Positions 1 to 64,000 of a DNA stretch of 64,000 nucleotides are shown here, piece after piece. This DNA comes from Azolla caroliniana. Lineage: Eukaryota; Plantae; Polypodiophyta. The notes beneath the pieces are model-generated. The model did no database searches, had not been told where the DNA came from, and was given only the letters and a program-made list of their open reading frames with translations. The first letter of the stretch is position 1; each line of letters begins with the position of its first letter. Location of the stretch: positions 3,286,001 to 3,350,000 of the forward strand of contig JBHGNT010000011.1 of assembly GCA_043228905.1 (NCBI GenBank). The letters run 5' to 3'. The position numbers and the translations under genes were made by a program.

Positions 1-230
1 ATGGCACCATAAAATTTTCTCTAATGTGACCAAAAGTGAAACGGTTTGCTCCTACATGAGATCCTGGTCACCCTTTGTGGCAGCCGAGAGCAGGAACAGG
101 AGCTGAATTCTCAACCCACAGCTTAGAGGGCAAGGGCTAGAAACTTTAAGTAAAAACTAAAACTTACAATTAAGTACATTTTTATGCTATGTGAAACTAC
201 AATCAACCAAAACACTTATTTTATAAATCA

Positions 231-422
<192 letters not shown>

Positions 423-490
423 TCAAAACAAAATTCAGTAAATATGTGTTGCACATTTGTAATTGATTAAATGCAAAATATCAAATCTAC

Positions 491-583
491 CAGTAGATAC
501 ATCGTTGGCAACAAGATCTGCTGATGTATTTGAGTATGACCATCCCACTCCAGCCGGTGAATCAAGATATAGTATATTTGAGA
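491..583 (-). CDS. SCPL: SCPL exon 3
   Basis: AG/GT bounded and in frame: VSNILYLDSPAGVGWSYSNTSADLVANDVST. Confidence 0.95.
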
Positions 584-677
584 CTACAAACCCAATTGTA
601 ACAGATTCAGCACTTCGAGTAGTAAGTTATTACTAGTAAGGAAACATAACCTAGAATATTGAGGATATAGAAGAAAC

Positions 678-785
678 CTTTGTTCCATGAGAAAGTGTTC
701 TCTATCAGCGTGCCAGTTTCTAAGGTTACACGGAATGGACCATTCTCTGTAAATGCTCCATTCCCAATAGAAGAGCACCCAGGAC
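678..785 (-). CDS. SCPL: SCPL exon 2
   Basis: AG acceptor 787-786, GT donor 677-676. Splices in frame to exon 1 to give [38 protein letters not shown]. Confidence 0.95.
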
Positions 786-1061
786 CTATTTGAAAATCAA
801 AACCAACAAGGAGTTGAAGAGTTCTATAAAAGGAAAATCACCATTGAAGAATGATTCAGTTCCATTCAGTGATAGGCATACAATGAGATCTCCAACAATC
901 GCTCAATATTATGTGCTGATAAATGAATCTCCAGAAGAAAATCATAGGAGGCATTAAGTGCAGAAATGTTAGAGATCTATCCCTCTGCTCCTAGGATATG
1001 GGACAACAAGAAGCATAGCTCTCCATCAAATTTCTTCAACCACAATTTTACACAATGGTAT

Positions 1062-4000
1062 TGTAAACGATTACTTGTGGAAGCATTAGAAAACAGAGAA
1101 AGTAGAGAATACACAGAGTACACGGGAGAGACAGAGAGAGCAGAACGTAAAAGCTATATTCAAAACAATATAATCACTCTGTCACCTACAACTATGCTCA
1201 GTAGCACTATTTATACAAGTCCTCATGGGACTGACAAAAGTACCATGTACTTCAATGCTCACACGAGCTTTTGCCACTTACTACGAGACTATATTTGCCT
1301 AGTAGTCTAAACTAATACTAGGCTTCCGGTTACCGATTGGATCCGGCTAGCCGGCTCCCCAACTCACCGGCTCTGTTGCTTGCCGGCTCGGTTGCTCACG
1401 GCTTACCGATCTTCTCGCTTGCCAACTAAAGCCTATTCAGCCGATCCGGCTCTAGTTGAGCTTGCCGCTCAACACTCCCCCTCAAGCTCAACTTGAGGTT
1501 GGATCCTAGTGTCAGTCTCTGTGGCAGTCGGTTCTTCCAACCGACTTCTCTTGGCGTCGCTCCGCCTTGCTCGCGCTCCTCGTCCGGTCCGGTTCTGTTT
1601 GCCACGACCCCTCTTGTTCTGCGCGCCTCGACCTTCTCGGTCGGTATGTCTGCTCAGTAAGCCCCTCTCAGTTCCTTCGCTGCTATGACTCCGGCGCTTA
1701 TCGATCCGTCGGTTCCTTCGCGATGGCATCGACTTCCGCTGCATCCGTGTCTGCTTGGCCTTGAATTGATCCGGTTCTTCCGAATCTGTCTTTTGAACCG
1801 AATTGACTGTCTCCGATTCGTTCCAGCTCTTGTCCGAATCGGTTGCTCCCGATTTGTCTTCTGGTTCCAAGCCCTTCACCACATCGGACCATGTCCGGGT
1901 CTTGGCCTTCTTCCTTCGGTCAGCTCTGTCCTTCTTGACTCTGCCGCCTTCTGTTCTTCCCTCACTGGCGCAATCGGCAATCTCTTTGCCTTTGCCCGTT
2001 CTGGTGTCTTTGCCCGTTCTCACCCTCAAGTGTGGCACGTCGAGATGCTGAACACCAAGCATTTCGGTGAAGTGCTGCAACTTGTCCAATCCGAGTGGTT
2101 TGGTGAAGATGTCGGCAACTTGCCGATCCGTGTGAACATACCGAAGTTCAACCTCACCACTCAGGACACGCTCACGCACAAAGTGATAGTGCACTTCTAT
2201 GTGTTTTGTGCGAGCATGGAATACGGGGTTCTTGGCAAGTTGTATGCTGCTTATGTTGTCGCAGTAGACCAGAATCGGGGTCGGTACCTCGATCCGTAGG
2301 TCTTGCAGCAGTCGCCGAAGCCAAATGGCTTCACAGATGGCAATGGTAGTGCCCCGATACTCAGCCTCAGTGCTCGACAGAGCAACTGTTGGCTGCTTTT
2401 TGCTGCTCCACGCAACAGCCGCGCTACCTAGGGAAAACATGTAACCGGAGGTTGATCGGCGATCTGATGCATCGCCGGCCCAGTCGGCATCTATGTAACC
2501 GACCAGCTCTTCGGGTATACCGCGCCGGTATAACAATCCCCGGTCCTTCGTGCCGCTTACATATCACAGTATCCGCTGCGCGCACTGAAGGTGCTCCACG
2601 GTCGGCTTTTGCATGAACTCACTTATCATTCCGACCGGATAGCTAATGTCGGGTCGCGTGATAGTCAAGTAAATAAGGCTTCCGACAATTTGTCGGAACC
2701 GTTGCTCGTTGCAGGCCGGTCCAGAGTTGGGACAAAGCTTCTGGTTCCGGTCCAAGGGTGTGGAGACAGGTCGGCATTCTGTCATGCCGAACTTGTACAG
2801 CATATTCAAGACGTAATGTCGTTGTGAGAGCAATATGCCGTCCGGGGTTCGGATCACCTCGATCCTTAGAAAATAATGAAGGTCCCCCAGATCCTTCATC
2901 TCGAATGCGTCCGACAACTGGGACTTGACGCGATTGATTTCTGGAACATCCAGTCCGGTGATGACTAGATCATCAACATATAGCAGTATACATACCGGAC
3001 CGGTTGAGCCTTGCCGGATGAACAATGAAGAGTCTGATTTGGAGGCCACAAACCCCATCTTACGCAACCGGTGCGTGATCTTCGCATTCCAAGCTCAAGG
3101 GGCTTGTTTCAGGCTGTACAACGACTTCTTCAGCCGGCATACCGCCGACTTGTTCATCTCCGATTGAAAACCGGGAGGCTGAGTCATAAAGATTTCTTCT
3201 TCAAGATCACCTTGAAGAAATGCATTCTTCACATCCATCTGATGAAGATGCCACCGCCTTGCCGCAGCAACCGCCAGCACCACTTGAACCGTCGTCATCT
3301 TCGCTACAGGAGCGAAGGTCTCGTCGTAGTCGATTCCGTGGGTCTGCGCATATCCCTTCGCCACTAACCGGGCCTTGTACCGGTTAACTGAACCGTTGGC
3401 GTTGTACTTTACTTTGTACACCCACTTGCATCCGATCGGTTTAGAGTGACGAGGAGGGTCAACCAGGTCCCATGTCTCGTTGGCAGCGAGTGCTTGTATT
3501 TCTTTGTTCATAGTGGCACGCCAATTTGCGTCCTTTGCCGCTTCTGCGTAGCTCCCTGGCTCATGCACTTCCGCCACCTTAGTCATGTACGCGTAGTGAT
3601 GCGCCATGTACTCATTGTACCCGTACCGTTTGACGGGATCCTTCTGGCGGGTAGACCGGCGTAACTCACCGTTACCTGATTTGAGGCCCTTCTTGGCCGG
3701 ATTGGTCTTCGTTGCCGAAGATCCGCCATTCTGCTTGCCGGAGTCGGACGCACACCGATCCGACTCATCGTTTCCGGTTTCGAATTCCGGCATCTTCTTC
3801 TTCCCCTTCTCTTTGCGCGTGAACCGTCTCCTCAGTTCCTTGCGCGGGGAGTGCACGGCAGAGTCTCCACTACTCGCCAGTTCCTCATTGGACTGGTCAG
3901 ATTGACTCAGTCTCTCGTTCGGCCCACTCAACCGAAACAATTCCGGACTCTCATCCTGAGTCTACGCTTCATCATCATCTACCTGGGCCGGTTTAGGCGC

Positions 4001-7000
4001 ACTAGCCTCATCCTCCGGCATCGGGTTGGATTCGGAAGTCGGAGCCGGTAAGGAGTACCACGATGCCGATTCATCGAACTCGACATCTCGACTAACTCGG
4101 ACCTGCTTTGTCCGGGGGTTATAACAGTTATAACCCTTTTGCTCTTGAGCATAGCCAACTAGGATGCAGTTTTCCGATTTTGCATCCAGCTTCCTCCGCT
4201 TCTCATCCGGTATATGCACATATGCAATGCTACCGAAGATCTTAAGGTGTCTCAAATTCGGCTTCCGCTCGAAATACAGCTCGCGAGCTGACACCTTGTC
4301 ACCGATCCGGTTCTGGATGTAGATAGCCGTTTGGACTGCCTCACCCAGTAGAATTTGGGCATGCTCTTCTCCTCCAGCATTGCCCTTGCTGCATCAATAA
4401 GCGACCGGTTCTTCCTCTCGGCAACACCGTTCTGTTGCGGTGTGTATCTGCAGCTGAACTCTCGCCGAATTCCCGTTTGTTGTAGATAACTGTTGAATTG
4501 GCCGGAAAAGTATTCTTTCCCGCCATCCAACCGCAGGCATTTGATCTTCCTCTCCGATTCCCGTTCCACCATGCTTTGGAGACTCCGGAAACACTCAAAG
4601 ACTTCACTCTTCCGCTCAATGAGGTAGATCCATGTGTGCCGCGTATAGTCGTCGATGAAGGAGCCGAAATATTGACTCCCGCCAAGACTAACATTCTGTG
4701 CCGGTCCCCACACATCCGAATGGATTAGGTCGAGCTTGTTACGGCTCCGGTTACGTTCGGTAGGGAATGGAAGCCGGTGTTGCTTCCCGAGTTGGCAGGC
4801 TCCACATACTTGGGCCTTCCGGCCACTAAACTTCGGCAAACCGAAAACAACTTGTTTCGTTTGCAGGTTGATGTCCAGTAATTGACGTGGCCTATCCGCT
4901 TGTGCCACAGGTCGATGTCCGATTCGACCTTCTGTCCTTTTGCAAACAGAGCAGTGCCAATGTCATTGGTGTCGAGGATAAACATCCTCCCGTCTCTGCG
5001 CCCTTGCGCAATAATCTGGCCCTCTTCCTCGATGAAGCACCCAAGGTGCGTAAACCACACCTGCATCCCCTGGTCGACGATCTATCCGACCAACACCAGG
5101 TTCTTCGTGATTGTCGGAACGTGTAATATGTTCATCAGCTTCCCCTTCTGTCCGACGTGGCTCAAAGGGACTTCTCCGACGTGCACGATTGGGTGAGGAG
5201 TGTCGTCTCCGGTTTCGACTACTCCTGGTTGATTCGGTTTCTCCAAAAAGGAGAACCACTCTTTGTGGCTCGTCATGTGGATCGACGCACCAGAATCAAC
5301 ATACCACACTTCCTCCAATTTGGAAGTGGTCTTCTTCATCGAGTTCGCCTCGTGCTTCATCACCAAGGCTGGCCCGTTACCGTTCTTGGATCCTCCCGAT
5401 CCCTTTGCGTAGTGCGAGCTTTGCCGGCCTTGCCGGATCCGGATTTGTCCGAATCGGCACGCTTTCTCCAGCACTCGCTTTCTCTGTGGCCCTTCTTGCC
5501 ACACTACCAGCATTCCGTTGCAGATTTGTCTTGCCGGCCTCCGGCACCACCATGACTCCCCCTGCCCGTGGAAGTCCCAGAACTGCTGTCGGCACGTTCT
5601 TTGTGCCTTCGTTCTTGCTCTTGCCGGCCGCCTCCATTGCGTGCCGACCCGCCTCGTCCACCACGCCCATGGGACTGATCCGCCTCCATGTACAACATCC
5701 GACTGTCAATGGGTGCGCTAGTTGACACACCGGCGTGGTTCTCCTCTACAAGGAGCATCGATTGTAAGTCGAAAAATGACAGCGTATTCTCCCTTGTACA
5801 CACCGCCGTTCGGAACGCTCTGAACTTAGACGTCAAGCCCCCAAGCCAGACCTGTACCATCTCGTCTTCCTCTACGGTAACATTGATAGAGGCAAGCGAG
5901 TCACAGATCTCTTTGATCCGGGCCGTGTAATCCGCCACCAACATGTCCTTCTGTCGGACATTGCTCAACTCCTGTCAGAGTTGCAGCTTCCGGGTTGTAG
6001 TGCTCGCGACGAAAACCTTCTTCAGGTTCCCCCAAGCCTCCTTCGGCGTATTGGTGTCTCGGCTGTGGCTCAGCGTATTCTCCCTTGTACACACCGCCGT
6101 TCGGAACGCTCTGAACTTAGACGTCAGGCCCCCAAGCCAGACCTGTACCATCTCGTCTTCCTCTATGGTAACATTGATAGAGGCAAGCGAGTCACAGATC
6201 TCTTTGATCCGGGCCGTGTAATCCGCCACCAACATGTCCTTCTGTCGGACATTGCTCAACTCCTGTCGGAGTTGCAGCTTCCGGGTTGTAGTGCTCGCGA
6301 CGAAAACCTTCTTCAGGTTCCCCCAAGCCTCCTTCGGCGTATTGGTGTCTCGGCTGTGGCTCAGGAACTGGTCTCCGACACTGGACGCGAAGCAGTATAT
6401 CACTCTGCTTGCCAATTGTTCCCACACTGGGAAGTCCTTATGTGCCGCATCAGGTGCTATTTCGTTGGCTCCTTCGACGAAACTTCAATAGCCATGCCCA
6501 AGCAGGTACTGGTGCATCTTATACGACCAAGATGCATAGTTGGATCTGTCGAGTTTCTCCACAGGGAGCGAGCTAGCCATCCCTCTATCCATCACTTCTC
6601 TGTCTACTGTTCTTACGACTTGTTAGGGTTTGCTTTCAAGCGTTTGTCGGCTGAAGAGGTTCTCAAACCTTGCGCTCTAATACCATGTAAACGATTACTT
6701 GCGAAAGCGTTAGAAAACAGAGAAAGTAGAGAATACACAAAGTACACGGGAGAGACAGAGAGAGCAGAACGTAAAAGCTATATTCAAAACAATATAATCA
6801 CTTTGTCACCTACAACTGTGCTCAGTAGCACTATTTATACAAGTCCTCATGGGACTGACAAAAGTACTGCGTACTTCAATGCTCACACGAGCTTCTGACA
6901 CTTACTACGAGACTATAATTGCCTAGTAGTCTAAACTAATACTAGGCTTTCGGTTACCGATTGGATCCAACTAACCGGCTCCCCAGCTCACCGGCTCTGT

Positions 7001-7099
7001 TGCTTGCCAGCTCGGTTGCTCACAGCTTACCGATCTGTCTCACTTGCCGGCTCAGGCCTATTCAGCCGATCCGGCTCCAGTTGAGCTTGCCGCTCAACA
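1062..7099 (-). mobile_element. Element A: full-length Ty1/Copia LTR retrotransposon in SCPL intron 1 (degenerate)
   Basis: TG...CA LTRs at 1062-1474 and 6686-7099 (about 25 substitutions and 1 indel by eye, ~94% identical). Perfect TSD GGTAT (1057-1061/7100-7104). PBS TGGTATTAGAGC next to 6686; PPT 1475-1486. Domain order gag, CCHC, protease (YVDSGAS), integrase, RT (LLYVDDL), RNase H (DADWAG), broken by stops and frameshifts. Confidence 0.97.
5780..6361. repeat. 291-bp tandem duplication inside gag of element A
   Basis: 5780-6070 is repeated at 6071-6361 almost identically, with CAG at the junctions. Confidence 0.93.
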
Positions 7100-8401
7100 G
7101 GTATTCAAAGCATTCCACATACTAATACATTGAAAAAGATAGTGAAAGATACAACATATCAGGCCCCATTGATCCATGTTCAAGAAATCAAACTGGAAGA
7201 CATTGTCAACAAAGGAAAATTTATCGAAACAAAAACTTGTACATAAAAATGAGATCAATGCACACAAAAAATGTATCAGTTTTGAAAAATGATCATATCC
7301 TCTATGCTCATAAGAGTTGAAAAAAAGATGTATTCTCTTAAATCCTTCTGGATTACTTTTCTGAGAACGTCTCATCTAAGTTCTACAGTCACAAAAGCTT
7401 CTCTTTGGTGTTGGAGACGCCATAAGTTGAAAGCAATATATTGATATCTATTGAGCTCTTTTTGATGCTACCTTGTGGAAAATGTGGAAGTCCTTATTTT
7501 TTAAGATGTAGAGGTTCAGGAAGAAAACGTCAGTTAGAGACTTCCATGTGAATTTGATGTACTTTTTTAGCCCTGAGGCATAGGAGTCTAGGAAAAGCGT
7601 AAGGACTTTCCTTTATCCAAGCCAAAAAAAGGGGGCATTGTTGATGTATTGTTCATCTATGGAGAAATAACCTTGTATCATGCATTTTTGGGCAATACGA
7701 TCTTCCAGGGTGGAGATGCTTGGGATTCCACATCAAAGGTCGGAGTGCGGAAATACCATCATTGGTGAAGTTTTGTTGCAAAACAATGGTAGACTTGTAT
7801 AAGGTGATGTGTTTTAGAGGGGTCCTAAAGTTAAGAGCTTCTTTTCATTGTAGTTCAAGGAATGAGAGGAGAGATTGTGAATTGCCATGTTGGTAACACC
7901 ACATTCTAATTCTTTAATGGTTTTCCTTGAGAGTAAAAGAGCATATTCTTTGGGGTCAAATCTTTTCCTTTTCGCTTCACGGAATTGTTATTCTGGAAAT
8001 GTTGGTTCGGTCATGAAGTTGAAGAATAGGCAGTTAAGGGGTAGGCATCAATTTCCCTCCATCCTTCATTTGCTATGAACCATGCTCATTTTTGGACTAG
8101 TCCTTGGATTGTTGCAGTCATAGATTGACACATGCGTGATATTCGCCATTTGTGATATTGAGGATATTTGAGAATAGGAAATGGCCCCAAGAATATTATA
8201 AAACTGTTCGTTTTGAAAAATAAATTTACATAATAAAATATAATTAATTCACTAAAAAAAGAGCAATCACTCATTAATAGAAATATGAAAGGTCTTCAAA
8301 ATCACACCAACATAAGTAAAGTTTTAATTAAAGAGTTTATGAACCATTATATTCTAATTTCTAACTTCTAACTTCTAAGTAACGCTTCTAAATTTAAGAG
8401 T

Positions 8402-10360
8402 CTATGCATTATCATATTCATCATCCATATCTTCAAGCTCATGAATAATATCCTCATGAACTTCATTTTCATCAATAGCTTGGTTTTGCATTCTCAAAAG
8501 CCTCTCATCATCTTCTTCTTTGTTGATCATATCTAATGTTACTTCAATTAGGCATAATCCCCTTTCCTCTATTCTTCTAATGAGACAATGATTTATATGT
8601 ATATAAAATAATTTCTCAACATGAGCATGAGTCAATCTATGTCTTCTTTTTGTATGTATCAATGAGAATGTACTCCAATTTCTTTCACAAGAAGATGCAC
8701 ATGAACCTTGAGAAAGCACAGGAATTGCAAGTCTTTTTAAGTTTGGGGTGCATGCTCCAAATGTTTTCCACCACTTAATTGCATTATGCATTCTAGTTAG
8801 ATCTTTTGCCATAGGAACGTGAAATGTACTTTTTTGAGTTCTATATCTATAAGCATAGAATTCATCCAATAAAACACCACATGGAGATGTACATCACCAT
8901 TAGTATAACGCATAATAGTTTCCATCCAACTTGTATTGACCTTGTCATCAATATTTTGAATTTTCTCTCTCCAACTTGGTTGCAAAATAAAGCCAGTTGC
9001 ATGCAATGGTGACTGTAGCATTGTCCATCTTTGCATCCATATTCCTCTAATTTCATCAAGCATTATATGATCTACATCTTCAATGTGGTTTATTTCTTCT
9101 ATCATACAATGAGTACATTCATAATTTAAACCCATGGTTGCACCTTCTCTATCCGCCAATCTAAGAACTTTTAGGATTGGCTTGCATATCTTTACTATCT
9201 TCTTTATATTTGCCCAAAAAGAAACATCAAGTATAATTGAAACTATTTCTTCTCCTTGTGTTTCTGATCCTTTTCATTGGATCTACATCTTCAATGTGGT
9301 TTATTTCTTCTATCATACAATGAGTACATTCATAATTTAAACCCATGGTTGCACCTTCTCTATCCGCCAATCTAAGAACTTTTAGGATTGGCTTGCATAT
9401 CTTTACTATCTTCTTTATATTTGCCCAAAAAGAAACATCAAGTATAATTGAAACTATTTCTTCTCCTTGTGTTTCTGATCCTTTTCATTGACACAATTGT
9501 TCACTAACCACCATTCTTCTTAATCCACCTTTGACTCTATCATCCAATAAGTTTAAAAACATGGTAAAACCATAGGCAAACCTAGTAGTGGAAGGCTTTA
9601 AACAAATCTCTCTCACTAAACTTATGAAACATGGCCAAAGAATATTGTTTTCGTGTTACAAACACGAATATCTTTGTAGCTAATTTCAAAACATCATGAA
9701 CCCAAGCACATTTTCCAATATCTTCAAACAACAAATCACGGCAATGACATGTGCATCTAGTAACTCTCTCTATCATCCTCCCAACTGCCACACAATTTGT
9801 TGCATTGTCCATACAAACTTGCACAACATTTGATGGGCCAATATCAAGAATAACATCCTTTAAAATCTTAAAGATATACTCTCTTGATTTACATTCTCCA
9901 CTAGTGTCAACTGATTTCAGAAACACGGTGCCATATGCAGAAGTAGCCATGACATTAATTATAGGTCTATTCTTGGTATCTGACCAACCATCACTGACAG
10001 TAGTACATCCAACAGTTTCCCATTTTTCTCTAATTTGCATAATCTCATTTTCAACATATTTCACCTCTTCATTCAAGTGCCTTCTAAATAATTGATTAGG
10101 AGATGGTGGCTTATAAGAAGGCCCAGCAAGTGCTACGGCTTCTATTAGGTCATGAAAATATGCACTTCCCAATTTTACATCCGGTCTACAAAAAAAGACC
10201 CGATAGCTTCATCTGCATTTTTATCAAGTTGCTTTTGCCGTGACACTTTTAAGGATTCAGCATTGTCTACTTTCATCTTTTTACTTGTTGATGCATTAAC
10301 AAAAGATGATGATGTTGTTAATTTGTGGTGGATCACAAGCGATGAAACATTACACAACCC
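8402..10360 (-). mobile_element. Degenerate hAT-superfamily transposase (DUF659-type domain + C-terminal dimerisation domain)
   Basis: SDGWSDTKNRPIINVM...TVFLKSVD...VVQVCMDNA, and WWKTFG..TPNLKRLAIPVLSQ..CASSCERNWSTFSLIHTKRRHRL. Multiple frameshifts; no TIRs found. Confidence 0.9.
9069..9490. repeat. 211-bp tandem duplication inside the hAT relic
   Basis: 9069-9279 matches 9280-9490; no differences seen by eye. Confidence 0.92.
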
Positions 10361-10699
10361 ATGGAGGTTTTACATAGTAATCAATATTATACCATCTATG
10401 CAAGTCTTTTTAGCTCTTTAGTTCCTAAGGGTTTCTGGGGTCAATCCTAACTACCAACACAGCAAAGATTAATATATATTTGTCACTAGTATTGTCCCAA
10501 TCTCCGCTCTTAGAGTGGTCCAGGAAAACATTCCCATTAATGATTATCTCACCGAGATATAACAATATTTGATCATCACAAGTAAATGACGGGACATACC
10601 AACTCAATGACATCCAATGTGGGAAGGATAATGGCTTTTCTACACAATCATAATGATAATGTCGAAATTCAGAACGAACATCAGAAAGGACTAAATAGA

Positions 10700-11200
10700 G
10701 AAAACTACATTTGCATGCTTTGCCATAATCACGAGATTGGAGATGAGAACCATCTAGCATTCTAGTAGATGCCCACCAAGTTTACGGCATGTTTACAAAT
10801 GAATTTTAACCTTTTGGACCCAAAATGTTCATTAACCCTAAATAAAATCTAATTATGATTTTTTCTATTATTTGGACAAGATCTGCTATTTCCCAAAAGC
10901 AACATGAACAATTATGGCATGAAGAAATCATTGAAGATTGGATAAAGAAGAAATCATTGAGATGAGAAGAGAGACTTACTGAATTTCAGCCAAACCCTAA
11001 TTTTCAGGGAACAAGATGCAGGAGGAGGCGAGTATGTAGGCGAGTATGTAGGACTAGTCCAAAACTCGGCATGGTCCAAAGAAAACAGCAGAGAATGAAG
11101 GGACATTGATGCCCAACCCCTTAACAAATCACCTTCTACAAGGCTTACCATAGTTTTGCAAGACAGCTTCAACTATGATAGTATTTTTGAAATTGGAATG
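10700..11200 (-). mobile_element. Possible LINE (L1-type) ORF1 relic
   Basis: Minus-strand fragments LLRGWASMSLHSLLF...KIRVWLKF resemble the DUF4283 region, followed by a broken zinc knuckle C..CRKLGGHLLEC at about 10757-10800. Very degenerate. Confidence 0.35.
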
Positions 11201-13026
11201 AACCTTCCCTCCTTTTCAAATCCCTAATCCATAGTGGAATCCCCCTAAGGTTCACATCCCCCTCAAAAGAATCATCAAAATCAGTGAGCTCTTGCTTCTA
11301 GAAACCTTAGAAGCCACTTCTATGACGCCTCAAAGCCTAAAGGGTAAAACATTTGGAGTTAAATAATTTATTCTCTATTATGAATGACAACAGCACAAGG
11401 AACTTCAACACCTTCCTTCCCAAATGTTATATTGGTGAAACGCATGAAATGTAAATTCATACCTATTTGCATAAAAACTTTGGCCTAGTAATATTCATTC
11501 CTAAAACCCTTATTATTATCTTTGAAACTTAACATTATGGACGTATGTGACCCTCTAAATGGCTACGGTTATCATAAGAGTTTTCTTTAGTCAACTTAAA
11601 CATTCAGTTATTTAACCAATGGCCCCAATCTATTATTAGTAGCCGTCAGGCTAACCCCACTATTGTTGGTTCCACAGCTACCTCTATCTACTTACATGCA
11701 CAATTCCAACCAAATTTTAAAACTACATAACTGTCGGGTAGTTGAGCCCTTAGAAAAGGAGATACAACTAATTCTTGTAGCACAAAAAATTGGTGCTTCC
11801 ACTGAGCTCTCTTGCATATCGCATCTAGTTTGGAATTTGAACAACATGATTTCGCTAATACAACTTTGATGTATATACATTTTGTCTCTACTTCTATTTT
11901 CTTCTTATCATTTAAGACTCGTGTCATAAAGTTTTTATTGTTGGACTCATCATCCTTTGCATGTAGGAGTTTATTCTCTCTTTTCGATCATAAGCTTCCA
12001 TCCTTTGTAAAACATTGTTCCAACTCTCTTAGTGACCATCACTCAAATTTACTCGCCATTTCTTTCCTTTATATTTTCTTTCTCCAACTTCATTAGTGCA
12101 TGTCAAATACAAAGCATTAAATCCTAAAACTTGCAAATTCAGGATAGATACACATTCTTCAAAACTGAACGTGAAAGATATGAGAACATATCATTCCCTC
12201 ATTGAGCCATTTTCAAGGTATCGACGGACAATAAATATTTTAGAAAGAAAAACTTCAATAAACAAAAAACCTCGCCATCTTCTAAGAGATTACACAGAGG
12301 GAATTCTTGAAAAACAAAAAAATCCATCAGAGAGAAAACCTTGTCATCTTTGATCGATATAATCAAAATATGAAATTAAAAAGCAATTTCGGTAACAAAC
12401 AAATATCGAAAACTTTGATGGGCATAATCAAAATAATAACTCTTAAAAAATGGTTGTAAATGAGATGGTAACACATTATACATCCACTGAGCCACATTCG
12501 TAAGATCACAGTAGAAGAACTAAAAACTTTTAATCGTACACATTTGAAGTTTAGAAAAGCTAGAAACTTCACAGAATCAGAACCTACAAATACATCCCAA
12601 ATATACATGTAAAGCAGATAAAATGCCATACCTCGATTAAGTGGAAGTTATTTAAAACAAAAACTCAACGAAGCAATGGACTATAAGAATACATCCAAAA
12701 AGGATATGAACGAAACGGTAACATACCATAACATATCTTCATTGAGCCATCTTTGAGCAATGAAAATGGAGTAAAAAAAGGAAAACAAACTTCATCAAAG
12801 CAAAAACTTCATCCTCGTTGAAGAGATCAAACAATCCCCATAAAACAATTAAAACCTAGTTGAGTCATTTTCAGGAGATCAAAGAGAAATGAATGGAAAA
12901 GCATACTATTGTCATATTTAAAGACCGTCAATCAACAGCAGACACGAAAATGGTGGAATATTATCAAATTTGAGATATTTAATCAGAAGAGAATCCTAGC
13001 AGACGACCAAACCAACTTCCTCATCA

Positions 13027-13335
<309 letters not shown>

Positions 13336-13580
13336 TCACTCTGCTTAAGTCAATCAGAATCTTGTTAATCAAATGCTTCAGATTTGAAGGCAAAGCATAT
13401 TATTCCTACCACAAAGTGCTCAAACTTTTTTGATTATATACATATACATATATCATATATATGTATATGTATATATTGTGGTGTGCATAAATTCCTCCTC
13501 TGTGCCACACATTTAGCACACCCGTTTTAGGATGCACGTACCTAAGCCGAACCCACCCTTTTAGCACACCCTTTTTAGCT

Positions 13581-13760
13581 AAGCCAACCCAAATGGGTTC
13601 CGTTGTATCAACTATAAATTGATTAAGAAGTAAGAAGCTAAAGAGACTGGTTTTGATCTCTTATGTGCATAAGCCAACCCAAATGGGTTCCGTTGTATCA
13701 ACTATAAATTGATTAAGAAGTAAGAAGCTAAAGAGACTGGTTTTGATCTCTTATGTGCAT
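13581..13760. repeat. Perfect 90-bp tandem duplication in the SCPL upstream region
   Basis: 13581-13670 is identical to 13671-13760. Confidence 0.95.
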
Positions 13761-14034
13761 TTCACAATATATATATCGATCGATCATCGTGTACACATTT
13801 CGATTACATGATTCCTTATATGTACTTTTTGTATGAATCTTTGCAACTTAGACAGAAAAGAAAAGACTTGTATTCCATGTACATATATGTATGTAATGTA
13901 TGTATGTATGTATGTAAAGACATGACAAGGACATATGTAAAGAGTCATTTATTAGGATTAATGTAAAGGAAACTATAACAACTATATATATTTTCGGATT
14001 CATGTTCACGACACACCAATTCATGACTTTCTTA

Positions 14035-14077
14035 TGTGTAATGTGTACGTGTACGTGTACGTGTACGTGTACATGTA

Positions 14078-14114
<37 letters not shown>

Positions 14115-14212
14115 GTGTAGTACGTGTATGTGTATGTGTATGTGTACGTGTACATGTGTGTGCGTATGTGTATGTGTATGCGTATGCGTATGTGTATGTG
14201 TATGTGTATGTG
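14035..14212. repeat. (ATGTGT/ACGTGT)n hexanucleotide microsatellite
   Basis: Directly visible simple repeat. Confidence 0.97.
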
Positions 14213-15899
14213 AATTCTAAAAGGCATCCATTTCAAGAAAGAAAGTAAGGAGTGATAATGAGTTGGGTTTGAAAATGTGGACCTTAAAATCACCCTAGCT
14301 CTTCCAAAAGATCATAGCTTTGCTAACGATCTTAAGTTGCGAGACCTTATTCAAAACGACGAGCTTACATAATAATAAGTATTGAATTGGAATACTTGAA
14401 TTCTAAGCGGCGTGCATTTCAAGAAAGATCGTAGCTTGGTTGTAACTTGTAAGTCAAGAAGTGTGCACAATGCATGAGTTTAAACATTACTCCAACTCCT
14501 CGAGACTTCTTTCGAAAGTTTGATTTTCGATGTGGACTTTGGTTGACCATTCCATAGGGACATAATGATTTCAGTTGTGCATACATTTACATTTTGATAT
14601 TATAGAATAATTATGGCCACATTTCCCATGTTTTTTCCATTGTGTCACCTCTGTGTTTAGATTGACATCCTAGATGTTCACGTTATGACCAACAATGTCT
14701 TCTTTGAGTTTCCCATTAGCAATTTACTGTGTGTCATGATTTTCACGTGTAAACATTCACATTGTGGTCATGTTTTTCCTTCATTATGAAATTCATTTGA
14801 AGATATTCAATAATGTTACGCAATAAACATTTCTAATGTTTGGAAGGTAAATCATAGATTCTAACATTTGACAAAAGATATAAAAAATTGTAGTTAAATC
14901 AATGCACATCTAGAACCATATATTGCACACCAGGTTTCAAATTTCATTCTTTGAGTCTTGTACAATGAGAGCAATTTGTGCATCATGATTTTCAATTGCG
15001 TGTCTATGAAAATTACAGATCAATGAAACCATTAATATGATATTCAATTGTGTATATGTTGACATCATAGATTGATGAAACCTTCTTTTTTTACCTTATC
15101 ATGACACTCCATGAAATATTTCCTTAGATGTACTACATATTGTTTGATACAAGGTGCACGAGATAGGATATATTTCATCTATGGGAAATAATTCCTAAAT
15201 TCTTTTGACAAAAAATCCCCACCACCAACAATAATTTCTTGCAAATTCCAAAAAATTTCCTATTTCAATATTTTTGCAAAATATTTAGAGGTTAAGGAAA
15301 AGAAGGGATTAAGTGTGCTTAACCACACTCATCACCCCCGAGTGAAGGACGTGAGACAAAAATAAAATACCATCGATATCCTATAAAGTTGAATATTACC
15401 TTATGTTATACCTTGGTAGCCAATTAACATATCCAAAGAAGAGAGTTTGGGATTTTTGATTGAATCATGAAAATGGCTCAAGATGTCATAATGTAGGGTT
15501 TAGCTATTCCCTTTTACATAGCCCAATATCTAAGGTTCCCAAATCACTAGGTGTTCCTACATGCTGTAGCTTCTTATGGGTTTGTCCCAAGTCCTTTTCC
15601 TACGTGTAAATGATTAGAGTTCGCTTTAGAATTGCTCCTTAAGATGCCTATAACAATCATGGATCTATTTTTATGATGCATATATTATTGAGAGTGTTTA
15701 TGTTTCCTTGAAGTTCTTTGATCATTGGTTAACATCCCATGTTATGGTGTCTACTAATGAAGAGGTTTACTTGCATACGTTGGATCTTGCATATATTTCC
15801 TTATACACATATAGGTTTGGTGATGATACACTCGGATACTTCATTGGCCACATTGACAAGAATTAGTTGATCATTCTCAAGACTAGCATATTTGAAAGA

Positions 15900-16112
15900 T
15901 TTGTATCGATAAAAGTTAAAAGGACCCTTTTCTAGTGCAATAACTTATCAATAAGCAATGGGAGTAACCTTACAATATCCTCATTAATATGAGTTATGTC
16001 CAACTTGCTAATGGTCCTGAATATGAAGTTGCAACGGTTCTTGATTCCAAGATCTTATGCAATAAATTATATTATCTAGTGGATTGGTTGGGTTATGATC
16101 CAAATGATCATC
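15900..16112 (+). mobile_element. Relic of a Gypsy chromovirus integrase C-terminus/chromodomain
   Basis: 16010-16110 translates NGPEYEVATVLDSKILCNKLYYLVDWLGYDPNDH, near-identical in pattern to the chromodomains of elements C and D. Confidence 0.8.
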
Positions 16113-19100
16113 TAGGCTCTTTGTCACATACTTCTCTTGTGACAACCACAACACTTTCTTAGTTCTATCTTGAACAATGTGCATCCTCAACATTTGTTTG
16201 GCTGGTCCAAGATCTTTCTTGGCAAACGAATTTATATGTGGGTGTGTTTTCGACTTCACCTTGTAGACCCATTTATTTCTAAGTGATCTCTTACCTTTCA
16301 GTAACTCTACCAAGTCGTCGGTGTAATTCTCATGCAAGGAGTCCATCTCGTCTTGCATTGCACTCAACCATTTCTCTTTGTGCTCATTAGTTATGGCTTC
16401 TTCATAGCACTCAGGTTCACCTTCATCAATCAAGAGGATGTATTGACTGGCATATGTAGTCGGTGCTCTCCTTTCCCTCAGTGGCTGTCTCTTTCCTCCT
16501 GGTCTCGGCTCTGGTTTAGATGTCTTAGCGGACTCTTCTCTCGGCTCGGGTTCATAAATGTCGATCGATTTCTTGGGGTTTGCTGACCCCGACTCGTATT
16601 CCTTGATCGACTTCAATAGGTCTGCCGACTCCGACTCATATGTATTGGTCGGTTGCTCCTAGGTGACCAACTCAGATTCGGTTGTGCCGACTGGCTGTCT
16701 CCGAACAACCAATTGTGTTGGTTCGATTGGCCTTGCGTCGATTGTAGTCGGAGTTGACTGGGAAGTCAGTTCCGACTTCTATTGCTTCCAGTCCTCAATT
16801 GACTTGTCTTCCAAGAAGACTACATCCCGACTCCTCACTACCTTCTTGTCGACTAAGTCCCACAACCTGTAGCCGAACTCATCCTCTGAGTACCCGAGAA
16901 ATATGCATGGTTTCGACTTATTATCGAGCTTCAACCTTTGATCCTTAGCCACATGCATATACACTGGACTTCTGAACACCCTCATGTATCGGTAGGAAAC
17001 ATCCTTTCCTATCCACACCCTTTGTGGGACATCACCTTTCAAAGGTACTGAGGGACACCTGTTGATCAGATAAACAATTGTATACATCGCCTTAGCCCAA
17101 AACGATTTCCGCAACTTCTCATGTGACAACATGCTCTTTACTCTCTCCATGATCGTTTGATTTATCCTCTCTACAAGCTCATTCAACTCAGGGGTCTTTG
17201 GCACTATGTATTTGGTCTGAATACCTTGGGCCATGTAGTATTCTTCGAATTGCCCTCAATATTCGCCACCATTGTCGGTTGAGACATCCTTCGTCTTCCT
17301 ACCCGACTCTCTTTCAACCCTTGCCTGTAACTCCTTGAAGAACGAAAATACTTGGTCCTTTGACTTTAGCACGAAAGCCCACAACTTTCGACTATAGTTA
17401 TCTATGAACGTCATGAAGTATTGTCCACCTCGATGCGATGGAGCATCTACGTAGCACACATATGTGTGTACTAGTTCTAGTGCAACTTCTCTTCTCCTTG
17501 GTGGTCTTGTGTGGAATGCAACTCCGTTTTTCTCCTAGGCAGTCAACACACTTCTCCACGTGCACTCCTTTCACTTATGGGAGAAGTTCCTAGTCCGCTA
17601 GGATATGCATTGCCTTTTCACTCATGTGGCTGAGCCTCTTATGCCATAACTCTCCACTCAAGTCGGCTGCCACATTTGCTTCCGACTTGCACAATCGGGT
17701 ATGCATCATATACAATGTGTCCTCTTTCTGTGCTCGGGCCAAATATGAGGTTTCCTTGGCTAAACTTCTACTTGGCATTTCGAAAGCTACCACTATAACA
17801 TTCATCATCCAATCTTCTAGTCGATATTAGATTTAATCTGATATCGGGGATGTGTCGAACTTCCCTCCGAGTTAGTTGACAACATGTCAACACCGTCAAG
17901 CTTTCACTTCCTATGCTGTCTATCCTGCACTCTCCGTTATCTCCCATCTTTACATATCCATGATCCCCGGCTATGTAAGTCAAGAAGTATTCTCTCAAGG
18001 GAGTTATATGAAAAGATGCACCAAAGTCGATCACCCATGTGCACTCTTCATCTGCAAGATTTGCACTTGCATGTTCACAAATGAACAACAGTTCTTCTTC
18101 GCTCATAGCGATGGCTGAAATGCCCTTTTCATCAGGAATCGTCCTGGGTTCGACATCATTACCGACACCTTTGTCCCTCATGAGGTGTCGGCAATCCTTT
18201 TGGAAGTGTCCAGGTTTCCCGCAATAGAAGCATGTCAGCATTCCTCTATACTTGGATCTGGCATCAGACTTTTCCCTTCTTTGTGGACTTTTTTGCTAAT
18301 TCCTTCTCCGCCGGAATGTTGAGCCATATTTGACTCCGATTGGGACAAGACACTCTTGTCCATCCTTCTAGTCTCCTCGTTCAAGATACTTGTCTTTACC
18401 ACTTGTAGAGATAGGTTTTCTTCTTGACACGAGGTGTTGAGAGTCACCACTAGGTTCTCCCAATTGTCCGGCAGGGTACACAATAGTAGGATGACCTGCA
18501 TAGCATCATCAAGGGGAAACTTGGTTGCTACAAGTTGATTCACATACCTCATGAATGTGGTTATGTGCTCCACAATGCTATCTCCACCCTTGTACTTCAA
18601 CCTCACAATTTTTTGTCATCAAAGATGTTTTGTTGAGGGCATTCTTCCTCTCATATAGATCTAACAACTTCTGCCACATCTCATAGGCATTTGTGTCGTT
18701 ACCCACATGCTGAAGGAAACTCACATCGACACACTGTTTGATGGTGGCCACCACCTTTCTGTTAAGAAATTTCCATTCAGACTCTAATACCCAATGTGGG
18801 TATTTCTGCTCTATCGATGGGCTCGTACAAGTCTTTGACTATGAGGAGGTCTTCCATCTTGATCTTCTAGTCTGCGTAGTTGTGTGAGTTCAGGACCATC
18901 ATTCTTGGAAATCTACCCACACTTCCTTCCATATTTGCACTTGTCGCTCTGATACTAGTTTGATGGGAAATGGACCGCAAGTAGGTGAGATAAATTGATT
19001 GAAAAATACCACTCAAAAACAGAAAACAACAAAATAAATAGAGAAATGCATAATACATAGGTTTTACGTGGAAAACCTTAAACGGAAAAAACCATGGGAG

Positions 19101-20125
19101 AACAGATCTTCACTATTACAGTGGATATACAAGAGAAAAATAAAACAGATTACAACACTCTCATACCGAGTGTACCAGCCACATAGAGCTCTTGGCGTCT
19201 ACCGTTACACATACAGCTATGGTGCCACTCACGCTCTCTCGCACGTCTCTCTCTTCCTCTCTGTTGCACCACAGAAACTCTATTCTACATCTACAATAAT
19301 GTTTGCCCTAGGTGTATTTATACTTGTTGAGAATCAAGCTCAACCTAACATTGTGTGTGAACACACCCTTTGAGAATCTATGAGCACTCAAAGGTCAAGA
19401 GTCATACCACTCTCTACACATTAACTATGTGTCATAGAATCATATTCTATGACACATAACTAATGAGTTCCATATTCCCCATGACTAATGAGTCTTCACA
19501 TTCCTCAAGGTTCTAGAGAGAGAGTGGACATTGTAGTGAGTTAATGAAGAGAGGGGTGACCTTATATAAAGCACCCTCCTACTTCATAAAGAGTTGGTTG
19601 TGACTCCTTGTAATGCTACATTTTTGTATCTCATATTCTCCTTGTGAATATATACCTTCTTCTTGAGTACTTCATTTTTCTTTCATCTATTCATCTTGTG
19701 TTTTCTCTTCTCTCATCTCTTTCCTCTCACACATACACACACATAACACACATCTCTTCCGCTGCACAAGAATCATATCCGATTCTTTACAATACTCATA
19801 CATAGTATGGGTTATTTACAAATATGGTTGTTATCATTATTATCATCTGATAATTATAATCCCAGTTAATCTGTCGATAGATCGACTCCTGTGTCGATCT
19901 TCCAGTCGACCCAACTTGCTGACTCGCATATCGGCCATCCTGTCGGCTATCCAATCGACCCGATTAGTTGGCCTTGACTTCGACCATTCGGTCGGCCCGA
20001 CTAGTCAGTCTTTGTCTTCGACTTAGATCTCCTGCTATATTGTCGACTCTTCCTTGCCCTTCGATTGTCGGCTCTTGCTCAGTCGAACAGTCGGCTCCTC
20101 CCATAGGAGGGACATGTTCCTAACA
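16113..20125 (-). mobile_element. 3'-truncated Ty1/Copia element (Tnt1/Tork-like)
   Basis: 5' LTR about 18961-20125 (interrupted by a solo LTR); iMet-like PBS TAGTATCAGAGC at about 18945-18957. Contains gag, CFYCGKPGHFQKDC knuckle, WVIDFGASFH protease, LWHKRLSHMSEK, integrase and an internally deleted RT. Confidence 0.9.
19325..19791. mobile_element. Solo LTR (467 bp) inserted in the Copia 5' LTR
   Basis: TG...CA ends, perfect TSD ATACT (19320-19324/19792-19796), TATA-like TATATAAA at about 19563. Confidence 0.85.
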
Positions 20126-22558
20126 TCTTTCTCTCGCTCTTTCGGTTGCTATCTTGTCTAAGTTCTAACACTTTATCCCCAACATATATAACGTGCATAA
20201 CCATAACGAATCATGAGATAAGTTTTCCGTAGTTTTTCCTAATCTTAGGATGAGTACATGCATGTCAATTTTGAAAGGAACGAGGGTATGAATTGTAATA
20301 TTCAATTCTATTGCATGGGTTAACTATTAAGTGCATTATCACTTGGCCACTTCAAATAAAGTAGACAAGAATGAACACATTAGGGCCTAAGGTTTCCACT
20401 TATATAAGGAGGTTAATGTTAGAGACTAAGATCGTCAATATGCGGAAACAAGGATCAACACCTTTGTGAAGCACGACAAGATGAACAAAAGACAAGATCA
20501 ATTGACAAAGTGAGAGGGAGAGGGCGAGAGACTCAAAGGCACACAATATATAACTCGTATTATTCAAAATGACAACCATAACAATGAACAACCTTAACAA
20601 CTAGGTTACAAGAGTCAGTTTAAATACCAACTGACTTAGGGCAACTACCCTTTCCACTATTTATATAAATAGCCTAAAAACCAGTATGTCCAAATGGGAC
20701 AATGTGAAACATCCATTAAGTACCCGTATTTGACACTCCCCCGTAATGGGCGTATACAACAAAAATTTGTAATCAGAAAATACAGATTTATACAAAAGGT
20801 TGTCGAGCAAGTCGGCTTTTGTCTGAATTGGCAACATCTGAGAACAAAAGGCTAGTTCAGCTGAGGCTAGAAGAGCTAGAAAGCCAAATCAACTAGTCCA
20901 AAGGGGAATCCCAGTTGGAGAGTTTGAAGTCGAGTTGGCTATGCCAGTTGCCGGTTGTCCAAAACCATCCTGAATGTCTGACTCATCTGGTGCCGAAGGG
21001 ATCAGAATCAATCCATTGGAAGACACTAGTCTTGGTCATCCCATCTGTGACATTGTCGGATGCAGATATCTTCTCGAGGCCGATTTTCCCTGAAATGATG
21101 CAGTCCCAAACAAAGTGATATTTCATGTCGATGTGCTTTGAGGCATTGTGCTGAATTGGATTTCTTGATAGAGCGACAACACCTTTACTATTGCTATATA
21201 CAACTAGAGCTTAGTCGAAATCGACTTGTCGAAACGTGTGCGCCATCCGATCGAACCATAAGGCCTCTTTTGCCACATCAAACACAACTACGTATTCGGC
21301 CTTGGTCGTTGATGTGGCAGACTGGCAGTGCACTCCTTGAGTGTCGACTTCCATGAGATAGCTCCATTGCCAAATTTAAAGCAGTATCCGGTTGTCAATT
21401 TTCGACTATCCAAACAGCCAACAAAGTCCGCGTCAGTGTATCTGACTATGCCTGAAGTCTCGTTCAGGCTTACTAGAATGCCATAGTCTTTTGTGCCCAC
21501 AAGATATCTGAACACATGCTTTATTGCATTCCAATGCGATCAACCAAGATTGTGCATAAATCTGCCAATGACTCCTATGACATGGACTAGGTCCAACTGT
21601 GTTGCGACCATCACGTACATTAAGGAGACGACAACCGATGTGTATGGCACCAACTTCATCGCTCTTTGAGAAGCCGATCGATTGGATAAAGTTGTCAAAA
21701 TTCTTGCATAATTGTCGGGGTATAGACTCTTCTTGAGTCGGCAAACTAGATGTTCTTGGCCGAATACCACAAAGCCTTTCGGTTGTTCCATATAAATCTC
21801 CTCCTCTAGGTCACCATGGAGGAATGTCATTTTGACATCTAGCTGCATCAGCTCTAAATCTTCGGCTGCCACAACGTCGAGCATGAAGCGAAGGGTTGTC
21901 ATTTTCACCATCGGTGAAAACATTTCATCGAAATCGATGCCATATTCCTATTGAAACCCCTTCACTACTAATCGGGCCTTGAATTTTGGGGTGGCCGAAT
22001 CGGATGTCTCTTTTAGTCCATAAACCCACTTGCATGGAAGAGCATGTTGATTTTTTGGAAGTTCAACCAAGTCCCATGTCTTATTTTGCCGAATGGAGTT
22101 CATCTCTTACTCCATCGCCAAATGCCATGTGGCCGAATCGGCTAATGCCGATGCTTCTTCATATGACGTCGGTTTGTCCGCGTCCGTGAAGAAGATTCCA
22201 GGAGAGTATCTCTCCGGAGGCTACGACAGTCTTTTGGATCTTTTTGGTATCATTGTGCTAGCATGTTCGGGTGTTTGGGTCGGATGGTCTAGAGTCGAAA
22301 CATTCAACTATGCCAAATCGGCCAGAGCCGATTCGATGCTAGAGGATTCGGCTACCTGTGAAGCCGACCTCATGTTATGAGTTGGGCCGTCATGAAGGGC
22401 CGACACTTCTGAAAAAGTTACCCTTCAGATTTCAATAGGCCTTTCGACCATATTTTGCATGACCAACTCGTTGAACACTATGTTTGAACTTCGAACGACC
22501 TATTTGTTCTTGGGGTCCTAGAGTCGATAACCAATCTCGTCGTTGTCGTGACTTGTGA

Positions 22559-22623
<65 letters not shown>

Positions 22624-22943
22624 TTGAACCCCCGCCGCTTGTTCTCGTAATGTTAATATAGTAGCCTCGAGTTGATGAACCCGTTGTGATAGCTCCTCAT
22701 ATTGATGAGCTTTCTTTGTACTCACTTGTTGTAGATCCCTGAGTAGCCTTTGATTTTCTTGCTCTAATTCCACAAACTTAGTCGTGAGCATGTCGAGCTC
22801 GGAAAGGACACACATATACTGTTGCTTGTTGACGGACTCCATAATTGAGGGGGAAAAAGAAACAAGGAAAAAGAAGAAAGCTTGCTAGGGTTATTGGAAA
22901 AGGAAAAAGAAAGAATTCGGTTCAAACTGTCGTGACTCGTGAG

Positions 22944-23009
<66 letters not shown>

Positions 23010-26000
23010 CTTGAAATGGAAATGAGATTATATTATGAGGAAACAAGATTACAAAGAGTAGGTTAAGGGCTAAAGACTGGCGTTGAATCGAATGAGTTGT
23101 GATGAATGAATGGACACTTATTTATAGATCCTTATGGAGTATTCTAGAATGTTCTAGAATATTTTAGATATTTATGATAATAAATATAATCATCAAATAT
23201 TCAAGGATGTTCTAGAATAATCTAGAATGTTCTAGAATATTCTAAATATCTCGTAATAACTAAAAATAAAATTATTATAATTACACATCATATATGTTAT
23301 TACAATGGTTAAGGGTTCAACATATAGACCAAGAAGTTGTGGGTTTGATTCCTGGTTAATGTATATCTTCATGACATTATCCCCCCTTTTTGATGTTGAG
23401 TTGTACGAGTCAGAGGACAAGAGTTCAGACTTGGTTTATGGGGATATTGGTTTTGAAATGCAACAACCATGTCGGAGGCATTAGCAAGATGCTCGACAGG
23501 CTCCCATGTTCGATCATTAGGTGTATAACCTAAGCAATCAACCAAATAATATGGTTTGTTGCGGATGATCTTGGAGTCGAGAATGGCAACAACCTCATAT
23601 TCAGAGCCATTGGAAACTTTGAGTGGAGGTGGGGGAGGTGTAAGACGACCCAAAATAGAGCTTGTTGTGTAGGGCTCCGAAAGTGAAACATGGAAGACCG
23701 GGTCAAGACGCATATGAGGAGGAAGATCAAGACGAAATGTCACATCATTGATCTTACCAGAGATCACATATGGGCCGAAATGTTGATAATCCAATTTGTA
23801 GCAAGGTTGGGTGATTTTGATGCTACCTTGTAAGAGCCATACATGATCGCCTACTTGAAATGTAGCCGATGAATCACGCCGATGACTATCAACAATCTTC
23901 TTTTGAGTGTTTTGGGCATCACATAAATGATGCAAAAGTATATGATGAAGTTCTTGGAGTCGGGTGAGCCGATCTTCAACAGCCGGGTTTTTCGGGAGTT
24001 CGGGATGTTCAAGCATCATCCAACGAGGATGGTACCTAATGTTCGCAAAAAATGGGGAATATCTAGTAGAAGAATGTTTGGAGTTGTTGTAACCAAATTC
24101 CGCCAAATGAAATAGATCCACCGAATCATCGTGTTGATAGTTGACAAAACAATGTAGATATTGTTCAACCGTTTGGTTGGTGCGCTCACTCTGCCCATTA
24201 GTCTCTGGATGGTAGCCGGAAGAGAGTTTACAAGAAGCATGTAAGAGTTTGAACATGTGCCGCCAAAATTTCGAGATGAATTGGGGACCCCGATCACTGA
24301 TAATATCATATGGAAGACAATGATGGCAAAACACCTCCCGCGTGAGTAAATCGGTTGTCTCTTGACTAGTAATGGTCTTCATGCATGGAACGAAATGCGC
24401 CATCTTTGTAAAACGATCGACTACCGTGAGAATAGAATCAAATCCCTTGGAAGGTGGAAGATCCATAATAAAGTCCAAGGAAATAGATTTCCATGGGCTC
24501 TCGGGAATAGGCATTGGCTGTAATAAGCCATATGGATGATGTTGAGGCTTTTTTGATCGACAACATGTATCGCAACTAGGAACATAATCTGTAACAAAAT
24601 CGCGAACCCGTGCCCACCAATATCGGCGAGAAATCAACTCAAAAGTCTTGTGGATGCCGAAATGTCCAGCCCATGGTGTGTCATGACATTGTTGCACGAC
24701 TTTGAGTCGAGAAGGACCATGAGGCACATACAAGAGAGTTTGTCGAAAAAGTAAACCATCATGCTAGCTAAACTAGGTGTAGTCTAGACGAGGATTTTGA
24801 GATTGGGAGCTGGAAGCACAATTTGGGATAATATGGCTCAAAACTCTTGGGTGAATCATCGGTCTCAATATGCTCCTGAATGGAATCAAGAAGCCTTGAA
24901 TCTCTTGGTGTGTTGATAGTATGCATTGCCATTAGTCATAAACGATCAAGACCTAAGAGGATTTGCTTTTGACTTTCAAATGTGGCCTCTCTTGGTTGAA
25001 GTTCCATATATGAACGTTGAGATAAAGCATCTGCTTTGTTGCATCCCAGGGAGATATAGAATTACGAAATCAAAACGAGTTAAGAATTGCGCCTAACAAG
25101 CTTGTCGACGATTCAAGACTTGAGCACTTTGGAAGTATGTTAGATTTTTCTGATCATTGTAGACAATAATCAGTTGAGAAGAACCCTCCAAAAAATGATG
25201 CCATTGTTGAAAAGAATCCACAATGGCAAGAAGCTCTTTGTTGTGAATCTCATAGTTGATTTCTGCAGCTTCAAATTCCCGTGAGTGAAAAACCATTGGG
25301 TGCAGTTCGCCATCTTCGCCAATTTGGGATAGTACGCTTTCGAGTGCGAAATCAGATGCATCAGCTTCAAGTATAAACCGCCTGATTGGATCGACATGCA
25401 TTAAAATTGGTGCAAATGTAAACGCTTGCGTTAAACTCTGAAATGCAGAGTTCACATCTATACTCCATACAATTGATCAATTCGTTTGCGTCAGTTGAGT
25501 GAGGAGCAATACAATCTTTGAATAATCTTTGATGAACTTGCGATAAAATTTTGCGAACCCCAAAAAACATTGTACATCTCGCACAGACTGTGGTGTTTGC
25601 CAATCCAAAATTGTTTGAACCTTTGATGGATCCATAGAGATGTCATTTGAAGAGACTATGTACCCCAAAAATTCCACTTGACATTGGTTGAAACTACACT
25701 TCTCCAAAAAACTTGGCGAACGTGTATCTCATCCTCCTCTTGAGTTTTTGAGTAGAGATCAAGATATCATCCAAGTAAACTATGATGAAGATATCGAGGA
25801 ATTCTTGAAGAATGTCATTCGCCATATGTTGGAAAAAACTTATTCGTTTAACACATCCTTTAATTGGCTCAAGACATCAAATCTATTCTCATGGCATGGG
25901 CTATTAGGCTTAGTACTTAAGTTATTAGAAGTGATAGTAGAACTTGAGGTAGGGTTGTCATGTGCACTTACTTGGTAAACCTGATGTCTGGGTTTATGTG

Positions 26001-26469
26001 GACAATTCACAGCTATATGTCGTGGATCATCACAATAGAGGCATTGGCGATGCGCTCGACGTCGTCGTTTCTCAGCATCTGATAAGGGCCCTCGACGTTG
26101 TGTTGAATCTATCTCCATCGGAGTGGGACCATCCTTCGTAATGGGTCTGGGAACTTGTGGCGGTGTTGCGACTATTGAAGCGTACATCTATTCTGGTTGG
26201 CGGAGTAGCATTTGTTGACGTTCAAAACGTCGCTCAAATAGACGATTATCACATCGCACAACTCGACTAATGGCCTCTGTAAGAGATTTCTGATCTTCGT
26301 GGAAAGTAAGAAGAAGATCTTTGACATCATTACACAAACCTTGACGGAATTGATCCATTAAGGCCGCCTCATCCCAAGGGATGTCGCATGCCAAGAGACG
26401 AAAATCTGTTGCATAGGCCGAAGCGGGACGATCTCCTTGTCAGAGTCTTTGAATCTTGTTTATTGCCAT

Positions 26470-29400
26470 TGTTACATGCATGACCATATAATATCCCGTG
26501 GTTAGAATTTACCGTAGTATTCTATACACGTGGATAAGTGTGAGGGTTAAATGAGAGTGTAAAGAAGGGGAGGATTACTTTTAATCCTCGAGATTGAGAC
26601 AACCCATTAGGCCAAGTGTGAACATGGTAGGGGGCCTTGGGTATCGCTATAAATAGAGGCCTAGCTACCCTCATTTCATTATCTTGTTGACTACGTCGAG
26701 ACTCTGTCTTGTGGTGGGTCAACTCTTGTAGCGAGCGCGCCAGCACCAGGTACGACTCGACGCCACGGCGGTGGTATGGGATGCCGATCGAGGCTCGAGT
26801 CCGTCTCGATCCCTTCGCTCGGGGGTGGTCGGGTGGATCGACACCCTGCTTTCTCTCTCTCCTTTCTTTCTATCTACCTAGATCTATCCTTATCTAATGC
26901 TTACTTTAGTACATGTCTCTAATATTTGGTATCCGAGCCTATGTACTAATCTTTCTTTTGTTGGTCTTATCTTCTGGATGGATGGCGATCGATCGTTGTG
27001 CGGTTCGCCTTCATGCAGACAATGATCAAAAAGGAACTTCGGTAATCTTTCTTGTTATTTTTTGTCTATTTTTTCTTCACCCATCTAATCATGTGTATGG
27101 TTAATATGTAGATTATTTTCATTAATGAAATGATGTTGTAGTGGTATTTAATTGGTTATCTAAAACGCTGACATATGTGCACGAGGTCAATACCTTGTTT
27201 GACATATAAATAATATGTGATGAGTGTCGTATGCGTACAAGGTTAATACCTCAATTACGTATTACGTTCACGAACATATGTTACGTTTGCGTATGAGGTC
27301 AACACCTCGATTTTGTTGTAAATGATGTGTTTGGTCCCGTATGCGTAAGAGGTCAATACCTCAATTGCGTATTACGTTGAACCCTTATTTTTGGATGTCT
27401 CGTGTGCATAGAAGTATATGCCTCGATTACGTCATTTTTGGCTATTAAATATAACGATTTCTTTAATATAGGCATATGGGGTCACGTGTATACGTAGTTG
27501 ATCGTATATATGTGATAATACACATATGTGTATATAAGTTATTACGTGATTTTAAATCGAATGTTTTCCTTTTCGGGGAAAGGTTCTTGGTGGCCGTCCT
27601 CACATTTTTGTGAGAATCGTGTTGTCACCATCCCTTTTTTCAACAATTTTTTATTGTTGAAATCCCCGTTGGTGACTTCAATATTTTGTTACGTAAAGAA
27701 ACGCCAATAGCCATAATGATGTTGAGTACGTAGGGTTTGACCCACTTCATGTGAGGTCGCTCTTATGACACACGTATCCAACATCCCTCCCTCATTACAT
27801 GGATACGATGCCACCATGAGATCATTCTTACGAGAGGCATTCGTAATGACGTGACCATGTGATGGGCCACGTGGGCCTACTACGAAAAGAGGGCTCATTT
27901 GGCTTGACCATTAGGTTGCACTTTGGCGTATGCCATCGTAATTACGAGACTTGAGGTTAGGTAACGTACCAACATAGTTGTAGTAAATGAGGGCGAAATA
28001 AGGACTCTTGACATATATGTTTCTTTTAAAAAAACATATATGTGCAAATGCCTCGCATATCTCTTATACGTATGAAGCATTAAACATTCAAGAAGAGCAA
28101 CTTACTTGGTTGGATCAAATGTTAATGCATTTGTTCTCGAGGTCTCGAGTTCAAATATGACCAAGATCATACAACATCGTTGATACATATGATTATAACA
28201 CATGTTTAGACTTGAGGTCTAAGTGCAGTTCGGGGTCCTCGTAATAGGACTTAAAGAGCCGAAACCACATATGTGGGCACCGAAACATAGTTTATTGTTA
28301 ACATTTTTTTCGTGCATAAACTATTCATGACGCGAACATACATGGTTGAGCCTCGGGGAGCCACCATGAACAAATCTATATAGAGATCAGGGAAAGACAT
28401 TTATTTGTCACCCCCATGGTTTTTAAAACACCTTTGTGTTACCATAGTCACCTGATCTTGAACCTCATCTCATACGTCTAGAGGGGTATTGACGTGAGAT
28501 CATGATATCGATTAATGTTTGCCCATGATATGTTTACATCACGACATGATGTTATGACTATTTCTCTGACTTTATCCTATTTCTTTTCCAGAAATAATCT
28601 TTAATGGCTCAAATTAACGACCCGATGTCATCTGCTCAAGCGGAAGGAACTCAAGGGAATCCTCCTGGACAAATGTCCACTGAGATGTATTTGGCACAAA
28701 TAACCCAATACCTTAGTTTCACCGCTCAACAGATGACCGAACTTCGGCAATCTCAAAGTGGTCTCGAGGCATGTGTCATTAGTCTACAACGTGAGACTAA
28801 TAGACCTGATGAGCGACAAGGTGAACCATCATTTGTCGTTAAGCCATTTACGGGAGACAAAAAGGAAAGAACCGAAGAAGCAATCTGCACATGGTTGGGA
28901 CGATGGGAGTCTCATTTTGAGCTCTATCCCACGCCAGATAGTACGAAGATTGCATATGTCGGTTGAGAACTAGGGGGTAAGGCCGCCGCCTGGTGGCGTG
29001 GGCTCTGTTCTATGGGGAAATTGCCTGATACCTGGACATATTTTGTCACGGTTTTTAAGGGCCAATTTTTGCAACCTCCCTCTCGAACCAAGGCAACACA
29101 AGCTTTAATGAACCTCTCTAGCAGGAAATTTTCCTCGCTAGAAGACTATGTTCACGCTAGAAGACTATGTTCACCATGCTAGAACCCAAATCCAAAAATC
29201 GGGTCTAGAAGGGGACAATTAGTTAATAGCTTGTTTTGTCAATGGCATCCCCAATTCGGACTATCACTGGATAGAGCACGATAAGGATCCAAAATCCTTC
29301 GAAGAGGCCGTTGAAATAGTTTTTCGCTATCAATGTACTTCAAAGAAGGACCACAACAAACCCAACGAAGCGCCCGAGACTAAGCAGTCGCAATTCGCTT

Positions 29401-32400
29401 GGAAACGCAAGACACCCAACGAATTCACGGATCGCGATTGTAAGTGACAACATCCTTTTTGCGTTTTCTGCAAAAAGAAGGGTCATACAAAAGAGCAATG
29501 TCGAAAGCTCCAACGGAAAGAGCACGACGACAAAGCCAAAGATGCAGACCATAAAGGTCAGATTCCTAATGTCCTTCAGGTCTATCCACATCATTTAAGT
29601 AATTGTCAATGTTCTTTCCCTCACTATGTATTGGGTCCCAATGATTTACTACGTGCAAACGGGTATATCAATGGATCTCCCGTACAATTTTTATTTGATT
29701 CGGGAAGCTCACACAACTTTGTGAATGATCGTTTGGTTAAGATATGGGGAATCCAACCCACCGTAAGTGATCACACCTACACGGTGCACTTGGCTAATGG
29801 AAGAGTACAATACATCAACGGGGCGATTCATTCATTAGGAATTTCTATTGATACTTATATAGAGGAAGTAGACTTCCATGTAATGAATCTTTGTACCATC
29901 GATGTAATACTGGGTTATCCCTGGTTTTATAATAAAAACTCTTCTTTATTTATTGATTGGGTTTGTCATTCCATTTCTTTTGTACTAAATGATTGTACAC
30001 ATTTTATTCAATGTGTAAAAAAACAATCCCCCTCGATTGTTTCCTCGTGTCCCTCAATATCCGAGTTGTCTTGTTCTACTCTATTTTATTGTGTACTTGA
30101 TCCAGACATTCACGTTTACAATATTGATAATGTCTTGGTTCAATTAACATATTTTGAACAACAACAACTTGATGAAATCTTAAATGATTTTCGTGATGTT
30201 TTTCCGAGTGAACTACCAGATGGTTTACCTCCTAAACGTAATATAGACCATCGTATAGATATTGTACCTGGAGTTTCAGCAATAAGTATACCTCCTTATC
30301 GCTTAAGTCAATCTGAAGAGGATGAGGTATCTAAGCAACTCAAGGACTATTTATGAATGGGTTATATACATTATAGTAAATCTCCATGGGGTGCACCAGT
30401 TCTCTTAGTTAAAAAGAAAGAGGGCACATGGCGTATGTGTATTAATTACCGACGCTTGAATAAAGTGATGATCAAGAATTCGTATCCATTGCCCCGGGCT
30501 GATGATCTAATTGACCGTCTCCAGGGATCCCGGTATTTTACGAAACTTGATCTCCGTATTGGCTACCATCAAATTCGTATAAGTGAGGACGATGTTCCTA
30601 AAATGGTATTTCATACGCGCTTTGGTTATGCCTTTTGGTTTGACCAATGCTCCAGCTACATTTCAACAAAAAATGAATGACATTTTCCGAGAACAACTTG
30701 GCAAATTTGTCGTTATTTTCTTGGATGATATTTTAGTTTATAGCCATACATTACTAGAACATGCTAAACATGTCCGCTTTGTTTTACAAACATTGTGTGA
30801 CAAACAATTTTATGCAAAGATCTCAAAATGTGAGTTCTTCAAGAAATCAATTACTTATCTTGGACATCTCATAACCAAATGAGGAGTTGAAATTGATCCT
30901 TCTCGCATCGAGAAAATCAAGCTTTGGCCCACTCTTCGGAACATTCGAGAAGTTTGATCATTCCTTGGTTTTGTCGGCTTTTTGCGAAAATCCCTTCGTA
31001 ATTACTCCCAATTGACAACGCCGTTCACTAATCTTCTGAAAGGTCAAACGCGTAAGTCTACAAAACCTATTGTGTGGAATGCTACACTAGACCTTGCCTT
31101 TAAGGAACTCAAGGACCTGGTATGCAAGGCTCCTTCACTTCTTTTACCCGATCCTTCAAAACCTTTTGAGGTTGAAACCGATGCAAGTGATTATGCTATA
31201 GGTGCTGTCTTATATCAAGATGGTAAACCAATAGCATTCGAGAGTAAGAAACTTGATTCTGCTCAATGTCGGTATACCGTTCAAGAAAAGGAATTATTTG
31301 TAGTTATACATGCACTCAAAACATGGCGCCATTATCTTTATGGAAATCACTTTGTGGTAACTACGGACCACGAGTCCTTGAAATATTTTTGTGACCAACA
31401 AGACCTGAAAGGTCGTAAGGCACAATGGGCTGATCTCATCCAGGTCTTTGATTTTTTTATACGATATTGTAAAGGTTCCATGAATACAGTTGTCGATGTA
31501 CTAAGTCGCATACGTGAAGTTAACATGCTTAGCTTCACTGAAATAACATCAGATCTTTATGATCACCTTCAAGGAAAGTATCCTGATGACAGTTATTTTG
31601 CAAAATACTGGGCAAGAGTTGAGTCTGGACCAGACACCACCACATCCTCGAAGGAATACTTCCACATTGCTAACGGTTTGCTCTACCGTAATGGGAAGGT
31701 TTGTGTTCCAGATTTACCTGAGGTAAAAAAGAGGATTCTTTTTGAATGCCATGATGCACCCTCAGCAGGGCACCCTGGAATACATCCTACACTCGCTCTC
31801 ATCTCCACTCAATTTTATTGGCCTAAGATGCGCCCTGACATACATAGCTATGTGACTAAATGTCACCAATGTCAGGTTAACAAAGACGAGCGACTTAAAG
31901 CCCCTGGACTCTTACATCCCTTGGACATTCCAAATAATAAGTGGGAAAGTATATCCATGGATTTTATTGTTAGCCTTCCTCGCACCCAAAAAGGCCATGA
32001 TGCCATCTAGGTTGTGGTTGATCGACTAACTAAAATGGCTAGATTTATTGCTACTAAAACCAGGGCAATAGCTCTTGAATTGGCTTACCAATTCATTGAC
32101 GAATTGTTTCGTTTTTATGGGTTACCGATGGATATCGTGAGTGATCGAGATCCAAAATTTACTAGTGACTTCTGGACGCAAGTCTTTAAGAAGTTAGAAA
32201 CTACGTTGAGCATGAGCTCCAGGGATTATCCTCAATCCGATGGACAAATAGAACGAGTAAATCAAACTATTGAGGACATGCTTCGAGCATATGTTGGTGC
32301 AAAACCAACAAATGGGAACGTCATCTCCCAATTTTGGAGTTTGCTTATAACAGCTCCAAGCATACGTCGATGGGATATAGTCCTTTTATGTTGATGTATG

Positions 32401-33446
32401 GTTTTCAGCCACGAGCCCCGATTGATGTTACTATACATCATGATGAGTTGCGAAGTACGCAAAAATTTCTTCGGGATATGCAAGATATGTTGTATATTGC
32501 ACGAGATAATATAAAAACAGCTCAAGATAGAGCCCGTTTTTATGCCGATCATCATAGGCAACCTCGTGTATTCAACCTTGGATATTGTCTACGGGTAAGT
32601 GCGCTAAGTTAACCCCACAGTTTTGTGGACCTTTTACAGTCCTCAAACGCATTGGGTCATAAGCCTATCGTCTCGCTCTTCCTGATGGTGTTGGAATTCA
32701 TCCAATCTTTCCTGTGAGTCGTCTAAAAGAACTTCTAGGTTCTGGCGATAATACAGTTACAACTGAAACTCTGGTTACTTCTAAAGATTTATCTTCTAAA
32801 CCACATGTACTAGAAAGAATTCTCGATGTTAAAACAAAAAAATTACGTACTAAAGAAATCCGAGAATTTAAAATAAAATGGATGGATAAATCAATAAAAG
32901 ATGCCACATGGGAACGTGAGAATACTCTCAGAACTAACTTCCGTAACTTTCCATTACAAGAGTGCAATGTTTTAAAGAGGGGGAATATGTTACGGGCATG
33001 ACCATATAATATCATGTGGTCAGAATTTACTGTAGTATTCTATACACGTGGATAAGTGTGAGGGTTAAATGAGAGTGTAAAGAAGGGGAGGATTACTTTT
33101 AATCCTCGGGATTGAGACAACCCATTAGGCCAAGTGTGAACATGGCTGGGGGCGTTGGGTATCGCTATAAATAGAGGCCTAGCTACCCTCAATTCATTAT
33201 CTTGTTGATTACGTCGAGACTCTGTCTTGTGGTGGGTCAACTCTTGTAGCGAGCGCGCCAGCACCAGTTACGACTCGACGTCACGACGGTGGTATGGGAT
33301 GCCGATCGAGGCTCGAGTCCGTCTTGATCCCTTCGCTCGGGGGTGGTCGGGTGGATCGGCACCCTTCTCTCTCTCTCTCTCTCCTTTCTTTCTATCTACC
33401 TAGATCTATCCTTATCTAATGCTTACTTTAGTACATGTCTCTAATA
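26470..33446 (+). mobile_element. Element E: full-length Gypsy chromovirus with iMet-type PBS, inserted in gag of C
   Basis: LTRs 26470-26924 and 32988-33446; TSD GCCAT/GCCGT; PBS TGGTATCCGAGCC 26927-26939; PPT 32974-32987. Gag starts at 28604, then CVFCKKKGHTKEQC knuckle, LFDSGSS protease, FLDDIL RT, RNase H, integrase and chromodomain (ERILD...KIKW...DATWE). Several stops. Confidence 0.95.
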
Positions 33447-34551
33447 GCCGTCCTAGTGCAATCGGTGTCTCCAAAACTAGCTTGAAACTCCTTAACGAAT
33501 ACTTCGAAATCCTCCAACAATGGTGATTTCTTCTCGAGAAGTGGTGCAAACCATGCTAATGTTGTACCGCTTAGTAAGGTTCCTACTAATCCCACATGAG
33601 GAGCATCAGTTGGGTACCGATTGGGATATAATTGAATCACCAAACGGACTTGATTCAGGAAACCTCGAAACAGAGATCTGGTACCATCAAACTTGGTGGG
33701 GAGGCTAATCTTTGGTTCCCTTGGGGAGTTTTGAGCCCCCGCCGCTTGTTCTCGTAATGTTAATATAGTAGCCATGAGTTTATGTACCTGTTGTGATAGC
33801 TTCTCATATTCAGATGAGCTTTCTCGGTACTCACTTGTTGTAGATCCTCGAGTAGCCTTTGATTTTCTTGCTCTAATGCCACAAACTTAGTCGTGAGCAT
33901 GTCAAGCTCGGAAAGGACACACATATACTCTTGCTTGTTGACGGTGTCGTGTTATTACTTGCGTGCGTGTAGAATGAGGCGGGACCGCGGGGGTCTTGGT
34001 TCGAGGAACAAGAGAGTGGGAGGGGAGCAAGAGAGACAACGGCCGTGCTTCGGACACGCACAAATACACAGAAACCGCAACTGATTGAGACAAGATGAAC
34101 GTGTGTAGGTGTATGTATATATACCAGATAAAAGGGGTTACAACCGGCGGGCCGGTGAACGACGAGCTCTCACGCCTCCACGCACACGCACACACACACA
34201 CACACGTGAGATGGAGACTCAGTCGGAAGCACTTGGGCGTTCTGCGGAGCAGAGTCAGCCTCCCGAAAACTTGCACAGAGCAAATACAGAGAAAGACCGA
34301 GAAGAAGAGCTCGGTCTCAGTCCGTTAGCACTTCGTCCTCGACAAAAGCGATCCCCATTATGATTCCTCTCCCTCTCTTTCCTACGCACCCATACTGGCA
34401 TACCACTTCTTCGATCAGAAATTGGCACACGGCCGCGGTCGTTTTGTTCGGCAACGCTCGGCCTTCCACCTGGTTTGTCAGGTCCTCTGGAGCCAGCACC
34501 AGATATCACATCTTCCCTACCCCAATTGGCATCGTCACCAGATCCACCATC

Positions 34552-35053
34552 TGTCGAGACTCGTGGGTAGAAGATAGAGTGAGAGCGAGAGTGAGAGCGA
34601 AAGAGAGAGGGTGTGTGTGTGTGTGCGTGAGAGAGAGAGAGAGAGTGAGAGAGATAAGACTTGAAATAGAAATGAGATTATATTATGATGAAACAAGATT
34701 ACAATGAGTAGGCTAAAGGCTAAAGACTGGTGTTGAATCGAATGAGTTGAAACGAATGTATAGACAGTTATTTATAGGTCCTTATGGAGTAATCTAGAAT
34801 GTTCTAGAATATTTTAGATTTTATGATAAGAAATATAATCATGAAATATTAAAGGATGTTCTAGAATCATCTAGAATGTTCTAGAATAATCTAGAATGTT
34901 CTAGAATGTTCTAGAATATTCTAATATCTTGTAATAACACATAATTATTATAATCACACAACATATATGTTATTACAATGGTTAAGGGTTCAACACATAG
35001 ACCAAGAAGTCGTGGGTTCGATTCTTGATAACCAAAATGTTGTCTTCATGACA
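34552..35053 (-). mobile_element. Solo LTR of a C-related family inserted in the integrase of I
   Basis: TG...CA ends, perfect TSD CCATC (34547-34551/35054-35058), collinear with the C LTRs including the (TCTAGAATGT)n repeats. Confidence 0.93.
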
Positions 35054-36861
35054 CCATCCACTTGAAGTGGATGGTTGGAGGGTAGGTTGGGTGGAGCTCG
35101 TCCCGATGTCGGACTATGGAGTGCATCTGACAGCTTTCGCAAGTCGTCACGAACTGATGCACGTCCCGGTATAGTCCCGGCCAACAGTACTTCCCCTTCA
35201 GCTTCTCGAATGTGGTCCACATCCCGCGGTGCACAACCTAGGGACTTTCGTGCTACGCCGCCAACAATTTCTCCTGCTCCTCTTTCTTTGCCACCACCCG
35301 GAGCGGAACGCCGTTTCTCTTCTTCAGGTGTTTCCAGATGCACCCATCTCTCAGGAAGAATCGATATGCTTTCTTGAGAACCCGGTTAGTCTCTTCCTTC
35401 GTCCACGCCATGCCGGGTGTCATTGTCTTCAATAACCCGCCGATCCGGAGCCACTCCCCACCGTACTTGCTCTCGTCAAACTTGTTAAGCGCCGGAGTGC
35501 TCCCCTTCCTTGTTGTCACGTAAGCCGACTCGAAGAAGTCCACGCCGACTTCTTCGTCCTCCGAAACCATGCCGTCCTCATCATCGAATCTCGCCCTTGA
35601 AAGCATGTCGGCCATGGCGTTGTCTTTTCCGGAAATGTGCCATATTTCCGGAATCAGGCACTTGATGTACACTATCCACCTGAGCATTGCTAGGTTCTGT
35701 GTCGTGCATCCAGAAACCAGACTGAGAATTGGTAGACAATCCATCTCAATTATCACCTCTATCCCAATCAGGTAGTCTTTGTCGGCCTTGGCCGCCGAAA
35801 CGATACCCTAGAGTTTGCGTTTAACCTGGGAGTATCCTCGTTGTCGTTCACTGAGGACTTTTGCACCAAACCGAATGGGGAACCTCGTGCCGTTCTCATC
35901 CTCCTAGTTGATTACCGATCTAATTCCGGTCGGACTCGTGTCTACGGTCATGTAAATCGGAATGTCTTTACCGTAGACCACTTTTCGGAGTGTCGGTGCC
36001 GCATCAAGTGCTTCTTTCATTCTCCGGTACACATCCGTACTAGGCCGAGGGGAGTCCGCATCGTCGTAATTTCCCTGCTCTCCACGGCTAGCTGGAACTG
36101 ATCGTATCCCGAGTACAGATCACCGACCGAGTAAATTGACCTTCCGGTGAAGGCCTCCGCGAACTCGTCTATGGTCGGTCCAATTCCTGCGTTCCGAATG
36201 GTCACCTTGTTGATCGGCTGTAGGTCCTGAATGAAGCGCAGCGTGCCGTTCTTCTTGGGCCTAGTAAACCACCGATTAGAATACAGGGCACTCGATGGTT
36301 CGAGGATATGCCCATATCCACCTTCTGTTTCAGCAACTCCATCAACTTCAAGATGTGAGCTCTAGGAATTGGAATCGGTTTGAGATTCCACGGTACATGT
36401 GGTATTGTGAAGATCACCATCGGTTCCACAATCGTCGGGTCTACGCACCTGATCTCCTCCGGCGAGAATGCAAAGGCCTTTCCGTGCCTCTCGAGCATTC
36501 TCCGAAACCGGCTCTCCTTCGTCGGCAGTAGAAAGCCGCCTCTCGTAGCGTTTTATCGGTGAATCAGTGTCCTATGCCAGCCGGATCTCGTAAACTTGGG
36601 TTTGACACGACCCCCTTCATCCGTAACTCGCTGCCCTCCGGCAAGGGTGCCGCGACTGGCCTCACCTTCCAGTCCACAGTCTTGTACTTCGTATCCACTC
36701 GAGCCGTCCGATCTGACTCGAGTCCTCTACCGAAGTCGGCAATGACTTCGTACGTCTTTTCCGTACATACCGGAATCATCTGGTCTCCACTAAGGCCCTC
36801 TCCAAACACCTCCCGTAGCCTCCCCAAGGTGTCGTCGAAAGAGACCGCCTCCATGGCTCCG

Positions 36862-39800
36862 TGTCAGGAATAGTACTAAAGCAGAGATGGAATTAGTACT
36901 AAAGAACAACAATACTATTAGTACTAAGAGGACAGGACTGCGTAAGATTCCCGAGAGAGGAAGTGAGAAGAGGAGAGAGAGAGATAGCGAGAATGAGAGA
37001 GAGAGAGAGAGATGATGACAACAACTAATATATTATGTGAAAAGATAAGTACAAGCGGCTAAGAGGCTTAAGACTGGCGTTGAACCTATTTGGTTCAAAA
37101 CAATGCCTTGTGCCTCCTTTTATAGTGTTTTTAGGAATAATCCTGAAGCTTCTAGAATGTTCCAGAGAGATCTGGAATATACATCAATTTTCTATGATAA
37201 AGCATAAATGAAAATAATATCCTACAAAATACAATTCATCGTCTAATGGTAAGAGCTCGACCCATGTAGCATAAGGTCATGGGTTTGAGTCTTGCCATAT
37301 CATGACACTATCTTCCCCTTAAAGACGACGAGTGGAACAAGTCAGCGCTAATTGCGGATCGGGTTTGTCCGGATACTTTCGGTGGAAATCAGCAAGAAGA
37401 TCTTGTGCATTGGCAACATGCTCGACGGGTTCCCAAGTACGTTCGCTCGGACTATAACCGAGCCAATCGACCAAGAAATAAAGTTTGTTGCGAACAAGTT
37501 TGGAATCGAGGATGGCAGCAACTTCATACTCTGGGCCGGCGTCCAACTCCAGCGGGGGCGGCGGTGGTGTCACACGATCGGGAATGGTGTTTGCTTTATA
37601 AGGTTCAAGAAGAGAACAATGGAAAACCGGATGTATCTGAAGCTGCGGAGGGAGATCAAGGCGGAAGGTGACATCATTAATCTTCCCTGTAATACGGAAA
37701 GGACCGAGTCGTCGATAATCCAACTTGTCGCACGATCGAGTAGTCTTGATGTGACGACGTAAGAGCCATACTCGATCTCCGATGGCAAAAGAGGAGGGAA
37801 TCCGATGACGATCCGCATAAGTCTTCTGTGTGTGTTGAGCATGACGAAGGTGAGTAGAGAGATCCATCTGGATCTTGCGTAGCCTCTCCAAATGATCCTC
37901 GGCACGAGGGTTGGTAGGTAGCTCCGGAGTGTCGATCACCGACTAGCGAGGATGGAAACCGGTATAAGCGAAAAATGGGGAGACCTGAGTCGAGGAGTGA
38001 ATAGCATTATTATATGCAAACTCCGCAAAGTGGAGAATCTCGGCCCAATCGTCCTGTTGATAACTCAAGAAACACCGGAGATATTGCTCCAGCGTTTGGT
38101 TTGTTCGTTCTGCCTGTCCGTCGGTTTGAGGATGGTAGCCGGAGGAGAGGTTGCAGGAGACCTTGAGCATCTTGAAGAGATGCTGCCAAAATTTGGAGAC
38201 AAATTGCGGGCCTCGGTCACTGATAATACTGTCTGGGAGGCCATGATGCCGAAATACCTCACGCATAACAAGAGCGGCGGTTTCCTCGCTAGTGATGGCT
38301 TTAGTACATGGCACAAAATGTGCCATCTTCGTATATCGATCGACCACGGTTAGGATAGCATCGAACCCCTTCGAGACTGGCAGATTTGTGATAAAATCAA
38401 GACAAATAGACTGCCATGGCTTACTTGGAATCGGTAAAGGTTCCAACAAGCCATATGGATGGTGTCGTGGCATCTTTGCTCAGCAGCAAGCATCACAGGT
38501 CCGAACGTAGTCGTCGACAAAACGTCGCATGTGGGGCCACCAAAAAGATCGTTGCACTAGCTCTAACGTCTTAGTACTACCGAAATGTCCCGCCGTATGG
38601 GTGTCGTGACAATGTTGGACGATTTGAAGGCGACAGGAGCAATCGGGGACATATACGCGCTTTTTAAAGAATAACAAACCATCATGATATTCAAATTGTT
38701 GGTAGTCAATACCTGGTTGTTGAGACTGAGAGCAGGATGCCCGAGAAGTATCAATGTGCGCCAGGATGTCTTGAGCAAAACTATCCGTCTTCAAGGTTGC
38801 ACGTATGTCATCGGTAATCCGTGAATCCATCGGGGTGTGAAAAATCCGCGTCGTGTGCAATCGTGTTGGTCCCAAGATTACTTGCTTTTGATTATCAAAT
38901 GTTGCGTCACCAGGACGAGGTGCAAGATATGAACGCCGTGATAGTGCATCTGCTTTTCCTGGCTGCTTCCCCTGTCGATATGTGATTTTGAAGTCGAAAC
39001 GGGTGAGGAATTGCGCCCATCGAGCTTGCCGTCGATTTAGTACGCGAGCGTTCTGAAAATAAGCAAGATTTTTATGATCGCTAAAGACAATGACCTGATG
39101 TGGAGAGCCCTCTAAGAAATGTCGCCATTGTACAAATGAATCCACGATGGCTAATAACTCCTTGTCATGTATTTCGTAGTTGATTTCTGCGACATCGAAT
39201 TTGCACGAATGGAAAGCCACCGGATGCAACTCTTCTTTATCGCCTTGTTGAGAAAGGATGCTACCAAGGGAGAAATCTGATGCGTCGGCCTCCATGATGA
39301 ATGGTTTGCTTGTATCCACGTGAGCTAGAATCGGTGCTGATGTAAAGGCTTTCTTAAGATGCCGAAAAGCCATATTTGCTTCTATGGACCAAAGAAATGC
39401 TTGGCCCTTCTTCATAAGTTGTGTGAGAGGTAAAATAATCTTCGAGTAATCCTGTATAAACTTACGGTAGAAGTTAGCAAAACCTAGAAAACATTGTACA
39501 TCTCGTATCGACCGTGGAATTTGCCACTCTAGTACAGTTTGGATTTTAGCTGGATCCATGGCGATGCCCTTTGAGGAGATGACGTAGCCTAGAAATTCCA
39601 CTTGCTTGCAGTCAAAGCTACATTTTTCTAGCTTGGCATAAAGACCATTCTCGCGGAGTTGCTTTAGTACTAATAGTACATGAGAATCGTGCTCTTCCTG
39701 GGTCTTCAAATAAATCAACAGATCATCTAGATAAATGATCAAACAGATATCCAAGAGGTCTCTGAATATATCATTTGCCATGTGTTGGAAGACTGCGGGT

Positions 39801-42560
39801 GCATTGGTTAGGCCAAACGGCATAACAGTATACTCGAAATGCCCATACCGCGTGCGAAAGGCGGTCTTCCACTCATCTCCCGGTCGGATCCGCACGAGAT
39901 TATACGCTCCTCGTAGGTCGATTTTAGTAAAAAACTTGGCACCATTAACTCGCTCTAAAAGACTTGATATAAGAGGAAGTGCATACCTATTCCGGATGGT
40001 GACTTTATTCAATCGCGGTAATCAACGACAAGACGAAGTGAGCCATCTTTCTTCTTGACAAAGAAGATGGGTGCACCGGCCGGAGATTTCGAATGACGGA
40101 TGAACCCGCTTGCCAAGTTCTCCTCTATGTAGGCTCGAAGGACTTCTAACTCGGTGGGTGACAAGTTGTAAATTGGTCCCCATGGTGGCCCGGTTCCTGG
40201 TTGTAAATCAATGGGACAGTCATAGGGACGGTGATGAGGAAGGGTACCGGCCTTTACCTTGTCAAATACATCGGCATAAGGATGATATTTTGCCAGAAGT
40301 TGTACTGAGGAGTCCTTCTTAATAGTGCTGGAAGGATGTACTGATATGGCAAATAGGAACATTGCCTCCTTGGGTCCTTCTTCGCGTAGTTGATGGAGTG
40401 AAATGGTCGAAACTCGGTGAGTTGATTCTTGGGGTGGTCGATATCGGACTTCTCTTGTTCTCCAATCTATGGCTGGATTATGTAATTCAAGCCAAGGTAA
40501 TCCTAGGACAATGGGATGCTTTGGACTACTAATTATATTAAATGATATTATACACACAAAACTACCTAGGACAACTTGAATGGGTTCTGATTCTTCTACA
40601 ATATTCCCGGAAGCAATGGGACGACCATCAATGACCACTACAGATGCGGGACAAGGAAGTTTTCTTAAGGATATCTGAGAAGCTTGTGCAAAATTTCGAT
40701 CCATGAAACAGGAATTAGCTCCGGAATCTAAAAGTGCTAGGATGGGTACTAGGGGAGTACTTTTAGTACTAACAATGACTTGGGCTAGGAACACATTGCT
40801 AACTTGCTTGGAAGGAATGGAACCACTAATGGGCTGTACAGATCTAAGGCTGCTGTCCAACCAAACGGCTCCTATTTTGGCTGGACTCAATCGTTTAACT
40901 CTTCATCTAATTGACTAAGGATTTCAAATTTATTTGAGATACTTGGGCTATTAGTACTATGAATACTATCTGACACTCTATTAGTACTATTAATACTATT
41001 AGACACTCCGAAGGGAAGAATTGACTCGGGTTTAGTACAGGCGACGATTTGATTTACCAGTCTTCTTGGCCTATGGGGACAATTGATGGCGATATGTCCT
41101 AGTCCACCACAATAAAGACATAATCGATTGGCACGTCGTCGTTGCTTTTCTTCTTCCGATAACAGGCCGTGTCGACGCATGGTATCGATCTCCATCGGTG
41201 TCGAAGTATTTGCTTGAGGTATGTCTCGTGCAAACGGTTTAGCCGCGATTGCGGCGTAAATGGGCTCCGGCCTAGAGCGTGGTATCTATAATTGACGTTT
41301 TGAACGTCGTTCGAAAATGCGGTTGTCACATCGAACTGCTCGACTGATTGCCTTCGTAAGAGACTTTGGTTCTTCGGGGAAAGTTAGAAGTAGATCTTTG
41401 ACATCGTTTCGCAAGCCATAGCAAAACTGCTCCATTAGTGCTTGATCATCCTAGGGTATATCTGAAGCAAGTAGGCGGAAATCCGCCGCGTAGGCAGAGG
41501 CTGGACGACCGCCTTGACGCAATCGCCGGATCTTGTTGATCGCTGTCCTGATGCTGTTGGTGTCTCCAAAGCAGGCTTTAAACTCACCAATAAAATCTTC
41601 AAAGTTATTAAGCAAGGGCGAATCTTTTTCTAGAAGCGGAGCGAACCATGCCAAGGCTGAGCCGCTAAGTAGTGTGCCTATTAGGCCGACTCGAGATGCA
41701 TCAATGGGATATCGGGAAGGATGCATCTGGATGACTAAGCGTACCTGATTAAGGAATCCCCGGAATTGCGAACGCGTTCCATCAAATTTCACAGGAAGTC
41801 CAATCTTGGGCTCTTTATGAAATCCTTGGGGACTTGATCCTTGTTGTTGCAACGCTGCTTCGAGTTGTTGTACCTGTAACACTAACTCCCCATGTTGTTG
41901 TTGCGTTTGTTGTTTTTCTAGAGCGATTTGTTGCAGATCCCCTATTAGCCGTTGGTTTTCTTGTTCCAAGGCAACAAACTTTTCTTTTAGGCATTGTAGC
42001 TCGGAGAAAACGGATTGGTATTCCTGGGCGCTAACAGTAGCCATAGTATAGGGAAAAGGGTAGGAGGATGAGGGAGAGTGACAAGTAGGCTGGAGGAAAA
42101 ATTGGTTCAAACTGTCAGGAATAGTACTAAAGCAGAGATGGAATTAGTACTAAAGAACAACAGTACTATTAGTACTAAGAGGACGGGACTGCGTAAGATT
42201 CTCGAGAGAGGAAGTGAGAAGAGGAGAGAGAGAGATAGCGAGAATGAGAGAGAGAGAGAGAGAGATGATGACAACAACTAATATATTATGTGAAAAGATA
42301 AGTACAAGCGGCTAAGAGGCTTAAGACTGGCGTTGAACCAATTTGGTTCAAAACAATGCCTTGTGCCTCCCTTTATAGTGTTTTAAGGAATAATCCTGAA
42401 GCTTCTAGAATGTTCCAGAGAGATCTGGAATATACATCAATTTTCTATGATAAAACATAAATGAAAATAATATCTTACAAAATACAATTCATAATCTAAT
42501 GGTAAGAGCTCGACCCATGTAGCAGAAGGTCATGAGTTCGAGTCTTGCCATATCATAACA
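36862..42560 (-). mobile_element. Element D: near-intact Gypsy chromovirus (Tcn1-like), apparently the youngest insertion
   Basis: LTRs 36862-37307 and 42113-42560 (roughly 97% identical by eye); perfect TSD CTCCG; PPT 37308-37323. Gag 40887-42044, pol 37319-40890 (LLDSGA protease, YLDD RT, RNase H, integrase, chromodomain) with only a few stops or frameshifts. Confidence 0.97.
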
Positions 42561-45429
42561 CTCCGTTGATTTCCTCTCCGGGGCCGAGGACTCTACATGC
42601 CCTGAGTCGTTGTTCTACCTGCTTCTTCTCCCGGCCAACGACGTCGGTTATTGTACAATTTCCATTGTCGGAGAACCAAAACTTCCTACCTATGTTACAG
42701 GTTCTTCTGCCAACTACACACGTGTGGGGTTTTTCTGGAGTGTCCGGACTATCGCGGCCCCACGCCTTGATAGCCCTCTCTAAAAATCCCCTCAGCTTTT
42801 GCCGCCAAGGGTCTCTCGGTTTCGTTCATGGTTCGGTCATATCGTTAGAAACTGGACGGAGTGACGATGGTCCTGGCTCTTGACTCGCGCGTACGCCGAA
42901 TTGTTGTCCAGAACCTTAGTCTCCATTCGCGCCGCTGTGATGTACGATTCCCCGAGTATCACCGGATGCGAGGATGTCTCCTACACAAAGAAGTGTTGAT
43001 CGATCTTGACATCACCGATTTTCACTCATACGTTCGGGCACGCTCCGTGTAGCTCCTCCGTGGCGCGTGTCGCCGCTCGTATTTTCCACCCGTGCTTGGT
43101 GTTGATCGGCCACATGCCCTTCTTGTAAAAGTCCATGGATATCAAGTTGATTTCCGAACTGTGGTCCACCAACACCACCACCGGCGCATGGACATCTCCG
43201 ATCTTAACGGGGTTCTCCGTAGTGGCTCTGGCCCAATGTAGCCTCGAATAGTGGCTTTCCGCCCGAACCGGGTCTCATACCGTTGCAAGGGTCCAATCCC
43301 TCTAGTCTTTCCCGCATGCTTCTCTTCCACCAGAACCTCGTAGTTCTGGCACGCGGCTTCTACGAAGCCCGTCTTTTCTTCGACCGGGTCACTCCACCTG
43401 GTTACCTCCCGGACTCGTCTTTCTGCGCGGTCCGCTTCCTCTTTCCTCAATCGTACGCCGGCGAGGCCTTCTAGCATCAACGGCCAGAACACGGAGTCCT
43501 TCGTCTTCCGGACTTCGTCGATCCCGACCCGGATTCCTACCGACGCCGAGTAGTGGACGGTCTCCGCGTGACGAGCCGCCGCTTCTTGCATCAGCGCTTC
43601 ATTCCCCCTCGTCCAACATTTAGTTCCAGGGCCCTCCTGGTTTCGCTAACGTGTACACGCCCGTTCCACAGGTACGCCACGGTAGACCTTATCGCTTCGG
43701 CGAAATCCCCAGGCGTGGCCGACCGCGTCGCACCACAAGCACCGATGCTCGGCCAGAGGCCTTCGGTCGCGGGCTTGTTCGCCATTGTCCCTTCGTGCCT
43801 GTGCAATCTGGAGGTCCCTCACCATCTGAGTCAGCTTCTCCAGAGCCGCACCTTTGGACGGGCCCTTGACCACGCTGGTTGAAGTCGAACCGGTCTCAAG
43901 CGAATCTCGGGTTTCCTCCCTTCGCACCGGTGGGGGTACCTCGAGCTTCCTTGCCGCAACAGAGCCTGCCCCCGCCGAGCCTTTATCGACCCAATCTCGT
44001 TGTTTGTCGAAACGGACGCAGACTCTCTTCACCATGGCCCAGTCGGCCGTCAGCCCATCGTCGGTCTCCAGCAGGAGGCCCACTTGCTCCCGGTCCCTAA
44101 CGTCCACCGATTTAACAAACAATAGGACACGACTTGTGTCCAGTACGGTCCGGTCCAGCGCCGAAAGACGTGCGAAGCGTTCTTCAAACTCCAGGAGGAG
44201 CACCAATGCGTTTCTCCCCTTTTCGGGGGTCTCCACCCATTCCATGAAGTCCCGCTTCGATACCCGAAGCGCATCATCTAGCTCGTATTTCTCAAGGAGC
44301 CGACCTTCAAATTCTTCCCAGGTCTGGCTCTCAGCCCGTACCTGGAGCACCTCCGCATGGATGCTCGGCATTGCCACCCGAGGGAATCCGGCCAGTCGCC
44401 TGTCCTCCGGAATGTTCCTCATCATCATTTCGGCTCGGTAGGCCGCCAAATAGCTCATGGCGTCCTTTCCGCCAAACCGGCCTATCGTGCCGATGATCGC
44501 TTCAACGGCCCTATCGAGGGTGCCTGTGCCTTTGCGCACACTCACTATCCGATCCACAACTGAAGCCATGACTTCAGCAAGCTCCAATCCCCTCATCTTC
44601 CTATTCCTCTACCGCCTTTCACGTCGGGTTCACCAAATATGTCACGTTATTACGCGTGTGCGTGTACAACGAGGCAGGACCGCAGGGGTCTTGGTCTGAG
44701 GGACAAGAGAGCCGGAGGGGAGCAAGAGAGACAACGGCCGTGCTGACAATGGTCGTGCTTCGCACACGCACAAATACACAGAAACCGCAATTGATTGAGA
44801 CAAGATGAACGTGTGTAGGTGTATATATATATACCAGATAAAAGGGGTTACAACCAGCGGGCCGGTGAGTGACGAGCTCTGATGCCTACATGCACACATG
44901 CACACAAACGCGAGAGGGAGACTCAGCCGGAAGCACTCGGGCATTCCGCGGAGCAGAGTCTGCCTCCCGAAAACCTGCATAGATCAAATACAAAGAAAGA
45001 CAAAGAAGAAGGCCTTGGTCCCAGTTCGTCAGCACTTCGTCCTCGACAAAAGAGATCCCCATTACGATTCCTCTCCCTCTCTTTTATAGCCCAAGGAGGG
45101 AGGCCGTCACAACCCGTTACATCATCTTTATTCTTTGTCCTTTCGGACAGAGATACGCCTCGATTTTCTACCTAACAAATGCGTGCTACCTAGGATATTC
45201 ACATCAACCGACTTGTACCTAAATGTATATATTACAAAAAAACTTGTGCCTACATATAAGGGTCAGTTCGCGCTCATTATTCTCCGATTCCGCCTAGGGA
45301 CAATTTTCTCCACGACAACGGACTCCATAATTGAAGGGGAAAAAGAAAGAAGGAAAAAGAAGAAAGCTTGCTAGGGTTATTGGAAAAGGAAAAAGAAAGA
45401 ATTCGGTTCAAACTGTCGTGTCTCGTGAG

Positions 45430-45497
<68 letters not shown>

Positions 45498-48400
45498 CTT
45501 GAAATGGAAATGAGATTATATTTTGAGGAAACAAGATTACAAAGAGTAGACTAATGGCTAAAGACTGGTGTTGAACTGAATGAATTGTGATGAATGAATG
45601 GACACTTATTTATAGATCCTTATGGAATATTCTAGAATGTTCTAGAATATTTTAGATATTTATGATAATAAATATAATAATCAAATATTCAAGGATGTTC
45701 TAGAATAATATAGAATGTTCTAGAATATTCTAAATATCTTGTAATAACTAAAAATAAAATTATTATAATTACACATCATATATGTTATTACAATGGTTAA
45801 GGGTTCAACACATAGACCAAGAAATTGTGGGTTTGATTCCTGGTTAATGTATGTCTTCATGACAACCGTCTGGTCCAGAGCCAAGGAAAATACATTTCCC
45901 GGACCTTGGTGCAAGCTTTTGGCGATCGTCTTTTGGCACGAGAGCATAAGCCTCGTAGCCGAAAATCCTTAGTTTCTCATAATCCGGTTTTCTGACGATC
46001 CATAATTCTTGAGGAATATGATGTCCCAGAGGTCTACTCGGCGACATATTGATTATGTGTATTGCTGTAAGTAGAGCCTCTACCCAGAAGCCATCTGACA
46101 ATCTGGAGTGGTGGATCATGGACACTATTCATTCTTGAATTGTTCGATTCATCTGTTCAACGATTCTATTTTGCTCTGGACTATGAGGTTTCGTATATTC
46201 ACGCATGATGCTGCGCAATCGGAAAAATTTGGTGAATTCCTCATATCTGAACTCTTACTCGTTATCAATCCGAAGAAATTTTAGTTTTCCACCATGGCGA
46301 GCCATTCGGAAAAGATCGAGAATTCACGATCTTTGGTTTTGGCCGGATAGGCCCACACATTCCGAGTTGAATCGTCGATGAAGTTGACGAAATACAAGGC
46401 ACCACCAAGTGATTGATCTAGCATCGGGCCGCAAACATTTGAATGGACCAAGTCGAGCGAACTCGACTCTCTTGGTGTTGTCGTGGGGTGTGAAGCGGCT
46501 ATTTGTTTACCGTATTAGCAATGCTCAGAAAACTAATTATCGGAGAAGGAGAATTTGGGAATATATCTGGCTCTAATGAATGTGTGACGTTGGCTTTGAT
46601 GAGGTGTCCGAGTCGACCAAGCCATAATGATGACACGGGAATATCAACTAGAAACAAGTCACCCTCTCTAAGTGTGACATATAACGGCTACAATGAATGT
46701 ACTTTCGGACCTCGGGCAAGCAAGAGGTTTCCCCTTTGGTGTGTCCACCCTCCTGATGAGAAGCCAACATGGACGCCATCTTCACTGAGTTGTCCGACCG
46801 AGGTCAACGGTCTTGAGAGCTTAGGCACGTGTCAGACATTATGTAGCACCAATGTGCCGATTCTGATTATAACACAATGTTGCGAATTTCCGATTTAGAC
46901 TGAGTTGGAATGCTGGGCCGAATATTGCCAAAATTGTGATCTATGAGGAGTCACATGGTAGGACACGCCCGAATCCAAGAGGCAAGTGCTTGACTCTTCA
47001 GTCGTAAGCACAACTTCTTATTTGACTGAGTGTTCTATGAACATAATGTTTGCGTCGTCCCTCAATACTTCGGTTGATGAGCCGATGTAATTGACCTATT
47101 CTTGTCGGCTGCCCTTGTGATCAGCTCTCGGAGCTTTATCATTCCTGTCTTTGAGGGCGTGGCAATCAACCTTGATATGTCTGAGTTTCTTGCAATAGTT
47201 GCAAGTTCGATTATCCAGGGACTTGCTCCGGGTTCGCTGATTTTTCGGTAATCAAGAAGAACCTTTCCCACGACTGTTCGGTCGTTCGTTCGAACCTTGT
47301 ACTATGTAGGCATCTTTGGCCGAATCGTTTGCAAACAATTTTCTCTGAGTTGATTTAGTGAAGATTGAGCTTGTGACTTTGGAGTACTTTACTATAGTAG
47401 TCGATGCATTGCACACAGTTGCGACGAAAGTTTCCCATGAAGGGGGGAGACTACTCATTAGCAACATTGCTTTTAGTTTGTCTTCTATTGTCGTCCCTTG
47501 AGCTGAAATTTGGGAGCTTAGGCTTTCGTACTTGTTGAGGTGTGCCTAGAACAAGTCGAATTATTTCATCTGACGATTGTGGAGGTGCCGGATCAGGTAT
47601 ATCTTTGTTGCGGCGACCTTTTTTTAATAAGTATCCGAGAGTGTCTTCCATAATTGGAAGGTCGTTCAACACGATTACACTATGAAGTACACTGACTCCA
47701 ACAAGTGCATCTGAAGGGTGGTGCGGACGATTTGGTCCAACTTCGTCCACTCATTTAGCCTATATCCTTCTAGAGCATTTTCAGTCTTGATTGGGTTGAT
47801 CTGACCCTCGACTATCAGATAGTCTTACATCTGATCCTTCCAGAAGTTGAAGTTCGATCCGTCGAACTTCCTTAGACTCATCTCTAATGAGCTCGATGTT
47901 GATGTCATCTATGTCGGCTTGTACTTCAAGAGTGATTTAGTCTAGGTGTTTCTCCTCAAGAAGAAGGATCTTGTAGAGAATTGTTGGCCGAAACATTTTA
48001 GTCCACTGAAATATTAGATTATGTTCCAACAAAAAAATCAACAGAAGGTTCTTCAAAGGTTTCTAGAGGGGTGTTGATAGAGACAGGATGACAACCTGCA
48101 ATAGAATCAAAGACGCCAATCTCTGATACCATATGTTGGAGACTAAGACCGTCAATTTGGGGAAACAAGGATCAACAACTTTGTGAAGTACAACAAGATG
48201 AACAAAACACACGACCAATCGACAAAGTGAGAGGGGGAGAGAGAGACTCAGAGGCACACAATATATAACTTGTATTATTCAAAATGGCAACCGTAACAAT
48301 GAACAACCATAACAACTAGGTTACAAGAGTCAGTTTAAATACCAATTGACTTGGGCAACTACCCTTTCCAATATTTATATAAATATTTACAATCGTACAT

Positions 48401-48587
48401 GCATTCCTTGATCTACGATTTGTTCGACCGATACCAGTTCTTGGTGATCATTGATACATGCAAGACATTCTTTAGGCAGCCCCTCTCGCCAACATGGTTC
48501 TAGGGTACATCACCAACATACTTGATGGTATGGATTGTGTCATCGCCGGTTTCCACTAATTCCGGTTGTTCAAGCTCCCATAATTCC

Positions 48588-51500
48588 GGTTGAGAACCTT
48601 TGCAACCGACATCAGCATCTGAAGACAAATCCTAAGACCTGGTAAGAACAGAAAGAGAAGTGATGGATAGAGGAATGGCTAGATCGCTCCCAGTGGAGAA
48701 GCTCGACAGATCCAACTATGCATCTTGGTCATACAAGATGCACCAGTACCTGCTTGGGCATGGTTACTGGAGCTATGTTGATGGAGCTAACGACACAGCA
48801 CCTGATGCGGCACACAAGGACTTCCTAGTGTGGGAACAAGCGGCAAGCAAAGTGATGTACTGCTTTGCGTCTAGTGTCGGAGACTAGCTGCTGAGCCATG
48901 TCGGAGATGCCAAGATGCCAAAAGAAGCTTGGGGAAACCTGAAGAAGGTTTTTGCAGCAAGCACTATGGCCCGGAAGCTGCAACTCCGATAAGAGTTGAG
49001 CAATGTCCGACAGAAGGACCTGTCGATAGCCGATTACACGGCCCGAATCAAAGAGATTTGTGACTCACTTGCCTCTATCAACGTCACTGTAGAGGAAGAT
49101 GAGATGGTGCAGATCTGTCTTGGGGGCCTAGCGTCTAAGTTCGGAGCATTTCGAATGACGATATGTACAAGGGAGAATACGCCGTCATTTTTCGACTTAC
49201 GATCGATGCTCCTTGTAGAGGAGAATCACGTCGGTGCGTCAACAAGTGCACCCACCGATAGCCAGATGATGTACACGGAGGCGAATCGGCCCCGTGGGCG
49301 TGGTGGACGAGGCGGGTGGGCTCGCAATGGTAGCGGCCGGCAAGAGCAGGACCAAAGGCATAGAGAACGTGTCAATAGTAGTTTTGGACCCTGTACAAGC
49401 AGGGGGAGTCAAGGCGGCGCCGGAGGCCGGCAAGCAAAGGCCGACACAGAATGTTGGTACTGTGGTAAAAGGGGCCACAAAGAAAGCGAGTGCTGGAAGA
49501 AGCGCACTGATTCGTACAGATCCGGATCCGGCAAGGCCGGCAGAGAAAACCGGCAATACTCGCACTACGCAGAAGGATCAGGAGGATCCAAAACCTGAAA
49601 AGCCGATAAAGGTCCAGCCTTGGTGATGAAATACGAGGCTAACTTGATGAAGAAGACCACTTCCAAATCGAAGGAAGTGTGGTACGTTGATTCCGGTGCG
49701 TCGAATCACATGACAAGCCACAAAGAGTGGTTCTCTTTCTTGGAGAAACCGGAACAACCGGGAGTCATCGAAACCGGAGACGACACTCCTCACCCAATCA
49801 TGCATGTCGGAGAAGTCCCTTTGAGCCACGTCGGACAGAGGGGGAAACTAATGAATGTATTACATGATCCGACTATCACGAAGAACCTGGTGTCAGTCAG
49901 TCAGATCGTTGACCAGGGGATGTAGGTGCGGTTTACGCACCTTGGGTGGTTCATCGAGGAAAAGGGCCAGATTATTGTGCAAGGGCGCAGAGATGGGAGC
50001 ATGTTCATCCGCGACACCAATGACGTTGGCACCGCTTTGTTCGCCAAAGGATAGAAGATTGAATCGGATATTGATCTCTGGCACAAGCGGATTGGCCACA
50101 TCAATTACCGAAGGCTTCAAGACCTGCAAACGAAACAAGTTGTTCTCAGTTAGCCGAAGTTCAGTGACCAAAAGGCCCAAATATGTGAAGCCTGCCAACT
50201 CGGGAAGCAACACCGCCTTCCATTTCCCACCGAATGAAACCGTAGCCGTAACAAGCTCAATGTTATTCATTCGGATGTATGAGGACCGGCACAAAACATT
50301 AGTCTTGGCGGGAGTCGATACTTCGTCTCCTTCATTGACGACTACAACCAGCACACATGGATCTACCTCATTGAGCGGAAGAGCGAAGTCTTCGAGTGTT
50401 TCCGAAACCTGCAAAACTTGGTTGAACGGGAAACGGAGAGGAAGATGAAATGCCTGCGGTCGGTTGGCGGAAAAGAATATGTTTCCGGCCAATTCAATAG
50501 TTATCTATAGCAAAAAGGAATTCGGAGAGAGTTCAGCTGCAGATACACACCGGAGCAAAACGGTGTGGCCGACAGGAAGAACCGGTCGATTATCGATGCG
50601 GCAAGGGCGATGCTAGAGGAGAAGAGCATGCCCAAATTCTACTAGGCTGAGGCAGTCCGGACAGCCGTCTATATCCAAAACCGGATCGGTGACAAGGTGT
50701 CCGCGCATGAGCTGTATTTTGGGCACAAGACGAATTTGAGACACCTTCGGATATTTGGTAGTATTGCATATGTGCATGTACCGGATGAGAAACGGAGGAA
50801 GTTGGATGCAAAGTCGGAGAAATGCATCCTAGTCGGTTACTCGCATGAGCAAAAGGGGTATAAGTGTTATAACCCCCGGACGAAGCAGGTCCGAGTAAGC
50901 CGAGATGTTGAGTTTGATGAGACGACATCATGGTATGCCTTACCAGCTCTGACTTCCGACCCCGACCCGATACTGGAGGATGAGGCTAGTGAGCCTGAAC
51001 CGGTCCAGTTAGAAGACAAAGGGTTCGAGACTCTAGATTAGAGTCTAGAATCATTTCGGCTGAGTGGGCCGAACAAGCGGCTAAGTCAGGATGACCAATC
51101 AGATGAGGAACCGGCGAGTAGTGGAGACTCTCCCGTGCTCTCACCGCACAAGGAACCGAGGACACGGTTCACGCGCAAAGAGAAGGGGAAGAAGAAGATG
51201 CCGGATATGAAACCGGCAACGTTGAGTCGGATCAGAGCGAATCTGACTCCGGTAAGGAATAAAGCGGATCTTTGGGAACAAAGTTTGAACCGGCCAAGAA
51301 GGGCCTCAAACCGGGTAACGATAAATTATGCCGGTCTTCTTGCCAGAAGAACCCCGTGAAGCGGTACGGGTACAATGAGTACATGGCGCATCACTATGCG
51401 TACATGACCAAGGTGGCGGAAGTGCATGAGCCGGAGAGCTACGTAGAAGCGGCAAAGGACGCAAATTGACGTGCCGCTATGGAGGAAGAAATGCGGCCAC

Positions 51501-54052
51501 TTGATGCCAATGACACATGGGACCTAGTTGGCCCTCCCTGACACTGTAAACAAATCGGATGTAAGTGGGTGTACAACGTAAAGTACAATGCCGACGGTTC
51601 GGTTAACCGGTACAAGGCCCGGTTAGTGGCGAAGGGATACCTACAAACCCACGTAATCGACTATGACGAGACCTTCGCTCCAGTAGCAAAGATGATGACG
51701 GTTCGTGTGGTGCTGGCGGTTGCAGCAGCAAGGGGGTGGCATTTTCACTAGATGGACGTGAAAAATGCATTTCTTCAAAGCAATCTTGAAGAAAAGGTCT
51801 TTATGATCCAACCCCCCGGTTTCCAGTCGGAGATGAACAAGTCGGCGATATGCGGGCTGAAGAAGTCCCTTTATGGCCTGAAGCAAGCCCCCCGAGCTTG
51901 GAATGCGAAGATCACGCACCGGTTGCGTAAGATGGGGTTTGTGGCCTCCAAGTCTGACTCTTCGTTGTTCATCCGGCAAGGTCCAGAAGGTTCGGTTTGC
52001 ATCTTGCTGTATGTTGATGATCTAGTCATCACCAGACTCGGACTCGATGAAATCAGCCAAGTCAAGTCCCAGTTGTTGGATGCATTTGAGATGAAGGACC
52101 TGGGGGACCTTCACTATTTCCTTGGGATCGGGGTGATCCGAACCCCCGACGGCATATTGCTCTCACAAAGACACTATGTGTTGAATATGTTGTACAAGTT
52201 TGGCATGACGGAATGCCGACTGATCTCCACACCCCTAGACCGGAACCAGAAGCTCTGTCCCGACTCCGGACTGGCCTGCGATGAGAAGCGGTTCCGAAAA
52301 ATCGTCGGAAGCCTTATATATTTGACAATCACTCGACCCGACATCAGTTATCCGGTTGGCATGATCAGCCAATATATGCATAAGCCGACAGTGGAGCACC
52401 GTCTGTGCGCGCATCGAATTTTGCGATACGTGGGTGGCACAAAGGACCGGGGACTGTTATACCGGCATGGTATAACCGAAGAGCTAGTCGGCTACACCGA
52501 TGCCGACTGGTTTGGCGATGCATCAGATCGCCGATCCATCTTCGGCTATATGTTTTCCCTTGGTAGCGCGACTATTGCGTGGAGCAGCAAAAAGCAGCCA
52601 ACAATGGCCCTTTCGAGCACTAAGGCTGAATAACGGGGCGCTACCGTTGCCACCTTTGAAGCCATTTGGCTTCGGCGACTGCTGCAAGACCTGCGGATCG
52701 AGGTGCCGACCCCGATCCTAATCTACTGCAACAACATAAGCAACATGTAGCTCGCCAAGAACCCCGTATTCCATGCTCACACAAAGCACATTGAAGTGCA
52801 CTACCATTTCGTGCGTGAGCGTGTCCTGAGCAGTGAAGTCGAACTTCGGTATGTTCAAGTTGCCGACATCTTCAGCAAACCGCTCGGATCGGACAAGTTG
52901 CAACACTTCACTGAAATGCTTGGTGTTCAGTATCTCGACATGCCACACTTGAGGGGGAGAAGGGGCAAAGACACTGGAATGGGCAAAGGCAAAGAAGATG
53001 TTGATTGCGCCGGTGAGGGAAGAACCGACAAAGGGAGAGACAAGAAGAAGAAAGGAGTCGAGTCGACAAAGGAAGTTGACACATCCGAACAAATTGGAAC
53101 AAGCGGCAGCGGCAGCAGAGTCAAGAAGGACATAGCCGACCGGAAGTAGAAGGCCAAGACCCAGACATGGTCCAATGTGGTGAAGGGCCTAGAACCGGAA
53201 GACGAATCGGGAGCGACCGATTCGAACAAGAGCTGGAACGAATCGGAGACAGCCGATTCGGTTCAACAAACGGATTTGGAAGAACTAGATCAATTCAAGG
53301 CCAAGAGGATGAGAAGGTAGCGAAAGTCGACGCCAACACGAAGGAATCGGCGAATCAGCAAGCGTCGAAGTCACAGCAGCGAGGGAGCTGAATTGGGCCT
53401 ATTGAGTAGACAAGCCGACCGAGGAGGTCGAGGTGCGCACAATCAGAAGGGTCGCGGCAACGGGACTGAAGCGGACGAGGAGCGCGAGCGAGGCGGAGCG
53501 ACGCTAGAAGGAGCCGGGTGGAAGGACCAGCTGCCATGGAGATTGACACTACGATCCGACCTCAAGTTGAGCTTGAGGGGGAGTGTTGAGCGACAAGCTC
53601 AACCGGATCTGGATTGGCTGAATAAGCTTGAGCCGGATCGGCATCCGGAAGGATGAACCGAGCCGACGAGCAAGTGAGCTAGGGAGCCGGTTACCCGGAT
53701 CCAATAGTAACCGGAAGCATAGCAACAGCCTAGACTACTAGGTAGTTAATGTCTCGTAATTAGTGTCAGACACTCGTGTGAGCATTGAAGTACACCGTAC
53801 TTCTGTCAGTCCTCTTAGGACTTGTATAAATAGTGTTGTTGAGCACGTTGTATGTACACATAGTATTTTACAGAGTTGATGATAATAGATTTAAGTTGTT
53901 CTGCTCTTGCATTGTCGGGGTAGTTGTGGTTCATACGACGAAGTCACAACAGGGACTAAGGTTAAGGGGAGTTGAAGAAACTTAACTTTTAATAAGGCTT
54001 GTATGGTGATGATAGAATGGTTAAGGATAGTAAGAAGAAGAGTTACGAGTAA

Positions 54053-54092
<40 letters not shown>

Positions 54093-54944
54093 GAGCATAG
54101 ATAAAAGATAGAGACAATGTATGATTCAAGAAAGAAGATTGAGACAAAGTATGATTCTAGAAAGAAGATTGAGACAAAGTATGATTCAAGGAACAAGAGT
54201 ATATGATATAAACATGATGTATATTAAAAATATAATATTTTACCAACTTTACAATCCTTGATCGCAAGATGAATCTTTTCAATACCGACCCTTGATTTGA
54301 ACCCACGACTTCCACTTTTAAACGCAAGTCTCTTCACCGAATACGATATCTTCAATACTTGCTTAAATTCTTTTCTCCCACTTTCTCTTGATCCCCTCTT
54401 ATTTCCTTGCCCCTCTTTATATAATTGTTGCCATGCATATGGTAATGTATGCAAGCATGGCATGCATGCAATGCATGAGTTACATGTAATGCATGATCGC
54501 CATTTGGTGTACATGCATTGCATGTGATGCATGATGGCTATGTATGAAAATAGATATGGGATAAGTATAATGATGAAAATGCATTTTACAATAATTAACC
54601 TAGCTCAGTGGTGCATGCTTTGTGTTTGGTATACAAGGTTGAGAGCTCAAGTCTCTCTATTTTACTCAATACAATATATACCTTCATTCTTATATCATGA
54701 AACACATTTTTTTACAAACTTTTACAAATAAATAGCCTAGCCTAGTGGTATTTACATTGTATTTCGTATATAAGGATGTGGGTTCAAGTCTCTCAAATAT
54801 TATTAAATACAATATTTAAGCTCATTTTTATATCGTGAAATACATTCTTCACGACAGCGTACCTTCTGTGTGTTAATCTCTCTCTCTCCCTGTTGCTATC
54901 CGGCTAAGCCGGTTGTCTAAAGCTTCCGCACCTTCGTTTTTACA
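48588..54944 (+). mobile_element. Element G: Copia of family A lacking its 5' LTR and PBS
   Basis: Gag starts MDRGMARSLPVEKLDRSNY at about 48662; the polyprotein is collinear with A but has many stops. PPT 53572-53583; 3' LTR 53584-54944 (interrupted by a solo LTR). Confidence 0.93.
53913..54856. mobile_element. Solo LTR (944 bp) inside the 3' LTR of G
   Basis: TGTCG...CGACA inverted ends and a 4-bp TSD GCAT/GCGT. Contains (GT)n(GA)n, three 30-bp repeats (about 54105-54195) and three tRNA-like modules. Confidence 0.75.
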
Positions 54945-55181
54945 CACGTAAACCATTCTTCATGGTTCGTCGTGTGGTTGGACGTGCCATAGTCGACATA
55001 CCACACCTCTTCCTGCTTAGAGGTGCTTGGTTGCATGGAGATTGCGTGGTGCTTCATTACAAAGGCTAGATCACTTCCCAAACATCTCTTGTTGGAGATG
55101 AAGTTTGATTTCTGCCGATTTTCCAAATCGGCATGCTTCTTCTAGTAGTCTTCCTCTCAATCGCCCTTCTTGCCGCAATAC

Positions 55182-56688
55182 TAGGAATCGACAACGGTTC
55201 GGTTTAGGCTTAACCAGTTTGGCCTTATCCAAGCAAAACCGGTTAAACCTAAACTGTTTTGGGGTTCTCAAACCTGAACCAAACCAAGCCAAATGTTGGT
55301 CGGTTAGGATGGCCCACGTATGAAAAGGCCAAAGGACGGTTACGTGCCAAATAGAAGATGGGTGGGGCCGAACAAGGAGCAAAGAGGAAAAGCCAAACGG
55401 TGCAAATAATTATTAGTAGTAGCGGTTCACGTTCTAAACGTAACCTCCCATGCTCCCTATAAAAATGGACATGGGAAGGATGTAAAGGGTTAATCGGTTG
55501 TAACATTGTATTAAGTCATGTCTTATAATAGAAATTTGTTTTGCTTATACTCTGTCTCTGTCTCTATGTCAAGAGTTTCATATGTGTCGAGCTTTCTTTA
55601 ATCATTCTGTATATCGTGCACATAACCAGCCGGTTGTAATCAGCTCAGGTTCGAGTATCCACAACCTCAACAGTCACAGTAGCTCAATTCATAACCACGT
55701 AGGTAATTGTACCTACAAGGCAGAGAACTTGCATACACCTCCGTCTCCCTACCACAAGACCTTGAGTCAGATACTGAAAGAACAACTATCCGGCACCATG
55801 TTACTCTAAGCCGGTAACACCAAACCAATCCCTAAACCGGTTTGTGAACTAGTTTGGGGCAAAAAAGCTTTGGAGGTGTGAAGAAACCCAAAAAACACCA
55901 CTACCACTTTCTCCTCTTCTCCTCCTCATAACTCCCACATCCTCAACCCTACCACCGATGAGTACGAATTCAACTCCAAGTCCCACCTCCACGACTCTCT
56001 CTCCGTAGACTACTAAGATTGGTCAGCCGTCATCCACGAATCCCCTACCTTCCACCACCCGAACCATGAGCCCCAAAGCTACATCAACCTCTCACTCTTG
56101 GTGATCTATCCTTCTCCAAATTTGACATGCCCCCACCCCCATCCTCCTCATCTTCCTTTGTAGATTGCTACCGCCCGACCCTCGAGCACCTTCAATAGAG
56201 TGAACTCATGACAAGAGGGTCGATCTAACCCTTTCCTAGACCTCTATATGTCCATTCTCAATTGCTATTTCCCATCCCTCAACCACCTTTAGGTCGAGCT
56301 CGCCGCGTGCTAGGTCCTAGGTCTAACTCGGAGAGAATCGGAGGTCCTCGAATGTATATAACAGCAAGACCGAGGTCCTCGTTTTTGTCCACTATGTAGG
56401 CTCCCTCTCCCTCCCTCTCCCTCCCTCTCTCTCTCTCACGTCTGTGTGGAGACTCGTCGATGGCTTCCTGTCAATCTCTCTCTCAAGTTCTAACATCTAA
56501 CTTCTAACCATCTAATTTCTAACTTTCTAAATCTTAAGTTAAGTGTTAAATCACTTAAACAACTTAACCAATTTGAACCAGTTTAGCAAGGCTCATGCCA
56601 AGCTGAGTTGAGCCGCTAAGCAGCTAAGCTCATTTAAACCATTTTAGCTAAATGGTTTAGGCTTGGGCCGAGCCATTGCCGATCCCTA
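55182..56688. mobile_element. Non-autonomous hAT-like DNA transposon
   Basis: Imperfect 21-bp TIRs TAGGAATCGACAACGGTTCGG / TAGGGATCGGCAATGGCTCGG (reverse complement of right end). 8-bp TSD CGCAATAC/GGCAATAC; subterminal AAACC/GGTT repeats. Splits WYCGK of F. Confidence 0.8.
55294..55819. mobile_element. Solo LTR (526 bp) nested in the hAT element
   Basis: TGTT...AACA ends, perfect TSD CCAAA (55289-55293/55820-55824), CTATAAAA at about 55457. Confidence 0.75.
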
Positions 56689-57996
56689 GGCAATACCAGT
56701 AATTAGTCGACCTACTTTGTCGATCTACACGCCATTTTGGCTCCCCCTTCTCATGGACGGTCCTTGACTGTTATCGTGCCTCTCTTGTGCAACTATAGTC
56801 TTCAACCCTAAACCCTAAACCCATTCTTGCGGGCCACCTGCCTCTCCAACCACGACCACGGGGTTGACCTACCTTTGTGTATAGCATTTGGTTGTCAGAG
56901 GGTGCACTCCTTATTGCCCCTGCGTGGTTTCCTTAGACCAATAGCATGGATTACAAGGAGGGTAGCTTTTCCCTTGTGCAAATGGTCGTCCTAAGCGGCC
57001 CGTATCGTTGCGCTAAACCTCCCAAGCACTTCTGCGCCATATTTTCCTCCTCCAATGTCACATTGATGGAGCCTAATGCATCACAGATCTCCTTGATCTT
57101 GGAGGTGTAGTCACACACCAACATCTCCCTCTACCAAATGTTGTTGACCTCCTGCTTGAGTTGCAACTTTCTGGCCGTGGTGCTTGCGGCAAAAATCTTC
57201 TTCAAATTTTCCCATGCCTCCTTTGGTGTCTTCACATCCTTGATATAGCCAAGCATATGCCAAATTGTAAAGCATCCAACTTGTTGCTTGCCCCCATGCC
57301 GGGAAGTCCTTGTGCATAGGCTCCGATGCTTCTTCATTGGCGCCATCTATGTAACTCTAGTATTCCTATCCGATCAAATACAGGTGCATCTTGTACAACC
57401 AAGATGCATAGTCGTTCCACTCCAACTGCTCTATCAAAAGTGTGCTTCCCATATGTCGATCCATCCCATCGTCGATCAGATACTTTCTCATTCTCTCCTG
57501 AATAGTTGTGTGTTGTTGCTACGTAGTCTTCCTTTTGTAGTGACGACTGATTTGTTGGTGGTGTCTTGACTTTGTGTCACAACAGATGTCACTTGCACAA
57601 GATTAGATTAAACCCTCTCGCTCTAATACCATGTAAAGAGCTCGTTAGCTTCTGTTGTAGAAGCCTTGACTCTTTTGGTTGTGGAGAATAGAATGATATA
57701 TCATAGAGCGAGAAACAAAAAAAAACAGAGCCAGAGATGGGGATGGAAACACAGATGAAGATGACAACACAGAGAGATTCATTATGCACCAAAAGAGAGC
57801 ATAAATTTCACTATCAAAATAGTCGACACTACAAACATGCTTTGTGAGCATCTTATATACAAAGCCCTAGATTCTTCTCATAAAGGTAATGGGCTAACAT
57901 AAGTACATTCGGCTCATTCATGAGCATTTAATTCTAGCTAAACTATATTCTATCTATGACAAAATTAATAAGCTAGTTGAGCTTGGTATCTCAACA

Positions 57997-58575
57997 AAGG
58001 TTAATCAAGAGTGCAAAGAAGGGAGGATTACTTTTAATCCTAGGAATTGAGACAACCCATAAGGGCCAAGTGTGAATTTGCCAGGGGGCCTTAGGTCTTG
58101 CTATAAATATGAAGCCTAGCTACCCTCATTAGTCACATCATTTGACTAGTACATCGAGGCTGTGATTGTGTGGTGAACATACTCTTGTAGCGAGTGCACT
58201 ATTATCATGTATGACACAATGCCATGGCGGTGGTATGGGACAACGATCAAGGTTTGAGTCTGTCTCGATCCATTTGCTCAAGGGTGATCGGGTGGATCGA
58301 CACCCTTCTTTCTATCTCTTTGTCTTATCTACCTATCTTATATTTCCTTATTTCATGCTTACATTAGGATTAAGCTCTAAGTTATGGTATCCATGCCTTT
58401 TTTCTAATGTTTCTTTTGTTGTGATTTGTTTTGGATAACGATTGATTGATGTTCATTCGAGCTTGATCGAGAAAATCATCAACAAAGGAACTTCAATACT
58501 TCCTTTCTTTTTTCCCTATTCTTTCTTCTCCCATTCTAATCACGTTTAAGTCGATATGTAATAATTTCAATCATT
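57997..58575 (+). mobile_element. Diverged fragment of an E-family element (partial LTR, PBS, start of 5' UTR)
   Basis: Collinear with about 26545-27125; PBS-like TGGTATCCATGCC at about 58385. Confidence 0.85.
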
Positions 58576-58579
58576 CAAT

Positions 58580-58749
58580 TATGAATGGAAAAGCACACTA
58601 TTCTCACGCTTGAAGAACGTCAATCAACAACTGACACAAAAATGGTGGAATATTATCAAATTAGAGTATTTAATCAGAAGAGAATCCTAGTCGACAACCA
58701 AACCAACTTCCTCATCAAATACTAATTAGAAATAATAATAAATTTAACA
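58580..58749 (-). pseudogene. Paralogous copy of the 5' end of SCPL intron 1
   Basis: Aligns by eye along about 170 bp with 12890-13060 (e.g. AAAATGGTGGAATATTATCAAATT, TATTTAATCAGAAGAGAATCCTAG, ACCAAACCAACTTCCTCATCAAA). Confidence 0.75.
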
Positions 58750-58858
58750 TGGTTGAGAATCAAACTCAACTTCCCTTGTGTGGGAACACACTCTAAGACG
58801 CTCAAGTGTGTGAATATCCCACCTCCTTGTATAGTAACTAGTGTGTCATAGAAGTTAA
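58750..58858 (+). mobile_element. 5' fragment of an LTR of the 19325 solo-LTR family
   Basis: GTTGAGAATCAA.CTCAAC...TTGTGTG.GAACACAC...GTGTCATAGAA is shared with 19325-19440. Confidence 0.75.
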
Positions 58859-60482
58859 TGTTGGGAGATCTGATCCCCCCGGATGGGAGGACCACAACTC
58901 GGAGGGAAGAATAAGCCGAATTGGTCGACAACATCTCGGTCGAGGACGAAAAATCGAATAATATTCGATTTGGCTAATAACCGAATTGACCAAAGCCGAC
59001 CCGAGCCTATATTTATAAATAGTCATATATGTATAAATATATCTAGGGCAAGTAGTTAGCTATGATGATCATTATTGTTGTAAAAGGATATAGTGTGTAG
59101 TTGCCTCTCTAACTAGAGAGAAGAGAGAGAGTGTGTGAGAGAGAGTTGAAGCTTTGTAACCGTTTGTAGAATCTCTTAGAGTCTCTTATTGTATTCCTCT
59201 CGATATAGTGATTCTATTCAGAGTTAGTGGGCTCCCGTGGTTTTCCCCATTTCAGATTTTCCACGTTAATATCTTGTGCCTCTGTGTTACCTGCATCATT
59301 TTCTATAATTTCAGTATTTTTGTCTTTCTCGTTTGCGCTTGATAATTAGTTGTGGCCGATCTCATATTCAACAAAGTGGTATCAGAGCGAAGGTTTCTAA
59401 TGTGCATCAGGATAAATGTAGAGAAAGGTAAAAAAACATGGTATGTTGATTGAGGAAGAGTTTGTATGGGCTGAAGCAAGCACCCCGGCAATGGTACCTA
59501 AAGTTCAAATCCTTCATGGTGGATCACGGTTTCAACAAGACACAAGCCAATCACAGTGTCTTTGTCAAGAAATATGATGGAGGAGAATTTCTCATCCTTT
59601 TGTTGTATGTTGATGACATGCTAATTGTAGGACAAGACCTGGAGAAAATTGGAAGCTTGAAAAGGGCTTTCAGAAAATCTTTTGCTATGAAGGATATGGG
59701 TTTAGCAAAGCAGATTCTAAGTATGCACATTGTCCGGGATCAGACAAAGAAGTTGTTATAGTTATCACAAGAAAAATACGCAATGAAGGTGATCCAGAGA
59801 TTCAACATGCACGACGAGACGCCGGTCAGCTCTACACTGGCGACAAACTGCAAGTTGAGTAGAGGCCAATGTCCGAAATCAGAGAAGAGAAAGCTGAGAT
59901 GAAAAAAATATCGTATGCCTCATCAGTCGGAAGCCTGATGTATGCAATGGTTTGCACCAGACCAAACATCACATATGTTGTCAGAGTTGTCAACCCTTCG
60001 GTACCTAAAAGATACCTCTACTGTGTGTCTCTGATTCGTCTCAAGAAACCCCATATTGGAAGGTTTCACGGATTCCAACATGTCAACTGATGCAGATACT
60101 AGTCGAGCAACATCCGGATATGTGACGATGTTTGCAAGGGATTCGTTTCGTGGTAGTCGAGGCTGCAAAAGGTTGTAACTCTATCGAACATTAAAGCCTA
60201 ATACATGGCCCCCATCGAAGCCGGCAAGGAAGTCATATGGATGAAGGATTTTATTGGAGACCTAGGAATTCAACAAGAAGAATTCTGACTCTACTATGAC
60301 AATCAAAGAGCCATTCACCTTGAAAAGAATGTCGCCTACCATCCAGGACTAAGCATATCCAGAGGAGATACCATTGTCTTAGGGAGAGGGTAAAAAGGAT
60401 TTTTCTCTACTGAAGATCCACACAAAGGAAAACAGATCAGATATGCTCACAAAGGTGTTGTCGGCTGAAAAGTTGAACGCGT
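58859..60482 (+). mobile_element. Internally deleted Tork-like Copia (LTR, PBS, RT/RNase H only)
   Basis: LTR 58859-59373, perfect PBS TGGTATCAGAGC 59377-59388, then RKSLYGLKQAPRQWY...LLLYVDDML from about 59450. The LTR shares motifs with 18961-20125. Confidence 0.88.
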
Positions 60483-60835
60483 TGTCGTGGGGAATTCCAA
60501 CTGCTAAGGGAAAACTCGTCGAATTGCACGTGAATGAGGGTGTGCACGGATGCACACGAAATGGTCCTATGTACAAACATGTGTAAATAGCATAGTATTA
60601 GTTGAGTGTTGAGGAATACTAGGTAGAAGGGATTTTATAGGTACTTTAGGGTCACATGAATAGAGGAATAAAGGTGATTGAATGGAGGAGATCGGGGAGA
60701 GAATCGAGGGAGAAAGCAGTTGCCTTAGCTACCTAATGTAACAACTCCTCCCTCTCCTGGAGATATAAAAAGGAGGGAGGAAAGACTGAGGGGGGGATCC
60801 ACGATTTTGGAGGACGAAGTGCTACCAAACCGAGC
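60483..60835 (+). mobile_element. Probable start of another LTR (TGTCGTG terminus), interrupted by element H
   Basis: RNase H homology ends abruptly at TGTCGTG, the same terminus as element I; TATAAAA at about 60765. Confidence 0.5.
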
Positions 60836-63800
60836 TATAAAGAATAGCGTGCGGAAGCTTGTAGACAAACCGGCTCAGCCGGATTACAACAATAAAAAAC
60901 AGAGAATGAAGGTTTAATTGAAGCTTAAGAACAGAGAATACACAGGAGAGACAGAGAGAGAAGAAAGCATAAACTCAATTTAAGATAATAACACTCTATA
61001 CATAGAATGTGCTCAGAGAGCACCTTTATACAAGTCCCTACGGACTGACTGAAGTACTGACATGTACTTCAATGCTCATACGAGCGACTAACACTAACTC
61101 CTAAAAATAGGCTAAATCTGTAGGCCTCTAATGGCCTACTGGTTCCAATCCGATCCTGCTCCTAGTTCCGGATACCATCCGGACACCAATCCAGATCTAG
61201 CTTATTCAGCCGATTCAGATCCGGTTGAGCTTGTTTGATCAACACTCCCCCTCAAACTCAATTTGAGTTTGGATCATGGTGTTAGTGTCTGTGGTGGCCG
61301 GTCCTCTCCTTCGGCTCCCCCTAGTGTCTTCCCACCTTGCTCGCGCTCCTTGACCCGTCTAGTTCCGCTTTCCACGACCCGCCTGGTCCCGTGCACCTCG
61401 ATCTTCTCGGTCGGCTTGTCTACTCTAAAGGCCCATTTCAGCTCCTTTGTTGTTACAACTCTGGCGTGTCTCGACCTGTCAGTTCCTCCGTGTCCGTGTC
61501 GACTTTCGCTACCTCCTTGTCCATTTGGCCTTCAGTTGATACGGCTCCTCCGAATCAAGCACCACTTCTGAATCGGGTAACTCCGAGTCGTTCCATCTCT
61601 TGTTCGAATTGGTCGTCTCCAATTCGTCCTCAATCTTCATGCCCTTTACCACATCGGACCACATTTGGGTCTTGGCCTTCCTAGCTTTGTCTCCCCCTTT
61701 CTCAGTTGGCTTCGGCTCGGGCTCTCCATTCCGGTGGTTTCCCCTATGTCTGGTCTCAGCTTCTTCAGCCATCTCGTGCACTCTGACTTCTTCAGTCAGG
61801 CCGAAATCGAAATCGGTTTTCGACTCAGCCTTTTGGTTGTCTTCCTCATTCCTCCTTCCAATCCTACCCCTAAAGTTCGGCATATCAAGGTACTGCACAC
61901 CCAGCGCACCAGAAAATAACCGCAACTTGTCTAAGCCGTGGGGTTTGGTGAAAATATCGGCCACTTGTCGATCCGTCGGAACATGCATCAGTTCCACTTC
62001 ACCAGAAAAAATGATAATGCACCTCGATGTGCTTAGTCTAGGCGTGAAAGACGGGGTTGTCGCAATAGATCGTCGTCGGATCAGACACCTCCACTCGCAA
62101 ATTCTTCAAGAGCCTTTTTAGCCATATGGCTTCATCTGTTGTGACAACTGCTCCTCGGTGCTCGACAGTGCTATTGTCGGTTGCTTCTTATTGCTCCATG
62201 CGACCCCGGTGCTTCCAAATGAAAACACATATCCGGATGTAGACCTGCAGGCATCGGTATTTCCGTCCCAATTGGCATCCGTAAAGCCGACAAGTTGTTC
62301 GGCTACACCGGCCTAATATAGCAACCCTCGGTCCATAGTGTCGCTGACATATCGCAGGATTCAGTGAGCGCACTAAAGGTGCTCCACGATTCAATGCGCA
62401 ATAAATTGATTGATCAATCCGACCGGATAACTGAGGTCCGACCGGGTGATGGTCAGATAGATAAGGCTTCTGACTATCTGTCATAACCTTTTCGAGTCGC
62501 ATGCCGGTCCGGAATCGGGGGGAAGCTTCACATTCTGGTCTAGAGGAGTCAAGACGGATTTGCATTCCTTCATACCAAATTTGAAGAGCATACTCAACAC
62601 ATAGTGGCGTTGACTGATTAGTATGCCTTCGGGGGTTTAGGGTTTAGGTCTCCTAGATCCTTCATTTCAAATGATGTCGCGAGCTGGGATTTGACGTGGC
62701 TGATTTCGTCTAGGTCGGCATCGGCGATGACTAAATCATCAACATAAAGTAAAATACTAACCGGCATCCTCCAACCTTGCCAGATGAAAACTGAAGAGTC
62801 CGATTTCGATGGAGCAAACCCCTCCGACGTAGTCTCTGCGTGATCTTGGCGTTCCATGCGCGCGGGGCTTGCTTGAGTCCATAGAGGGACTTCTTCAATC
62901 GGCATACAACCGATGTGTTCACTCCAGACTCAAATACGGGGGGTTGAACCATAAATACATGTTCCTCAACATCACCTTGCAGGAACATGTTCTTTACATC
63001 CATCTGATGTAGATGCCACCCCTTCGCCACTGCCACCGCAAGCAAGACACGGACGATCGTCATCTTTGTGACCGGCGCGTACATCTCATCGTAGTCGATG
63101 CCGTGTTGCTCCGTGTAGCCCTTCGTCACTAACCGGGCCTTGTACCGTTTGACGGAGCCGTCGGTGTTGTATTTAACCTTGTATACCCACCAGCAACCGA
63201 TTGACTTCCTCCTATCGGTACATTTTCATAGGGTTTTTCTGGCGGGTGGATCGACGCAATTCCTGATTCACTGATTTCGTAGCCCTCTTGGCCAACGTGG
63301 ACTTCTCTTCCAAAGATCCGTCACTATTTTTTCTGTAGTCGGATTCGCTCCGATCTGACTCGTCTATGCCGATGGCGTATTCCAGCATCTTCTTCTTCCC
63401 CTTCTCTTTGCACAGGGAGAGCACGGCCGAGTCGTCACTACTCGTCGGCTCGTCATCCAGTTGACCACTCCAACTTAATCAGTCCAGATTCGGTCCACTC
63501 ATCCGGAGAGAAGTCTGACTATCTGATTGTTTGGATTCCACGACACTTCTCTCTATTCCAAATTCCATCGGATCATCTACAATAATCGGCTCGGGTTCGG
63601 GCGGAGAGAAGTACCAAGATGCCGATTCATCAAAAAACACATCTTGGCTAACTCGGACCTCTTTCGATCGGGGGTTATAACACTTATAACCCTTCTATTC
63701 ATCCGAGTGGCCAACGAGAATGCACTTTTCGGCTTTCGCGTCTAACTTCCTCCATTTTTTCTTCGATACATGCACATATTGAATGCTACCGAACGCTCGA

Positions 63801-64000
63801 AGGTGTGCCAAATTTGGCTTCCGCTCAAAATACAGTTCGTGCGGCGACACCTTTGTCCCTGAGGCAGATATCCGAATTGCTTCGGCCCAATAAAACTTGG
63901 GCATGCTTTTCTCACCAAGCATCGCCCTTGCCACTTCTACCAGCATCCCGTTTCGACGCTCAGCCACACCGTTTTGCTCCGGCATGTATCTGCAAGAGAA
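60836..64000 (-). mobile_element. Element H: diverged Copia of the A/G family, running off the right edge
   Basis: 3' LTR about 60836-61244 with adjacent PPT; C-terminal extension, RNase H, RT and integrase fragments are collinear with A. Confidence 0.92.

Follow-up and report, generated by a model that had tools for sequence, protein, structure and literature searches.

The LTRs of a clade of self-priming chromoviruses carry, in 9 of 10 lineages, a tRNA-derived A/B-box module that sits antisense to the element, 15-72 nt inside the LTR 5' end. As judged from sequence, this module is real and clade-wide, and it is likely both SINE-derived and under selection. The focal copy is a solo LTR surrounded by nested elements in the window (the whole stretch of DNA analyzed, 64,000 nt) and flanked by the 5-bp TSD CCATC at 34547-34551 and 35054-35058. 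The features of the window on which the argument draws are these:

22928..23376, minus strand: family C (C1) LTR, with module at 23298-23352 carrying C56T
23369..24763, minus strand: integrase, SH3 and chromodomain frame of the family C element (Pfam)
34552..35053, minus strand: solo LTR of family C (subfamily C2), with TATA, R-start motif and TSD
34971..34981, plus strand: A-box-like motif without G10, AATGG kept
35009..35024, plus strand: extended B box GTCnnnnGTTCRAnYC, G53 at 35016
36862..42560, minus strand: sister chromovirus of family E, with gag, PR, RT-RH, INT and chromodomain (Pfam)
37239..37291, plus strand: family E module in the 3' LTR, B box with C56T
42101..42112, minus strand: family E self-priming PBS, complementary to the R start
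42492..42544, plus strand: family E module in the 5' LTR, full extended B box
45414..45864, minus strand: family C (C1) 5' LTR followed by a self-priming PBS, with module at 45786-45840 carrying C56T

In the focal LTR, whose 5' end is at 35053, TATTACAATGG begins at 34971 and GTCGTGGGTTCGATTC occupies 35009-35024, both on the plus strand (i.e., antisense to the element) and both at most 83 nt from the LTR 5' end. A preliminary description of this DNA had set the two boxes 44 nt apart, as in tRNA genes. The tRNA-like spacing stands, but the 44 nt run from the start of the A box to GGTTCGA, and the 16-mer GTCGTGGGTTCGATTC starts 38 nt past the A box; the distance from A-box start to G53 is 45 nt, and that of short-arm host tRNAs is 43-46 nt. 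An antisense module near the LTR 5' end is indeed present in all three copies described, but only the focal one has the canonical B box, given that the boxes at 23342 and 45830 have C56 changed to T (GGTTTGATTCC). Moreover, the three full-length copies are not three elements: two are C1 LTRs, 96% alike, that flank one interrupted element, and the third is the solo LTR. Because both LTRs of the C1 element carry C56T, a B-box mutant may have transposed once. The LTR at 22928-23376 has a PPT and chromodomain ORF upstream and a self-priming PBS and gag start downstream, the layout of a tandem-element junction. Nor is the module peculiar to family C, whose A box turns out to be among the weaker ones: the family E element in the same window (LTRs at 36862-37307 and 42113-42560, 97% alike; TSD CTCCG) also has it and had been missed. 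Elsewhere in the window (54150-54800), and at loci of the L307-L326 type, other repeats contain tandem degenerate A/B-box units with spacers unrelated to the LTR module.

The carriers show the Ty3/gypsy domain order with a C-terminal chromodomain (Pfam), lack a tRNA PBS, and have instead a PBS complementary to the start of R. By layout and domains, they are autonomous, self-priming Tcn1-type chromoviruses, coding elements of 5-6 kb (5.7 kb in family E). The integrase tree comprises our own lineages and metagenome rows; the integrase ends of C, F-K and M are approximately 44-63% identical to that of family E. In many copies of lineage I, open frames run to about 1199 aa. TATA is found 182-315 nt from the LTR 5' end, inward of the module, which is antisense, about 140-300 nt upstream of TATA, and faces away from the element. 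Facing outward and lying upstream of TATA, the module is unable to make genomic RNA, and boxes kept clade-wide in an orientation that cannot drive element RNA need another job. The aromatic cage of a chromodomain is linked to heterochromatin targeting. In Neumann 2019 (PMC6317226), the Tcn1 clade is confined among plants to mosses and club-mosses, a distribution by which the host of the carriers would likely be a moss; Tcn1 chromodomains mostly retain the aromatic cage.

How widespread is the module? The genome searched comprises 523 Mb, and the lineages were reached by different routes: E2 via a metagenome integrase match; H from a flank; F and G via the motif; and I, J, K and M via a chromodomain sample drawn without regard to the motif, consisting of 90 of the 150 chromodomain matches listed, with the LTR start parsed in 85. 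In these chromodomain-selected LTRs, 57 of which belong to one cluster, GWTCRANNC occurs antisense within the first 100 nt in 71/85 and on the sense strand in 1/85, against a background of 0.019 per 100 nt; allowing C56T, the antisense box is found in 76/85. Once 14 copies without a clear LTR end and all identical copies were removed, B boxes were counted in 49/60 distinct copies of C, 26/31 of E, 16/28 of E2, 16/16 of F, 12/20 of G, 41/46 of I, 6/8 of J, 6/8 of K and 1/2 of M; lineage H has a module remnant only (0/18). No B box was found in six other LTRs (0/6), including three other chromovirus families, a search of the SH3 family returned other chromovirus families only, none with the module, and a scan of viral contigs gave no matches. 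Metagenome relatives carry the module at nine loci (L121, L122, L124-L128, L130 and L137) and show no canonical box at L132-L134; in Selaginella SM-Tcn1, the self-priming layout is present and no box was seen by eye (supplement S3 of PMC2864245). The remnant in H, L132-L134 and SM-Tcn1 together indicate that the module is dispensable in relatives. At L162, L169 and L176, an AT-rich non-LTR repeat contains a tandem amplification of the initial 100 nt from an E-type LTR (module plus terminus), and at G000:C3:23489068-23494642, family F modules about 377 bp apart form a tandem LTR-derived array.

The focal LTR end scores 36 when compared with 41 host tRNA sequences, whereas shuffles score 22.9 +/- 2.4 and 0/100 reach 36, so its tRNA likeness is above chance; its 16-mer B box is identical to the T arm of host tRNA-Lys(TTT). 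The full A box has the consensus TRGYNNARYGG, which is found in 27/31 copies of E and 18/28 of E2, not in F or G, and in 0/60 of family C, where 49/60 match with at most one mismatch (G10 missing). The plant SINE-Finder motif (RVTGG, 25-50 nt, GTTCRA; PMC7315354) occurs in C (49/60) and E (27/31) and not in I (1/46) or M. According to the sections of PMC3159450 that we drew on, GTC ahead of GTTCRA is a mark of tRNA-internal B boxes, and the resulting extended motif, GTCnnnnGTTCRAnYC, is present in the focal copy and in part of the copies in nine lineages (C 30/60, E 26/31, I 38/46, E2 9/28). A tRNA-gene search of the LTR, suggested in the preliminary description, brought no tRNA call on the module from ARAGORN or Rfam, nor did either call a cloverleaf in the module or in the head of the free SINE discussed below. 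A T4 terminator is absent within the LTR in C (58/60), E, I, K and M; a T4 run follows the B box directly in E2 (24/28) and 19 nt further on in G (19/20). The outer T-stem pairs are not retained in the module, and this loss, together with the general want of T4, points to a DNA motif having been kept and not a tRNA fold. We considered and rejected a single source tRNA, since the best host isotype varies by lineage (Lys, Thr, Arg, Asn, Ile, Gln, Met); with 19 isotype labels compared and some of them organellar-like, no isotype is assigned. Several structures were encountered along the way: at L357 (lineage K), the module forms a four-arm cloverleaf-like fold plus a 12-bp inverted repeat, which shuffles equal (z ~0); at L341, as in further copies of lineage I, a perfect 8-bp hairpin takes in the LTR terminus and has the B box as its loop; and at L031-L039, L048 and G000:C9:17.7-17.8 Mb, genes and pseudogenes for tRNA-Lys, tRNA-Ile and tRNA-Gly form big tandem clusters.

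The pattern of conservation is what argues for selection. Among the seven lineages reached by routes other than the motif, identity is 0.92 over 8 tRNA-invariant columns versus 0.40 over 46 variable ones, a figure that is inflated and partly circular at the alignment anchors (G53 and G18-G19); the anticodon-arm region is 0.27-0.37 and the upstream flank 0.31 identical. Less circular is the GTC located 5-7 nt upstream of G53, which is conserved at 0.90/0.91/0.78, with the next four bases varying by lineage, and which we recognized as a published mark only after its conservation had been measured. The G18-G53 distance is 34-36 nt in eight lineages, as in host tRNAs, and 42 nt in lineage I, where G18-G19 was picked by eye (the lineages are mutually nonindependent); the distance from G53 to the LTR end varies among lineages from 15 to 72 nt. 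No part of the module is more constant than the B box, and lineage I, with its B box in 41/46 copies and a SINE-type A motif in 1/46, has a pattern that would fit TFIIIC binding better than transcription. Given that the invariant bases, the GTC and the spacing are kept and that spacer and flank stand at background, we infer that the boxes are likely under selection as a TFIIIC-type site. The preliminary description had held that decay of the boxes at the rate of their flanks would speak against it; no such decay is seen, and between lineages the boxes outlast the flanks. At positions 56-57, CG has changed at the lineage level to the motif-permitted CA in E2, F, J and K, and TG is not the majority state in any lineage with at least 8 copies. 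Within families, the B-box CpG decays about as other CpGs do (9/121 versus 71/643, p=0.26), as expected after insertion, and so gives no sign of lasting protection.

Where did the module come from? Genome-wide, there are 11,232 extended B boxes versus 405 for controls, and a common variant of the box led to a free SINE family with a tRNA head, in which 10/20 loci have poly(A) (A6+) and 4/20 have clear TSD-like repeats. The SINE is about 215 bp long and consists of a tRNA head, an AT-rich body, a reversed second tRNA-like unit near the 3' end, poly(A) and TSDs; it is abundant, mostly adjoining (AG)n tracts (e.g., L457, L458, L460, L467 and L295, on G000 C1 and elsewhere). Identity to the SINE head is 0.83 in lineage K and 0.81 in J, compared with 0.87 among 19 SINE copies themselves, and falls to 0.58-0.66 in C, E, E2, F and G (C 0.60) and to 0.50-0.53 in I and M. 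When only the spacer is considered, similarity to the SINE is detected in J and K (p=0.002), E (0.006) and C (0.01), and none is detected for G, I or M. A homologous free-SINE head in the same genome makes the SINE head the likely source of the module. The preliminary description had named a free SINE with its own TSD as a finding that would count against it, and in part that came about, as a SINE with TSD and poly(A) does have a homologous head; this match identifies a likely source and does not thereby remove function. The accompanying statement, that a tRNA-derived A/B-box module travels within the LTR with no TSD or poly(A) of its own there, was borne out. The match in lineage K begins at the SINE 5' end and that in lineage J ends about 12 nt before the LTR end, boundaries that favor the SINE-to-LTR direction; the opposite course, in which an LTR transcript gave rise to the SINE, is possible. 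By integrase, J and K fall with H, I and M (support 82/93), whereas the module places them with the SINE, which, both trees being weak, hints at a second SINE capture in J and K; the module trees, of 58 columns and weak support, do not settle one versus several captures. tRNA-like units are frequent in other repeats of this genome as well.

We predict that TFIIIC or Pol III probably binds the module in some way. More specifically, we posit, at roughly even confidence, that the module is kept as a TFIIIC DNA site acting as a putative portable chromatin barrier before the Pol II promoter. In this model, TFIIIC on a fresh, unmethylated insertion would keep nucleosomes sparse at the border that parts the TATA box from the heterochromatin on its flank, and would protect the promoter of the element against silencing; lineages whose A box is complete might also have Pol III transcription, but the barrier would not need it. 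We favor such a barrier based on the constant B box that survives without an A motif in lineage I, the aromatic cage that is mostly kept, the position of the focal copy among nested elements, and the TFIIIC-only sites that, in the sections seen of PMC3159450 and PMC10530723, serve as heterochromatin barriers in yeasts. Counting against it are the decay of the B-box CpG at about the common rate, the possible transposition of a C56T mutant, the relatives that do without the module, and the want of spacer similarity to the SINE in G, I and M.

Other jobs for the module can be envisioned. It could be an active Pol III unit, with a short RNA (antisense or hairpin), or transcription running past the LTR to the PPT and integrase end, serving to tune the element or to supply small-RNA pathways. 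Foamy virus LTR miRNA cassettes would be a precedent (PMC3993851, seen in part), and the full A boxes of E and E2, the T4 runs after the B box in E2 and G, and a rod-like hairpin in E (z ~-6) and J (~-3), weaker in E2 and F, are as this idea would have them. However, the hairpin is weak in the focal copy (z -0.9), absent in G, I and M, and folds on both strands, z values of -3 to -6 are found in other U3 windows too, most lineages named above lack T4 within the LTR, lineage I lacks the A motif, and neither hairpin nor terminator is common to the lineages; we regard a Pol III RNA as a doubtful explanation. Alternatively, the module might be a neutral relic of SINE insertion, kept since LTR ends tolerate few changes. 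The SINE homology, the lack of CpG protection, the loss in H and the commonness of tRNA-like units in the genome's repeats all agree with a relic, but box columns near 0.9 against an inter-box spacer and flanks at background largely refute it; furthermore, the distance to the LTR end shifts by 57 nt and the A-B spacing by only 2 nt, and the changes at positions 56-57 run to the motif-allowed CA and nowhere to a TG majority (lineages with at least 8 copies), all of which renders a relic improbable.

TFIIIC on the LTR or cDNA could also steer integration to Pol III sites, for which Ty3-type targeting is a precedent, or the LTR could be a landing pad for other elements; at L069, one E LTR does lie upstream of a C-type LTR, some 30 nt from its A box. 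Yet 0/97 tRNA upstream regions (a small sample, biased to intact copies) have these LTRs within 250 nt, and, of 332 LTR flanks (likewise a small sample biased to intact copies), none has an extended B box and 1 falls in the zone upstream of a module, such that we find either role very hard to credit. A breakpoint hot spot upstream of the module was dropped because the cases were too few. Finally, B-box-like bases might pair with a primer and aid reverse transcription, as the bipartite PBS of Ty3 and the tRNA-like U3 sequence of HIV-1 would suggest: read on its sense strand, the module complements the T and D arms of tRNAs, and there is a likeness between GGTTCRA and GGTTCAA, the self-primer of C, E, E2, F and G. 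The PBS, however, is self-priming and not tRNA-primed, lineage I uses a different primer (L380), J and K share a similar, different R start, and the B box is kept in all; with the box retained in lineage I despite another primer, we reject primer pairing as extremely unlikely.

The module has counterparts among known systems, although none matches it throughout; the nearest, Helenus and Cassandra, are both nonautonomous. The Helenus TRIMs (TRIMp3; Kojima 2024, PMC10886601, read in part) likewise have tRNA-like LTR sequence with conserved boxes A and B, no functional tRNA, and a proposed origin from a SINE2 inserted into an LTR. Helenus elements, though, are short, noncoding, nonautonomous and tRNA-primed, and their promoter is proposed to make element RNA, unlike our carriers, which are coding elements of the size given above with a TATA box, self-priming and an antisense module. 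That source, as far as seen, expects autonomous elements to use Pol II, leaves orientation unstated, and mentions unanalyzed tRNA-like LTRs in Repbase. Cassandra TRIM, as described in the same portions of PMC10886601, also has a Pol III promoter in a plant LTR, but one that is 5S-derived, belongs to a nonautonomous element and drives its own transcript. The partly seen accounts of the Tcn1 clade (PMC6317226, PMC2864245) share the chromodomain, the missing tRNA PBS and the self-priming layout (SM-Tcn1 being alike in its R start and PBS; PMC2864245), and in those parts an A/B-box module goes unmentioned. Extra-TFIIIC (ETC/COC) sites and tDNA barriers are, in the excerpts used, B-box-centered and block heterochromatin without Pol III (PMC3159450, PMC10530723), but they are host chromosomal sites of yeasts and mammals, whereas the LTR module is a predicted site in an autonomous element. 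Foamy virus LTR cassettes place an A/B-box Pol III unit in the LTR of an autonomous retroelement, with hairpin, terminator and RNA demonstrated there (PMC3993851, in the part seen) and none of these common to the lineages here. In the literature covered, mostly open-access papers, we did not find the module described in moss chromovirus LTRs, and it may already have been annotated.

Pol III boxes in LTRs are known from small noncoding elements; here they are kept in a clade of coding elements. We speculate, tentatively, that heterochromatin-seeking chromoviruses might carry their own TFIIIC insulator, taken from SINE heads captured at the outer U3, and so stay expressible in silent chromatin. 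Such capture has perhaps been repeated at one and the same position and strand, given that the living SINE is nearly matched by J and K but not by I and M, which are related to them by integrase. A TFIIIC barrier, if true, would explain how elements that have landed in silent chromatin can be transcribed, and the 16-base motif makes the idea directly testable. LTRs and the SINE supply many of the extended B boxes inspected, which bears on host TFIIIC supply and chromatin domains; were the insulator reading true, the module would seed thousands of B boxes genome-wide.

Follow-up and report, generated by a model that had tools for sequence, protein, structure and literature searches.

A tRNA-type promoter module, an A box and a B box at tRNA spacing, is spread over two clades of Tcn1 retrotransposons and over Phygy-type elements, and in both lineages it lies back to front in the U3 region of the LTR. 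The analysis started from a window of 64,000 nucleotides (unprefixed coordinates are positions in this window) that sits within a 523-Mb plant genome in which LTR elements are abundant and of which the Tcn1 and Phygy content points to a non-seed plant. The pattern of what is conserved suggests that the module likely acts as DNA, and the reading that we favor, at a probability that we would put somewhat short of even, is that it serves as a docking site for TFIIIC that aids the element's own Pol II promoter.

Family D, on which the analysis centers, is a single element in the window (36862-42560, minus strand, 5,699 bp) between two copies of a 5-bp target-site duplication, CTCCG (36857-36861, plus strand, and 42561-42565). 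Its 3' LTR (36862-37307, minus strand, 446 bp, TG..CA) and 5' LTR (42113-42560, minus strand, 448 bp) are 96.4% identical. Also on the minus strand are a Ty3 capsid-like gag region (41064-42050), a pol region (37319-40902) encoding protease, RT, RNase H, integrase, and a chromodomain (about 37376-37528) that is interrupted in this copy by stops and a frameshift, and a polypurine tract (PPT; 37308-37320). The chromodomain matches PF00385 with an E value of 3.5e-13, and in an alignment its aromatic cage (Y232, W253, and Y256) is invariant or nearly so. The Pol II promoter of the element has its TATA box (42372-42377, minus strand) 114 nt inward from the A box of the module, and between module and TATA we find an array of TTCnnGAA/GAAnnTTC (42398-42430, also 37145-37177), which we take to resemble heat-shock elements.

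The primer binding site (PBS) of family D, GTTTGAACCAAT (42101-42112, minus strand), is not of tRNA type. These 12 nt past the 5' LTR are complementary to LTR sequence 33 to 34 nt after TATA, where the 5' end of the RNA is predicted (42332-42343, minus strand; 12-nt complementarity, 34 nt past TATA). A match of 9 to 13 nt between PBS and RNA 5' end, 33 to 34 nt after TATA, recurs in 31 of the 32 elements listed, and primer and PBS sequences co-vary across three families. Family D primes in a Tf1-like manner, by self-priming, and hence does not need the module for priming; a preliminary description of this locus had likewise held that D uses no tRNA primer and that a priming role is unlikely. 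By these features family D is a self-priming Tcn1-type chromovirus. Named matches among its best 120 protein homologues come from one alga and one fungus only, and in the tree, which holds no reference Tcn1 set, a fungal protein lies closer than family E, another chromovirus of the window. A search of viral contigs returned no relative of the element; among prokaryote genomes there was one match, a 711-bp contig of a bacterial assembly (L301) that encodes a Tcn1-like integrase end and is probably contamination. Contigs from runs guessed to be RNA span the D LTR, and such contigs show neither strand nor start sites. In contigs from three runs (X2, X3, and X5), the R-start palindrome (L028:1394) is the point at which U5-PBS passes into the opposite strand, a junction that would be the self-priming duplex, as either a fold-back intermediate or a library artefact.

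The module occupies 37239-37291 in the 3' LTR (A box 37239-37249, AGGTC 37274-37278, B box 37282-37291) and 42492-42544 in the 5' LTR (A box 42492-42502, B box 42535-42544), in both cases on the plus strand. Since the element is on the minus strand, the module reads antisense within U3 and outward from the LTR, facing the PPT and integrase in the 3' LTR and flanking host DNA in the 5' LTR. Box matrices were trained on 11 host tRNA genes; against them the modules score 20.2 and 21.1 bits, respectively, and each beats 200 of 200 dinucleotide shuffles (null maxima, 13.5 and 13.1), which answers positively the question of enrichment over shuffled LTRs that the preliminary description had raised. 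The A-to-B spacing is 43 nt in D and 42 to 45 nt in host short-arm tRNA genes, and with its A and B boxes at tRNA spacing the D module has the layout of a type 2 Pol III promoter. The two copies in the window have decayed, and the scores of some young copies match those of host tRNA genes; the module of D copy L028 reaches 30.6 bits, with 28.8 to 32.8 bits for 10 short-arm host tRNA genes.

The preliminary description was right on the coordinates, the 43-nt spacing, the orientation, and the distance of 10 nt that separates the CCA from the edge of the LTR (edges at 37307 and 42560). Other details needed correction. The A box that it quoted occurs in neither window copy (TCG.. and TAA..), and the quoted B box differs from each by one change; the quoted consensus 16-mer has 519 occurrences in the genome and none in the control. 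The terminal CCA is no tRNA tail, standing as it does directly after the T-arm equivalent, about 9 nt before the tail position, and it is missing in most other families. We rejected the reading of the module as a tRNA gene: ARAGORN called no tRNAs in the window, Rfam gave no tRNA match at an E value of 1 or lower, and the acceptor and anticodon stems are lost.

D-clade 3' LTRs were gathered by way of the PPT pattern or the chromodomain, or from unselected stretches, and grouped by U3 similarity, module included. Among the 43 obtained, 41 score at least 15 bits, 42 have a spacing of 43 to 44 nt, and 35 carry the B box GGTTCGAGTC; a D-clade pattern has 2,521 matches in the genome and none in the control. 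The B box is better preserved than the A box. It is unchanged in all nine D-clade copies with LTRs that are at least 98.5% identical, among which there are five A-box variants, and the A box of the youngest D sublineage is weak, at 5.2 bits. The proposal that young copies should retain the motif is borne out for the B box of young D copies (9 of 9) but not for the A box, which is lost in some young families, nor for one family in which both boxes are lost. In inserted copies we saw no sparing of the boxes from methylation-type decay in 22 LTR pairs, a sample of low power in which CpG differences amount to 5/44 for the B box and 18/237 for TATA-R-U5. The argument that conservation of the boxes reflects selection can be kept only in part: retention by selection in transposing lineages is supported, but boxes in inserted copies change as much as other parts of the LTR or more. 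Selection, if any, works on lineages that transpose and not on old copies.

To follow the module among Tcn1 families, we started from 193 3' ends, 162 of which had enough protein and U3, and clustered them at 85% identity into 38 clusters, with representatives chosen by reading-frame intactness regardless of score. A module of at least 15 bits is present in 28 of the 35 clusters from this genome and one related metagenome series, and the module-bearing clusters reach down to 53% integrase-chromodomain identity to D; counted by locus, the first series has it in 43 of 54 scanned (6 of 60 were dropped because they were too short or had no called PPT). In a second sample series, none of three clusters scores 15 bits or more, and the module was found in none of 19 Tcn1-like loci (1 of 20 was left out) within up to 600 nt on both strands, where the maximum was 14.6 bits. 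Seven of the 35 clusters score below 15 bits; the clade of L260, L163, and L089 has lost both boxes, and family F retains the B box alone (28 copies; median, 9.2 bits). In the Tcn1 tree, the families that carry the module fall into two well supported clades, with five module-less rows sister to one of them (97/96), and a single module-bearing clade is disfavored yet not rejected (AU p 0.068, with long outgroup branches). In the 22 of 28 clusters with a TATA found, the distance from A box to TATA is 114 to 207 nt. At least two heat-shock-like or RY-like motifs, as we presumptively label them, lie inward from the module in 22 of 28 clusters, a count for which no null was computed.

The second lineage was found through the box pattern. 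A strict A-box/B-box pattern that excludes D has 2,651 matches in the genome and none in the control; by eye, 12 of the first 100 matches are tRNA genes, and 20 non-tRNA matches, when followed, led to gypsy elements. Together with the D-clade pattern, exact-pattern sites number more than 5,000 genome-wide. These Phygy-type elements share 22 to 25% RT identity with D and have a PBS complementary to host tRNA-Trp genes, and 8 of 8 are flanked on at least one side by a 4-bp NCGN; their proteins gave no Chromo match, and the named homologues are liverwort proteins (48 to 65% identity). The module is antisense in all eight elements examined, which were selected by the box pattern. In one family, represented by the LTRs L378-L380, there is, besides two antisense modules, a sense A/B module that lies about 75 nt past TATA, and the promoter is bracketed by antisense and sense modules. 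A solo LTR in the window (53913-54856, minus strand, flanks GCAT/GCGT) belongs to this family, with antisense modules at 54601-54653 and 54738-54790 (plus strand) and a sense B box at 54294-54303 (minus strand). Arrays of CATGCA occur in family F and in Phygy-type LTRs.

Comparison of the two lineages identifies what the module is anchored to. The preliminary description had assigned it a fixed position in the LTR, and in Tcn1 elements the B box does end only 6 to 85 nt from the U3 end. Such closeness might suggest a role in replication or integration, in which TFIIIC steers the integration complex, the hairpin of the D module (described below) aids plus-strand priming, or the module is a landing pad for Pol III-targeting elements. 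In Phygy-type elements, however, the module stands 66 to 690 nt away from the edge of the LTR and about 177 to 208 nt upstream of TATA, so that over both lineages the distance to the edge ranges from 11 to 690 nt and TATA is the constant anchor instead. Furthermore, the PPT of D is normal and its PBS self-priming, and no cluster of insertions is seen at LTR modules; a survey of 325 box pairs with family mates, tRNA genes among them, gave 38 breaks within 160 nt upstream, most of which mark where tRNA-gene similarity stops. We therefore regard a role of this kind as very improbable.

Within the module, a spacing of 43 to 44 nt is kept in 30 of 33 cases (28 Tcn1 clusters and 5 Phygy modules), and information in the 28 Tcn1 clusters peaks at T8, A14, GG, AGGT, and GGTTCRA, of which AGGT lies outside the A/B-box consensus. 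The anticodon stem retains on average 2.55 of 5 pairs (shuffles, 2.94; host tRNAs, 5.0) and the acceptor stem 2.67 of 7 (shuffles, 2.87; host tRNAs, 6.9). A fold z score below -2 is seen in 8 of 34 modules versus 9 of 33 adjacent U3 controls, and RNAalifold gave no common structure in 24 clusters. A T4 run precedes the LTR edge in 11 of 28 clusters. In D there is no T4 terminator from the B box to the edge of the LTR, and, like D, family C and 15 other clusters lack a terminator within the LTR. We favor the docking of TFIIIC on three grounds: the letters and spacing of a promoter are retained but RNA shape and terminator are not, the B box outlasts the A box, and TATA, not the LTR end, is the anchor.

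The same data bear on the rather unlikely alternative that outward Pol III RNA from each LTR is what matters. The product of the 3' LTR would be antisense to the PPT and the integrase-chromodomain end and in D would contain a hairpin of about 20 bp; it might act as a small-RNA precursor, decoy, or self-regulator, for which the Pol III cassettes of foamy virus LTRs offer a precedent (PMC3993851). Most clusters retain the A box and the exact tRNA spacing, and a SINE-like repeat with a related head (see below) starts 11 to 12 nt before its A box, the expected Pol III start. The D-specific hairpin, which is imperfect and predicted at 37246-37299 (plus strand), would pair the last part of the A box and the middle of the module to the B-box arm and CCA, with a z score of -6.1 for copy L028 and compensatory changes on both sides of 8 of 20 pairs, a count equaled in 1 of 500 shuffles but made on 13 related rows that were selected for the hairpin. 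On 13 hairpin-like rows, RNAalifold did not recover it. Modules in general fold no more strongly than adjacent U3, the terminator is missing as noted above, transcripts from the 5' LTR would vary locus by locus, and the A box is weak in the youngest D sublineage.

The SINE-like repeat, of about 210 nt, lies in (AG)n microsatellites (L104, L109, L153, L395, L398-L401, and L404; for example, L153:2224-2438) and carries two opposed tRNA-type modules. Its start relative to the A box, seen in at least seven copies, fits a putative Pol III initiation from this module type. Its head resembles the module of one Tcn1 clade (82 to 90% over 72 to 85 nt), and it inserts into (AG)n tracts, those of Tcn1 LTRs among them. 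As far as similarity can tell, this shows that the module has been exchanged between LTR and non-LTR repeats, in either direction. Conceivably, the module is a useless passenger, a captured SINE head or a copy of the primer tRNA that is occasionally refreshed by recombination. Besides the invasion of (AG)n tracts, the free decay of inserted boxes and the loss of the module in some families agree with this view; copying of a primer tRNA would yield the antisense orientation, and tRNA-Trp, the Phygy primer, has a 43-nt spacing and AGGTT. We nevertheless consider it improbable. The sequence between the boxes is scrambled among clusters and indicates no single tRNA, yet boxes and spacing persist; fresh captures should retain stems and anticodon arm, but the stems are at shuffle level; and the module is kept in two Tcn1 clades and in Phygy.

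In the docking model, TFIIIC, probably together with TFIIIB and Pol III, would bind at the outer margin of the element's own Pol II promoter, which would thereby stay open against silencing that spreads from the flank, with TFIIIB loading presumably on the inward side of the module, toward the Pol II promoter. New copies with an intact B box would be transcribed more and so give rise to the next generation; selection would fall on transposing lineages and not on old copies. The module may have originated by capture of a tRNA or SINE head, followed by LTR-to-LTR transfer or by repeated capture within the host group. Several observations argue against the model. The B box of inserted copies changes at least as quickly as other parts of the LTR; the Schizosaccharomyces pombe barrier is orientation independent (PMC2040200), whereas the orientation of the module is nearly fixed; the module is naturally lost, as the seven low-scoring clusters and the box-less clade demonstrate; and neither the conservation of AGGT nor the strong D hairpin is accounted for. 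A TFIIIC boundary and outward Pol III transcription, the two functions first put forward, remain the leading functional hypotheses.

The module can be compared with several known systems. In fission yeast, tRNA genes are heterochromatin barriers through TFIIIC and Pol III (PMC2040200), and ETC sites bind TFIIIC without polymerase and have boundary activity (PMC3395662). Both are fixed yeast chromosomal loci that work independently of orientation (PMC2040200, PMC3395662), whereas the candidate site described here is carried by mobile plant elements. Cassandra, a TRIM proposed at the outset as an analogue, also has a long-conserved internal Pol III promoter within plant LTRs (10.1101/2023.07.14.548913; PMC10886601), and to this extent the analogy stands. 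Its promoter, however, is 5S type, belongs to a non-autonomous element, and takes the place of the Pol II promoter to drive transcription of the element itself (10.1101/2023.07.14.548913), whereas the module described here faces away from its element and is present alongside TATA.

Closer is Helenus/TRIMp3, with LTR sequence that is tRNA derived, conserved at the A and B boxes, and devoid of tRNA function (Kojima 2024, PMC10886601). As in D, both LTRs carry tRNA-derived A and B boxes without a priming role, and several supplement sequences, including a Selaginella family, have AGGTC before the B box (PMC10886601). Helenus elements, however, are non-autonomous and 311 to 1263 bp long, are tRNA primed, and in the supplement sequences carry the module in sense in the 3' part of the LTR (PMC10886601). 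The elements described here are of autonomous type, 5.7 to 8.7 kb, and keep a TATA promoter and an antisense module in U3, and D thus differs from Helenus in all three traits: small non-autonomous size, sense module, and tRNA-complementary PBS. The same work states that "not a few LTRs" in Repbase are tRNA-like, within an analysis confined to TRIMs, and argues that autonomous partners must depend on Pol II and that long parts of the LTR are unlikely to be common to both (PMC10886601).

Foamy viruses are autonomous retroelements that, apart from A/B-box Pol III units within their LTRs, are transcribed by Pol II; these cassettes are defined hairpins with terminators and demonstrated RNAs (PMC3993851). 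The module, in contrast, has no shared hairpin or terminator and keeps tRNA spacing and AGGT. As for the host elements, Tcn1 resembles D in its self-priming, 5-bp target-site duplication, aromatic-cage chromodomain, size of about 5.5 to 9.4 kb, and occurrence in non-seed plants (Neumann 2019, PMC6317226; Novikova 2010, PMC2864245), and Phygy resembles the second lineage in its tRNA-Trp PBS, 4-bp NCGN target-site duplication, and missing chromodomain (PMC6317226). Pol III boxes are not mentioned in the accessible portions of the Tcn1 descriptions (PMC6317226, PMC2864245), nor are LTR boxes in that of Phygy, which is described as Physcomitrella specific (PMC6317226). In the literature covered, which took in few subscription journals and no Repbase entries, antisense tRNA boxes in autonomous plant LTRs are undescribed.

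How new LTR insertions stay active in silenced, repeat-dense DNA is an open question on which the module bears. A candidate docking site of 55 bp, present in two unrelated lineages and with natural losses of the A box or of both boxes, makes a boundary or anti-silencing role directly testable. The findings also extend the capture of Pol III promoters from short non-autonomous elements to full-length ones, in the opposite orientation. The more than 5,000 sites could compete for TFIIIC and may confound the annotation of tRNA genes. A broader scenario, which we consider possible but somewhat doubtful, is that unrelated autonomous retrotransposons of one non-seed plant lineage have converged on an outward TFIIIC/Pol III site of their own as a portable anti-silencing boundary. 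They would have seeded thousands of sites for Pol III factors, outnumbering the host tRNA genes, and traded the module with a SINE-like repeat, and chromatin domains might have been shaped genome-wide.

The window contains further repeats. Family C carries the module with 44-nt spacing, antisense in U3 (23298-23351, plus strand; further copies at 34971-35024 and 45786-45839). Its U3 has TTCnnGAA arrays (23140-23245 and 34790-34925), presumably akin to heat-shock elements. PBS-side internal sequence precedes both family C LTRs (22832-23376 and 45318-45864), and the layout suggests a tandem or recombined structure with nested insertions of E, C, and D. Chromovirus family E (26470-33446, plus strand), with a TGGTATC PBS that we take to be of tRNA-Met type, has the module in neither LTR and was used as a control; antisense box scoring of its two LTRs and of two copia-region stretches gave nothing significant. 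Remnants of a hAT transposase (DUF659, hAT dimerisation) lie at 8402-10208.

Elsewhere in the genome, a D-like module with a B box ending in GTCC occurs in tandem units of about 260 bp outside recognisable LTRs (L382, L383, L384, and L393). We sought a single donor tRNA for the module among 13 host tRNA types (an incomplete set) and rejected it: the best candidates gave 12 to 19 matches of about 32 (95th percentile of the null, 13 to 16), and tRNA-Trp, with 11 to 16 of about 32, did no better than other tRNAs. Host tRNA genes are found in tandem single-isotype arrays (Tyr, Lys, Ile, and Trp), with many decayed members (L113-L118; L031-L032 and L038-L039; L048; G000:C8:17.80 Mb and C16:5.0 Mb). 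At L353:1490-1565 there is a tRNA-like gene with a TTT anticodon and a body that differs from the common tRNA-Lys(TTT) copies.

Follow-up and report, generated by a model that had tools for sequence, protein, structure and literature searches.

What are promoter boxes of the tRNA-gene type doing in the LTR of a plant retrotransposon? The question is raised by one locus in the window, a 64,000-nucleotide stretch of the Azolla caroliniana genome that is a nest of LTR retrotransposons, where a first-pass annotation had placed three tRNA-like modules in a single LTR and had seen in them a candidate for an undescribed system. Our preferred answer, to which we give a probability of roughly 0.45, is that the modules are tRNA-derived boxes without a tRNA body, inherited with the LTR, which likely bind TFIIIC and TFIIIB and would serve as chromatin barriers bracketing the element's Pol II promoter.

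The solo LTR, its parents and its modules

All six A- and B-box motifs were found where the annotation had put them, inside a repeat with TG...CA ends that interrupts another LTR. The features of the locus, in window coordinates, are these:

53584..53912, resuming at 54857, plus strand: host LTR that received the insertion, probably Copia by its RNase H motifs
53909..53912, no strand: left 4-bp target duplication (TSD), GCAT, with one CpG-type change relative to the right copy
53913..54856, minus strand: solo LTR of 944 bp, Phygy-like Ty3/Gypsy; 29 further copies align over its full length and share its termini
54294..54348, minus strand: module 1, A box 54348-54337, B box 54303-54294, spacing 45, 21.1 bits
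54415..54423, minus strand: TATA box, putatively of the element's Pol II promoter
54432..54533, no strand: CATGCA/TGCATG repeat block around GATCGCCATTTGGCGC, likely Pol II upstream elements
54584..54856, plus strand: terminal ~136 bp of U3, duplicated in tandem; a relic of the LTR end is included
54601..54653, plus strand: module 2, A box 54601-54611, B box 54644-54653, spacing 43, 26.1 bits
54738..54790, plus strand: module 3, A box 54738-54748, B box 54781-54790, spacing 43, 35.0 bits
54857..54860, no strand: right 4-bp TSD, GCGT (NCGN)

The GCAT and GCGT flanks bear out the 4-bp TSD claimed for this LTR. Full-length parents, which the annotation had recommended finding, were sought in the 523-Mb assembly and proved to be coding gag-pol Gypsy elements of a Phygy-like kind, with LTR pairs (94.9-99.6% identical in four full-length copies of 6.6-7.5 kb) enclosing gag, a protease-like ORF and an RT-RH-INT frame. 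Orientation was read from the PPT, PBS and gag-pol of these copies; the PPT and PBS place the element on the minus strand of the window, so that 54856 is the U3 end (the 5' end of the LTR). The PBS, TGGTGAACCCGACGTGA, starts 4 nt past the LTR and presumably matches tRNA-Trp; its 4341 exact matches in the genome point to a very large and diverse Phygy-like population, while an exact 22-base U5 anchor of this family has 271. Three of the four full-length copies have an exact TSD and the remaining one carries a single change, and 34 of 40 host-side 4-bp flanks of the family have a central CG (NCGN). Pfam reads the pol of one copy (L034) in RT-RH-INT order with no chromodomain, and the nearest named homologues are proteins of the liverwort Riccia sorocarpa, at no more than 70% identity over RT-RH.

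The available part of the Phygy account gives a 4-bp NCGN TSD, a tRNA-Trp PBS in 81%, no chromodomain, a compact polyprotein and a length of 7.7-10 kb, and that part makes no mention of tRNA-like LTR content (Neumann 2019, PMC6317226). The present family shares the NCGN TSD, the RT-RH-INT order, the missing chromodomain and the compact polyprotein and is slightly shorter, at 7.4-7.5 kb; it fits Phygy on the features compared. Elsewhere in the genome, one locus (L216) contains a Phygy-like copy whose LTRs are 99.4% identical, and a tandem array (L035-L036, C14:15.51-15.53 Mb) holds three LTRs of the family with common internal parts, together with a related family's LTR that has recombined in.

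The modules were scored with a box matrix built from 54 tRNA genes of the same genome, which themselves score 25.5-44.3 bits on it (their own matrix, not cross-validated). Scores of 21.1-35.0 bits uphold the description of the modules as tRNA-type Pol III promoter cassettes, binding being a prediction; none of 1500 order-2 Markov copies of the LTR reached 20 bits, and the A+B pattern has 3392 genome matches against 0 for its reverse. The window copy is not the best of its kind: module 2 scores 30-36 bits in most other copies, and here the T54 of its B box, invariant elsewhere, is replaced by C, a substitution found in just 2 of 57 copies. Module 1 reaches 29.3 bits elsewhere, and its A box reads TAGCTCATTGGG, the canonical form, in 35 of the 57 copies, the window copy having the decayed form of a subfamily. 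Because the family alignment starts that A box at 54348 and not at 54346, the equal 43-nt spacing reported earlier holds for modules 2 and 3 and gives way to 45 for module 1. The ~137-bp tandem pair likewise stands, modules 2 and 3 lying in a 136/137-bp duplication with 103 of 138 aligned columns identical. ARAGORN called 0 tRNAs over the window, and the covariance-model scan that the annotation had suggested, run with Rfam on the region, returned no tRNA or 5S match; its sole hit was a 17-nt T-arm match to tmRNA, below cut-off.

Read in the direction of the element, the order is two outward modules in U3, the CATGCA-rich block, the TATA box and one inward module. Modules 2 and 3 are antisense to the element and are followed by T4 (54660-54663) and T5 (54825-54829), respectively; module 1 is sense, downstream of the TATA box that the family conserves, and is followed by T5 at 54230-54226. 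Since modules lie on both sides of the TATA block, they bracket the probable Pol II promoter. We take the GATCGCCATTTGGCGC block to combine putative RY-like (B3-factor) and E2F-like sites, of which the E2F-like site is exact in 38 of 57 copies; if these labels are right, the block would link expression to development or S phase. It is also retained among otherwise diverged Phygy-like LTRs (L074, L094, L209, L035).

Presence of the modules was gauged in 30 copies picked by the U5 anchor, which lies outside them. At least two modules (module 1 plus at least one in U3) are kept in 29 of the 30, all three in 22, and the sole exception has a deletion. The modules are thus a property of the LTR family and not stray single-copy SINE insertions. 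Of the 3392 A+B matches, the first 30 include 29 that can be aligned with known LTRs and one in a sequence that is probably an LTR. The extended B pattern, which is looser, has 12,078 genome matches against 20 for the control; among its first 30, LTRs account for 19, tRNA genes or their relics for 4 and a non-LTR repeat for 3-4, with 3 left unplaced. One further probable LTR (L144 / L217:5105) has a sense module upstream of its TATA box and no parent within 10 kb.

Constraint on the boxes and loss of the tRNA body

Constraint was read from 57 aligned copies, a variant being counted as shared when seen in at least 5 of them. Of the 39 core box columns, 2 have shared variants. The corresponding figures are 20 of 97 for the spacers (one-sided Fisher p=0.019), 213 of 905 for other LTR columns (p=0.003) and 34 of 211 for the rest of U3 (p=0.052, a weak contrast), with the caution that columns are not independent because subfamilies have variants in common. 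The two affected core columns are both among the 7 of the module-1 A box, which is decayed in one spreading subfamily (about 13 of 57 copies, the window copy included); the 18 of the B boxes and the 14 of the A boxes in modules 2 and 3 are free of shared variants. This scarcity relative to the spacers speaks for constraint on the boxes, on which the first-pass proposal depended. Rare changes per column are no lower in boxes (0.89-1.36) than elsewhere (0.74-1.03), a pattern that would fit selection before insertion and neutral decay afterwards.

Twenty-seven module types allow the same question to be put across families. Spacing from A to B stays at 42-45 throughout, the DNA upstream is 79% AT, and AGGT at tRNA positions 44-47 is retained with at most one change in 24 of the 27. 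Selection of the set with the box matrix makes cross-family conservation of the boxes partly circular; comparisons of AGGT, which lies outside the matrix, of stems and of terminators are free of this. Pairing in the acceptor stem (2.85 of 7) and the anticodon stem (2.26 of 5) equals that of shuffles, D-stem pairing exceeds it (2.78 vs 2.12), and T4 follows within 40 nt in only 12 types. A tRNA gene is ruled out, ARAGORN, Rfam and pairing against shuffles giving no cloverleaf with an acceptor stem, and a conserved fold or cloverleaf is unsupported, with stem pairing at shuffle level and no fold common to the types. Module RNA as a primer or decoy for the PBS was also considered and dropped, the longest match being 7 nt.

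Spread among lineages and possible origin

The annotation had set this LTR apart from those of two other families in the window, C and D. No module sequence is alignable between them, so far as that goes, but C and D turn out to have an outward A/B module of their own:

23298..23351, plus strand: U3 end of chromovirus LTR C, 22.0 bits, T56 in the B box
34971..35024, plus strand: solo LTR of family C, 26.2 bits
37239..37291, plus strand: 3' LTR of chromovirus D, 26.0 bits
42492..42544, plus strand: 5' LTR of chromovirus D, 29.7 bits
45786..45839, plus strand: second LTR of family C, 22.0 bits, T56

Gypsy LTRs hold all 8 window matches of at least 20 bits, C and D contributing 5, and the other Gypsy and Copia LTRs tested in the window have no modules. 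Families C and D carry the Chromo domain PF00385, and their pol is about 24% identical to that of the solo-LTR family. Chromoviruses have outward modules only, one at the U3 end, and among 30 anchored by chromodomain, 25 have such a module just inside the 3' LTR. The T at B-box C56 in both C-family LTRs (23342 and 45830) weighs against a binding role. In family D (LTR copies L117-L176), the CpG of the B box is intact in 17 of 18 copies against 14, 14 and 8 of 18 at three other sites; as a proxy for methylation this was set aside for too few copies and confounding by subfamilies. Decay of CpG in these copies is strand-biased, CpA far exceeding TpG on the sense strand (8:1, 8:2, 3:0 and 7:0). 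The chromovirus LTRs (22928-23377, 34552-35053, 36862-37309, 42113-42562 and 45414-45864) apparently have no tRNA PBS; Tcn1 chromoviruses self-prime, and the bases after the 5' LTR of C and D are, by eye, complementary to a stretch below the TATA box, as self-priming would require. The likeness to Tcn1 goes by the chromodomain.

Among Phygy-like elements the modules are patchy. Only 2 of 30 PBS-anchored 5' LTRs of the same genome carry them (L069, L074), further module-bearing LTRs occurring nested, and among 38 callable relatives in other assemblies 14 do, or up to 19 by a second matrix. The 19-24 that do without show that modules are dispensable for the lineage, which counts against a binding platform. 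The layout of two outward modules and one inward recurs in L074, whose gag is 36% identical, and in other assemblies at 62% and 65% pol identity (L241 and L289) as well as at 95%; some families have a sense module in U3, and orientation varies between families. Families with 36-40% gag identity, and with spacers that belong to different clusters, still have boxes and spacing in common. A gag tree of 29 rows (5 further gag matches under 100 aa dropped) places the three families that carry modules to the same side of a branch supported at 98/97. A wider pol tree of 43 rows (42 of 80 loci omitted as uncallable) scatters carriers, read by eye, over about 8 groups and so undoes the case for a single origin within Phygy-like elements; a count of changes on this tree set modules against the outgroup only and was left aside. 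Of the proposed repeated acquisition and amplification, the second half is borne out by the tandem duplication and by a different second module in L074; the first is not, since the patchiness would be compatible with repeated gain, with exchange of LTRs, or with an old presence followed by losses. Viral contigs yielded no Phygy-like relatives, and none of the 10 distant chromovirus-like loci found there has modules.

The modules probably originate from a tRNA or a SINE head. Two simple routes were discarded. A SINE inserted in an LTR copy is ruled out, modules being present in nearly all anchored copies with no body common to the non-LTR repeat; nor does that repeat qualify as a donor SINE, for it could not be aligned with any of the LTRs tested (best E 0.037). 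It is itself of interest as a dispersed ~210-bp unit of two tRNA-like A/B modules face to face, nearly always inside (AG)n microsatellites (L339-L357, for example C15:16552892-16553092, and L312, L319, L336; 40 scored of 1983 first-look candidates), whose convergent Pol III promoters could yield double-stranded RNA; one copy (L349) is found within the AG tract of an LTR of type D. The genome also has tandem clusters of tRNA-Lys(TTT), Ile(TAT) and Arg(TCT) with many variant copies (L037, L038, L044, L045, L054-L056).

Function and significance

A and B boxes are the DNA features needed by TFIIIC and TFIIIB. The boxes hold constant as the intervening DNA diverges and so probably draw in the host's tRNA-gene machinery, and it is the conservation of DNA-level features, without conservation of RNA shape and with variable direction, that favours a platform for factor binding. 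The A/B boxes would be retained among transposing lineages of the coding family, host TFIIIC and TFIIIB likely binding them on the DNA, and the bound modules would bar silencing and keep the LTR's Pol II promoter open or bounded, with genomic RNA probably still a Pol II transcript. The barrier step is by analogy with yeast and animals. Yeast TFIIIB and TFIIIC limit the spread of silencing and animal tRNA genes insulate; plant tDNA barrier activity is absent from the available part of the same account, which counts against the proposal (PMC9540200). The likeness to such barriers lies in intact A/B boxes with a seemingly irrelevant RNA product; they are host loci, whereas the present modules are mobile LTR cargo. 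Two RNA runs from the same species show zero cover of the modules and are uninformative.

Second in our ordering, and improbable, is that the modules are working Pol III genes whose short or antisense RNA matters, for example into the PPT/integrase end or flanking DNA. A boxes and spacing are conserved as well as B boxes, T4/T5 runs follow modules 2 and 3 in 51 of 57 family copies, D-stem pairing is above that of shuffles, and Pol III microRNAs of foamy-virus LTRs provide a precedent in the available part of PMC3993851. The module-2 T stem has changed on both sides (A:T in 14, G:C in 15 of 30), but this is one event; module 2 folds to a hairpin before a U run in L034 (z -1.95), but shuffled sequences fold as well as the window copies do (z -0.21, 1.28 and -1.44). 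No fold or terminator is common to the types, and family D lacks T4 inside the LTR after its module. Ranked next is the suggestion, also improbable, that the modules are passengers, relics of tRNA or SINE heads in U3 whose conservation reflects short history, ascertainment or an overlapping site for another protein. It draws on the fact that most Phygy-like families thrive without modules, the transmission of decayed boxes, the weak contrast with the rest of U3, and an abundant tRNA-like repeat of which one copy lies in an LTR. Against this, the LTRs tested bear no real resemblance to that repeat, and boxes and spacing have outlasted the divergence of families and occupy equal place and direction in two lineages.

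The remaining readings assign Pol III itself a part in the element's cycle. Modules acting as landing pads that draw Ty3-type integration to Pol III start sites seem very unlikely: the boxes are probably intact enough for factor binding, but A+B matches occur in 0 of 40 host flanks (300 nt) of the family, a small sample and not genome-wide, module spacing is undisturbed in the U5-anchored copies that retain modules, and target choice follows NCGN. Least credible is a Cassandra-like arrangement in which Pol III makes genomic RNA from module 1. That module is inside the LTR and in sense orientation, but its T5 run lies about 60 nt downstream, the element is coding and 7.5 kb long, and a conserved TATA box stands upstream. 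With most modules pointing away, and those of chromoviruses outward only, the T5 after module 1 argues against Pol III as the maker of genomic RNA.

Comparison with known systems shows that the phrase "undescribed system" was too strong, tRNA-derived LTR boxes being already known from Helenus TRIMs. In the available part of that description, Helenus (TRIMp3) elements are non-coding, 311-1263 bp long, with tRNA-derived LTR sequence conserved at TRGCY..YGG and GGTTC; a functional tRNA is held unlikely, SINE capture is proposed as origin, and the one module is read as the element's promoter (Kojima 2024, PMC10886601). Its only plant case is Selaginella, with a 5-bp TSD; Pol II promoters are what it expects of autonomous partners; and "not a few" Repbase LTRs are said to resemble tRNA, the non-TRIM ones being left undescribed, which lowers any claim of novelty here (PMC10886601). 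In the family described here the A and B boxes are tRNA-derived and in an LTR as well, but its members are gag-pol elements of 6.6-7.5 kb, beyond the non-coding TRIM limit of about 1.3 kb, and have a TATA box and as many as three modules, mostly antisense. Cassandra TRIMs, as far as the available sources describe them, likewise have an internal Pol III promoter within plant LTRs, of 5S rRNA type, in a non-autonomous element whose own RNA it drives (bioRxiv 2023.07.14.548913; PMC10886601); membership was rejected for want of a 5S match in the Rfam scans. Foamy viruses, in the part of PMC3993851 available, are closer in being autonomous with several A/B-box Pol III LTR units beside a Pol II promoter; those units make defined hairpin RNAs with terminators, whereas the modules here have tRNA-like spacing and no common fold or terminator. 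A literature search that did not extend to subscription journals or Repbase notes turned up no account of tRNA-type LTR boxes in autonomous plant elements; what we have not found described is such boxes in autonomous elements, facing outward and in several copies.

Known LTR Pol III promoters belong to small non-coding elements and replace the Pol II promoter, whereas the coding elements here retain a TATA box; coding carriers with a TATA box, mostly outward modules and two lineages suggest another role, or none. LTR modules may inflate tRNA counts in some plant genomes, although ARAGORN calls none of the modules; more than 7500 predicted tRNA genes are cited for Azolla filiculoides in a review (PMC13578239). 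It is a tentative idea, more doubtful than the platform itself, that two distant autonomous Ty3/Gypsy lineages in seed-free plants each co-opted tRNA-gene promoters as portable insulators and so spread thousands of TFIIIC sites, the potential pool being up to about 12,000 extended B-box matches with most of the sample in LTRs. On that view the elements would have made a device against silencing out of the host's Pol III apparatus. If the modules are barriers, they would be a way for transposons to resist silencing, and tDNA/TFIIIC insulation could be tested directly in plants, the thousands of copies that are naturally intact or mutated serving as controls.
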